A stretch of 64,000 nucleotides of DNA from Octopus sinensis (lineage: Eukaryota). This document shows positions 1 to 64,000 of this stretch, one piece after another. A model generated the notes under the pieces. The model searched no databases. It was not told the origin of the DNA and saw only the letters and a list, made by a program, of their open reading frames with translations. The stretch is taken from assembly GCF_006345805.1 (NCBI RefSeq), contig NC_043008.1, positions 32,054,001 to 32,118,000 of the forward strand, given 5' to 3'. The translations under genes and the position numbers were made by a program. Numbering within the stretch: position 1 is the first letter of the stretch; each line of letters begins with the position of its first letter.

Positions 1-14
1 ATGTATAAGTGACT

Positions 15-225
15 GAGATCACAACTCTCCTCTTCCCTGAGTGGGACACCAATCCATCACAGGTTTAACTCCTCAGCTATTGAAAAAAATGTTTAACTGA
101 GTGGACTGGGTCAGTGTGAAGTGAAGTATTTTGCTCCAGAACACAATCCATAACCTGCTCTTGGAATGGAAACCATGATCTTTATGATCATAAGTGCAGC
201 ATTATAACAACTGGGATACACACCA
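15..225 (-). mobile_element. tRNA-headed SINE, degenerate
   Basis: The reverse complement of the degenerate tRNA-like head is at about 150-225 (ggaatggaaaccatgatctttatgatcataag). The same motif family recurs on + at 9490, 10240 and 33745. Confidence 0.55.
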
Positions 226-624
226 TGAAATATAGTTTATCAAATGTAAAAAAAATATCTATTTAACATGTTGCATAATGTGAGGAATTTAGCATCTTCA
301 GTCAATTACATTATCTAGTCTAATATTTTGCTGGTACTTAGGTTTATAGATTTTTGTTTTTTGTAAGGAGTAAAAGACAAATTTGATATCGGCATAAAGT
401 GATATAATTTATGCAGAAAAGATATTTTTATTTGATGTACCAAGCCTACCATTAATGCTAATACATATACACACATATATGAATAAATACATTCAAGGAA
501 CCTCTGTATAGTTTTTATCTACTATATTTCTTGACTTGATGTTATGTGAAAAGATGCCTGAGGTACAGTGAGATTGAACTAAATAAATGCAGAGAGAATT
601 TCTTACCCACACAGCCATATGTGA

Positions 625-1050
625 ACCCTTGGATTAGTAGAATAATTAGACTGTCAGACAAAATGCTTTGCAGTATTTCTTTAGGTTCTTTACATTGTGA
701 GTTCAAATCCTGCCAAAGTCAGCTTTTCCTTTTCCCACTTTTTAGTATCGATAAAATAAAGTATCAGTCAAGTACAAAAGTCCATGGTATTAGCTAATCC
801 TCTTCCTTCAAAATTGCTGGCCTTGTGCCAAAAATAGAAACCAGTAATCTAGCAGAATTAACATGGCAGGCATTTCTTCTGACTTGACATTCTGAGTTCA
901 AATTCCACTGAGGTTGACTTTGCCTGTCATCCTTTCAGGGTTGATGAAATAAGCACCAGTTGAGTACTGGGGTCAGTGTAATTGATTAGACCCCACCCTG
1001 CAAATTTCAGGCTTGTGCCTATTGTAGAAAAACTTATCATTATTTGATTA
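625..1050 (+). mobile_element. two adjacent SINE copies
   Basis: B-box-like gttcaaatcc / gttcaaattcc is followed by the shared core ttgactttgcctgtcatcctttcaggg..gatgaaataagcaccag and the tail ggccttgtgcc..tagaaa. These motifs repeat many times in the window. Confidence 0.7.
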
Positions 1051-1444
1051 TTTACCATTCTATGCTAATGATTTATTAATTATTAATAGCTATATCAGTT
1101 AGGTTAGAGTAATAACATTCTTAGTCATAATTAGACATATATAATTTGTGTAGGTATAACCAGTGCATTGTTTTAGAAACTTGTTTGGGTTATATGTTTT
1201 GTACCTACTCCCATTTAACTCATTTACAGACACACCACATACACATACACTTTCTCTCTACCAATACAGAATCACTAAAATCACATGCTACTATTTTTTT
1301 TTTCTTAATAATAATAATAATGAAATTAATTGTATACAGTGCTCAGGTGCACCACAACTTGTCAGAAAGTGCATATAAATTACATGCAGTAATGTAGAAA
1401 TGTCTGGAAAGCGAACAATGAATGAGTCAGATACATGCTTGTGC

Positions 1445-2080
1445 GTGTATGGAGGGGAGAAAATCAAGTGTAGTGTTGGCGAATCTCAGGAAGCATGGAA
1501 GTTTTGAAGGATGCAGTGCTCCGACAACTAACAACCGATGCCGGCAGTTTGTTCCATGCTTCAGCAACTCTCAGCGTAAAAAAATGTTTCCTGAAGTCAT
1601 GGGAGCTGTGCTGTTTTCTTACTTTGTAAATATGTCCACGGGTGTTAGATGGGTGGAGTTTGAAGAGGTGCTCAGAGTTATTGTTTGTGCGATGGTTGAT
1701 AATTTTATGGGTGTCTGCCAAGTCAGCTGCCAGACGTCGGAGTTTCAATGTGTCCATGCCCAGGGAAGTAAGGCGTTCAGGATATGGCAAATGCCTGATG
1801 GAGGGTATTCTTTTGGTTGCACGTCGCTGAACAGCTTCCGGACGATTGATGTCCTGGGCAAGATAGGGGTTCCAGACCGGTGATGCAAATTCCAGGTGAG
1901 GTCTTACCATAGCTATATAAAGCCGCAGATAGATAGCCGGAGAGCGGCTCACAAAGGATTTGGTGAGTGATGCCAAGACACCCTCAGCCTTCTTGACAAT
2001 TTTAGCGATGTGTTTTGTCCAACGCAAATCACTGTCAACAATAACACCCAGGTCACGTTCACATGAAGACTTTTTGAGAC
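1445..2080 (-). mobile_element. CR1/L2-group LINE, 3' part of ORF2 (5'-truncated)
   Basis: ORF 1464-2144 encodes ERDLGV..RPHLEFASPVWNPY..EAVQRRATK..LKLRR..FFTLRVAEAWNKLP, the typical C-terminus of CR1-clade reverse transcriptase. Confidence 0.9.
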
Positions 2081-2427
2081 TAGTGTTGTGGAAAGGAAAC
2101 ATATACTGGATAATGTAGTTCTTAATCTCTTGTACATGAGGCAAAAAGAGAAAGTAGTTGCTTCAGGAACACAGTTGATTCTAAGTCTGCTGGATCACAG
2201 CTGACATACTATCAAACAACAACAAACAACATTTATAACTAACTGCAGAGTGCTAAAAGTGGAAGTCACTGACTTCGGAGTTTGCATGAACAAACCTCAT
2301 CCTACTCATACAAACCTGCTGAAGTGGACATTAAATGTTGATGATTATGATGATGATGATGATTAGGCCCCACCCCCCCAGCTTCCTTATATACACGATA
2401 ATGCTGCCACTCTATCACTTTGCTGCC

Positions 2428-2433
2428 TTGAGA

Positions 2434-2478
<45 letters not shown>

Positions 2479-2700
2479 CCTTTCTACTATTGGCACAAGG
2501 CCTGAAATTTTGGGGGAGGGGACTAGTCGATTACATCAATCCCAGTGTTTCATTGGTACTTAATTTATTGACCCCGCAAGGATGAAAGGTAGAATTCGAA
2601 CTTAGAATGTAGTGATGAGTGAAAAACCACTGAGCATTTTGTCTACTGTGCTACTGTGCCAGCTCACCACCCTAATAATAATAATAATAATAACAATAAG
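2428..2700 (-). mobile_element. SINE with (TAA)n tail
   Basis: A (TAA)n run at 2428-2478 is followed by the reverse complement of the SINE tail/core (ggcacaaggcc..ggtacttaatttattgacccc..gatgaaagg). Confidence 0.7.
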
Positions 2701-3106
2701 CAGAAAACAAGTATGATACTCAGTGTTTTATAGGGCATGCATGCATTTCATCAAAATACCAAAATAATCATGTAACAGTTGTAGAAACATTATGCAGTCA
2801 TGCAGTTCACCTCATCAGTGTCCTACCATAAATACAACAATTGATGTTAAAGCTCCAAATATATATTCAATCCAGCTACCCCCATGCTAATTATCAACAA
2901 TCTTGCTTGTCGCTCAAAATAGCAGAGGATAAACAAAGCATCATGTCAAGGATGTATGAATAATGCCAGGCTACTCTCAGATCCAAGTGCACAACCAGAG
3001 AGAAATACAAAATAGACTATTTTGTGTGTATTCTTCCAAGAAACAAGTTAACCTTTGTTCTATAAGCTCATAATAATCCTGAAAAAGTTCAAACAAATTT
3101 ATTTTA

Positions 3107-4293
3107 TTATGGGGTAGGACTGCCTTTGGTTGTAATTACAGCTTGACTTCTACGAGATATGAACTTGTTCAAAGTTTGAATTGTTTCCAAATGAATTTTT
3201 GTCCATTCTTCAGCTAAAACAGTCTCCAGTTCTTGTCTTAATGATGGTGGAGGATGTCGACTCCTTACTTGTTTTTCTATAATGCACAATAAATGTTCAA
3301 TAATATTGAGATCTGGGGACTGTGGTGGGCCAGATAAGATGTTCAACTTTACTAGAATGTTCCTTGTGCCATTCAGTAACAACTTTAGCTATGTGAATTG
3401 ATGCATTATCATCCTGAAAGATTGCATTTCCCTCTGGAAACAGTTCTGCAACCATAGGATGAATTTGATCAGATAAAATGCTTACATAGTTTTGACTATT
3501 AATTCTGCCATGAAGGGAAACCATTGGGCTGGCAGATTTCCAAGATATAGCCCCCCCCCCCCCGATCATCACAGATCCTCCTCCGTGTTTAACAGTTGGA
3601 AGAAGGCAGTCTGGGTCAAATGCGTCTTTTGGTTGTCCTCCACACGTACATTCGGCCGGTGGTCAGAAATAAGGTAAAGGATGACTCGTCTGAGAAAATA
3701 ACATTCTTCCACTGCTCTAGGGACCAATTCTGTAAGTTTTTACTCCACCCTAAATGCTTTGTTTTTGAAAGTAGTGGCTTTCTGATTGCAGCCCTCCCAT
3801 GAAATCTGGCTTTGTACACCTCCCGGCAAACAGTTTTTGTGGAAACTGGGTTCTTGAGGTGGTCATTAAGCTCTGCAGTAATTTTGGGAGCTGTACTTTT
3901 GTGATCCTTTCTAACAGTTCACATACGGTCCCTATCTGAAAGTTTTGGTTTCTTTCCAGAGTTTTGTTTTGACTAGGTTCTTCCCCCTTTCTCAAAGGCT
4001 GTCATTACTTTCGAGATAGTACTTCTTGATACACCAAACATTTTGGCTATTTTCGTTACGCTAACACCTGCCATACAAGCACCAACAATTTGACCTCTTT
4101 GAAAGTCTGATAGATCTGTCATTTTAATTACCTTTCTCTGATGATATCTGAAAAGAAACAGCAATTTTAGCAAAACATATCAAGCAACACTAATAATAAA
4201 TCAAAAGACATAAAAATAAACAAGCATTTGACAGATATTTCAAAATTATGATGCTATAATGCTAGGCGTTTCCGTTGTTTTGTCCAAACCCTG
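3107..4293 (-). mobile_element. Tc1-family transposon, frameshifted transposase (DD36E spacing), one TIR present
   Basis: Fragments: MTDLSDFQRGQIVG (paired-like HTH), VIFSDES, FQDDNA..H, WPPQSPDLNIIE. The 5' TIR TA-CAGGGTTTGGACAAAAC ends at 4293 with TA at 4294-4295. No matching TIR is seen after the stop codon. Confidence 0.9.
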
Positions 4294-4789
4294 TATGTGT
4301 GTGGGTGTGTGTATATATATATCATCATCATCATCATCATCATCATCATTTAACATCAGTTGTCGTGGTTGATTCTTTGGGACAAATCATGTGATTGTTT
4401 AAAAAGGGCTAGAATGACAATGCTAAAATGTATTTGAAACAATGGACAACAGTCAAAATATCAAAATGGATGGGTAAATAAGCATCCTTAAAGTGAAACA
4501 ACAGTATCAAAGGTAAACAAAGGTATAAACAGATATAGGAGAGGGAAGGGAATGTCACCTTTCAAGTAACTCAAAATAGGTAAATGTAAGCTTTCCATAG
4601 TTTAATGCAGTTTAAATATGAAGATTAAGATTGTTTGGTATTGGATATTTATTGCGTACAGTTTTCCTAGTCAATTTAATGACCATGGCAGGTGGACTGT
4701 GGAAATAAATAAATAGGCAAAATCTTTTTCTACAGATCCTTTCACTTCTATAAAAAGATTAAAAAAGTATGGAAGACCCTACATACAAA

Positions 4790-6135
4790 AAACTATGTCC
4801 ATTTAGGTCGTCTGTATTTGACACAATCCTGGTAATGTGCACTTGGAAAGAGGTATCATCACTCATGTTGATACCCAGATCCCTCACTGATTTAGGCTCT
4901 GGGATTGAAATTCCCTGTGGACCAGTGTACCCTGTAAGCTTCATATTCAGTTTTGGACGCTGGTAGTGCAGGGCTTGGAATTTTTCAGCATTAAACTGCA
5001 TATTATTATCCTCAGCCTGTCTGTAAACTGAGTCCAATTCCTGCTGCAGATGTGCAACATCACTGGGGTTCTGTATTTTCTGCGAAACCTTTGTATCGTC
5101 TGCATAGCTTGCAAGGGTGGCTATCTGGGCATATCTGAGAGGGCCACTATAAAAAGCAGTGATCCCATAAAAGACTATAAATAGACAGTGCCCTGTGGAA
5201 CACTGCTCACTATTTGTGTTTTTATAGAGGTGGCTCCATTAGCCACAACTGCCTGACTTCTATCTTTCAAAAAGTCATGTAACCACTCTCCAAGTTTTCC
5301 AGCTATGCCAAGATCATGCAGTTTGTGGCATATCATACCATGATCCACCTTGTCAAAAGCTTTTGCAAAATCAAGGTATATTATGTCCACATTTGAGTTG
5401 TTGAGTAGCTGCCTCAACACCCAGTCATAATGTTGTAAGAGCTGGGTCAGGCAGCTCCTACCTGGCTGAAAGCCATGCTGGATATCACTCAAGGAATGCG
5501 GTTAGTTTCTCTCTGACTATCCGTTCTATGACTTTGCTAATGTGTGAAGTCAGAGAGAGAGGCCTATAGTTTTTGGCATTTGCTCTGCTTCCCCCATTAT
5601 GGATTGGGCATATTATTCCCTCCTTCAGCTTGCTTGGCAGTCTGCCATTTGCAAGAAAGCTCTGGAAGAGAATCTGGAGGGGTTTTGCCAGGGCATTCTT
5701 ACATGATTTGAGGAGGATTGCTGGGAAACCATCAGGACCAGCAGTTGAGTTTGCGTCCCACTTCATCTATGGCTAGTAGTATATCTTCTCTGCTAATGAC
5801 GATGTATTCCATCGTAACTGCCTCGCTGGTTATAGGTGAGGCAGCAAGGAAAGTCCACTGGTTCGTTCGCTTGTCTGTGTTCCAACGGGGTGGTAAAGAC
5901 ACTTTTGAACTGGACATTCAGTACTTCACTGATCCTCGTTGGACTGTCTGTGAGGGAGCCATCCTTTTGGAAGAGGGGTCCTACCTTGCAGCGTACTGAG
6001 GCTGTTTCTTTCATGTAATGAAAGAAGGCCTTTGGGTTTGACTTAATGTTTTTTATAACCCAGGCTTCTTTGTCTGCTTTCTCCCTCGCATAGGATTGTT
6101 GCAGCCTTTTTTCAATCTCCATCAGTCTTGTCAAA
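4790..6135 (-). mobile_element. CR1-group LINE, RT domain fragments
   Basis: ORFs contain AGPDG, NYRPLSLTS, QHGFQPGRSC, YLDFAKAFDKVDH and VPQG; YADDT is at about 5095-5110 (reverse strand). Multiple frameshifts are present. Confidence 0.92.
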
Positions 6136-6715
6136 GTGTTTTGTAACTAAATTAAAATCTTCTATCAAAATTTTATGTAAGAAGCTCTTTGTTTAAGTAA
6201 TATTCCAAATATTTCATTAATGTAAAAGAAAAAGAAAAAAAGAACATTTTTAATTAATATAACCACATTTCATTAGATATGTGGTTACAAAAAAGGTTAA
6301 GTTAATGGTTGAAGCCCATTATTTCAGGCAGGTATGTAATTGCCTGTTTTCTCAGTAAACTTTTATAAACTGTTTCTATTCTCGTTAATTTCAGTCTGAA
6401 TTATCAAGCAGGTCAGGCAAATGTATTTAATTACAACAACTTGGGACATTTATTTTTTCCATTCATTCTCTCTGTTATACACGCTCTGGGTATTTTCCTT
6501 GATACTGTCAGACAGCAGCTAGAGTTTGCCAATGTAATGAGGTAGAATGTTGCACTGACTTTGTGCTTCTTGTTGCAGTCGTTGAAATGTCTGACACACA
6601 CACACACACGTATTGTTGTGTGTCAATTATGTGAAGTTAAATTTTCTGATTTACAGTTTAATTTCATCCCCTCAGATCAACTAACTCCCCCACCAGCCTG
6701 TATCATACATTTTCT

Positions 6716-6846
6716 CAACCAATCAATTGGCATGCCTGTTTGCATGGTAATGGCAGCCAACAGCAGCAGCTCTATGTTAGTCTTCTAGACTAATCAGCCT
6801 ATAGTGCCTGGCTTATATAACTGGATCTGTCTGGTTGTTCACAGTC
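6716..6846 (+). promoter_or_regulatory. possible TATA/Inr Pol II promoter
   Basis: CCAAT at 6719 and an inverted ATTGG shortly after it; TATATAA at 6814-6820; Inr-like CAGT with its A at 6843 (29 nt after the TATA start). The flanking sequence is non-repetitive. Confidence 0.3.
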
Positions 6847-7659
6847 TCACTGTTTCTGGTCATCATAGTCATGTTACAGCTGTTGTAGCAGTCGCTTACA
6901 CAGAAGATTAGACATGACATACAGGGTTTTGCAATCAGCTCAGATGCCTTTCTACAAACCTCAAGATATTCTATTCAGAACTGACCAGCCCAATGTTGAA
7001 ACCAGTTGTGTTTACCAGAGCTCACGTCAAGAACAGTCATCAACTTGCTGTCTACTATTTAACAAAAGTCACTACTTTTCACAGCTATAATTTCCTCAGT
7101 ACAGAACTCTTCAACAACTCTATAACAATTAATTTTCCATCTTAGATTCCACTGAGAGTCGGTGGTCATGGATATGTAAACCCATATGTTTATGTATACA
7201 CTGCAGATTCACGTGTGTATCTCATGCTTAACAGATATACATCATGCAAACTCATTGTATTCACACAAATATATTTTTTATATAGATTCACTTGTATAGT
7301 CCTATATGCACTATACACTTGTATTGTGCTGTATGCACTCACAAACACACATATTCTCTATTTGTAAGAGTAACTTGTATGCACGCGTGCACACACACAA
7401 ACATATACTTTTATACACAGAAATGGCTTTGTGGTTAACAAGTTTACTTTCACATCTATGTATTTTTAGGTTTCAGTCTCTCAGTGTGGCACCTTCTATA
7501 GCTGCATATTCACCAATGCTTTGTGAGTAAATTTCATTTGTGTTTATGTGTAGTTTTGTATGTGTGCATATTGTGGTCAACTCTGATACAACAGATCCAT
7601 CATTGAAAATGTTCCAGACAATCAAGAGAGCAGAATGAAGCAGGCATTAAGCGATGATG

Positions 7660-7930
7660 ATGATGATCATCATCATCATCGTCTTTTAATGTCTGCTTTC
7701 CATGCTAGCATGGGTTGGACGATTTGACTGAGGACTGGCGAACCAGATGGCTGCACCAGGCTCCAATCTTGATTTGGCAGAGTGTCTACAGTTGGATGCC
7801 CTTCCTAATACCAACAACTCAGAGTGTAGTGGGTGCTTTTACGTGCCACGGGCACGAGGGCCAATCAGGTGGTACTGGCAACGGTCACGGAAAATCGTGT
7901 GTTTTTTTTACGTGTCACCTGCACACAGGT
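7660..7930 (-). mobile_element. RTE LINE 3' tail (short 5'-truncated copy)
   Basis: (ATC)n followed by ctttccatgctagcatgggttggacg..cagttggatgcccttcctaa. It is homologous to the 3' end of the RTE copy at 54660-55055. Confidence 0.75.
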
Positions 7931-8399
7931 GCCAGTAGATAATATATACATGTAAACACGTGTGTGTTACTGTCTCCTTCACTTGACATAACGGGATAAT
8001 TGTGAAATGAGCATCACTTGTCATACAAGTGCTGTCCTTTGTTTCCAAACATGTCCTGTTATGAACAAAATATTACCTTACTTGGAGATTGTTGAGTGTT
8101 GGCATCAGAAAAGGTATCCAGCTGTAGAAAATCTTTCTCAACAAATTCCATCTGACCTATGCAAGCATAGAAAAGTGGACATGAAAACAATGATAATGAC
8201 AATGACATATTATATAGGAGTAACTGGGGAGAGAGAAACATATATTGCAAGGCGTGAAATTGAAATTTTTCATTGGTATAGGAAGACGAAATATCTTGGG
8301 TAATGTAATGGAATAGGCAAGACAAGAGGAGACACATGGGACAGAGAGTAGTTGAAGAGGTCACAGAATATGGCCTGGAATTTTGTGAGGAGGGAGACA

Positions 8400-8538
8400 A
8401 TTGATCACATCAATCCCAGTACTTCAGTGGTACTTAATATACCAACCTTGGTGGAATTTGGACTCAGAATGTAAAGAGAGGAAATGCCACAAAGCACTCT
8501 GTCTGGTGTACTAACAATTCTGCCAGCTCAGCACCTTA

Positions 8539-8582
<44 letters not shown>

Positions 8583-10520
8583 TAATGTGAGGATCAAATG
8601 ATGTATTTTATTGGCAAAATATGACCATCCTCAAGTATAACAATATCTGTTTCGACACATGTTTTCATGTCAAGAATCTTGACATGATTAAACGTAATAA
8701 TATCTAATCATTATAGAAATAAGGATTGAAACAATGCTGCAAGTATTGTAGAAAAGTAGGTGTAATCATTGCAAATTGTAAGTGAGCCATCCTGAATGGC
8801 CTTTAATACCAGAAAGGAATGTGGTTTCTGGATGGAAATGATGTCATTCACCTTCGGCATAAGATGCAGCTTTCATCATTTAGTCTCAGCTCAGTTTTAT
8901 TTCTGCATGCCCACTTTACAACAAAAAACACATTCTAATCCTTATACACACACACACACATGCAGACACACAAACACACATGCACGCGCGCGCGCACACA
9001 CACACATGCAGACACACAAACACACACGCGCGCGCGCACACACACACACACACACAAGTATAAAGTCTGATACTTATTCTATCAGTCACTTTCTGCTGGA
9101 CCACTAAATTATGCCGATATAAAGAAACCAATACCAGTTGTCAAGTGGTGATGGCAACAAAACACAAATCTCTCTCTCTCTGTCTCACTCACACATACAC
9201 ACACATGCACACTCTATCTCTCTCACACACACACAAACACCACAAGCTTTCACAGTTTCCATCTATTAAATTTGCTTGTAAGATATTGGTAGGCTTGAGG
9301 CTGTAGTAGAAGACACTTGCCAAGGTGCTGTGCAATGGGACTAACCTGAAGCCATGTGGCTTTGGAAAATGACTTCAGACATTTAAGATCACAAAAAAAA
9401 ATGTAAAATTCATTTTTGTTCATAGATTTTAAATGTACTCGCTTCTGTGAAGTATAAAATATTTTCTTTGTACTTCTATGACCTTGTGAAGGCACATAGA
9501 GTATCAGGCTCACAATCATGAGGTAGTGAGTTCGATTCCTGGACCAGGCTATGTGTTGTGTTCTTGAGCAAGACACTTTATTTCATGTTACTCCAGTTCA
9601 CTCAGCTGTAGAAATGAGTTGCGATGTCACTGGTGTATCGGCCTTTGTCTTTCCCTTGGATAACATCGGTGGCATGGAGAGAGGAGACCGGTATGCATGG
9701 GCAACTGCTGGTCTTCCATAAACAACCTTGCCCAGACTTGTGCTTCAGGTAATTTTCTAGGTGCAATCCCATGGTCATTCATGACCAAAGGAGGTCTTTA
9801 CTCTTTACTTCTATGACCTGTTCACTGATAGTATCCCACTGCAATTTTCTTACTTGATTTAACATTTAGTCAAGTCTTGCAGGGGAGTAGGAGGTGTGTG
9901 GTTTGTACCACAACCAGCTGTAAAACAATGCATAGAAAAAAAAAATATCTAACTTTCAATCCACTGAAAGAATACTTGAGCATAGGGAGGCTCACTCTAC
10001 CTCCCTAGAAAAATCCTGCAACAAAACAATACTGGAAATGGATAAAAATAATCATTACTGGCAGTGTGAAGAAGCTTGCTTCCCAACCACATGGTTGTGG
10101 CTTCAGTCTCCTTGCATGGCACCTTGGGTGAGTGTCTTCTACTATATCCTCGGGCTAATCAAAGCCTTGCAAATGGATTTGGTTGACAGAAACTGAAAGA
10201 AGCCTATCGTTTGTGTGTGTGTGTGTGTGCATATATATATAGTGAAGGTATGAGGCTTAGTGGTTAGGGCATTCGGTTCACAATCGTAAGGTTATGAGTT
10301 CAGTTCCTAGTGACATGTCGTGTCCTTGAGCAAGACACTTTATTTCATGTTGCTCCAGTCCTCTAAGCTGTCAAAAATGAGTACCTGTATTTCAAAGGGC
10401 TAGCCTTGTCACACTCTGTGTCATGCTGAATCTTCCTGAGAATTATGTTAAGGGTACACATGCATGTTAATTTCATGAGCAAGCTGTTCCATTGATTGTA
10501 TCAGCTGGGACCCTTGTCAT

Positions 10521-10577
<57 letters not shown>

Positions 10578-11230
10578 CTGTGTCTGTCTTTGTGTCTCTG
10601 TTTGTCCCCTACCACTGCTTGACAACTGGTGTTGGGTGTTTGTCTCTGTAACTTAATGGTTTGGCAAAATAAACTGATAGGCTTAAAAAATAAGTATTGG
10701 GGCCCGGTAAAAGAGGCCGATAAAATAAGCACCTAGCTTTAAAAGTTATAAGAAGTGGGGTCGATTCATTCAACTAAAATACTTCAAAGACCTCAGTCTA
10801 ATGGCTGAAGTATGCAGTAGATATTTATCTATATTGGTTGTTCAGTGAGTGCAGGTATGGCTGTGTGGTTAAGAAGTTTGGTTTGCAACCATGTGTCTTC
10901 CAGTCTAACCATATTTATTTACAAGGCATTTGTTGGGCCTGTGTCTTTTACTATTGCCCTGGGCCAACCAGTGCCTTGTGAGTGAATTTGGTAAGTGGAA
11001 ACTTTTTGGAAGCCTATCGCTTTTGTGTGTGTGTGTGCACCTGTGTGTCTTTGTGTTTGTTCCTCTGCTTCACAACCATTGTTGATTTCTTGATGTCCCT
11101 GTAAACAGATTCTTGTGGTTTGTCAAAAGTGACTGACAGAGTAAGTACCAGGTTTAAAACTAACCCCTGAGCTCGATTTGTTCAGCTAAACCCTTCAAAG
11201 CAGTGCTCCAGTATGGCCTGCTTTTCAGTG
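8400..11230. mobile_element. cluster of about 7 SINE copies in both orientations with microsatellites
   Basis: Repeated heads (gtggttaag..ggttcagtc..ggcaccttgggc; gttcgattcctgg..gagcaagacacttta) and tails (taagtaccagg..ggtcgattcatt). (TAA)n at 8540-8580 and (TA)n at 10530-10572. Confidence 0.7.
8946..9057. repeat. compound (CA)n/(CG)n microsatellite, tandemly duplicated unit
   Basis: There are two copies of cacacacatgcagacacacaaacacac..gcgcgcgcgcacac, almost entirely alternating purine-pyrimidine. Confidence 0.85.
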
Positions 11231-13019
11231 AGTGAAATAATTTAAAAAATAACGATAAAAAATTATTTATGTATATTGGTTATTTATATATCTTTACATT
11301 TGCAATCTGCTTTGCTGTCTTCTGATGTGTGTTAGCTTGGTTAAATTCTCTCAATAGTATTGTTCCGAGAAATTGAGATATATACCATCAGATATATGTC
11401 TGCTGCTGCTCACCACCACCACCTTCTTCTAGTTCCTTCTCTTGTGAGCTTACCTTGATTTTTTCCTGCTCCTCTTCCTTCTATTTACATACATAGAGCC
11501 CCCAGGTCTTCTTACTGCTAAGTACTTCTTGCTAATTCTTCTTGTTAGCACTCTTTCTCTTCCTCCCCTTTACATTCTTTTTTCCTCTCCACCTCTTTCC
11601 TCTCTTTCTGGTTGACCTCTCTTGGCAAATTTTCTCCAAATATCTATTAAGTTTTACTCTTTCTGTGTTTTTTTTTTTATTTTGTTGTTTTTATAATATA
11701 TTTCTTACTGTCCTCTTATCTTTAGATTGACATAAAATCCTCGAAATTCAATACTACAATAAAGGTAGAAGATATAAGCACCATAAGTTTTTGATCAATA
11801 AATAGTGCAATATACACAGATCAAAATCTGACCAAACAATCAGCATCTGCTTTCTTCATTAAAGACTGCCTCTGCTCCTCTGAATTAGATAGTTGTATAC
11901 AACATACAATCCTCACCCACTCAGACTACCTCTATTCCATTTGTCTCTGTTCTTTCCTTCACACTGCCTCCTCATCTCTCCTCATCACTCTTTGTATATT
12001 ACCTCCTGCCATCATACTGTTGCACCTTCTCTCACTCACACTGCATCTCACCTCTTCCATCATTTGGTTTGTTTCACCTTCTCCCATTACTTGTACTACA
12101 TTTCACCTCTTCCCATTATTCACATTTCTCACTTCATCCCCTCATTCACCTTGAGTCTCACCCCTTTCCTTAGTGTCTCACTTCTTCCCATCAACCACAT
12201 TGTCATTCTTCATCCCATCACCACACTAAGGTTTGACCCTTCCCATAGTCCTATCTTCTTTCATTAGTACTGTATGTCCCAGAGTACCCCATTAAACACT
12301 TAAGTCAAGTCCTTTCCGACTCTAGAATCATAAACATCTGAAATTTCCTTACTTAATCAGTTGGTTAATCAATCGATCAGTTCTCTGTCAAAGTCCTCTT
12401 GACTCCTGCCTTCACTGCTCTGGGTCTGCTTCAAATCTGTCTCTTATAAAACAGACAAATTTGAAGCAGACCTGGAGGAGAAAGAGCACATCATTGATGA
12501 AGTCCTGAATATATATAATCATCTCTCTTTGCTTTAGTTTGCTTTGAGGGATAGCATTACTGAGCAGATTATTATCACTTTGATTTTTACAATAACCCTA
12601 AGTTACTCTGTACAAGATGTAACTCTTTTCACTCCAGTTTCCTTGTCTAACATACAACAGTTGTGTATGTAGAAAAGAGAAGGGCATCTTTAGTTTGTAT
12701 TAATTAATTGCCATCTGCCTCCCCACCAAAAATACCCACTCTCTTCCAACATAAAAACACCTCCAGAGTAAAAACTTCAAATTGGGTCAATAGCTTTTTT
12801 TTTTATTGTTGTTGTGTAGTCAATGCGGAAGGGTAGTACTGAAGTCTTTTAGAGTTTTGCCAAAACTGGTGAGTTTTATGTAACTGAAGTCTAGCCTAAA
12901 CATCTGCAGGAACCAGATAAATTGGTCTGAAGAATTTTATCAGTTTAAACTCCCTTAAAGGTATCCAATAACTTGGCAAAGATTTTCAAGTAGTCGGTCA
13001 CTTTATAAACAATTTGTAA

Positions 13020-13330
13020 ATATGCATATAGATGCAGGTGTGGATGAGTGGTAAGAAGCTTACTCTCAACCACATGGTTCTGGGTTCAGTCCCACCATGT
13101 GGCACCTTGGGCAAGTATCTTCTACTATGACCTCGGGCCAACCAAAGCCTTGTGAGTGGATTTGGTTGACAAAAACTGATAGAAGCTTGTTGTGTATATG
13201 TGTGTGTGTGTGTTTGTACCCCTTCCACCATTTGACAACCAGTGTTGGTGTGTTTATGTCCTCATAACTTAGCAGTTCAGCTAAAGAGGCTAATAGAATA
13301 AGTACCAGGCTTTAAAAAAAAGTACTGAGG
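13020..13330 (+). mobile_element. tRNA-headed SINE, near full length
   Basis: Head gagtggtaagaagc..ggttctgggttcagtccc, body ggcaccttgggcaagtatcttc..ggatttggttgac, and tail gaataagtaccaggctttaaaaaaa. Confidence 0.75.
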
Positions 13331-13430
13331 TGCCCTGCTTGTTATCAGCCTTCATTTGTTTCCAAGAAAGGTTATTTCTCTATGAAAATGAACAACGCTG
13401 CTTGTTTGAGGGTGATGCTCATTATAATAT

Positions 13431-13486
<56 letters not shown>

Positions 13487-16400
13487 CTATGTTGCTGTAA
13501 AACTGGTTCTTAGTTATCAAGAACTGGGTCCAATTATTTATTACTATTCTCAATTTATTGAATTCTGAAATTGGTAGAACAAAATTAAATTCTGTAGGAA
13601 TTAATCTTTGATCACATAATCATAAGATGTTGAAATAAAATTCTTCTACAAGAAAAATAGAGAAGGACCTACATGATCAATAAGCTTGATGGAAATAACA
13701 ACCATATTTCTCTCAAACAATACCATGTTTAATAAAAGTGTAAAACGCAGAATGATGTTATCTGGGGTACACTGTCTAAAAGTGTAACTAATGGCATAGT
13801 TATGGCTTGAATTCTTTGATTGTAGATCAGCAATATGAAAAATTAATCAACCATTCAAGTGGTGTTGGGTTCCGTCCCAAGGTGCAGCACTTTGGACAAA
13901 TGTCTTCTACTATAGCCCTCAAGCCATCCAAAACCTTGTGAGTGGATTTGGTGGATAGAGTCTGAAAGAAGCCTGTTGTGTGTGTATGTGTGCATGTTTG
14001 TGTATAACCCCCCCCCACACACACACACATGTATCTAGACATCATGTGATGGTTGTCAGTGAGTATCATCATCATCATTCAAGTGTGTTTGATTCCTTTC
14101 TTCTGTGGAAAAACTTTTGCTTGAAAACAAGTGAGGGTATGTGGCATGAAGGGCGTCCAGTTATGGAAAATCTACCTCATCAAATTCCATCCGACCTATG
14201 AATGCATTAAAAAGCAGACTTTCAATGATGATGGTGGTTCAGTCTGGCATTGTCCTCTGTCTGCCTATTTTGCACTCTTTATTTCATTTCAAATAATGTG
14301 TGTGTAGACATGTGCAAATACTCGTTAAACTGTGTATAGACATATGTAAATACTCATTTAAAGGCAAGGTTTTGCTTAATTTTTCTCTTATCGGTTTTTA
14401 TCTTTGGTAGTATATAGATGTTATTCATGCTGCTGTTAATTTACTTATTTTATATGATATGGGATACAGAGTTTCTGATACAAGGTTAGTTGGTTGTTAT
14501 CACTACTGAATCAGAATGAAGGAATGTTTACTTATTAAATGATTTAGTTTATTCTTCTATACAGGTTGCATATTGCGTGTGTGTGTATTTAAGGGAGTTG
14601 AGAGTTTTGTGGCTTTGATATCTGAGACTTTCATAAGGATTTTTAAGATGCAAATCAGGTTTGACGGTGGGTTATAACGAAGCAAGCGTTGCATGTTTTA
14701 AGGTTTTTGTTCTTTTTCATTTTGCTCTTTACCGGAGAATATTTATAGAGGAGAGTATGTCATGAGTAGTAGACATTTTAAGAGTGAAGCACAATTAAAA
14801 AAATCTCTCAAATCTGTTGCAAATACTTGAACGCCTCACAGTCTTTTGATGGTCTCTCCTAGTGACATCACTTTCATAACATTTTCAAAACTACAATAGA
14901 CTAGGTCTCTTCTTTAGAACCAAGAACTACTGCAGCTGTAATCTGTTGTTGAACCTCTTCATAAGTCAAGTGTGGCCTACATTCAAGTACTACTCACATA
15001 TCTAGGATGCTACTGCTGTTACATGCATGCAAACATTTGAGATTACATTATAAAAATAAAAGGCAAAACATCATTTGGCCAATTGGCAAATACCCATAAC
15101 ACCAACATACAGACAGTTTCTTTCTCTCTGTTACACCACTGCTTCAATAGTCTCCCTTCCTCTGAAGTAATAATCTGCATACACTCTTCTGCCAGGCTTA
15201 CTTATCCCTGCCATCTTTTTCTCCCATTAACCCTTACTTCATCTTCCCACTTACTGCTTTGAACACTTCTAATCCTTCTTTTCCAAGACTGCAGCCCCTC
15301 AGAATTCTTTCCTACACTTATGGGGTTTTTTGTTTGTTTTTATTCATTTTTATTATTTGTTGCTGCAGACAGGGTCCTATAGATATTCAAGTTGAACATC
15401 AACTGCTTTAAATCTCACCAAATTGTAGGGACCTTTGAAGGTCACTGGCACTGTCCCTCAGCTTGACTATTTTAACACGTACACACATTGTTTCAGAAGT
15501 CAGAATTGGCCCTGACAAATTAAGGTTGCACTAGATACTTAAACCTAATTTAAATGTAGCCATGACCAACATAACTAAGCAACTTCGTTGAACTAGAGCT
15601 GCTTGCTGATCAGAGTGGCAGTTATTGGATGAAACCAAACCCACCTCCAAAACACTTAGATAATTTACATTAGGAAGGCATCTTTACTTTAGCTGAAAAA
15701 ATTTTAGATTACTATCAATAGAAGTTGTATCAGCAGCAACAGCAGAAATTTTTTAAAATTTTACCACCACCATTATCATCATCAACATCATCACCACCAT
15801 GTCCATTCATTTTCTGTGCTGGTGTAGAGGGAGTGTGGGTGAGTAGTTTGAGTAGTTGAGCGTCAAACATAGCATCCTTTCACATGCCTTGCTCCTGCAA
15901 AAACAACCCCTCCCCCTGCATAACTTTCACAAAAGACTTTTTACTTACTTATTTACATATCTTCTCCTCTCCCTTCCACGCGTTTCCCACTTGTGCTGAT
16001 TCACTCCACCCTAATTTGTTATGTATGTGATGTGACAGTATGTGGTAGTTGTCTACTGTAATATTTAAAAAAAAAATACTTGAGTTTGTTAGTTTGTTTT
16101 ATCACTTTAAAATTTGTTGTTTTTTTACTTTATTTTGTTTATTTCTTAGAAGTATTCCTCCTCATTGTATCCATCTCCTCCCCATCATCCATTTCTTTTT
16201 TCATTCCATGCTGTCAGGAATTGGGTATCTGCTCTATAATACAACTTATACAGTAGCCCTTCTCTATTAATCTCATGGTCCTTACATCATCTTATCTGTG
16301 AGTTTTTCAGTGTTTATCTTGAGCTACAGATGAAAATTTGTAAATTAAGACAAATTCATCTGCCCTGAATACATGTATGTTGTGACATTTAGGGCAGGAT

Positions 16401-16709
16401 GCTTCTAGTAACTGTATTTTTATTTAATTTTTTTAGCACAAACCATTATTTCTTTCCTCAAACTCTAGTTTTTTTTTAATTCTTTATTATTCAATCAGAT
16501 CCACCTGTTTACTTCCTTCCAAAATCGTCTGCAAGCTGTGTTTTACCACAGGTCTCTTCCACCAACTAACTTACAGTACTAGTTTACTCAACATACGACT
16601 CTCTGTGCAGTTTGCTTGAAATAATAGTCAAAACTCCTTCAGATCAAATTTTGCTATCATAAACAAAGTACTCACTTGATAATGTAGCACTAACATGCTT
16701 TGGAAAGCA

Positions 16710-16900
16710 TCATCATTTAGTGTCTGTCTTTCGTGCTGGCCTGGGTAAGATGGTTTGACTGCAGTTGGCAAGCTATAGAGCTGCACCAGGCTGCAACAGA
16801 CTGGAGTCTCTTTTGGCTTGGTTTCTGCAGCTGGATGTCCTTCATAATGCCAACCATTCCACAGAGTTTATTGGATATCTTTTATATGTCACTGGCATGG
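16710..16900 (-). mobile_element. RTE LINE 3' tail, degenerate
   Basis: cagctggatgtccttcataatgccaaccattccacagag is homologous to the other RTE tails. Confidence 0.6.
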
Positions 16901-17699
16901 ATACCTAGCTGAAACTCCTATGATTTTAGGTCCCTTGTTTGATTAAAGCTGAATTAAAGATAAATAATACCAACAACATTGATGTCCACATAAATTTGGC
17001 CATATTTCTTTTATGCAAAAATCATTTCTCTCAAATCTTTTTTTTATTTGTTTTACATCCTAATTGTTCAACAATAGCATTGCATCGTTAATTGCAGGTT
17101 TGCAATGGGTCAATCACTGGCTTACTGCATTTCCTATGACAAGAGTGACAAGAGAGTGCTTGTGTAACTGCATGCACAACAGATACCTTGAATCTTTGCA
17201 AAGCATCGTTTAAGAAGAAAATCTCTTAGATGAAAAGCCTCAGAGATGATATCTCTGTATAGAATATCTTAGTTATCCTTTGCTGAGCAAAGGATATCAG
17301 CAAAAGATATACACACGTGAAGAGAGAGAGAGAGAGAGAGAGTGAGCATGCACTAACAAAACTGGCTGACTTTAAGGATTAGCAGGGAAGCTGACCAGCA
17401 AAATTAAAGAGGAAAGTGAAAGCTTATATAAGGACCTTTTTACACAAGCAAGGCTAATAGAAAAGCAAAAGTTTTTTGGTTTTTTTTACCAAAAGTGCCT
17501 ATCACCAGTTTCTTAATACTCCTGCTTATTTTCTTTCTTCATTATCTGGCCCAGACTTAATATTCGAATTTCTTTCACATTTTATCTGATTAGTGAAGGT
17601 TTGCATTTTCAAAGCAAACAAATTTAATTTTCTTTACTTTGTGTTTTTGTTGTTTAGCCCAGTCCAACTCTATAAAACTGGTCAACATGATTTTTGGTG

Positions 17700-18020
17700 T
17701 CAAGAAACAAAACATGTTTTTTAGCTAATTTGATGGTGCTGATTTCAAAAATGACCGTAGTTTTTCATGGTTAGCTACCGTTTTTGCTGTACTGAAATTC
17801 TCCTTTTTGGAAAAAAAGATCAATTTATGCTCTTGGCTGATCACAAAATTTAATTTAAAAAGGTAGTAGAAACCCATGAATTTTCAGGTAGGCCAAGCAA
17901 TTTATGTCAGCCACCTGAAATAAACTATTTTTACAAGAAAAATAGTGTTTTTGAGTCAAAATGTATCTCAGGGTCACATTTCACCCCTTAGCCTGTACAC
18001 TTTGCCTGAGTGGGGCAGTA
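17700..18020. mobile_element. DNA transposon terminal fragment (CMC/Chapaev-like, tentative)
   Basis: gatggtgctgatttcaaaaatgacc..gagtggggcagt resembles a subterminal/terminal region of DNA transposons. No coding evidence; the family assignment is from recall only. Confidence 0.25.
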
Positions 18021-18585
18021 ATGACTGAATTGGTTGTTTCCTTTCAACTACAGACCTTGATTTGGTTTCAGCTGGGAAAAACATACATGAAAGTGTTCAT
18101 AATTAACTAATATGTGAGATTGTCTTAACGATATTTGCTGCGGGGCTTTGTATTGCTGTTTTCTGGAATGTGACCATGTCTATCCTTAGAGGTGATCTTT
18201 CAATGCATTCACAGAAATGGTCGTGTGTCACTGTAGTTGTGCTGATTACAAATGGTATGATAGATGCATTCCTTAAATGTCAGAATGTTTTTTGTTCAAC
18301 AGCTATTTGGGTATAATTCCTTAATTGTTTCAACTGGCTGCTGTACAACATTGTAGTCATTCTGTGTTAGTCATTAGTACACTGTTGTTGCTTTTACAGC
18401 CATTTTTTCATGCCAGTATGGGTTTGATGAAAACATTTTTGATGCATTGTTTTACTGCCAGATACCCTTCTTGTTGCTAATCTGTTTTTCAAGTAAGGGT
18501 GTGAAAACAATCTAGGAAAATATTGGTAGGCTTATGTGCCATCCGGTGATTATTCTCAATACTGAAGTTCCATAGTATTCTTGCA

Positions 18586-19096
18586 CTGAGAGATAATATT
18601 TATCCCCACTTGAATGTGGATGTTCTATTAGAACAAACTACACTATGGTAGATACCATGAGAGAAACTCTCATATTGGCTTTTGGTACAAAGTGCACTCT
18701 TATTTATATTGCTAATGGGGAAATAAATCCCTGCCATCTCCAGTGCTGAGATCACCAGATCATGTGATTTCAACCTTCCCTGGTTTCATCAGTGTAGATG
18801 TTTGACTGCCAGAGACAGCAGCAACTCATCTCCCTGCCAGTGATGTATCAAAAAACAGCCGGAAAAGGTACTGGTGTCATGATTAGCCAGTGAACTTGTT
18901 AAAAAAGGTTGAAGTCATGAGATGTGGTGATCTTGGTACTGGAGATGTCAGGGATTTATTTATCTACTAGCAATATAAATAAAAGTGTATTTTGCACTAA
19001 AAGCTAATATGAAAGGTTTTCTCATGGTATCTACCACAGTATAGTTTGTTCTAACAGAACATCCACATTTAAGTGGGGATAAATATCACCTCTCAG
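18586..19096. mobile_element. 511-bp fold-back MITE with about 192-bp inverted arms
   Basis: 18586-18777 is the reverse complement (roughly 80-85% by eye) of 18905-19096. Flanks are CA/TA. A partial copy of one arm is at about 30505-30630. Confidence 0.85.
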
Positions 19097-19619
19097 TATT
19101 AATACTGACTCTGTTGCATATATATATATATATATATTCACATTGTCATATTGTTTTAGACTGATGGATGTCTATATGAATACCTCAGCTTTTTTTACTT
19201 TTAGGAGTTAAAATTTGGGAAGGCATCTGTAGAGCAGCTTTACTAAGTTATTGTGTGTCTATGTATATTTTCTCAGAACTGGTGGAAGACATCTTTGTAG
19301 AATAATTGCTTCAGAAAAATACATCAGATAAACCACATTTGCTTTTTATATTGTAAGAATTGTGAAAATTCCTTTCATTATTTTTTAGTTATGATTGCCT
19401 AAATAGAATGTTGATATTCTATTTAGTTGAACAGTCATGTAGAAACTTGTTCATGTTTTTACCTTTGTCTGCCATGAAGTAGTAATCTACCCTGGTCTTT
19501 GGCAAACTAGGGCAAAACAAAATCAGGAGAGTACAAACACGGTGGCTATTGTAAAATTTGAACTTATGACCAAGAAGTCAGTAGGTCATCCCACTTCTCA
19601 GATGTTTTGCTTCTGTAAA

Positions 19620-19850
19620 TAATAATAATTATTGGCACACGGCCAGTAATTTTGGGGAAAGAGTGAAGTCGATTATATCAACCCAAATATTTGGCCCCAG
19701 CATTCAGCTTATTCTATTGACTCTGAAAAGATGAAAGGCAAAGTCGACCTTGGCAGAATATTAGAACTCAGAACAATGGACAAAATCCCACTAATCATTT
19801 TGCCCAGCGTGCCAACAATTCTGCCAGCTCACCATCATCTTTCAACAGTA
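19620..19850 (-). mobile_element. SINE
   Basis: aataataattattggcacac..gactctgaaaagatgaaaggcaaagtcgaccttggcag..caattctgccagctcacc is the reverse complement of the SINE core and head. Confidence 0.7.
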
Positions 19851-21062
19851 ATAATAAAATGTAGTAAGTTAATAAATTTTTAAAAGAAATTATAAAATGA
19901 ATTAATTATCATCTACTTGAATTTTCTTTTTTAGTGTTGTTACATACAGCTTGCTTTTATTGTGTGTAAGAAGGTGCTTTACTGCATAAATATCAAATAA
20001 GTTTCAGAGTTTGGGTTTCAAATCTCACAAAGACAAGTGTATCTTGGATGAATAAGGAAAATTATTCTGGGTAGAACTGTACCTGAAATAACTGTGATGT
20101 ATTTGGATTCAGATATCCAAAAGAAGAAAAAAATGGGCGTGGAAATGTCACAATGAAAGATTGAGATATTAAGGTAGAGGCTATTTTAATTCAGTTGTGT
20201 CAACAAAAGGGACCAGCTGGGATGCTGATTAAAAACAATTAGGGAATAGGAGGATAAAGAGGACATATTCAGTAAAGCTAAAATAAAAAACAAATTTTAA
20301 AAAAAACTATAGGGATCAGGTGGGAAGCTGACAAAAGCAATTAGGGAGAACAATAATACTGCAAGTCATTTAGAAAAAATGTTACTGCTCTGATGATAGT
20401 GTTGAAAGCCTCATGGTGAATTAGTTTCACACTAAGTCACTTAGTTTAGCTACTTAGGTTTTGTGGGCAAGTTATTATCTCTGATGACCTGATTGCTGTT
20501 GCCTAGCACCAGCCAAGTATTGCAGGGCTGAAGGTGACACTTATATGAGTGAATAGAGGCTGCTGGGGGAAATTATATGTGTCTTAAGTTAATGAAGCTG
20601 GTTACGAAGTGGGTAGAAAGCGCCAAAGCATCCAACTTTCAGAAGTTCAAGCTGAATATTAACTGCACTGACCTCACTACCTTGCATGTGTTTATGAGTG
20701 TGTAGGGTAGGGTATACGTGCATAGGCTATGTATGCTGACTATCTTTGTTGTACATATATTATGTTTATAATTAGGTAAATGCTTGCCTTTACAAATTAG
20801 ACTAAAATAAAAAAGCACTCAGTACAAGATTTAGAACTCAATTTTTTACACACACATCAAAAGTTTCCATAGAAGGTCAGAATTTTATGTGTGTGTAGCT
20901 GAAATTGTAAAGATAATCTAGAACTCAATTGAGGAAAGAAAACTCCAAATGACCTGTCCTTGTTTTCTTTGTATCGTCTATCTGGATGTTTTGTTGTCCC
21001 TTTTTTGTATCACCTAACTGTCTAGATGTTTTGCGTTCTTGTCCCATTTTGTATTTTGTATG

Positions 21063-21097
<35 letters not shown>

Positions 21098-21138
21098 CTG
21101 CGTACGTACACTTTGGTCTCATATATATATATATATAT

Positions 21139-21177
<39 letters not shown>

Positions 21178-21569
21178 CATCATCATTTTAACATCCACAT
21201 TTTCATGCTCATATAGGCTGGACTAAATTTGTTGTAGATTTTCTGTGGTTGGATGTTCTTCCTGTCACCAACTGTCACCTTTTTCCAAGTAAGGTAATAT
21301 TTCCCCCATGCCTGTACTAGATGCATTTTATGATGGAATCAGTTCTAGATATGTTGTCATGGTCCTGACATAACTTAACAGTCCCCTCCCCACCCTGCAT
21401 TGTCTCCATATAATAATTTTATATATGAATGTGTACATGTGTGTATAAATATAAAGTGTGTATGTGTACTCTCCCATTAACAAATACTCATTAGTGAGGT
21501 ATCCTGGCAACTAGTTATTTCATATTGATGCAGTTGTTTATTTTTTTAATTTTGGTATCACATTAGTTG

Positions 21570-21790
21570 TTTAGCATTTAAACCAGCCATATCCAGCCCA
21601 AATGTTCTACCAGTTTTATATTCAAACTGGGCTGATCCAGCTGCTTGCACCTACCCTCCAATGTCATTCTAAAAATAAACAATCACATCTTTGGAATCTC
21701 AAAGTTACAAGACAATTCATGATTACTTAAAAACAATGTGAATAAATAAGTATTATGTTTGATAGAGTAATCTGAATGTTGAAAGGTTAA
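21570..21790 (+). mobile_element. piggyBac-type MITE (tttagcatt family)
   Basis: Starts tttagcatttaaacc and ends gaatgttgaaaggTTAA. The same family occurs at 24085, 57200 and 59763. Confidence 0.65.
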
Positions 21791-23504
21791 AGGTAAGAAT
21801 CTAGATTACCTTCAGCTTAAGTTGACAGTGGTCAGTGCAATAGGATCAGTGTTTTGAGGAACGTGCCAATACTTAGACAGTTCTAATGTTTGAGTTGATC
21901 ATCTGATCTAAATGTTTTTAATATCACTTGCTTTCAAATGAAAGTCTATTGTCACTTTCCTAATTATTTTATCTATAAAACGTTTTTTTTTTTAATGATG
22001 GAATCAGTTCCTTTAACATGGGGTTATTTTTAGAGTTAATTTAGAAATGCTTAGGAGCCAAAAAGAAAAGCCTAAAAGACCACCAAAAACAAATAATATA
22101 AAATTATAATTAAATGTAATATCAAACTTACTAAAAATAAAGACCACACTCTCAAATCATCAAAGACATCATATGTAAAAAGAAGAAAAAAAGACATTAA
22201 ATAGTTTTAGTCATCAATGTTATCTGAATTGGAAGCATTTATAATTCCTCATATTCAGCACATTTGCAGTTGCAAAAATTTGTGCATATCAATTTTTTTT
22301 ATCTTTACACTTGTACTATGAACCTGTTCTTGTACTGGAGCTATTTGTGTCAAGATTAAGCACAATCATTGTAAAGGATAAGAGATTATGTTATTCAGAC
22401 TGGAAGTAGCTTCTTGTCTTTCTTTGAATGCGTCCATCAATGTCGGGGGTTCTTGGGCAGGTATCATTAACTCATGGGCTGTACTTCAAATGATTATCTA
22501 AGAGACTGATGCTCCTTTTGAGATTTTGGTCTAAAGCAGTGTTTCCAAAACTAGTTTTCCCTAGGCCCCCACCATAACTTTCTAGAAAAATGTATGCCCC
22601 ATCGGTGGCTGTAAAAAAAAAAAAACTATTTTATTTTTAATATTTCATAATTATATATTTTCCTTTAAGAAATATCCATACTGGGTGCTATATTGTAGCA
22701 AACAGTCTTCACACAGTATGCTTGGCTAGAGGGATTGGTTTGGTTAGGCTGAGTATAAGTGGAGTATGTTTGCTGTGGAAAGAGATTTTCATAATTCCAT
22801 GTCACATGTAAAGAAAAAAAAAGATCCTACACCCCACCACAATTTCTCCATGCCCAAACAATGGGGCATATCCTTCAGTTTTTCTAAGCCCTGTAGAAGA
22901 ACTTGGAAGGTTGGGCCTCCAACTAGGCCTTTCATAATACCCTTAAAGCCAGGAACTTTTCAAAACCTCCACACACATGTATATGATTCAAATGTTCTTT
23001 GTGGTCAATATAAACCAACTAACAATTGAAGCCAGTTGAGCTATTTAATGTACATCTCATCTTGTTCTCTCCTCCCTATCTCTCCTACTGCCTCACTACA
23101 TCCTTCACTCAACCCCTTATTGCATTCTTAATGTCCCCACCCCCACCCCAATCTCCTAGTTGAATGCCATGGCTCAGGTATTCCAAGACAGCTGGTCTAC
23201 TGCTCTGCTGTTCCATTACAAGGTATCTAGGTCATCCTAAGTAGCTGAACTATGTATACTTAGACAGTTGAACAGGATTACCATCATATTGTTCTGTTTT
23301 TAGGACAAGGAATATTATCTCATCTTTTGATAATAATTGACACACTTTTAAGATATATAAAACACTATGTGCACATCAAAAATATTCACAACAGAATAGC
23401 AAAAATAGTATTAATATGTGTGGAAGCCAAATTGTAATAAAATAAAAGAGAAATTATATATCATTTATGTGCGAAGAGGACTTCTGAATCACTCTTTGTG
23501 TGTG

Positions 23505-23730
23505 GTGAAGGCATGTGGCTGAGTGGTTAGGGTATTTAGCACATGACCATAATGTTGTGAGTTCAGTACCCAACAGTGCATTTTGTCCTTGAGCTCCCTG
23601 AGAACTATGTTAAGGATACACACGTCTGTGGAGTGCTCAGCCACTTGCACATTAATTTCACAAGCAAGCCGTTCCAATCGGATCAATTGGAACCCTCATC
23701 GTCGTAACCGATGGAGTGCCTCTGTGTGTG
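23505..23730 (+). mobile_element. tRNA-headed SINE
   Basis: Head gcatgtggctgagtggttaggg..gtgagttcagtaccc..tgtccttgagc; the body is shared with 10240-10520. Confidence 0.7.
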
Positions 23731-24084
23731 TGTGTATGCATACATATACATACTTTGCTTGATGATGCTGGGGCCATCCTAAGTTAGTGGTCCCAGAGAT
23801 AGCATCATGTGTAGAGCCAACCAGTTCCACCAGTGCTCAGTTATGGAAAGCTGATGTCAACAGTAATTTTTAGTCTTGAAAGGACTGTCTGTTTAGTGTT
23901 GGTAGCAAAATGGTTGGTGATAGGAAGGTTAGCTGACCATAAAATGCAGGACAGAAGTAACACAAGATACAAAATGTTGAAACTGTCCAGTATTTCTCTG
24001 TTGCTGTTTGTGCTAGATGATGAACTGGTGAGTAACAAGACAGTGTGATGGCTCAGCTCATTGCAGCAATGAAAAAAATTACTC

Positions 24085-24312
24085 AACACCTTTAGCATTT
24101 AAACTGGCCAGATCCAGTCAAAATATTCTACCTGCTTTGTGTTCAAACTAACCAGATCCAACCTTTCCAACATACTCTACAATGTCATTCTAAGAATAAA
24201 ACTATCACATCACGGGAATCTCAGAGCTATGAGATAATGAATGCATTAAAACAAAACAATATGAAAAGTAAGCATTATATTTAAAATAATAATCTGAATG
24301 CTAAAAGGTTAA
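24085..24312 (+). mobile_element. piggyBac-type MITE
   Basis: cctttagcatttaaactggcc ... aatctgaatgctaaaaggTTAA; the ends are inverted (cctttagcatt / aatgctaaaagg). Confidence 0.75.
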
Positions 24313-25644
24313 ACCTTCCACTCCTTTTGGAGCACAGGCTATTGACAACTTTTCTCTGCTGTTCTCAACTTTGGACTGTCTTTTACCTGAGTGAAGGCCT
24401 GCCTCAGATTTTCTTGGTTTTGAATTGTTATCAATGCTTCTGCAGCTTGCCTTTTTTTTTCTTCTTTTTTTGGGGAGGTAGGTTTGTTGGTCCTATGCAA
24501 ACCCATATTTACCTGTATGTAGGGAACCATATCAATCTGGCCTCTAATTGTGATCTATGTTGTATAGGAGGCCCTACCTGGAACTTGTACTCTGTTGGCA
24601 TAGTTCTTAGAATCACTGAGTTATATATGCCTCCACACTGCAACAAGTAATTGTGGTGGCAATACATAAATAGTGGACTGATGATGATGATTATTGTGTG
24701 TGCATGCATGCACACACACACACACACGCACAAATATGCAAATAGAGTAGACTTGGATTTTGCACTCTGCAACCCTGGCAACACATTTCAGAGAGCTGTA
24801 TCTCTGGATATATGAGCTTTGATACAGGAGAGAGGGGATTCTTTAAGTCTTCTCTCCAGTGCTGATGATATGGTAAAATGCAGCCAGTATGTGTAAACCT
24901 ATCCACACCATGCCAGACCTGATAGAAAATGATTATGATACTGATATATGCATCCAAATGTTTGAGATCTAATACAAGTTTTTTGCATTGATAGGTGGAT
25001 GGTTAGTTTGGGGAGGCATTTTGTGGCCTATGTGTGTTCCATGTTAATTTTGCCCTACATTCTGTTTCCCTTGTGAAATGTGTGTTTTCGTAAAAATATT
25101 TACTGCACTATCAAAGGTCAGGTTATCAATTTCTCTTCTCTTCAAAATAATTCACATTCTCATTATCATTTTAACATCTCTACCCCTCATTTTTATTTTT
25201 TTTCTCTCTGGCTGTCAAAATTGCTATTTGATAACTTGCACTGCATTGTTTAAGTTTCATCATACATCATCACTTTTTTGGATGTGTATGTGGGTTTTAT
25301 TTTATTTGTTTTTGACAAATTTGAAACTTAATTTTTTATGTAAATTTATCCCTCACTGTTTATTTCTCTGTCTATCTCCATTCTCCCATCTCTTCACCTT
25401 CCTCTATTCTCTCATCTCTCACTTCTCTTCACCTTCTGCTTGTCTCTCTCTCTCACACATACACAAGTAAATTATTTCAATTTTAACTATATTTTGTTTT
25501 TCTCGTTATTGTGGTGTTGCTGCTTTGCTTTATGACACGAGCAATAAGATTTGTGTTGACAAGGAACTAATTTAATTCGTGCAATGGTATTTATTATAAC
25601 ATAAACTGTGATTATCAACATCACAAATATACAGATTAAATATA

Positions 25645-25860
25645 CGAGGGGCTACTGAAAAGTTCGAGGCTTTGGGTAAAAGAAAATGCAAAAGAATCAG
25701 TTAATTATGGTTTTATTCAACATATTGCCCTCTCAGATTCATATACTTACTGCAGCGGTCCTTCAGTTTTTCTAAGCCTACAAAAGAACTCGGAAGATTG
25801 GGCCTCCAACCAGGCCTTTCGCGACACCTTTAAAGCCAGGAACTTTACAGCACTCGCTCG
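25645..25860. mobile_element. mariner-derived MITE (216 bp)
   Basis: TIRs: TA-cgaggggctactgaaaagttcgaggcttt / aaagccaggaactttacagcactcgctcg-CA. A partial second copy is at about 22870-22972. The TIR resembles that of the mariner at 55943. Confidence 0.8.
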
Positions 25861-27345
25861 CATATCAAGACAGGAGGATTCTGGGTGTGTGGCACTGTTG
25901 ACTTTAACCCTTCCAATCTGATACCAACCCGCTTGACACTGCGTCTGGTTTTATGATAGAAAACCTCGTTTTAAACCATTCACTTTTAAGGTGCTGACAT
26001 CCATCTTATCTGAGCAAATAAACTAATTAATATATTCCAAAGATCATTTTAATAGTGGGATAGTTAGTTATTTTACAAAAAATTTTCAAATGCTTGATTA
26101 TATTGCAAATTAATTGAAAAACACGAACTCACTGTTTCATTAGAAATCTGATCACAAAAGCGGCAGACAAAACTGGGTTACAAAAAAATGACTCGAGATA
26201 GTGACAGGTCGAAGACAGGTCAGTTGTAAGAGAGGGGAGACAACCCCCTCCTTCGTAGTCAGTACCGGACTATTGTTGGGTCCTGTAGTGTCCCAGCTTT
26301 TTGGATTTCCTGGTCGCAGCCTAAATATAGACTTAAAATAAACTATGAAAAGTAAAGAATAGTATTTGACAGATTCAAATTAATACATTTCGAACGCAGA
26401 GTCTGCTTGGATAATAATTCATTTAAAATTTAAAAAAATATTATTCTATACAATGTACACAGTGTCTTGTTTATAGGATGAAAATTAAACGAAAAGTAAA
26501 AATGATTTTATTTAGCAGATACAGGTTCACATTAAAACCTTTCTAAAGCAGAGTATGTTTAATAATATTTATCAGACCACTTTAAAAATAAAACTGTTAA
26601 GAACAAAGTTATTTGTAACACTCAATGCAGATTAATCAATTTCAAAAGCAAGGCCTGTTAATACAGGGTATAAATATATATTGCATGGTATTGCTCAGAT
26701 TTCTGGAAGTCGGATACGAAGTCCTATACACTGCATTGCAAGGACCAATTTAACAGTGGAACACATAGGGGAGATAACTGAGTTGTTTTATTTTTGTTTT
26801 TGTACTTTATGGAGTCTACATTGTCCAACGTGTATTTGCTTTTCATGTTTTTGTTTGGCCCCGAATTCAACGCCGATTGAGAAAACCAATGCTCAAAGGC
26901 ATCCTGTTCCAACTGTAAACCTTCTTAATTTCGTCTGTCATAGTGTATCTAGGACTACATTATCCGGTGTGTCTTTCCTTTGTCAAGTGCGTAAAAGCAT
27001 GATTTAAAAGAATTTATCGTGGTATTTTCAGCAGGTTGTTTGATAAGTAGTAGCTCCCTCATTGACAGGGTTGAAACACAGATTATATAGCCGACATACA
27101 TTCAACTTTTTAGCCGAGATGACAAATGGGTTAATGTTTACATTTTGATAGTAATTACGGCAGTGGTTTTGGTTGTGATGAAGTGGAGGAGGAGGAAGCG
27201 TTAGGAAGAAAATAAAGCACCCCTTTCCAACACACTAATTAGGTTACTGATTAACATGTCAATTACATTGATTTACTTGAATTATCTTTTGACTGAATGT
27301 TAAATTAATAATTTAAAATGGTTTGCAGATTTAGAAATTGTACTC

Positions 27346-27381
<36 letters not shown>

Positions 27382-28789
27382 TCATGGGTATTTATGTGTT
27401 TGTACATGTGTGAACGTACATATGTGAGCTGTTGTGTTACATGCTTATATGTTTAAGTGTGAACTTTTGCGTTTGTGAGCACGATCGTGTGTATGTCTGT
27501 ATATGTGTGTGTGTGTGTGTGTTTGGATGAAGGCAGACGAGGAGGAGATATACATATTTAATGTACTTTTACTGTAGAGGAGGAGAGAGAGACTGTGTGT
27601 GTGAGAGAGAGGGAGAGGTGGGCAGTGGAAGATTAAAATCTAAACCGAATAAACAAAAGCATGTAAGAAGTGTGAGAGGAATAATGTTTATAAAAAGGGT
27701 GAAGGATAAAAATGGAAAGGGAACATATGTAAATACATAGTAAAGGCATGGAGGGAGGAGTGAATAACATGGTGAGAGAGTATGGAGAGTAAGAAAAATA
27801 AAGGGATCAAGGAAAAGAGAAAGAGAGAGAGAGAGAGAAATGGGGCAAACAGGGAATATTCTAAATTATTTATGAATACTTTTTGGGGAGGAGATGGGGG
27901 TAAGCTGGGCAGCGGAGTGAGTGGGGGTAAAGAAATGATAAGAGTGAAAAGAGAAGGAAGAGAGATGATGTGAGAAGTGAGCTAAAGAGATTATTTTTAA
28001 TTATTTTTTAAAATTTTTCCGAGAAGTTGGGATGGGTTGTTTTCCTTTACTTATGACTTCATCATTGTTGAAATTTTTAAATTTCATAATATTCACTGCT
28101 TTCATCCTCACTACAAAACCACCACCATCAGTTCACCTGCATTCTATAGATATTTGCCACCTCATATTAAACTTCTGTAAATGTAATTTGGATACATATA
28201 GGTGCAGGCATGGCTATAGGCACTGGCAGGTTGTATAGTTTAGAAGCTTGTTTTCTAACCATGGTCTTGGGTTCAGTCTCACTGCGTGGCACTTTGGGTA
28301 AGCATCTTTTACTATAGCCTCTGGCTATAGTAGGATTTGGTAGATGGAAACTGTAGGTATGTGTGTTTGGGTGTATCTTTGTCTAGACATCCCACGATGA
28401 TTGAAATGGGCATCATACAAGCAAAGTTGTTTGCTTCGAGTCTTCTGTGAAAAACATGTCTGGCTCTGGAAAATATTATTTTGTTTATAAACAGGTAAGG
28501 GTTGGTAACAAGAAAGGCATCTGGCTGTAGAAAATCTGCCTCAATAGTTTCCATCTGACCCATGCATGCATGGAAAAGTGGATGTTAATGTGATGATGAT
28601 GATCAGGAGGACAAGGATACTTGTAGGTTTTTATTCAAAAGAATGTGTGTCAGTTGTCAATATTTCTTTATATTTGTTGTGGTTATTACTGTTATTGTTT
28701 CTTTTGTATTGCTTTATAGGGTGTTTGGGCTGAATTTAACAGCTTGCATGAAAGGAAAAGAAAGCACAGTATCCCGTCCAACAGTTTAC

Positions 28790-29430
28790 TCAAACTAGCC
28801 ACCTTTAACTTCCACCATGGCCTCAAGATGGCTCTGGAAGCTGACATGAATTTCTCAATGTGTCTCCAGGAAGGTCTGCAGACACTTCCTTGGTGTCTTT
28901 CTCAATTGTGCCCAATGACAGCCTGGGTAATTGGGAGGCCAGAAATTGGGGCTGGTGAAGTTGTTGATATTCTCTGAGAACCACTTCTGATTCTCCCTGA
29001 AGCCTATGGCAAGGAACCAAATCCTCATGTTATACATATGGCCTTCCAGCTGCAACTCTCTCCTGCCAGTGTTTGACCACAGTCTCCAGCAGCTTTACAC
29101 ATAGCTGTCTGAATTGAGCCTAAGGCCTTGTTCAAAGATGTGGAGCAGCATGACTGCATCCTCAATGGAAATAACATCCAAAGACCATTGTAGTTTGGGG
29201 GAACTTTGCTTCCATGATGTCCATGTCACATCTTACAGCCTTTACAGTGTTCATAGAGTACTGAGCAACCGTTTGATATTTTGATACCCAGCATGAATCA
29301 TGATGATACAGATAACTCTTTTCTAGTTTTCAGATGTCTTCTGGTCCTCCTTGTCAGTTAACTTTTTCTCAACTGCAACTTTAATCTTTATGCCATTGAC
29401 TGTTCATCAATACATCAAATCATTTCTGAA
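28790..29430 (-). mobile_element. maT/mori-like (DD37D-type) Tc1-mariner transposase remnant
   Basis: The reverse strand reads across frameshifts KFPQTTMVFG..HIFEQGLRLNSD.YV.LLETVVK.W.ERVAAGRPY..QKWFSEN..FTSPNFWPPN..IEKDT..LEAMVEVKGG. The third catalytic D region is deleted, so the spacing is unverified. Confidence 0.75.
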
Positions 29431-29866
29431 AAACAGAGACATAGAAATAAATTGTCAAATCTAGCCTGAACATTCTGTATTTTTATTGCAAATTCTATTT
29501 TGAAAACTCATTGGATCTATATTTACTAAACACACACACACACGAATTATATATTTCTTTATTTTTTTTTAGCTTATTGCTTTATAAATCTGTTTGTATG
29601 CTTGAGATTTTCTCAAAGCTTTAAAGACATTACAGGATAGAAACACATTTACAAAACTGCTAGCTAATTAAAAATAAAGGAATTTATATATTTGATACAA
29701 CTTCCTGAAGTATTGAGTACTTCATTGTGAGAATGTTTTGTTCCTGCAAACAAACGTTTGACAATATATTATATATATGTTTATTATTGCTTAATTTACA
29801 AGTGTGACAATATATATTTCTTTTATCTGTTTCTTTTTCTCCAGTAATTCTGTTGCTCAATGAAGG

Positions 29867-29900
29867 ATGGAATCTGACAGGTCATCCCGTGGCATATATG
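29867..29900 (+). CDS. UBAP1: UBAP1 first coding exon (MESDRSSRGIY-G)
   Basis: Strong acceptor ttctttttctccag at 29844, ATG in an aaggATGg context, and donor G|gtcagt. It ends in phase 1, matching the next exon. Sequence conservation here is low, so this exon is less certain than the others. Confidence 0.7.
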
Positions 29901-31824
29901 GTCAGTGCTGTTAATTTTATTCTCTTTTATTTCTGTTACTTTACGTCTATGAGATTTACACCACAAACTATGGCTCTGTAATCAAGAAGTTTGCTTTGCT
30001 ACCATGTGACTCTAGATTCCAGGTTTGATTCTGCTGCAAGCATAGTCTTCTAGCATAACCTCAGGCTGGTGAAAAACAAACCTTTCCTGTGAAATTTGGT
30101 GGATGGAGACAGTGTGGAAGCCAATTACATGTATGTGTTTATGTATATGCACACACTCACACATGAAAGATGGTATAATCAGTGTGTTGAACTTTTATAC
30201 ATAGGTATCTAGCCTTTACTCCTTTGTAAGGTTGATGAAATAAATATCAGGCAAAAACACTGGGATCAACATAATCAACTGAAATTCCCTGCATGGCCAC
30301 AGCCCAATGATTGAACTTTACAGAAACTAATATAAAATAATAGGATATATAGCCTTATGCCATTTTACAGTTAAGTGTTGTTTCAGGGTTATGTGATGTA
30401 GCATATAACATTATACTTGGGTAATTCTGGAGCTTGTTTACAATATAAGGACAGATAATGTACAGCTGGACCAATATTTTAAGTAGAACCACATTACTGA
30501 TGGGTTCAAGGAAGGTTGAAATCATGTGATCTGGTAGTCTCAGTGCTGGAGACGGCGGGGATTTATCTCCCTATTCATGATATAAACAAGAGTGCATTTT
30601 GCACCAAAAGCCAATATAAGGGTTTCTTTCATCAACTTACTAAACACTTTAAATACTCAAATGTCTAAGAGAAATTGCTGTTACTAAGATAATTATTTCT
30701 TTTTTCTTTTCTTTTCTTTATATTAACCTAAGGTACATAATATTTGCATTGTCCCTGTATTTACTGTATTTAGGTATGGATCAGAGCAGTGTTTCTCAAC
30801 TATTTTTTGCCTATAGACCCCTTTGATTTCTATTTTATTTTACTGGTCCCTCATAGCCATTTGATGTTTGAAAAAAAGTCCTATTATATATATTTTTTTA
30901 TCAGAGTTAATTTGTGGCTTTTTTAATTTTTACTTAAAGGGGGATAACTCATTGCACTGATTTATACAAGTATGCATACGCGCGCAGACACACACAGAGA
31001 AGCTTCTGCACAATTTCCATCAAGCAAATTTCACATGCAAGTTATTGGTGAGCCTGATATTACAGTTAAAGATGCTTGCCTAAGCACTGCACAATGAGAA
31101 AGAACTCTTGGAGCACATGGTTATGCCTGTTCCTTGCTGTGCCTTAATAGTTAAATAAAAATTATAATCATGTTAGAACACTTGTTTGTCAGTGGTTTTG
31201 TGTGTGCTGCCACTGTTTACAGTAGTAAATTATAACACAGCTCTGTGTACCTTCTTACAGATAGGTAGACTGTGTTGCTGAGATGCAAATGTTTCTTCAG
31301 TGCAGCACATAGAACAAAGGTTGAACTGTCGCATAGAATCTGGCCTCTAGATCAATAAAAGTCAGCATCCTGATGGTGCTTTAATCATTTGGTATTTTTA
31401 CCCTAAATTCTTACATGCTTGGAATATCTTTACTGTAGTTGTTGTACAGCCCAGGTCTGTGCTGATTTATAATTTGCCACCTTTGGCAACTATCTTCATT
31501 GCACTTTAATGTCTGTGGTTATCATATTGAGTGCACCCAGATGTTTCTCTGTTTGCATATGCATATAGCAGCAATAAGAACATGTGTCACCTGTTGTATA
31601 GAACTTATTTTCAGGGGCTTTGTATATGTAACAAAGTTAGTTTGATGTATGTCAGGGTCAGTAAACTCTGTTTTGATAGGAGGATCACTTTGGTATAAGT
31701 ACTCCCACCCACACTAGCTTCCTCTTTTGACACAAGTATATTGTACAGAACTGGAAGATATGAATATAAGAATCAAGCTCAGAATATATTTCAACTCTAA
31801 TTGCTGCATTTTGATTGGACAGAG

Positions 31825-31970
31825 ACATCATCATCATCATAATTGTTTAATGTCTGTTTTCCATGCTGGTATGGGTTGGATGGTTTGACTGGGGACTGGC
31901 AAGCCAGGAAGCTGTACCAAGCTCCAATCTGATTTGGCAAGGTTTCTATGGCTGAATGCCCTTTCGAACG
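31825..31970 (-). mobile_element. RTE LINE 3' tail in UBAP1 intron (antisense)
   Basis: (ATC)n followed by tgttttccatgctggtatgggttgga..gctccaatctgatttggc. Confidence 0.7.
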
Positions 31971-32299
31971 CCAAGGAATTAAAGTGGGTGGATTTTTTTC
32001 AACTTTAGCTGTATCACTTGACATGACTTGGTTGTATATCTATCTGCTGTGCTGATGGAGAAACAGTAGAGGCACAGGTAGGTCGTTACTCTGAGATTAG
32101 ATCTTTTCTTTTTAAAGCGGAGGAGGAAAATGGTTGCAAGGCAAAGAAAATGGCGAAAAGAAAAAGAATATAAACTGAAATGTAGAGATGGTCTATTGTA
32201 ACTTAAAACCAAAATAACTAACCTGACCCTTGATATTTATGATATAAAAAGAAATAATACAATGTACTTGCAATTATTTATTCAATTTATATCTTTCAG

Positions 32300-32373
32300 G
32301 TTTGGCTTCTGCTAACTCTGCCCTTGATGGCATCCCTTTTAGAATTGGGACCACTTTTAAAGTGCCCAACAAG
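32300..32373 (+). CDS. UBAP1: UBAP1 exon, UMA domain start (GLASANSALDGIPFRIGTTFKVPNK)
   Basis: tttcag| ... |gtaaat. LDGIPFRIGTTFKVP matches the UBAP1 UMA motif LDDVPFKxGDKFKTP. Confidence 0.93.
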
Positions 32374-33007
32374 GTAAATATTTTAGTTTTGTTTTTTAAA
32401 AAAATAATTATTTTCAAAGTTTATATGTTATAAAATGCTACATGTATGTATGTTGTTGCTTAACCCTGGGTCAGCTGTTATCAATAGAACTACAATCAAA
32501 GCTGTTTCAGCTATAGACATCCTATTTTATTTCCAGTGAAGCACTATAATATACAATGTTTTTTTTTTTTCCTAAGACAGTAGAGTGTGTTTTGAAAGAG
32601 ATTCAGCTCCTATTTCTTGCTGGTAAAGATTCTTCATTGAGTTTCTTTCTCCGTGTGTAACATATTGTATGAATGACCATTTATTTCACATTAATTCTTT
32701 CAATATGTAACTAAATTTATAAACTTAATAACTTGTATAACATAGTTCTTGTTGCTTTTTTAATAATTGCATTCAATCTTTTCTACATAGCTCTTGCTTT
32801 TTCCCCTGCAGTAGCAGAAGCAAGTTATTGAACAGTCAAAAACCAAGGAAACATTGAAATATTCTACCATAATTATAAAAACATAATTAAAGTGATCATT
32901 CTTTATATGCAATTCTGATAGATGGTATGTCAGTGTGGTAGTATTTTCATATGGTGATATGTTACTAAGTTTAATAATTACTTTTTGCTTTTCTCTTTTC
33001 TTGCTAG

Positions 33008-33064
33008 GTTTCTATTCCTAAGGAACTCCTTCGCCGACGAAATCGTAGTGCCCTTGCTGATGAG
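33008..33064 (+). CDS. UBAP1: UBAP1 exon, UMA domain (VSIPKELLRRRNRSALADE)
   Basis: ttgctag| 57 nt |gttagt, phase 0-0. It bridges FKVPNK to YFFHTEE as in UMA (VGLP...YDFSLE). Confidence 0.85.
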
Positions 33065-33324
33065 GTTAGTAAATATTGGACTCTTGTGGATGGCAGTGGG
33101 AGAGCCATATAATCTTTGTTTGCTGTAGCTGTAATTGACATGTGTATCCTTAACTAATTTAGCACATTGGTATTCATATTACTCTGTCAAAATTTAATAC
33201 CTACTTATTCAAATTGTTTTGAATTAATCACGCACTACCTTGGAGCTCTGAGATTTCAGTGATGTGATGTAATTGTATATTTTTAAATGACATTGTAGGG
33301 TAGGTGTGAAAAGCTGGATCAGGC

Positions 33325-33595
33325 CATCATCATCATCATCGTTTAACGTCCGCTTTCCATGCTAGCATGGGTTGGACGGTTCAACTGGGGTCTGGGGAGC
33401 CCGAAGGCTGCACCAGGCCAGTCAGATCTGGCAGTGTTTCTACAGCTGGATGCCCTTCCTAACGCCAACCACTCCGAGAGTGTAGTGGGTGATTTTATGT
33501 GCCACCGACACAGGTGCCAGACGAGGCTGGCGAACGGCCACGCTTGGATGGTGTTTTTATGTGCCACCAACACAGGTGCCAGTTTGAACATAAAA
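33325..33595 (-). mobile_element. RTE LINE 3' tail, young subfamily (antisense)
   Basis: (ATC)n-gtttaacgtccgctttccatgctagc..; nearly identical to 57999-58260. Confidence 0.85.
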
Positions 33596-33734
33596 CAGGT
33601 AGCATATTTGGGCTTGATATGGCAGGTTTAAATACCCATGGGTAAATTCCTTATTATGCAGTCATTAGCTCCATGTTTTTTAATAAGATCACGTGAATTA
33701 GAGATTTAACATCAGTTTACGAAGTTTGTGTGGT

Positions 33735-33960
33735 GAAGGTGTGTGACTTAGTGATTAGGATATTCGGCTCATGATCATAAGGTTTTGAATTTCATTCCTG
33801 GTGGTGCATTTTGTCCTTGAGCAGGACAGTTTCTGAGTTTCCCAGCAATGGAGTTTTGTTTCATGGGTTTTTGTTTTCTTTTCCATGTTATTTCTCATGC
33901 TTTCAACAAATGTGACATCGAAATCACGTGTAAATGGCTCCTTTTCCCAGAAAAGGAAAG
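33735..33960 (+). mobile_element. tRNA-headed SINE
   Basis: gtgtgacttagtgattaggatattcggctcatgatcataaggttttgaatttcattcctgg..tgtccttgagc. Confidence 0.65.
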
Positions 33961-34344
33961 ATTTGGCTGCTATTTCTTGCATGCCCTGCCACCACATAAC
34001 AGGTATTTCAGGTCCCTTATCGCAAATAGCTGTTATGTGGTAGCAGGGCATGCTAGAAATAGCAGCTAAATCTTTGGAGCTGAGATACGTTGAATGCACT
34101 TGAAAAAATTTTTGTAATGGTATTTCCTTGGGGTGATCTTTCGCTTTGACTCTCAGAACTGTCATCCAGATCAGTTACTTTTGTTCGATAATTTCCGTAA
34201 AAAGTCTTTATTTACTTTTGGTTTTAAAGTGAAAGAGAGAAAGTGAAAGATGCATGACTACGTATATGAAATGGATATGTGTGTGTGTGAGAGAGAGAGA
34301 AACACACATACATGTTCACTCTTTCTCACACACACACACACATC

Positions 34345-34580
34345 ATCATCATCATCGTTGTTTAACGTCTGCTTTCCATGCTGGCATGGGTTGGACGGTT
34401 TGACTGAGGACTGGCGAGCTAGATGGCTGCACCAGGCTCCAATTTGATCTGGCAGAGTTTCTACAGCTGGATCCCCTTCCTAATGCCAACCACTCTGAGA
34501 GAATAGTGGGTGCTTTTACATGCCATCAGCACGAGGGCTGGTCAGGTGGTACTGGCAACAACCACGCTCAAAAGGTGCCA
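34345..34580 (-). mobile_element. RTE LINE 3' tail (antisense)
   Basis: (ATC)n-tttaacgtctgctttccatgctggcatggg..ctacagctggatccccttcctaatgcc. Confidence 0.8.
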
Positions 34581-34976
34581 TGATAAAATACATCCAGTAC
34601 ATTCAGTGAAGTGATTGGTTTTTGGAAGAATATCTAGATATAGAAAACATGCCAAAAACGGCTTGTATGAGGGAGACATGGTCCTCTGATCTATCTAAGA
34701 AGGCAGTAACTCAGAATATGAGGAAATATTTTTTGTGTGGATCAATTTTTGGAAATTGATTTCTAACATACATACAAGACCATAAATTCTATAAACAGTT
34801 AATGATATTTACTGCAGTGCTGGACTTGTAGTTATTTTGTCCATTCACAGATTCAAAATCAAAATTAATCACAAAGATTTGAAGTTAGAATGTAAAGAGA
34901 TGGAAATGAATACTGTTATTCATGGCTCTCTGAAAATTAATAATATTTTCTTCATTTTCTTTTCTTGTTTTTACAG

Positions 34977-36122
34977 TATTTCTTTCACACTGAAGAAGGT
35001 GTTATTCTCTGGGCAAAAGCTCAGCAACAGATGAAGAAAAACAGAGAAGCTACCTTGAAAGAATACCATGCTCAGAAAAAGAATGCTCAAAGTCGACTGA
35101 AGAATCCTGTTCCCATGCCTTTAGCATCCGAAGGTGTGTACGTTAATATTCATATGGCCGACAAAATTCTCACACCAACACCAATCAAACCGAGTGTCAA
35201 TGCATTTCACACAGATAACCCAACCAGTAGCACAAAATCACAGATAGATGTCACACAGTTTGAGCAGGAGGATGACCCATTTGAAAATGTTGAGCGACAA
35301 GTAATCAACGAATTTGAAGAACTGAACCAAGTATTTCAGAACTCTGCCGAGTCACTGGAGTCACCAGAAGGGAACTATGAGAATGTTGTTATTAATAAAC
35401 CTCCATTACCATTACCAGATAGCATTGTTGCAGGAACTGATAGTGCATCACCCAATCCTGTTCCTGCATTACAACCAATAACTGCCGAAGAACCTTTGGC
35501 AAACGATGAAGGTTCTACTGTAGAAATTACTAGAAACAAGTCTGAAACAGATTTCCAAGATGGGGAAAACACAGAAAGAAACATTGTTTATGGTAATTTA
35601 CCTTACCGTAAAAAATCCACTTCCAGTTCCCAGAAAAAACGAGAGAGCAATAATTACGTAATGGTCTCTTATGCAAATGGTCGTTTGGTGCATGATGCAA
35701 CAAAATTAACTACAAAACAATTATCATTAGATGAGGAATCAAAACCTAATTTTGTATCTAATTATTTCAACCAGAAGTTCTCTGCCAGTCAGGAGAACAC
35801 TGGGAGTATTCTTGACCCTAATCAACTGAATGAAAGTATTTACGAAAACCTTCCCATTTCTAGCACGGACAATTATGAAAACTGTCTTTTACCACAGAGG
35901 TCGAGACATTCTGTAGCGTTTGATGTTGACACAACTGTTAACCCTCCAGCTATCCCTCCCAGAACAGATTTAACCAAATTGCGTAGTACCCACAGTACAC
36001 CAAATATCCATCAAGCGTCATCTGATAGAGATGCTGAGACTGTTTCCCCCTTCCATTCCCCTTCTAAACCAGCTCCAAGAAAGCAAATTAAGTCTCCAGC
36101 ATCTCCAGTACCGAGGAAACAG
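34977..36122 (+). CDS. UBAP1: UBAP1 large exon (UMA end, acidic DPF motif, disordered linker), 382 codons
   Basis: tttacag| ... AAACAG|gtgagg, within ORF 34965-36290. YFFHTEEGVILWA corresponds to YDFSLEKKTIEWA, and FEQEDDPFENVERQVINEFEEL to [22 protein letters not shown]. Confidence 0.93.
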
Positions 36123-37339
36123 GTGAGGATATTTATTTTTACTTTAATAATATTTTCAATAATGTTTTTTTGTTCCCCATTTTCTCTCCTGTTTAAAATG
36201 AAAAATAGGTACCAACACACAAGTGTTGTGCAAGTGTTGTGGTATGGATATGAAAATATGGATTTCAGAATATTTTCCATCCTCTTGTAAGTGTTCAAAT
36301 CTAGGATGTTCAAAGAAAGGGCTGAAAACTGTGTGATGGAGTTGGGGTGAAATTGTGAACCTTCATTTCCATAATTACATGAACTCACTGTACATCTGCA
36401 AAATGTTTTGATAGTTGTTTTCTTCTTACTGATATTCTTCAAAAATTAATCCCTTAACATTTTTTTCATTTCAGGTTTCAAGTTTTTTTTTTAATCTTTA
36501 ACTGTTTTTTTTTATTCCAACTTCAAACTTGGTCATTTTTAATTTTCATTTGATTCCTGTATTCACTTTACATATGGAATTAACTAACTTTTCTGAGCAC
36601 TTTGTTAGAGAAGAAATACAATGTGTATGAGATGTTTGATGAAGAAAAGTTGGAGTTGAATCTGGAATTATACAAAAAATAGCATGTAGACTCAATTATG
36701 AACAATAGATGAATACATATATATAGTAACATTTGGGATTTGAAGAATCAAACAGATCTCACCACAAACTCTCTGCCAAGTGCATGGCTAACAAGAATGA
36801 CTGCTTGAGGTTAGGATAAACCTTTGCATTGTTCTGAAAATCCAGGAGATACAATGGTGGAGAGAATGTGTTCGACGTATATTTCTATATTTATAAATAA
36901 ATATATGTATACACCATTCTTTATGTGCAGACATGGTTGAGTGGTTAAGAAGATTGCTTTCCAGCCATATGTTCCCAGGTTCAGTCCCACTATGCAGCAT
37001 ACTGGGCAAGTGTCTTTTACTGTAGCTTTGGGCAGACCCAAAGTTTTGGATTTGGTTGGCAGAAACTGAAAAGAAGCCTGTCATGTGTGTTTGTGAGGGA
37101 GAGAGAGTTGGTGTGTATTTTTGTTATGATGTTTTATATGTAAACAAGCATCAGTGTCATGCAAGCAGTTTTATCTGTTTCCAGTCTTCAGTGGAAAACA
37201 TCATGCCATGGGAAAATATTACCTTACTTGAAAACAAGAGAGAGTTGGCAAGAGGATGGGAATCAGGCTGTCTCAACAAATTCCATTTGACCTATGCATG
37301 CAAGAGAAAGCAGATATTAAATGATGATAATGATAAATA

Positions 37340-37780
37340 GTGAAATCGAAATTGAACCAAATTCGATGGCTGGCACCCGAGCCAGTGGAGCGCTAGCAGC
37401 TCCAACCGAGGAGGATCACTGCCAGAGCAGCTGTATGGCTTCCGTACCAGTTGCACGTAAAAAGCACCATTTGAGCGTGATCGTTACCAGCGTCGCCTTA
37501 GTGACATGTGAACAAAACATTTGAGCAAGGTCGTTGCCAGTGCCGCTGGACTGACTCCTGTGCAGGTGGCACGTAAAAAACATCATTTGAGCGTAGCTGT
37601 TCCCAGTACCACCAGACTGGCCTTCGTGCCAGTGGCATGTAAAAGCACCCACTATACTCTCGGAGTGGAAGGGCATCTAGCTGTAGAAACTCTGCCAGAT
37701 CAGATTGGAGCCTGGTGCAGCCATCTGGTTCACCAGTCCTCAGTCAAATCGTCCAACCCATGCTAGCAGGAAAAGCGGAC
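37340..37780 (+). mobile_element. RTE LINE 3' UTR with ~60-bp subrepeats and tail (sense)
   Basis: Repeated gcacgtaaaaagcaccatttgagcgt units, then gggcatctagctgtagaaac..gtccaacccatgctagc. Confidence 0.8.
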
Positions 37781-39338
37781 GCAGAGGGAGTCAGAGTAGA
37801 TCTGGGAGTTCTAGTGGCGAAGAGGTGGATCCACACTTCTCAAAACACTGAAACTTCCATACCAAGACCCCACGACCACATGCAGGTGTGTGTGTGTCTG
37901 TGTATGTGTGGTTACAAAGCTTGTTTTGCCATTACATGACACCTTAACCAAGTATCTTCTACTATCCCCTAGTCTAAAACAGTGTCTAGGGTATAGGAGA
38001 AGACATACTACACATAAATACACATACGTGTGTGTATGTCTGTATTTATCCCCCAACACCCCTTGATATCTGGTGTTGGTTTGTTTATGTCCTTGTAGCC
38101 TAGCAGTCTGGCAAAAGAGACCAATTGAATAAGTACTTGGCTTTGAAAAAATATGTACTGGGGTTGATTTGTTCAACTAAATCCCTTCAAGGCAGTGTAA
38201 TATGGCAAATTCACATCAAGGCCCTTACAAACATCTCTCTTGTGCTGTTCATGCTTGATGCAATCTGATTCAAATTCCTTTCTCCCACCATGCACTGTTT
38301 TCTTCCACAAACAATGCTCTCAAGATTTTGACCTTCTGCATATGTACATATACATACATACACATGTACATAAAATTAAAGTAAACAATGCAATGATCTA
38401 ACATCATCATAGTTTTGTTTTTTTGTTTGTTACATTTACATAAGGCTTCTCCCCTTCTTTGAAAAGTTTGTAACTATTCTGTTCACAGATTTAATTTTAC
38501 AAAATTATTCTTTATAAATATAAACACACACACACACACATCCATTCATCTGCTCATATATGTGCATGCATTGAATAGTAATTGAGTGTTTACAATAAAA
38601 ATCTGAAGCTGTGAATAAATTTAAATCTAGTTGACTCTAAAATTTGTTGGAACACTTGAACATCATTCATCATCATTGTCATCACATTCACTTTTCTTTG
38701 TTTGCGTGTGTGTCATGAAGTTTATTGAGGCAGATTTTTTATGACTGGTTTTCCTCCCTCCCATCAGCCTTCATCTGTCTATTTCTAAGCAAGGTAATAT
38801 TTCCCTTTGGCCGGACATGTTTTTGCAGAATATTGGAATTGAATGACAGCTTGTATGACATTTACAATCACCATATGGTGTCAAGACAAGGACACACACA
38901 CACATATACACAATGAGCTTCTTTCGGTTTCCCTCTACTAAATCCGCTCACAAGGCTTTGTTTATCCTAGGGCTATAGATAAAAACACCAAAGGCGGTGA
39001 GCTGGCAGAAACGTTAGCACACTGGGTGAAATGCTTAGCAGTATATCGTCTACCATTATGTTCTGTGTTCAAATTCTGCCGAGGTCGACTTTGCCTTTCA
39101 TCCTTTCTGGGTCGATAAATTAAGTACCAGTTACACACTGGGGTTGATGTAATCGATTTAATCCCTTTATCTGTCCTTGTTTGTCCACTCTATGTTTATC
39201 CCCATGTGAGCAATAAAAAAAAACACCAAAGATGTCATGAAACAGCAATGAACTTAAAAGCATGTGGTTAGGAAGCAAACTTCTTAACCACACATTTATA
39301 CCCGTGCCTATCTAAATGGAAATGCTGTTTTAATATCT

Positions 39339-39698
39339 TCTTTGTATATAAAAGTCAAGTTGTGTGTCTGTCTCCTACAATTTAGATTCCTAACTACTCC
39401 CACATTTTGCGGTGCAGTTTAACCAAAACCGGGTATCTTATAGTCGTGATTCATATCGAGCCCTTCTGGGTATTAGCACGCGTCTATGATGAGTCTACGG
39501 TTTTAAAAAAAATTTACCATCATTTTTTTCCATTTTAATGCATTTTTTCCACTATTATATAAGGGAAGTAACTCTCTAAAAATGTCTACGATGAGTCAAC
39601 AATTTAAAAAAAAATTTACCGTCATTTTTTTTCCATTTTTAATGCATTTTTTAGTTATTTCCCTTACAAACCCGAGCAACGCCAGACGATACTGCTAG
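39339..39698 (+). mobile_element. non-autonomous Helitron
   Basis: 5' TC-tttgtatataaaag; 3' cccgagcaacgccagacgatactgCTAG|T. The same 3' motif occurs inverted at 62786-62815. There is an internal duplication of about 70-100 bp. Confidence 0.7.
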
Positions 39699-40540
39699 TT
39701 AAATATAAATCAAGAATATTTATTCAATTTTAACCCTGTAAAACTGTATGGTTAAGATGTTTGCTTCCCAGCCGTGTGTTTTCAGGTTCAGTTCCACTGC
39801 AAGTGTCTTCTATTATATTGGGATAACCAAAGTTTTGCAAGAAGAACCTAAAAACTGAAAGAGTCCTGTCCTATATTTGTATATATGTGGGTATGTGTGT
39901 GTTTAATCCATGCTAGCATGGAAAAGCAGGCATAAAATTAACAAATGGGTTAACACAAGCACACATGCATATAGGGATGTCGGCATGGCTGTGTGGTTAA
40001 GCACTTTACATCATAATGATGTCATTGTAGGTTCACTTTGACCATGTACTTTGATCAAATGTCTTTTACTTTGCCTCAGCTAAATTAATGCTTTGTCAGT
40101 GAATCTCACTGATTGTCTCCACAGATCATCACGCTGCTACAGCTTGGCTGTGGTGATGTATTTCTGTCCCTGCATAAACCAAAAGTTTGACAGCATGACA
40201 TTTGTTTTTGTCTTTTATTTATTTGAAACATTGGACTGCAGCCATGCTGGGGCACCACCTTGATGGTTTTGGTTTTTATTTTTAGTTGAACAAATTCACC
40301 CCACTGCTTTTTTATTCATTTTTAAAATTTTTTGTAAACCAGATACTTTTATGAGTATGGATGGTTACACACACACACACACATTTTAATATTTTTGTAA
40401 ACCGGATACTTTTATAAGGATGAATGGTTACACACACACAAACACACACACTTAGGAGTGGAGGTCAAAAATTGTCTGCATTTTTGCTATTATATGTCTT
40501 TATTATTGTCGCTCTGCCTTCTGCGCATACGTGCTTATAG

Positions 40541-41046
40541 TTGGTACTATTGTGGTCACATGATGGAAGTTTGAGCCTGATCAAGCTTTATAGTGTAAGT
40601 ATGGCCACTCCACTAGCAATGTGCACCAAAGAAGAACAAAGTGCAGTGATCCAAGAGATGGTAATGGTGAACTGATTCCTCATTACCATCTCTCAAGCTT
40701 GCTAAATTTTCTTGTCAGTGGTGGAAGTTGATGGGCATCCTGCTCCCTCTCTGCGTCACATTTGTCCAGTCCCTTTTAAACTTTGCAATCCACTTCTACA
40801 CACTTTTCCATGGTAGTGCACTGACCCTGTATTGTGCTAAAAGCCTCTCATGAATTTCAGCACCTGACACACCTTCAAACCAGAAAAACCAGATCACTGC
40901 TCATTGTTCTTCCCTGGTACACATTGCTATTGTTCTTCCCTGGTGCACATTGCTAGTGGAGCGGCTATGCTTATACTGCAAAGCCAGAAAAGTAAAATGG
41001 CGCAATCAAGCTCAAACTTTGATCATGTGACCACAATAGTATCAAT
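40541..41046. mobile_element. fold-back mariner derivative (two 5' ends head-to-head)
   Basis: 40541-40651 is inverted against 40892-41046. The reverse strand encodes a mariner N-terminus (MAAPLAMC..EEQ.AVIWFFWFEGVSGAEIHERLLAQY...W..KFK). Confidence 0.75.
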
Positions 41047-41664
41047 GATATGTATATATATATATGTATATATATAGAACATATAGTACATGTGTGTGTG
41101 TGTGTGTGTGTATATAGCAAGTAATGTTCATAACCACTTCAACATGGCTGTTCCTTTCAAGCAGAATTTACTGTGATTTTTTAACCTCAAGAGGACATCT
41201 CCTCTAGCTGGTTAACAAAGCTGCCTCTAATATATTGTGAGCAGGGGGAACAAACTCCTAGCACCTTAGCAACAGAACCAGCATACCAGTCTGGTTTGGG
41301 GCTATTTCTGCCTCTCTTCACTACTGGACACTTCATCTGCTAGAGATGGCTGTAGCTCGCCTCTACTCGCAATATATATAAATTCAAGCAACACGCTGTC
41401 GCTGATTTTGCAGCAAGCTAAAAAGCTAGTTCTAAAATCTCTCGAAGAGATGATTGCAGTAGCTGTTCTAGCAAGTAATGTTTGTAGCCACTTCAACATG
41501 GCTGTTCCGTTTGAGCGGAATTTACTACGATTTTTTTAACACCAAGGGGATATTTCCAGTAGCTGGTTAACGATACACAGTTGCATCCGATATATTGTGA
41601 ACAGGGGAACAAATCCCTACCACCTTCTAGCAACGGGACCAGAATATATATACATTATATATGT

Positions 41665-41706
<42 letters not shown>

Positions 41707-43381
41707 TTATATGTTAGTATGTGTGTGTTTGTTTATACATTATGTGGGCAATGTTTTCAACCAAGATATTACAACATTTACATATCACCATCTTCAGAGC
41801 AGAGCCTTTGAGTGCTGTTCACCTGCTTTAGCATCTGTGATTGTTCCCCCACTTCCACTCTGTTGTTTTACTCTTCTTTCCATAACACACACACATACTT
41901 CATATAAATGAGAGCATATGTTTGTTTGTATATCATAGAAAAGCTCTGAACCGGTGTGTCCTCAAGAAAAACAGATTTGATTTTCAAAATCTGCATCTCA
42001 AAGGCAAGCTTTTCAGTAAATAGTAATCAAAAAATATAATTTAATATAAGAAATAATATAATTTTCAGATTGCCAAATCTATTTCTCTCAATATGTCCTA
42101 TCTGTTTTTTACACTTTCCTCCACTCTCTATACATTTACCATACTCTTTCTCTATATTTACCATACTCTCTCTCCCTCTCTGCATATGTATGTTTCTCAT
42201 GCAGGCTACAGTCCCCTCTCTCTCTCTCTTGATAAGACATGAATTGCTTTCATTTTATTTAAAACTTCGATGCCATAATGTTTTCAGCTTCATTTTACGA
42301 CAGACAGCTATCACTGTCAAACTTTAAACTTCTGCAACATTTAAAAATAAATTTTCTGAAATAAAGGATGCATAAGATGCATCAATTACATGCACAAGAG
42401 CCTCCAGTGTACTGACTCAGGAGATGACGTCCCATTTCAGTGTACCAAATTTGAAAACTTTCGCTTAATTTTAAAATTTTGAAATGTGACAGCATCAGAA
42501 AAGATCCTCTCATCTGTTATGCTTTTCTCATCATAAACTCTCCCTCTCTTTATATATATATATCTGCAACACACTCTCTCTTTCTCTGTATAAGTATATC
42601 ATTCACGCTGAGTGTTTGTGTGTTGGGTGACAGTTGAAAGACCCTCACAAAGCATCAGTGGGAAGCTCAGGAGACACCCAAACAGAAAACAAATAGATTT
42701 GATGATATATGAACATGAGCTTCCATCTCAGGAGACACCCGAACATAAGATGCATCAATTATATGCACAAGAGCCTCCGTTGGGTTGACTCGGGAGATGA
42801 TGTCCCATTTCTATTTAAATGAGCTCAGTTTCCAATGAGTCTTAATTTTGCCATGACCATCAACATTTTTGGTTGCCAGTTTACACCTTGAAGAGCCTTA
42901 CTTCACCCATGATCAGCTTTATGCAGGATGCTCAATCTGCTCACTTAACCTGCCCAATTCTCTGTACAATTCTGCTTACATTCACTTCCCTATACCTTGA
43001 AGGTATGCCCTGGCACATCTTCACTACCATCTTTTCTCTGTCCATCTGTCTCTAACTGGGACAAGGTGTGTATATCCTCCTCAGTAAGACAGCTGTTTCT
43101 ATCCTATCATCGTTTAGCCTCTCAAATGGTACAAAGCCACCTTCCTCAATACCACTCCCCATCTCAGCTAAGAATCTTTGTCTTGGAAGTTGGTTGGTGA
43201 CCTCACTGCTGCAAGTGCTTAGTCAGAAAGCACCCAGTACACTCAGTAATGTGTTGTTGGCATTAGGAAGGGCATTCAGTTGTAGATATTAAACCAAAGC
43301 AGACTAGATCTTAGTCCTCTACCTTGTCAGCTCCTGTCGCACCATCCAACACATGCAAACATGGAATGATGATGATTATGA

Positions 43382-43387
43382 AATATA

Positions 43388-43439
<52 letters not shown>

Positions 43440-43442
43440 TAT

Positions 43443-43480
<38 letters not shown>
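43382..43480. repeat. (TA)n microsatellite (other long runs at 10530-10572, 13425-13482, 21060-21172, 46848-46873, 49812-49840)
   Basis: Direct inspection of the sequence. Confidence 0.95.
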
Positions 43481-43484
<4 letters not shown>

Positions 43485-43810
43485 AGTGTGAGTGTGTAAA
43501 AATGTATACATATATTAAATTTATGCATTCAGTTTTATGTTTGTTTTCCCTTGCTTGTATAGATTAGATGAACCCATATTATTGGAGGTATTCATTGTTT
43601 TGCAGCCAGATGTCTTTCCTCTCACTAACACTTTTACACTTTTTTTTTCCATTTAACAAGTGAGACAGGTTTCATTCCACCCACCTTTAAAAGTGGAGAG
43701 CTGCTGAACAGACAGGGACATGTCAACTGACATCACTGTCTGGAGCTCAGCAATTTTTAATGTGAAGCTCAGAATGCAAACATTCTCTCTCTTTCTCTCT
43801 CTCTCTCTCA

Positions 43811-43842
<32 letters not shown>

Positions 43843-44606
43843 GTGGGTTTTGTACTGTTTTCAACTATCACATTCGCAAGGCATTGGTAAACAAGGAATA
43901 CATTACATAGAAGACACATGCCCTGTTTCTCACACACTTATTCTTCCTAGCTTCGCTGTGTCTTTAGGAAAAAAAGCTATCTCTGACTTAACTCTTGTTG
44001 TACATGAGGATAATATCTCTGAATTGATTCATTTCTAAACTGTTATGTTTTCCTCCACCGATAAATGTACAATATTGTATGTCTACTAATGATTCTTTGT
44101 CACTACTTTGACAAGTATAGGTCCACTATTCTTTGCTGATGATGTCAGAATAGAACAGAAACCTGTTTAGATTTGTCTCTTGTATTTGCTAGTAAATGGA
44201 TAAAAAAATGATATTAGTCATTGACTAATATTGATTTGTTTCTTCTTCAATGCATAATCTCTTTCTGATTAACTTTTTAATGAACTATACATGGTGTTTA
44301 GGCTAAATTTGATGATTTCTTTTTTCTTTTTGTCTCCTTTTTTCAGAAACAGCTTGATGTAGTGGTGAATAGTCAATAGAGTAAAAGAGCATAAAGATTT
44401 TCAAAAATATTTTTATCTTTGAATGGAATATTGTGTTTCCTTTTTTTTTAATGCAAACTGTTAAATTTAGCCTGAACACCCTGTATATGTTAGTACTAAC
44501 TTAACAATTTTTGCGTGAACATGTGATTTCAGCTCAAGTCCCTTGTCATTACATTTTCCTTATTCCAAGTATTTGTCTCTGGTCATACAAGAAAATAAAA
44601 TTATAA

Positions 44607-45873
44607 CCATTTCGTTACTAACCCGGCTGTAGCCGGCCCAAAAACTTTTTGGTTCATAAGACCAACCCAGCCAAGAGTACCCATTGTAATTTAAATGTGA
44701 ATTTAAGCACAAATCTCGTTAGTACATTTGTGAAAATACATGATTTCACTTTGTAAATAGTTGAATTATAGTATCTGACATTGCTTGATGTGATATATGA
44801 ACTCAGTGAATTTTGGGAGAATTTTTTCCACATTTTTTTGGCGTCGATTTTTTTTCAACTTTTGAAAATAGACAGGAGTTTCATGCTATCAAGCAGTGAT
44901 TCCGAATTTAAAGGTTTTTCAATGGAAAATATGGAGATGTCGAGAAAAAGAATGAATGAGGTACAAAAGCATGTGGTGTATAAGAATGAATAGGATATTT
45001 CTGTATCTGAAACCGAAAGCAGCAATTCTGAAGAAACTGAAAGCAGCGATAGCGACAGCAAAGACGATTTTACATCAGAATGAAGTAAAAACTTTTAAAA
45101 TGTTTTTATTAGCAATTTTTCTGAGGAGATGGGGTCTATCCATAATCTTTCTTAGGAAGCGAAACCGTTAGACTTTTTTTTTTTTTTTCAGTATGCTTGT
45201 TTGAAGCGATCACTGTGGAAACAAACTATTACACAGAATGTAAACAAACAGTATATGCCAGGAAAGCCCATAAAATGGGGGATCAAAGTTTGGAAAATTT
45301 GTGAAGCAAATACTGGGTACTGCTGTGGATTTAGTTTTTATACAGAGAATATAATGTTAGTCGGCATGGCCTAGGGTACAATGTGGCCTGGAATTTATCA
45401 CTTCCATACCATAACCAGGACCGTATATTATGTTTTGACCGATTTTTTTTAGTTCAGTCAAACTTGCGGTGGAATTAGGTGGATTCCAGTATTTCAGTTT
45501 ATTTCACGTTAATTCAACTGATAATCTAATGATGTGCACAATTTTTCCATATCAAAATTTTGTTGCATACCCAATTGAATATTAGCTGATAATTCATTTT
45601 GTATGGTGATGTTTAAACAAAATTTTAATATTTTTACCTATTGCTCAGTTTACCTGGATTTACCTGTACTTAGAGTCACTTTGAGACAAAAGTTATGCAA
45701 TAGAATTGATTAAGAACCCTTTCTTTAATTATGTTCCAAATATCACATTAATATGTTGATAAGTTAAAAAGTTACAGTTGTTTAATGAAACTAGTCTAAA
45801 TTCATGATTATTTTAGAATTTAATTGAAACTCATGAGGGGTGTATTTTGGTCAGAAATATAGTAATGAAAGGG
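44607..45873 (+). mobile_element. piggyBac element, internally deleted
   Basis: TIRs ATAA|CCATTTCGTTACT and AGTAATGAAAGGG|TTAA. There is an acidic N-terminal stretch at about 44935-45085 and KQYMPGKPIKWGIKVWKICEANTGYC..GLGYNV..FDRFF (PGBD-like) at about 45245-45475. Confidence 0.85.
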
Positions 45874-46845
45874 TTAAGTAACTATATGAGTTGCTCTTAC
45901 AAGATTATTATTTCTTGGGCTGTTAAATTCATTACATTGTGTAACAAAATTGTAATTCTTTTTTTTTTTCTCTTTGATCAGTAAGTGTTATTTTCCTATT
46001 CGCTTCTATCTAGAAATCAAAGGAAATGACTACACTTCCTTTCAAACTTTGCCTTTGTGACCTGGACATAATGCTTTAAAACTATGTTTCATTGCATGTC
46101 TGACAGATTCAGTGCTGAGTTGCTCAAGCAGAAATACTATTATAGCAAATATTCTGCTCAATACCACAGATTAGCTCGTCAATTGTTTGACTGTAACCAA
46201 TTGAGCATGTCCCTTTGTGGCTGACAATATGTGCATCTCTGATGGTGAGCAGGAATAGTAGGGGAGCATCATAGTCATGTGTTGAGAGGAATTCTTTGGG
46301 GTTTGAATAAATGTAACAAAAGCAAAGTTTGAAGGAAATATCAGCGATTTTTTTCAAACGTTCTAGGGATAATCAAATGGGAAATAACAGTTACTACGCA
46401 AGGACAAAAATTGGGTTACACATTGTCACCTTTAGACATGAAACATAGTTCTTTAATATTTACTTTTATGTTATGTTTCAACTGGTTTGATCTCTGATCA
46501 TCAGTTTTATTTTTGGATGTATACATAGTAACCTAAAGTGATTATATGTAGTGCTCTTATTCCTGGGTGTGTACATAACCACCCTGGATGTGTCTGGTAT
46601 GTTTGTAGCCCTTGTATGGTGTTTCCCCGAAGATGTGTTTTAATAAAAAATTATTTATAAAAAATAAATTTTAGGTACAGGTATGACTGTGATTAAGAAG
46701 TTTGCTTTGCAACCATGTCATTTTGGGTTCAATTCCACTGTACTGTACCTTGGATAACTGTCTTCTATCGGTTTTCCAGGTTTACCGATGCCTTGTAAGA
46801 GAATTCAGTTGACAGAAACTATATTAAGCCTATTACGTGTGTGTG

Positions 46846-46873
<28 letters not shown>

Positions 46874-46879
<6 letters not shown>

Positions 46880-48128
46880 CATCCCTAAAATAATGTGATT
46901 TTTTTAGTTCCATGAACTAAAAGTTGGAGGGGGACGGAATAAACTACCTGCATCAACTTGCTATAAAAGCAGGTAGTAATTTTACCTTGTACTTATTCTT
47001 AGTGCAAGTTTTGAAGAGTGCAGTTCAATTTTAACAGTTATTTTTTCAAAGCTATAATGGAAGTGACAAAGGAGCATATTCAGTCTATTTTGCCTTACGA
47101 GTTCAATAAAGGCAACAACATAGTGGAAATTGCAAAGAATATTAATGCAGCATATGGGGATCGGACAATAAGCCAGTGTCAATGGTGGTTCCAGAAATTC
47201 TGAGCCGGAAACTACAGCCTAGAAGTTGAGCCTCATTCTGGAAGATCTGTAGAGCTTTATGAGGACATCCTGCAAACCCTGGTGGAACAAAATCCCATTG
47301 TAACTGTTGAGGAACTGGCAGAGAAGTTTGGATTTGGTCATCGACACCTGCGTGCCATCGGAAAAGTCAGCAATTTGGGTCAATGAGTTCCTCACAAACT
47401 TTCCAAGTCTAATTACGTGCAGAGAGTTAATGCGTGCTCTTCATTGCTGTCACGTCTTACAAATGAACCTTCTTTGGACCAAATAATGACTGGTGATGAG
47501 AAATGGGTTCTCTATAAAAATGCCAAGCGCTGAAGACAGTGGGTAGGGAAAGGAGAAACACTGGCACCCCAGATTAAAGAAGGCCTTTACTCATGTAAGG
47601 TGTTGTTATCTGTTTGGTGGGATATGAAAGGTTTAATACACTTGGAACATTTAAACTTAAACCAAGTGATAACAAAGGAGATCTACTGTGAGCAGCTTAA
47701 GTCAACGCTAGAAGAAAAGCAACCATCTTTGGTTTCAAGACAAAAGGTGTTCTTCCATCGGGATAATGCTCATCCACATACAGTGAGGATGACGTTCCAA
47801 AGGCTGGACCACTTTGAATGGGAAACGATGCCCCACCCACTATATTGACTGGACATTGCCCTATCAGATTATCATTCTACAGTCTTCAAAATCATTTGGA
47901 AGGAAAAAATATGAATTCTGTAGATGAGGTGAGAACAGTACTGGAAGAGTATTTTTTGTCACAGACAAGTGAATTTTGGAAGTGGGGCCTTGCAAGTCTA
48001 CCAGATAAATGGAAGAGCATTGTAGAAAATGGAGTGTATATTTTAGATTAAAAATGAACTTTGTTTATCTTAATTTTGAAAAATAAAAGAAGTATAAAAA
48101 AAACTGCATTATTTATAGGATGACCCAA
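46874..48128 (+). mobile_element. mariner (DD34D), full-length but degenerate
   Basis: TA-flanked TIRs ttggatcatccctaaaataatg / cattatttataggatgacccaa. Motifs TGDEKW, HRDNAHPH..Y*LDIALSD with 34 residues between the last two Asp. Stops and frameshifts are present. Confidence 0.93.
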
Positions 48129-48859
48129 TATATTGGCTGACTGGTTCACAGACTCAGCAATGACACCTTTGTCTTGCACCGCTTCAGCTCTACTGGTCAT
48201 TCATTGCAACATCTGTCTGTGTTTGTACTGTCTCTGCACACCTTTGCTGTGAACAGCAATTAATCTCTCTTCATTCCTTTGCGTGCCATATGAGGCTCAA
48301 CTCACTACCTCTCTTCATTTGACATCATCCCCACACACATCTCACATCCAACTGCTCCCCACCCTCTACCTACACACCTGCATACTGCCTACCTCGGTAC
48401 CCTCACTACACACACACCATTATGCAAATACCCATGTACAATGTTCAACTCAATACTTGCTTCACACACCACTACATACACACATATACCCACAAACACC
48501 TTTCCACTCCACACACACTAACACCGAACACTTCTCAACACCCACACCACACACAATCTTCAATAGGGTCACCACACATACCACTATACTAGCAGCCACA
48601 CACACTGTTTAATTCAGTATACACACCATCATACACACTCCCACAATATATATACTCACATCACATACACACATAACATGCAGAGACAAAGATAACTTTT
48701 GCCCACAAACACACACTATACACATGCACACTATTTGGTCACACACACGTGCAAACACCACCTACACAAGCACACATCAATAGCTACACACACACACAAA
48801 CGTTAAACTCACTCGCCCCCATTCACACACATCATTCTTACATACACACACACACACAC

Positions 48860-49320
48860 TTGCACACCTTAGTTCGTTGGGGTCATCATTATCAGGGTAT
48901 TTTGTCTGCCATTACGTTCTGAGTTCAAATTCCGCCAATGTCAACTTTGCCTTTCATCTTTTCGGGGTTGATTAAATAAGTACCAGTTACACACTGGGGT
49001 TGATGTGATTGACTTAATTTCTTTGCCTGTCCTTGTTTATCCCCTCTATGTTTAGCTCCTTGTGGGCAATAAAGAGATAAATTATTATTATTAATATTAT
49101 TGAAGTGGCGATCTGGCAGAATCGTTAACACAATGGGCGAAATGCTTAGCGGTATTTCGTCTGCTGCTATGTTCTGAGTACAAATTCCACTGGGTTGACT
49201 TTGCCTTTCATCCTTTCAGGTTTGATAAATTAAGTACCAGTTGCATACTGGAGTCGATCTAATTGACTGGCTCTCTCCCCAAAAATTTTGGGCCTTGTGC
49301 CTAGAGTAGAAAAGGTTATT
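48860..49320 (+). mobile_element. two tandem SINE copies
   Basis: gttctgagttcaaattccgcc..ctttgcctttcatc..taagtaccagt occurs twice, with (TTA)n tails. Confidence 0.75.
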
Positions 49321-49514
49321 ATTATTATTATCTCCCTTTCATTCAGCCTCTTCTTCTTTCCAGTCATCGCACCATGTTGGACCATTGAACTTTGCACATT
49401 TTTTCCTCTTAATCCTTTCTGTCAAAGAGCATAGGCTCGAAATGTAAAAGACTTTTCCATTTTTAAGTAATATATATATATGATGATGATATATATACAT
49501 GTATGTATATGTAT

Positions 49515-49810
49515 CATCATCAGTCAGTTAATGTTCATTGTTTATACTGGCAAGGGTTGGACGGTTTGACTGGACTTGGCTGCACCAGACTCCAGTCTGA
49601 TTTGGCATGGTTTTCTACAACTGGATGCCCTTCCTAATGCCAACCACTCTGAGAGTGTAATGGATGCTTTTACATGCCACCGGCATGGGTGCCATTTGCA
49701 TGACACCAGTATCAGCTACGACTGCGGTTTTACTCGGCTTGATGGGTCTTCTTCTCAAGCATGACATAATGCCAAAGGTCTTGGTCATTGCCACCTTGAG
49801 GCCCAACGCT
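49515..49810 (-). mobile_element. RTE LINE 3' end including the ORF2 terminus (antisense)
   Basis: The reverse strand encodes LGLKVAMT..LWHYVMLEKKTHQAE*, homologous to 54575-54657, followed by the tail motif. Confidence 0.75.
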
Positions 49811-49812
49811 TG

Positions 49813-49857
<45 letters not shown>

Positions 49858-50019
49858 AAGTGTGTGTGTGTGTATGTATTTATGTATATATATATATATG
49901 TGTGTATGTATTTATGTGTATATATATATATGTATAAGTATATATATGCATTTATGTATGTATTTATACAGGTATATGTATTTATGTATATACACACACA
50001 TATATATACACATTTTCAG

Positions 50020-52865
50020 GTACATGACACTGCTGTCCCCCATCCCAGGGTCTCATGGGCCTACACCTCCCACACCCTCAGGGTTGGGACACTTAATGTT
50101 GGCACACTGAAAGGTAGGTCTGACGGCGTTGGGGGCATGGGTATACTTCTTGCAGAGAAATGGGTTGATAAGATAATCAAGGTAGTCAGAGTCTGTGATA
50201 GAATACCTAAGATTAGATTAGTGCTGCAAAAGGGGTTAGCAACCATTATCTTGGCCTATGCCCCTCAGCCATGGCTACCTGATGAATAGAAAGATCAATT
50301 TTATGACACCCTCTTGCAGACTACCTTGTTGATGAATGACAGGGACCTTCTCTTTGTGGCTGGTGACTTCAATGGACATGTTGGACATGTCGGGGGCTTC
50401 CATGGCATACATGGAGGCTACGGTTTTGGCTTTCGCAAAGAGGAGGGAATCAGGCTGCTGGCGTTCTGTGATGCAAATGATCTTATGGTTTGCAATACTA
50501 ACTTCAGGAAACCTGCCAGTCACTCATTTACTTACCGATCTGGTAGACACACTAGTCAAATTGACTACATCCTCACCAGGAAGCAGGAAAGATGGCTACT
50601 TATAAATGCCAAACCTTCCCAGGTGAAGAATGCACCCCACAACATAGATTACTTGTTAGCAACTTCAGGATCAGGGATAAATGGATGCCCAGAAGACGAC
50701 CAGCATAGAGTAGAAGGATTTGGAAGCTTAAGGATCCTGCGAATGGACAGAAATTTAGAGGTGTATTACTCAAAGCTTTTGAGGAAATAGGGTTTATAGC
50801 ATCACATGATGTGGAAGACAACTGGAGGTTTCTATGGGACAACTTGTTGAGGGCTACTGACCAGATCTGTGGGTGGTGCAGAGTCCCCTCTTGACCCAAG
50901 GTAACATCATGGTGGAACAATGTAGTTGACAGGGCCATTAGGGAAAAGAAATAGGCATGGAAAGACTGGAAGAACGGTGGTAGCAGGGAATTATATCAGA
51001 TTGCCAGAAGGGAAGCTAGGAGACAGGTTTACTTAGCCAGAGGGGAAGCAGATAAGAAAGAATTTGCCAATGTTCTGTGTTGTGAGGATCAAAGACTTGA
51101 GGTGTTTCGTGTTGCAAGACAGTGTGTGACAGAGAAACATGATGTCATAGGAGAGAGAAATGTGTCTGCATGGATGATGGCTCATTTGCATTTAATGAGG
51201 CTGCAAAGAGAGAGACTTGGCGATGCCACTATGAAAGGTTGCTAAATGAAGAGAATGAATGGGAGAAAGAGAGTCTGCTGAATGTCAATCCAACAGAAGG
51301 ACCAGCTATCCAAATTGACAGTTCCTTGGTAGATAAAGCAATTAAGGATATGAAGACAGGGAAAGCCCCCAACCCATCAGGAATCACCATAGAGATGCTT
51401 AAAATATCTGGCAGTGTCAGCTACAGTCTAGTCACTCATATAGTCAATCAGGTGATACATGGAGTCATGCCAATGAAGGGTGTAGCAGCACCATAGTCGA
51501 CTGCTACAAAGGTAGAGGTGATGCATTAGATACAAATAATTACAGCAGTATCAAGCTATTGGATCTGGTAATGAAAGTCACAGAGATGGTCATGGCCCAA
51601 CTAATTAGAGAAAAAGTCAGTCTAGATGGGATGCAGTTTGGTTTTGTGCCCTGGAAAAGCACTACTGTTGCTTTATTTCTGGTAAGATAGCTGCAGGAGA
51701 AATATCTAGCCAAAGATAAACCTCTGTTCCTAGCTTTTGTTGACATGAAGAAAACCTTTGACAGGGTCCTCTGATCCATTAACTGATGGTTAATGAGGGA
51801 ACTAGGGATAGATGAATGGTTAGTGAGAGCTGTAAAAGCTATGTACAGGGATGCTGTCTGTAATGTAAGGGTTGGCAATGAGTACAATGAAGAATTTTGG
51901 ATAGGGGTCCACCAAGGATCAATCCTCAGCCCACTCTTATTCATCATAGTCCTCCAGGCAATAACAGAGGTATTCAAGACAGGATGCCCTTGGGAGCTTC
52001 TCTATGCTGATGACCTTACTCTAATAGCTGAGTCACTATCAGAACTAGAAGAGAAGTTTCAGGTGTGGAAGCAAAGTCTAGAATCGAAAGGCCTTAGAGT
52101 CAACCTAGCAAAAACCAAAGTCTTAATATGTAGGAAGGCAGACAAACCACAAATCCCTTCAGGTAGATGGCCCTGCTTGATCTGTAGAAACGAAGTAGGT
52201 AGAAACTCCATAAGATGTACCCAGTGTAAGCTATGTACACATAAGAGTTGCAGCAATATCAAAGGAAGGCTAACTTGGAAGATAGTTTTTGTGTGTGCCA
52301 GATGCTCAGGAGCAATAAACACTGAAAATGTGCAGAAAACAGCTTCCATCACATTCCAGGGGGCAAAACTACAAGTAATTGATAGCTCCTATTACCTAGG
52401 TGACCAAGTCAGTAGCAGGGGTGGATGCTCTGAGAGTGTAGCTGCTAGAATAAGAATAGCCTGGGCAAAGTTCAGAGAGCTCTTACCTCTGCTGGTGACA
52501 AAAGGCCTCTCGCTCAGAGTGAAAGGTAGACTGTATGATGCACATGTGCGAACAGCCATGCTACATGGCAGTGAAACATGTGCCGTGACTGCTGAGAACA
52601 TGCGTAAGCTTGCAAGGAATGAAGCCAGTATGCTCCGCTGGATGTGTAATATCAGTGTGCATACACGATGGAGTGTAAGCACCCTGAGAGAAAAGTTGGA
52701 CTTAAGAAGCCTCAGATGTGGTATGCAAAAGAGACGACTACGTTGGTATAGTCATGTGTTGTGAATGGACGAGGACAACTGTGTGAAAAAGTGTCACACC
52801 CTAGCACCTGTGGAAAAGCTAGACTCAGGAAGACATGGGATGAGGTGGTGAAGCACAACCTTTGA
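50020..52865 (+). mobile_element. RTE-clade LINE (APE endonuclease + RT), degenerate, 3'-truncated
   Basis: LRVGTLNVGTLKGR, VAGDFNGHVG, SQIDYIL (APE); KAPNPSGI, QFGF, GVHQGSILSP, LLYADD (RT); MLHGSETC, RRLRWYSHVL (RTE C-terminus). Confidence 0.95.
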
Positions 52866-53011
52866 ACAACAGTCTGAAAAATTATATTCTTGAAATTGTA
52901 TTGTTTATGAAAATTATTAACTGTCTGGTTTAAGTTTCAGTCATTATGTATGCATTTTTTTTTGTAGTGATTTCTTTCAAATTAAATTACACCATGTTTG
53001 TTATCTTTCAG

Positions 53012-53251
53012 TCTTGGAGTCGGCACTCTCCACTACCACCAATCCGAGCACGGTCCAATGGCCAGGTGTCACAGGGCTCGGTAGACACAAGCTGTAGTGA
53101 TGACAGTCCCACAGATTACACTCAGGCTACTGACCCATTCTCTGCATTGTCACAAGAAGCTCAGACGTTTGCCCAGCAATATCTTTCCATGGGGTTCCCT
53201 CGGGCCAGAGTTGCGAGGGCTGTCCAAAAATTAGGATTACAAGAAAAAGAT
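53012..53251 (+). CDS. UBAP1: UBAP1 exon, first UBA of SOUBA (..QYLSMGFPRARVARAVQKLG..)
   Basis: ctttcag| 240 nt |gtaagt, phase 0-0, containing the MGF UBA loop. Confidence 0.92.
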
Positions 53252-53344
53252 GTAAGTAAAGTCTGTACACAAATTGAAATAATGTGAATGTAAGAAAGAA
53301 CAGGAGCTCCATACCAACATTTTCATGTATTTTGTGTTTTGGAT

Positions 53345-55055
53345 TTATAAAGAGAGAGTTAATTTAGATGAGTTGCAGTTTGGGTTTGTTCCAGAGAGAA
53401 GCACCATTGATGCTATATTTCTGGTAAGACAGTCGCAGGAGAATTTCCTAGCCAAAGATAACCCTCTGTACTTGGCTTTCATTGACATGGGGAAAACCTT
53501 TGACAGGGACCACACCAATCCCTTATCTGGTGGTCAATGTGGAAACTAAGGATAGATGAGTGGTTGGTGAGAGCTATACCAGTGATGTACAAGGATACTG
53601 TCAGTAAGGTGATGGTTGGCAACAAGTATAGTGAAGAATTCCAGGTAAAAGTAGGAGTTCACCAAGGATCAGTCCTCAGCCCCCTCATATTCATCATAGG
53701 TCCTCCAAGCAATAACAGAGGAATTCAAGACAGGTTGTTCCTGCATGCTCCTCTATGCTGATGACCTTGCTCTAATAGCTGAGTCACTACCAGAACTAGA
53801 GAAGAAGTTTCAGGTGTAGGAACAAGGTCTAAGTTGGAAGGCAGACAAATCACAGATCTCTTCAGGTAAACAGCCCTGCTCGATCTGTAGAAAAGGCTTA
53901 AGTAGAAACTCCATAAGATGTACCCAGTGTTAGTTATAGACACTTAAGAGGTGCAGCAATATCAAATGAAGGTTAACTGGGAAGATAGTTTTTGCATGTA
54001 GCAGATGCACAAAGGCAATAAACACTGAAGATGTACAGAAAACAGATTCCATCACATGCCAGGGGTAAAAACTAGAAGTAGATGATAGCTTCCATTACCC
54101 AGGTGACTAAGTCAGTTGCAGGGGTGGATGCTCTGAGAGTGTTGCTGCTAGAATAAGAATAGCCTGAGCAAAGTTCAGAGAGCTCCTACCATTGCTGGTA
54201 ACAAAGTGCCTCTTGCTCAGAGTGAAAAGTAGACTGTATGATGCATGTGTGTGAACAGCCATGCTACACGGCAGTGAAACATGGGCTGTGACTGCTGATA
54301 ACATGCGTAGGCTTGAAAGAAATGAAGCCAGTATGCTCTGCTGGATGTGTAATGTCAGTGTGCATACACAACAGTGTAAGCAACCTGAGAGAAAAGTTGG
54401 ACATAAGAAGTCTCAGATGTGGTGTGCAAGAGAGACAACTGCTCTGGTCTTGTCATGTGTTGCGTATGGATGAGGACAGCTGCATGAAGTGTCACACCCG
54501 AACAGTGGAAGGAACGTGTGGAGGAGGTAGACCCAGGAAGACCTGGGATGAGGTGGTGAAGCACGACCATCGAACATTGGGCCTCACCGAGGCAATGACA
54601 AGTGACCGAGATCTTTGGAGATATGTTGTGCTTGAGAAGATCCTGCAATCCAAGTGAGATTATAGCCGTGGCCAGTGTCAGTGTCGCATAACCGGCCCAT
54701 TTAAAAGCATCTTTCAGGCATCAGGCAATATGCAGTGCTTGAGAAGACCTGTTGAGTCAAGTGAAATCGTAATCATGGCTGATGCCAGTGTCACTTGACT
54801 GGCACCCATGCCGGTGGCATGTAAAAAGCACCATTCAAGCGTGGTTGATGCCAGTGCCAGCTGACTGGCTCCCATGCTGGTAGAATGTAAAAAGCACCTG
54901 CTACACTCTTGGAGTGGTTGATGTTAAGAAGGGCATCAAGCTGTAGAAACCTTGGCAGATCAGATTGGAACCTGGGTCAGCCTCCTGACTTGCCAGTCCT
55001 CAGTCAAACTGTCCAACCCATGCCAGCACAGAAAGCAGATGTTAAACATGATGAT
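53345..55055 (+). mobile_element. second RTE LINE copy, 5'-truncated, with 3' UTR and (ATG)n tail
   Basis: QFGFVPERST, GVHQGSVLSP, YADD, MLHGSETW, GRPRKTWDEVV, stop at about 54657; then UTR subrepeats and a tail ending gttaaacatgatgat. Confidence 0.93.
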
Positions 55056-55709
55056 CTTTTTATATGTGAGTGCATTTGTTAGCTCATGTATGTATGACTT
55101 GAGAATTATCAAGTTCAGTACCTGCAGTGGCCTATAGTTTCGTCATGGTTCAGATATTTTCAGGCCAGTAAGGATTGAGGAATGTTGTAGGGCTTGAATT
55201 TGTTTGGGTTGTGGATTGTAAATTTGATGGTTTTTTCTCTTTTGTTGCCATAGAGGTGACTGCAGAAAGGTTTGTGAGGAAATCTGCTGACAATCTCATG
55301 AAATGTTTCTCAGAACTCTTAAGGTATTTCAGAAACAGCTGAGAAGAGTTCCAATTGGATCTGGCCAAGTTACAATGCATACAGTTACACAGTATTTGGT
55401 AGCAGAGGGATATCTAGGAGTCATCACCTGGACATGACCTAGCCCCTTTAGAGTGTAAAGAGTTAAGGGCCAAAACACTTGCCTGAGGGGGGGTCCTTTT
55501 TCTCTGAAGATCTGCTGTTCAGCTCTCCCTAAAGTTTCTCACTAACTTTGTTTTCATTTCTTTCTTAATAGTAATTGTATGCAGTATATACCCTAATTTG
55601 AGCAGATGTGCGTAATGTTAGTAGTAATAGTTGTAGAACAGTATAAATGCAGTAGATGTTTTCTAATATTGATGCTAATGACTTCAGTGTTGAATGTTTT
55701 TTTTTTCAG

Positions 55710-55811
55710 GTGATTGATCATCTGTGTATGGTTGACAAACTGGGAGAAGGAGGATATGATCCACACTTGGTTGAAGATGCTTTACATTTATTTGAAAATG
55801 ATATCCAAAAA
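55710..55811 (+). CDS. UBAP1: UBAP1 exon, second UBA (VIDHLCMVDKLGEGGYDPHLVEDALHLFENDIQK)
   Basis: ttttttcag| 102 nt |gtaaga, phase 0-0, with a GYDP..VEDAL SOUBA pattern. Confidence 0.92.
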
Positions 55812-55942
55812 GTAAGACATGCAAATCATTTCATTAAATCTTGGTCATTTATTGTAGTTCTTAATCAGCTATTGATGGCTCTTTGTCATCTGTCATTAGT
55901 CTTGATCATGCAATGTGATTTTCATAACTGCACAGTTATATG

Positions 55943-57167
55943 GGATAGGGGACTGAAAAGTTCAAAGGCTGGCTATGAAGGAGTGATACTAGAGCTGTGA
56001 AATCTTGTATGCATTAATTTCAGCTCTTCTTAATAATTGCATTGTTTCTTTCCAGGTAAACTAACATCTGACTGTTCAAAAGTAACTAGTTGTGACTTTT
56101 CTTGAAAATCAACAAAATTTAGTATTGTCATGTTATCAAGTACCTGCAGAAAAAAGGTTTAGCCCCCAAGGACATTCATGCTGACATGATTGCTATATTA
56201 AGGGATGATGCTGCAGCTTTATCAACAGTGCGAAAGTGGGCTAGGGAATTTAGGAGGAGAAGGGAGAGTCTTGAAGATGACCCAGCATTTGGATGTCCTC
56301 CAACTGTCACCACCAAGGAAAACATTTATCCTTCTCACCACATGGTGATGGATGATGGGCAATTGACTATAAATCAAAACGCCAATGTTATTAGCATATC
56401 CCATGAGTGAGTTGTGAATATTCAGCACAATGTACTTAGCATGAAGAAGATTTCTGCTTGGTGGGTGCTACATCTTCTAATGCCTGATCAAAATCACATC
56501 AGGCTGATCACATCATGGAAAATCTGACATTAATTGAGGCAGATCCAGCTGGTTTCCTTGAATGTTTCCTAACCTAGGATGGGTGTTGGATTGATCACTT
56601 TGAACCAGAGATAAAGAGATAATCCATGCAGTGGAAACACCTGCTCTAAAGAGGTCCAAGGTTATTTCATCTACATGATGGCCTCAGGTATTTTGGGATG
56701 CAAAAGACATTGTGTTTATTGACCATCACTTGAAAGTACTATGCCAACTTGCTGAGACAGTTATGAAAGGCTATCAAGACCTGGTGCCCAGTAAGACTGA
56801 CAAAAGTTGTCTTGTTTCATCAGGACAATGCTCCAGCATGCAAGTCTTTGGTTTCAGTGGCTGCTGTGTGTAACTGTGACTTTGAACTGGTTGATCATCC
56901 TCCCTATTGTCTTGATTTGGCCTCGTCTGACTATCATCTGTTTTCCAACATGAAAAACCACTTGACTGGGAACCAGAATCGCAGTGATGATGTCATATCT
57001 GCTGTTGATGACTTGTTTGACCAGCAGGTTGAAAGCTTCTTCAGCAATGGGATCCAAACACTGCTACACCCATGGAAGAAGTGTGTGAACAACAAGAAGA
57101 ACTATGTTGAAAATTAAATCTCATTTGGTCACATTCCTGAGAGTATGACCTTTTCAGCCAACCCTTG
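55943..57167 (+). mobile_element. mariner (DD34D, irritans/Himar-like), degenerate
   Basis: TIR cores gactgaaaagttca / tgaccttttcagcc; the right end is ttg|TA. STVRKWAREF..EDDP, HQDNAPA..HPPYCLDLASSD with 34-residue spacing. Confidence 0.9.
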
Positions 57168-57199
57168 TACTTGCATGTATGTAATTAGTACTGTCTGTA

Positions 57200-57420
57200 A
57201 TTCTTTAGCATTAAGATTTCTTTTTCAAGTGTATTGCTTATTTATTTACATTGTTTTGAATTAATCATGTATTATCACATAGCTTCAGGATTTCAACAGA
57301 GTGTTTGTATATTTTAAGAATGACATTGTCCGGTAGGTGTAAGAGGTTGGTTCTGATCTGTTTTAACATTAAACAAGTAGAATATTTGGGCTGGATATAC
57401 TCAGATTAAATGCTAAAGGG
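57200..57420 (-). mobile_element. piggyBac-type MITE (reverse orientation)
   Basis: Ends aaatgctaaaggg|TTAA; the body is the reverse complement of 24085-24312. Confidence 0.7.
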
Positions 57421-57674
57421 TTAATGATATTCAAAATAGAAAGAGCATACCCCCCCCACCCAAATAAAAAGTAATAATTTATATGATTTTAGTTGTTAGT
57501 TTAATTGAAAGTATAAAATTATGCAGTACATATTTCATAGAATGTCAGCACTATGTTCTGTCAGATCCACCTCCTTCACAAGGCTCATGCTCCACCAATT
57601 TCATATTTCTGATTCCTTCTCCTGTACCTCCACTGGCATCGTTTTATTGTCTTAACCCATTAAGTCCCACTTTT

Positions 57675-57812
57675 AAATTTAAATTTTTTTTTTTACCAAA
57701 AAGTATAAAAAGAATGATAAATATAGTATAATAAGTAAATATAATATATACTTATTATATTATATTTATCATTCTTTTTATACTTTTTGGTAAATAAAAA
57801 AAATTTAAATTT
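57675..57812. repeat. palindromic AT-rich repeat
   Basis: 57695-57737 pairs with 57749-57791 (43 bp, one G-T); pairing extends imperfectly outward. Confidence 0.9.
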
Positions 57813-57974
57813 TAGATTTTATAATATATATATATATATATATATTATATATTATATTAATTATATTTATATTATCTGTTTAGTTATGTATTGGTTTATG
57901 TCTATCACTGTTTGAGTTGCCTAATAGTGGTTTTATCTCTAATTCATATTTTATATATATATATATATATCTAT

Positions 57975-58945
57975 CATCATCATCATCATCATCATCATTT
58001 AACATCCGCTTTCCATGCTAGCATGGGTTGGACGGTTCAACTGAGGTCTGGGGAGCCCGAAGGCTGCACCAGGCCAATCAGATCTGGCAGTGTTTCTACA
58101 GCTGGATGCCCTTCCTAACGCCAACCACTCCGAGAGTGTAGTGGGTGATTTTATGTGCCACCGACACAGGTGCCAGACGAGGCTGGCGAACGGCCACGCT
58201 CGGATGGTGTTTTTTATGTGCCACCGACACAGGTGCCAGACGAGGCTGGCAGACGGCCACGCTCGGATGGTGTTTTTATGTGCCACCGACACAAGTGCCA
58301 GATGAGGCTGGCAAACGGCCACGATCGGATGGTGTTTGTTACGTGCCCACAGCACGGAGGCCAGTCGATGCGGTACTGGCTACGGCCACGTTCGGATGGT
58401 TTTCTTGTGTGCCACCGGCACTGGTACCACAAAGATACAAATTCCATTGATGTTCATCTATTTTGATTTTTTTGATTTTCACTTGCCTCAACAGGTCTTC
58501 ACAAGTGTCACACACTTGCCTCAACAGGTCTTCACAAGTGTCATAAGAAGGAAGGTATGCACAGGTGGACTGACTACGTCCCAGGTAGGGGCCACGGGTT
58601 ATGGCCTGACTACGTCCCAGGTAGGGGCCACGGGTTATGGCCTGACTACGTCCCAGGTAGGGGCCACGGGTTATGGCCTGACTACGTCCCAGGTAGGGAC
58701 CACGGGTTATGGCCTGACTAGTCTTGCCGGGTCTTCGGATGGTTTTTATGTGCCACCGACACAGGTGCCAGATGAGGCTGGCGAACGGCCACGATCGGAT
58801 GGTGTTTGTTACGTGCCCACAGCACGGAGGCCAGTCGATGTGGTACTGACTACCGCCACGTTCGGATGGTTTTCTTGTGTGCCACCGGCACTGGTACCAC
58901 AAAGATACAAATTCCATTGATGTTCATCTATTTTTGATTTGTTTT
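57975..58945 (-). mobile_element. RTE 3' end with expanded internal minisatellites and an internal duplication
   Basis: Tail at 57975-58150; five 62-66-bp units from 58152; a 31-bp doublet at 58480/58513; four 36-bp units at 58570-58713; 58747-58940 duplicates 58277-58470. Confidence 0.85.
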
Positions 58946-59243
58946 GATTTGATTATATATATATATATATATTATCAATCTAACATATATCAGGAAAAGA
59001 AGCTCACTCTAAAAAATAGAGCAGTAAGTATTAAAACAAGAAGTTAAATTCTGGTCATAGAGTGACCATTGGTTTCGTATCCACAAAAGCTGCAACCTTG
59101 TGAACAGCTCACCAGACTCTATAGAGTTCAACTTTTTATTTTAATATATACAAATACACACACTCATCTATTTATATGTATTTCAAGTTTATATACACAC
59201 ATCAACAAACATAACCTTTTGCCTTTTTTTTTTGTTTTTTCAG

Positions 59244-59369
59244 GCGGAATGCTACTTGCACCTTCATCAACAATTTGTGGAACTTGGATTTCAAAAACCA
59301 AAGATCCAGCATGCATTAGTTACTTCCAAGCTCGACAGTGACAAAGCTTTGGACTTGTTAACCACCTAA
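59244..59369 (+). CDS. UBAP1: UBAP1 last coding exon, third UBA (AECYL..FVELGFQKPKIQHALVTSKLDSDKALDLLTT*)
   Basis: ttttttcag|, phase 0. The LGF..I..AL...D.DKAL..L UBA pattern ends at TAA 59367-59369. ATTAAA at 59570 is a possible polyA signal. Confidence 0.92.
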   Translation, partial: AECYLHLHQQFVELGFQKPKIQHALVTSKLDSDKALDLLTT

Positions 59370-59762
59370 AAGACATTGTTTGTAGAGGAAGGGATGGGGG
59401 AGGGAGTGGGCAGGGGAACAAAACATAATAAACACAATTACAGAAAAAAAAAGAAAAAAATGAATACATACAACACAGAGAATCTAAATCTACTGTGTAA
59501 CTTGGTAAACAAAATCAAAGATTCCTGCATCATTCAATTTTCCTTTTTTCTTCAGTTCTTCTGTTGGATATTAAATTTAACACCTGAAAGTAATGACCAA
59601 CCTCAAACAGAATTTTGATTTTATCCCATTTGAATATATTTTCATTTCAGCTACAAGAGATGTAATCGAATCACTGGTAGACTATCCAAAAATGTAGGGT
59701 TCGTACATGGTAGATGGGACTGGATCAGTTTGTACTTGCACAATGAAAACTGTTTCTCTTAA

Positions 59763-60207
59763 CCCTTTAGCATTTAACCCCTTGCAAATGGATTTAGTAC
59801 TGATAGTCTGTGCTGTGTATTGGTATTAGGCCATTCAGTAACTGCATAATTTTTCATATAAGGAATTTTCTAGTGTATTTACAGATTCTTCTCAATGTGG
59901 TATATTCAAAAACATGGTTCTGCACAGAGCAAGACATTGCATTGCTCACATACACACAGGTTTTGATGTGACCAGTACCACTTCCCATCTGCAAGTAGTT
60001 AAGCTGGCCATGTCCTGCCAAAATATTCAACATGCTTTATGTTCAAACTGGCCAGATCCAGCCTCTCTCATCTACCCTGTAACCTCATTCTAAAAGTAAA
60101 CAATCACATCATTGAAATCTTAAAGCTGTGAGATAATGTATGATTAATTCAAAGCAATATGAATAAATAAGCACTGCATTTGGCAGAGTAATCTGAATGC
60201 TAAAGGC
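59763..60207 (+). mobile_element. piggyBac-type MITE interrupted by a second TTAA-specific MITE (59778-59998)
   Basis: Outer element TTAA|ccctttagcat..aatgctaaagg. Inner element TTAA|CCCCTTGCAAATGG..CCATCTGCAAGTAG|TTAA. Confidence 0.75.
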
Positions 60208-60289
60208 TTTAATGCCCAGGCAGTTCATTAGATGTAGTTAATAGCTTTTGTTACTTAGGAGATATACTTAGCAAAGGAGGTGACTACTC

Positions 60290-61290
60290 TGAAACCATAG
60301 TAGTTAGAGCAGAGTAAGGATGGTTTGGAAAAAGTTCAAGGAGCTAGCACCACTGAAAACCAGTTTATATGATGCTTGTGTTAGAAGTGCAATGCTGCAG
60401 GGTAGTGAGACATGGGTCTTGAATACAGAGGATTTGGAAAGACTGGAAAGAAATGAAACTTACACATGTTATGTACCTCTCTCTCCCTCTCCTCAACCTG
60501 TATACTCTTGCAAACCCCTACTACCTGAGATGCCACCTGGACACCTCATCACCACTGTATGTCTCCGTGGTGCTGAGAGAAGTCACCATATCTAGTTGGA
60601 CAGGGAAACAGAGAGAATGAGAGAACAGTCTTGCTACAGAGGAGGTACTTGGCTACCCTAGTAAGATAAGGACGTGGTGGGAGAAAGAGAGAGTTAAAGA
60701 CAGTCTGAGTGTGAGAGAGAGCTTACCTACAGAAAACAGTGAGCAGGGGGTGGGGTATAAGTAGCATAGAGGGGATAGAGAAGGTGTACCATAAGAGTGA
60801 GGAGAGATGTTTACACCTAGCAAGTGATGTTGAGAGGAATTTGAGTGACCTGCAGTGTTTGGTTGGGATTTAGGGGTGTGGATGGTTGTGGGTGAGTTTG
60901 GCCAGAGGACAGAATTGTGTGTGTAGTTGGAGGTGGGTTATGGCCAAAAGGACATACCTGTACGTATGGATCACCAGAAGTCTTGGTTCCTTGTCATCTC
61001 TTCAGCGAGGCTCAGTGTCTGATGATCCTTTCCCACTACGTCTTGGGTCTACACCTTCCAGATGTTCCCTCCACAATTTCAGATTTATGTGGCTGTCATC
61101 ACCCATATGCATTGCATGACCATATGAGCACAGTTTCCTCTCTTACACGCTACATCTGAAATTTCTTCAACCCAATTTTTCTCTTAAAACATTTGCATAC
61201 AGTTGTTCCTGCACATTAACATTACCCATCCAACAGAGCATGCTGATGTCATATTTTTCAAGCCTTTGCATGTCTACATGCACATGCACG
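60290..61290. mobile_element. RTE LINE fragments (+ at about 60300-60460; - at about 60950-61290)
   Basis: WKKFKEL..LYDACVRSAMLQGSETW..LERNE on +; DMQRLEKYDISMLCWM..LREKLG on -. Confidence 0.7.
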
Positions 61291-61399
61291 TACATATGTA
61301 TGTATGTATCTATATATATATATATACATATATACACACACACCTTCTCGACTTATGACCGAGTTCCATTCTGACTGACAGGTTGCAAGTTGATCTGGT

Positions 61400-62640
61400 T
61401 GTATACTCTTTTACTCTCTTTTACTTGTTTCAGTCATTTGACTATGGTCATGCTGGAGCACCGCCTTTAGTCGAGCAAATCGACCCCCAGGACTTATTTT
61501 TTGGAAGCCTAGTACTTATTCTATCGGTCTCTTTTGCCGAACCGCTAAGTTACGGGGACGTAAACATACCAGCATCGGTTGTCAAATGATGCTGGGGGGA
61601 CATATACATACACACACATACATATACGAAGGGCTTCTTTCAGTTTCCGTCTATCAAATCCACTCACAAGGCTTTGGTCGGCCCGAGGCTATAGTAGAAG
61701 ACACTTGCCCAAGGTGTCACACAGTGGGACTGAACCCGGAACCATGTGGTTGGTAAGCAAGCTACTTACCATACAGCCACTCCTGCGCCTAAAAAAAGAA
61801 TAATGAAATCTGTAATCATAAAATATTGGTTTCAAATTTTGACACAAGGCCACTAATTTTGGGGTGTGGAGCTACTTGAGTACATGGAAAACAGTGTTTG
61901 ACTGGTATTTATCTTATTGATCCTGAAAGGCTGAGTTACATTGGTGAAACTTGAACTCAAAACATAAAGACGGACCCCTAAGCATTTTGCCAGATATGCT
62001 AACAATTCTGCCAGATCAATGCCGGATTTATATTTTTCAACACTATTTTCATTCAATCACAACTGATGCTCAAAAGCAATTACATGAAAGACAGTGGCAG
62101 GCAGTGGATGCCTGGGTCTGAGGTAGGCCTGCGTTGCCAGATGCTGCCATAGTTATCATACATGCAGCTGCCCAACGTCTAAAAATTGATTTTTTATTTA
62201 TTTTTTTGTGGTCATAGGTTGTAAGTCGAGGAGAAGGTGGCTACACACACACGTGTGTGTGTATATATATCCACACACACACATGTATGTAATATATTAT
62301 TTTATCTTTTACTTGTTTTAGTCATTAGACTGGCCATGCTGGAGCACTGCCTTGAATTTTAGTCAAACTAATCAACCCCAGTACTTATTTTATTTTTAAG
62401 CATGGTATAATACTGGTCCCTTTTACCGAACTACTAAGTTACGGATATATAAACACACCAACACTGGTTGTCAAGTGGTGGTGAGGTACACACATACACA
62501 CGACGAGCTTCTCACAGTTTCCATCTACCAAATCCACTCAGAGGCTGTAGTGGAAGGCACTTTGCTCAAGGTACCATGCAGTGGGAGTGAACCCAGAAGT
62601 AACTGGTAAACAAACTTCTTTACAGCCATACCTGTGCCTG
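61400..62640. mobile_element. cluster of SINE copies
   Basis: cagtcatttgactatggtcatgctggagcaccgcc..ccgaaccgctaagttacgggga..ccactcacaaggctttggtc.. occurs twice (61400-61790, 62290-62640), with a reverse-oriented SINE at 61810-62030. Confidence 0.75.
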
Positions 62641-62785
62641 TGTATATACATAAATGTATGTATAAATATGTATGTGTATATACATATATGTATGTATATT
62701 ACATTCATATATGTATGTACATACATGTATATATGCATATATGTGTGTGCATATATATATGTGTGTGTGTGTATATATATATATA

Positions 62786-63620
62786 CTGGCAGAGATACCT
62801 GGCGTTGCTCGGGTTTAAAATGGCATGGTTTGTATATAATATATTACAGTTATGTTGAAACTGGTGATATGGGAAAGTGCAGCATTGACAACAAAACATT
62901 TGTGGAGTAAATGATGGGCTAATTCATCTAGGCAGCATGCTATGCGTCCATTTAGAGTATTTCAGGCCCTAACCTGTGGGGATTATGTGATTTTTTTAAC
63001 ACATCGAGAAGCTGTCAATGGATATACACTCTTTTGCAGCAATCGGTGCTGTATCTAACACAGTCCATCATCTGAAATGTTGACACGTCCTTCTATTTGT
63101 TGTCCTACAGTTCCTCCAAATAAATTTGGAGGAACTGTTGTTGTTCATCTGTGGGTAACGGAACCAATGAGGTGATAGACTTGCCCTTGAACTTTGCCGT
63201 CGGAGTAAATTTATGTTTATCTATCTTCTTAGATGCACCAAACGATGTCATTTGCAGAGTTGTATTGTCTGATATTGTTCAGAAAATCTTTTGCCTGGAT
63301 GGAAATTCCTTCTAGAAGATCCATAAGAGGTTGAGAAGGAGTTGGTAGTACTGATAATGTTACCTGACCGTCTGAGCAGCACATACTATTTGTTTCATTG
63401 GAAAATTTTGAAGGTCTACAGAAAAGACAATTTGTACTTAGCACACCAATTTGGATAGAATTATTATTTCTATAAGTATGGGATAGATCATATCTGAAAA
63501 CAGCTTCAGGAGTTGTGAAGAATGAATTTGTACGTAGTCTGTTTCTGAGAGCTATTCTATTGGAACTCTGTCTATCATTAAAACATTGATTTAATAATCC
63601 AGCATTAAGTGCTGCAACAT
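62786..63620 (-). mobile_element. Helitron deletion derivative: RepHel N-terminal coding remnant joined to the 3' terminus
   Basis: The reverse strand encodes IQIG..CLFC..KFSNETNSMCCSDGQV.L..P..PL..LL...KDFLNNIRQYNSA/FQMTSFGA..KVQGQVYHLIGS. The 3' motif cccgagcaacgccaggtatctctgCCAG|T is at 62786. Confidence 0.85.
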
Positions 63621-64000
63621 GCGTTTGCTGATCTTGAGAAAATCTCGTCTAGCTTCTGTCTTCAGACTCTTGCCTTCAGTTTTCTACAATCCTCCTTGCT
63701 TTATACTTGTTTCTGGAAAGATTACATCTTTTCTTTGGTGGTATATTTTTTCCAATATTGTAAACAAAAAATTATGAACACAGAAAGAAATTATACATTA
63801 ATCCCTAGCTGTGTAAGCAGTTCTATCCGTAAAAATTTATTTGAAGAGAGCAGAAATTGAAAGAAGAGAAATTAAAAAGAACAGAGAAAGAAAGTGAAAG
63901 ATGTATGTACGTCTATATGAAATGGACGTGTGTGTGTGCGTGCGCGTGTATGTGAGAGAGAAAGAGAGATAGAGTGAGTGAGTGAAGATGTGTGTCGTAA

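Follow-up and report, generated by a model that had tools for sequence, protein, structure and literature searches.

Conserved Y-x-N motifs in octopus UBAP1 suggest a candidate phosphotyrosine docking array in the ESCRT-I of molluscs

UBAP1-containing ESCRT-I commits ubiquitinated growth-factor receptors to degradation. In vertebrates, tyrosine kinases are linked to this sorting step only indirectly, through Cbl-mediated ubiquitination, a contact between HD-PTP and Grb2, and phosphorylation of MVB12A. A 64,000-nucleotide stretch of Octopus sinensis DNA (the window) carries a gene whose large fourth exon encodes seven Y-x-N (YxN) motifs, which raises the question of whether a mollusc ESCRT-I subunit has docking sites for phosphotyrosine readers built into its own linker. 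A first-pass annotation had proposed that this lineage may have fused a Gab/IRS-like docking scaffold into ESCRT-I.

The gene is indeed UBAP1, as that annotation had recognized. Seven GT-AG exons join to encode a 592-amino acid protein that exactly matches a predicted Octopus vulgaris protein (P0001, 100% identity), and the named relatives of the encoded protein are ubiquitin-associated protein 1. Exon 4 is stop-free from its AG acceptor to its GT donor (1,146 nucleotides, 382 codons) and is collinear with an ordinary UBAP1 linker, with the end of the UMA region, LTPTPI, the DPF helix, the LRxxxSxP box and PPPRP-QSW in their usual order. The UMA region itself is present, as residues ~15–70 align with named UBAP1 proteins; among 23 diverse UBAP1 sequences, E61 and V64 of this region are invariant, and D21, G22, P24 and Y56 are nearly so. 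The UMA-containing C-terminal part of the MVB12 Pfam model matches the oyster orthologue weakly and below the cutoff (E = 0.002). At the other end of the octopus protein, residues 489–590 match the structure of the human UBAP1 SOUBA domain (4AE4, E = 4.7e-10), and an AlphaFold2 model places seven helices over residues 485–591, with mean pLDDT values of at least 90 in ten-residue blocks from residue 481. PF21267 is listed for P0001 in precomputed annotation, and a Pfam scan at E ≤ 0.01 did not return this family.

Table 1. Features of the UBAP1 gene and of its linker-coding exon, in positions of the window.
Feature	Position	Strand	Remarks
UBAP1 gene, coding part	29867..59369	+	seven coding exons
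UBAP1 coding exons	29867-29900, 32300-32373, 33008-33064, 34977-36122, 53012-53251, 55710-55811, 59244-59369	+	GT-AG
Exon 4 (large)	34977..36122	+	residues 56-437; end of UMA region and nearly whole linker
YVNI (Y110), YxN	35139..35150	+	Y and N invariant in four cephalopods; +1 is V/A
FEQEDDPFENVERQVINEFEELNQVFQ, pan-metazoan conserved UBAP1 linker block	35259..35339	+	outside the YxN array; modelled as helix
YENV (Y189), YxN	35376..35387	+	directly after conserved helix; EGNYENVV invariant in cephalopods
PPLPLP, proline-rich stretch	35400..35417	+	conserved in cephalopods; expanded to PPPLPPPPLPPPP in decapodiforms
YGNL (Y260), YxN, context IVYGNLP	35589..35600	+	Y, G, N, P invariant in cephalopods
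YANG (Y287), YxN within invariant island NNYVMVSYANGRLV	35670..35681	+	conserved in cephalopods
YFNQ (Y318), octopod-only YxN	35763..35774	+	SLNQ or SINQ in decapodiforms
YENL (Y344), YxN, context SIYENLP	35841..35852	+	Y, E, N, P invariant in cephalopods
YENC (Y355), YxN	35874..35885	+	NYENC invariant in cephalopods
PPAIPPR, class II (PxxPxR) SH3-ligand consensus	35943..35963	+	invariant in five cephalopod sequences bar one A/V change
LRSTHSTPNI, candidate positional counterpart of vertebrate HD-PTP-binding box I(K/R)SLSFPKL	35979..36008	+	regular-expression scan
PAPRKQ...PVPRKQ, octopod-specific doubling	36069..36122	+	copies at 36069-36086 and 36105-36122; continues as SWSRHSPLPP in exon 5
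Exons 5-7	53012..59369	+	end of linker and C-terminal SOUBA (triple UBA) domain

Tyrosine and asparagine account for 11 and 33 of the 382 residues of exon 4, respectively, and 7 of the 11 tyrosines are followed by asparagine at +2, where ~0.95 such motifs are expected. The first-pass annotation had these counts, and the start positions of all seven motifs, exactly right. At least seven YxN appeared in 3 of 200,000 composition-preserving shuffles of the exon (P ~1.5e-5), and P rises to ~3e-4 once the test admits every residue and every offset between −3 and +3. Exon 4 lacks DNA direct repeats, which rules out recent internal duplication as the source of the motifs.

Six of the seven motifs are unchanged from octopods to cuttlefish-type cephalopods, whereas the rest of the linker is ~50% conserved. 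Specifically, 13 of the 14 motif tyrosine and asparagine positions are invariant in four cephalopods, compared with 51% of linker columns (P ~9e-4). This alignment, part of a check that the first-pass annotation had suggested, reveals islands of conserved YxN in a divergent linker. Among the four cephalopods, changes at +1 and +3 are conservative, which is the pattern that would be expected of a Y-x-N motif, and the cephalopod alignment contains no orthologous tyrosine-to-phenylalanine exchange. YANG (Y287) may have a structural role rather than act as a docking site, as AlphaFold2 models it as a low-confidence β-hairpin (strands 286–288 and 291–293) with an N-G turn. The earlier observation that IVYGNL and SIYENL fit the ITIM consensus holds for Octopus, but the decapodiform counterparts, AIYGNL and GIYENM, fail at positions −2 and +3 (at Y260, −2 is I versus A). 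An ITIM identity, which calls for a conserved [S/I/V/L]-x-Y-x-x-[I/V/L] in the cytoplasmic tail of a transmembrane receptor, was rejected because the fit is confined to octopods and because UBAP1, judging from its sequence, is a soluble ESCRT subunit that lacks a transmembrane segment.

Several of these sites have counterparts outside cephalopods. YENV (Y189) aligns with GVYENT of oyster and VTYENT of Tegillarca, YGNL (Y260) with PIYGNV of Littorina, and YENL (Y344) with YENV, YENT, YENI or YSNL of bivalves and gastropods; at YENC (Y355), bivalves carry [AN]YVN[VM] upstream of an LRxxxSxPD box. Each UBAP1 contains 6–7 YxN in cephalopods, 3–6 in bivalves and 4–6 in some gastropods (Patella, Littorina), with two each in a horseshoe crab and two tunicates, and 0–1 in other gastropods, a brachiopod, nemerteans, a priapulid and vertebrate-type UBAP1. 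The vertebrate-type sequences, which are those with the SLSFPKL HD-PTP motif, have no YxN and no PPxPPR, in keeping with the first-pass view that vertebrate UBAP1 lacks such an array. Three x-E-N-V sequences without tyrosine (HENV, DENV and NENV) occur in the nemertean Tubulanus, and GENVE, also without tyrosine, in Lingula.

The sharing of aligned motif positions by bivalves and some gastropods (at least three positions align across cephalopods, bivalves and gastropods) indicates that the array is older than cephalopods. It thereby appears to be an ancient and general mollusc feature, and not the lineage-restricted one that had first been supposed. Haliotis, Aplysia, Lymnaea and Gigantopelta are among the many gastropods from which the array has vanished altogether, and it is therefore dispensable for core ESCRT-I function. 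In sequences outside those that framed the idea, and with group P values that ignore shared ancestry, YxN exceed expectation 4.5-fold in bivalves (38 observed versus 8.4 expected) and 7.8-fold in cephalopods (26 versus 3.3), with 29 versus 11.1 in gastropods; 108 homologues from outside molluscs, similar in composition, show only a 1.3-fold excess (122 versus 93.6). The motif consensus is [I/V/L/N]-Y-[E/V/S]-N-[V/L/I/M] or, with G and A admitted at +1 as well, [I/V/L/N]-Y-[E/V/S/G/A]-N-[V/L/I/M]. Tyrosine is the residue most enriched two positions before asparagine (4.4-fold), and among the 117 linker tyrosines of array-bearing molluscs, 54% have asparagine at +2 and ~56% have a hydrophobic residue (V, I, L, M or F) at +3. 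These are most simply read as short linear motifs that have arisen and turned over in place.

The linker that carries the array is predicted to be disordered, with AlphaFold2 pLDDT values below 50 for residues 98–144 and 181–475. The FEQEDDPFENVERQVINEFEELNQVFQ block, in which F150, E151, F157, E170 and L171 are invariant across 23 diverse UBAP1 proteins, is modelled as a helix over residues 156–180 with block-mean pLDDT values of ~61–78. The pattern [LIM]-R-x3-S-[TNS]-P-[DN]-[IL], represented in octopus by LRSTHSTPNI, is found in most of the invertebrate UBAP1s examined, Lingula excepted, and the FPKL box also fits it in three of four vertebrate-type sequences. The human HD-PTP-binding box has been defined by residues I263, L266, F268, P269 and L271 (PMC5145805). 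LRSTHSTPNI, which has threonine where the critical human Phe268 sits, is a candidate equivalent of this box by pattern scan rather than by alignment.

The array is also accompanied by proline-rich elements. PAIPPR, which the first-pass annotation had placed at 35947–35964, is present one base earlier, at 35946–35963. This putative class II SH3 ligand has a P-x-x-P-x-R core that is conserved in cephalopods. PPVPPR(R/P) is present in oysters, Mya and two bivalve-like sequences, and is missing from Sinanodonta and Tegillarca; a PP(V/AI)PPR class II SH3 ligand accompanies the array in cephalopods and most bivalves. Seven of the nine proteins with PP[VAIL]I?PPR have at least three YxN, an association computed ignoring shared ancestry, and MAFFT places bivalve PPVPPR and cephalopod PPAIPPR in different columns. 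A doubled PxxPxPRKQ had likewise been noted. Both copies, PAPRKQ and PVPRKQ, exist in Octopus, but the doubling is found only in octopods and decapodiforms have a single PxPRKQ. This element is homologous to PPPRPSSxQSWNRYSPLP, which is widespread in other invertebrates.

We tentatively propose, at a probability slightly short of even, that the linker carries a phosphorylation-dependent array of multiple docking sites for SH2 domains of the Grb2/Drk type, and that this array arose in place within ESCRT-I. As expected of Grb2-family SH2 sites, YxN are present in excess, lie in a linker predicted to be disordered and are selectively conserved at tyrosine and asparagine. The correspondence to the pY-x-N consensus with a nearby PxxPxR, drawn in the first-pass annotation, is thus upheld as a sequence match, including the conserved PPAIPPR. 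YVNI, YENV, YENL and YVNV correspond to documented Grb2 sites of vertebrates, and I, V or L at −1 with E or G at +1 suits Src-type kinases. The Grb2 SH2 domain specifically recognizes pY-X-N-X (PMC3787023), and transcripts of both Grb2 and SOS exist in a bivalve (PMC13198591). HD-PTP, a partner of UBAP1, binds Grb2 and GrpL (PMC3002266), and MVB12A/B undergo changes in tyrosine phosphorylation on EGFR activation, with MVB12A binding CIN85/CD2AP (PMC4007767). A literature search yielded nothing relevant on UBAP1 with Grb2, SH2 or phosphotyrosine or on UBAP1 in molluscs, and no oyster or other mollusc phosphotyrosine data set.

In the mechanism that we envisage, the octopus UBAP1 linker would serve as an intrinsically disordered hub with a mollusc-wide YxN array, the tyrosines of which would be phosphorylated by endosomal Src-family or receptor tyrosine kinases. 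Each pY-x-N would then dock the SH2 domain of a Grb2/Drk adaptor, and the adjoining PPAIPPR (PPVPPR in bivalves) could bind an SH3 domain, either of that adaptor or of a different one. Active receptor–Grb2(–Cbl) complexes would in this way be tethered multivalently to ESCRT-I, and through this tethering kinase activity would gate ubiquitin-dependent sorting. From the motifs, their excess, selective conservation and taxonomic spread, and the predicted disorder, we infer that the tyrosines would be phosphorylated, which SH2 domain would read them and how sorting would respond. A bolder form of the proposal, which we consider a long shot, holds that mollusc ESCRT-I is gated directly by tyrosine kinases. 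Four to seven pYxN and an SOS-type PPVPPR/PPAIPPR would nucleate a multivalent Grb2-dependent endosomal assembly, similar to that of LAT–Grb2–SOS, that gathers ESCRT-I at active receptors. In vertebrates this wiring would have disappeared, and Grb2–HD-PTP binding and MVB12A/B tyrosine phosphorylation would have taken its place.

The possibility that the array has no function and simply reflects composition, chance or neutral drift in a linker of low complexity is strongly disfavoured and, we believe, very improbable: the shuffling P values given above, the invariance of motif residues across the octopod–decapodiform split while their flanks diverge, and the independent replication of the 4.5-fold excess in bivalves, against 1.3-fold in 108 non-mollusc homologues, outweigh the facts that N, S, E and P abound in the linker, that several gastropod lineages keep the gene without the motifs, and that the pattern was picked after the sequence had been seen. 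The idea that a Gab/IRS-like docking scaffold was fused into ESCRT-I in cephalopods alone is refuted as to origin and lineage and retains almost no probability, although its functional half survives in the proposed Grb2 docking. Cephalopods do have the richest array (6–7 motifs, 7.8-fold), but bivalves and some gastropods have it at aligned positions. The fusion is unsupported because Pfam scans, run on the exon and on the whole protein, find neither the N-terminal PH domain nor the PTB domain (the latter in IRS) by which such scaffolds reach membrane or receptor, the N terminus being UMA, because exon 4 is an ordinary UBAP1 linker exon, and because, where Gab, IRS and Dos have multiple YxxM and SHP2 sites, the octopus protein has a single YxxM (YVMV) and an ITIM/SHP2 context that is not conserved.

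The motifs could also be functional in another manner. They might be short linear motifs whose function needs no phosphorylation, recognized by an adaptor μ-subunit (YxxΦ), by Atg8/LC3 (LIR-like [W/F/Y]xx[L/I/V] after acidic residues) or by the partner of the DPF-E-N-V-E block, a reading that is unlikely but deserves some weight. Consistent with it, 56% of linker tyrosines are followed at +3 by V, I, L, M or F, and position −3 is often E. However, ~43% of 90 mollusc YxN lack V, L, I or M at +3 (for example, YANG, YFNQ, YENC, YENT and YSNS), and the most constrained feature, asparagine at +2, is needed by neither YxxΦ nor LIR recognition; YxxΦ moreover acts on membrane cargo, which UBAP1 is not. 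The conserved helix block starts with DPFENVE, resembling bivalve xYENVE(L), and the tyrosine-free sequences of Tubulanus and Lingula hint that E-N-V may matter without phosphotyrosine, but the excess in Tubulanus is marginal (P ~0.03 before correction over ~130 proteins) and cephalopods show no orthologous Y-to-F exchange. Of the 96 EN[VILM] occurrences across the family, 31 follow Y and 12 follow F, and several of those after F belong to the DPFEN block. As EN[VILM] occurs mainly after Y or F, E-N-V was rejected as the real motif in place of Y-x-N and stays a minor caveat. Rather improbable, in our estimation, is a scheme in which the tyrosines are phosphorylated and the main reader is not Grb2 but SHP2/Csw, a Src-family or Grb7/10/14-type SH2 domain, or the weakly active HD-PTP/Myopic phosphatase domain, so that the array regulates the HD-PTP–UBAP1 interaction. 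Grb7-family SH2 domains likewise prefer pYxN, and two octopod motifs, IVYGNL and SIYENL, conform to the ITIM/SHP2 pattern. Furthermore, YENL and YENC lie 35–55 residues upstream of LRSTHSTPNI, the candidate HD-PTP box counterpart (PMC5145805). Against this, the ITIM −2 and +3 positions are not kept in decapodiforms, and the sole feature common to all motifs is asparagine at +2, which is characteristic of Grb2-family selectivity (PMC3787023).

If Grb2 docking is the correct reading, a built-in Grb2-type array would form a direct phosphorylation-dependent bridge from the active receptor complex to the sorting machinery, and tyrosine-kinase signalling may be directly linked to receptor disposal in molluscs. 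Related molluscs with the array (cephalopods, bivalves, Patella and Littorina) and without it (Haliotis, Aplysia and Lymnaea) constitute a natural experiment. The array also illustrates the gain and loss of short motifs in the disordered linkers of ESCRT subunits.

In its motif arrangement, octopus UBAP1 resembles LAT, NTAL/LAB, FRS2, Shc and SIT, adaptor scaffolds that recruit several Grb2 molecules. These likewise carry multiple pY-x-N-type motifs within a disordered stretch, and positions −1 and +3 are often hydrophobic. LAT–Grb2–SOS clustering works through such multivalency combined with proline-rich SH3 ligands. Exon 4 gives a weak match to Pfam SIT over IVYGNLPY (E = 0.2) that is far below threshold and was set aside as a resemblance at the motif level only. 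Unlike these adaptors, octopus UBAP1 has no transmembrane or lipid anchor, PTB or PH domain, and its array, known here from sequence, sits on an ESCRT-I subunit with ubiquitin-binding domains.

Vertebrate UBAP1 is the orthologous gene and shares the UMA region, the DPF-helix block, a long disordered linker that lies mostly in a single large exon, and the C-terminal triple-UBA SOUBA domain. It differs in having no YxN and no PPxPPR, against seven YxN in octopus, and in the essential Phe268 of the human HD-PTP box (PMC5145805), which is threonine in the octopus candidate. MVB12A/CFBP and MVB12B occupy the same ESCRT-I slot, share the UMA domain, and are tyrosine-phosphorylated upon EGFR activation, with MVB12A binding CIN85/CD2AP (PMC4007767, PMC2881412). 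They are nevertheless distinct proteins that have a MABP domain and lack SOUBA, and the papers cited describe one or a few phosphosites and no YxN array. In human cells, HD-PTP (PTPN23) physically joins Grb2-family adaptors to the HD-PTP/UBAP1 sorting step (PMC3002266). There the contact is made by SH3 domains with a proline-rich region of HD-PTP, whereas in octopus it would be made on UBAP1 itself, by SH2 domains with pYxN and by SH3 domains with PxxPxR.

Seven joined GT-AG exons exactly match the predicted Octopus vulgaris protein P0001, which has 592 residues. Source records name its relatives ubiquitin-associated protein 1 in other molluscs, a brachiopod, nemerteans, a priapulid, a horseshoe crab and the tunicate Clavelina (the Styela record carries another name), and the C-terminal 100 residues match the human UBAP1 SOUBA structure 4AE4 (E = 4.7e-10). 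These matches identify the gene as the octopus orthologue of UBAP1. Its exon 4 codes for the last part of the UMA region and almost all of the linker. Intron 4 contains non-LTR retrotransposon fragments, as does a second site in the window, and the intron 6 tandem repeats give rise to long spurious ORFs on both strands.

Coordinates of UBAP1 exons, linker motifs and repeats in the window
Feature	Position	Strand	Details
Exon 4	34977-36122	+	TTTTACAG acceptor, CAG/GTGAGG donor; 382 codons without stop
Six other UBAP1 exons	29867-29900, 32300-32373, 33008-33064, 53012-53251, 55710-55811, 59244-59369	+	GT-AG
Conserved linker block FEQEDDPFENVERQVINEFEELNQVFQ	35259-35339	+	starts with DPF tripeptide; modelled as helix
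PAIPPR	35946-35963		exon 4
LRSTHSTPNI	35979-36008	+	candidate counterpart of human HD-PTP-binding box
PxPRKQ, two copies	36069-36086, 36105-36122	+	exon 4
TG/TA-rich simple repeat	49811-50007		directly upstream of retrotransposon fragments
Non-LTR retrotransposon fragments	50314-52764	+	intron 4; RVT_1 domain in ORF 51793-52764 (E = 3.8e-14); ORF 50314-50790 without Pfam match, retroelement-like by eye
Non-LTR retrotransposon fragment	1464-2144	-	ORF without Pfam match, retroelement-like by eye
Two tandem-repeat arrays	58149-58720		intron 6; 63-bp unit, 4.4 copies; 36-bp unit, 4.3 copies, 98% identity

The first-pass annotation had described the linker as resembling a phosphotyrosine docking array, and its counts for exon 4 are exact: 11 Tyr, 33 Asn and seven Y-x-N (YxN) motifs, whose starts also agree with its positions (35139, 35376, 35589, 35670, 35763, 35841 and 35874). 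Composition predicts about 0.95 YxN, and seven were reached in 3 of 200,000 composition-preserving shuffles. Because the pattern was picked after the sequence had been seen, we also allowed any residue and any offset from -3 to +3, which gave a probability of about 3e-4. No DNA repeats were found in exon 4, and thus the motifs are not copies from a recent duplication.

Full-length proteins from four cephalopods were aligned (Octopus, Argonauta, Acanthosepion and another decapodiform). Of the 14 Tyr and Asn(+2) positions in the motifs, 13 are invariant, versus 51% of linker columns (hypergeometric P ~9e-4). Residues vary at +1 (V/A) and +3 (L/V/M), the pattern that marks a Y-x-N motif. YFNQ alone is limited to octopods. 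In the AlphaFold2 model, pLDDT is below 50 at residues 98-144 and 181-475, which places the YxN motifs in predicted disorder; the conserved block DPFENVERQVINEFEELNQVFQ forms a moderately confident helix and the SOUBA domain is confident. YANG lies inside an invariant island, NNYVMVSYANGRLV, modelled at low confidence as a small hairpin that turns at N-G, and may be structural. An ITIM fit had been suggested for IVYGNL and SIYENL; decapodiforms have A or G at -2, so this fit is incidental. Decapodiform proteins (records P0003, P0004 and P0005) also have PPLPLP enlarged to PPPLPPPPLPPPP at octopus residues ~196-215, followed by a run of about ten alanines, which octopods lack.

When 1.84 billion representative proteins were searched with a profile, 442 relatives were returned, and YxN motifs were counted in the best 150 of them (30 named, unnamed ones placed by BLAST). 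Arrays occur in the bivalves Crassostrea (5-6 YxN per protein), Saccostrea (5), Mya (6), Sinanodonta (3) and Tegillarca (3), in three further bivalve-like sequences (5-6), and in the gastropods Patella (4), Littorina (6), a Littorina-like sequence (7) and Batillaria (3). Other gastropods have none (Haliotis, Gigantopelta, Aplysia, Lymnaea) or one (Babylonia). Outside molluscs, Lingula, Tubulanus and Priapulus have none, Lineus one, Tachypleus two (one being LEYENV) and the tunicates Styela and Clavelina two each (YENV, YVNI, YVNV); these single canonical motifs of the horseshoe crab and tunicates may be ancestral remnants or convergent. Four full-length vertebrate-type sequences (SLSFPKL in three, SLTFPKL in one) have none, as the first reading had supposed. 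Pooled counts exceed expectation 7.8-fold in cephalopods (26 observed, 3.3 expected), 4.5-fold in bivalves (38, 8.4), 2.6-fold in gastropods (29, 11.1) and 1.3-fold in 108 non-mollusc homologues (122, 93.6), with P-values that take no account of shared ancestry. Even so, the bivalve excess independently replicates a hypothesis that came from the octopus.

At least three motifs are common by position in a 13-sequence mollusc alignment: a YEN that follows directly on the conserved helix (EGNYENVV in octopus, GVYENT in oyster and VTYENT in Tegillarca), IVYGNL (Littorina PIYGNV) and SIYENLP (YENV, YENT, YENI or YSNL elsewhere). The remaining motifs change position, as short linear motifs do. From these shared positions and this spread, the array is ancestral to at least conchiferan molluscs, with repeated loss in gastropods; it is at least as old as the last ancestor that cephalopods, bivalves and gastropods share, a lower bound from a comparison without identified annelid, polyplacophoran or Nautilus sequences. 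It is thus no cephalopod invention, and nothing was fused in: the linker retains the landmarks of other UBAP1 proteins in unchanged order.

Of 90 mollusc YxN motifs, 40 have I, V or L directly before the Tyr (-1) and 15 have N there; 37 carry E at +1 (S, V, A and G come next), and 51 carry V, L, I or M at +3. E is frequent at -3 and P at +4. Tyr is the residue most over-represented two before any Asn (4.4-fold), and 54% of 117 linker Tyr in array-bearing species have Asn at +2. Motifs with I/V/L at -1 and E/G at +1 suit Src-type kinases, and YVNI, YENV, YENL and YVNV are documented vertebrate Grb2 sites. Of the putative SH3 ligands, PAIPPR is present but lies one base from its first placement, and the two PxPRKQ copies stand in octopus but are a doubling limited to octopods. 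Grb2-binding sites of SOS have PPVPPR as their core. The pattern PP[VAIL]I?PPR was found in cephalopods, oysters, Mya and two further bivalve-like sequences, and 7 of 9 family members with it have at least three YxN, a count made with no phylogenetic correction. pY-X-N-X is a specific target of the Grb2 SH2 domain (PMC3787023), and a bivalve expresses both Grb2 and SOS (PMC13198591).

The linker part most conserved across animals is the FEQEDDPFENVERQVINEFEELNQVFQ block, in which F150, E151, F157, E170 and L171 are invariant in 23 diverse UBAP1s; no assigned function was found in the literature examined. Human UBAP1 binds HD-PTP through I263, L266, F268, P269 and L271 (PMC5145805). Most invertebrate UBAP1s examined (records P0031, P0030, P0028, P0040 and others) share a box, [LIM]-R-x3-S-[TNS]-P-[DN]-[IL], whose pattern also matches vertebrate-type sequences at the HD-PTP-binding I(K/R)SLSFPKL. 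The Phe essential in human is Thr in octopus and Thr, Asn or Ser in invertebrates; the box is a candidate counterpart, equivalence resting on a pattern scan and no alignment. Heterobranch gastropods without typical YxN[VILM] have two to three NPF tripeptides in the linker; NPF is a kind of ligand bound by EH domains, for example those of Eps15 and intersectin. NPF-bearing records are P0017 (Aplysia), P0014 (Lymnaea), P0013 (Bradybaena, with three atypical YxN alongside), P0027 (Sinanodonta) and P0095 (Styela); the octopus linker has none. UBAP1 linkers may exchange motif sets from lineage to lineage.

We tentatively propose that the ESCRT-I linker array may well be a phosphorylation-dependent, multivalent docking array for Grb2/Drk. 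From the sequence we infer that tyrosine phosphorylation of the YxN motifs would create docking sites, that Grb2/Drk would read them multivalently, and that this docking would have a consequence for sorting. The main rival, a motif working without phosphorylation, seems unlikely: many YxN also match YxxPhi or LIR patterns, DPF-E-N-V-E stands in the universally conserved block, and x-E-N-V occurs without Tyr in Tubulanus and Lingula, but the constrained position is Asn at +2 and many YxN have no hydrophobic +3. That the phosphotyrosines are read by something other than Grb2, for instance SHP2, Src or the phosphatase domain of HD-PTP, is less probable still, and chance or neutrality is disfavoured as a very improbable account.

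A literature search found no link of UBAP1 to SH2 domains, Grb2 or mollusc biology. HD-PTP, the specific partner of UBAP1, binds Grb2 and GrpL via its proline-rich region (PMC3002266); EGFR activation changes tyrosine phosphorylation of MVB12A/B, alternative UMA-domain subunits, and MVB12A binds CIN85/CD2AP (PMC4007767). These contacts of HD-PTP and MVB12A and the phosphorylation of MVB12A/B are precedents in the same pathway. Gab/IRS membership, after the first reading had likened the array to such a scaffold, was ruled out for octopus UBAP1: no membrane anchor was found, nor a PH or PTB domain in Pfam scans of exon 4 and the full protein. The array is a variation within a known protein family, and no new kind of system. 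Judged from sequence, UBAP1 would work like the multi-YxN scaffolds LAT, NTAL and FRS2, but it lies outside these families.
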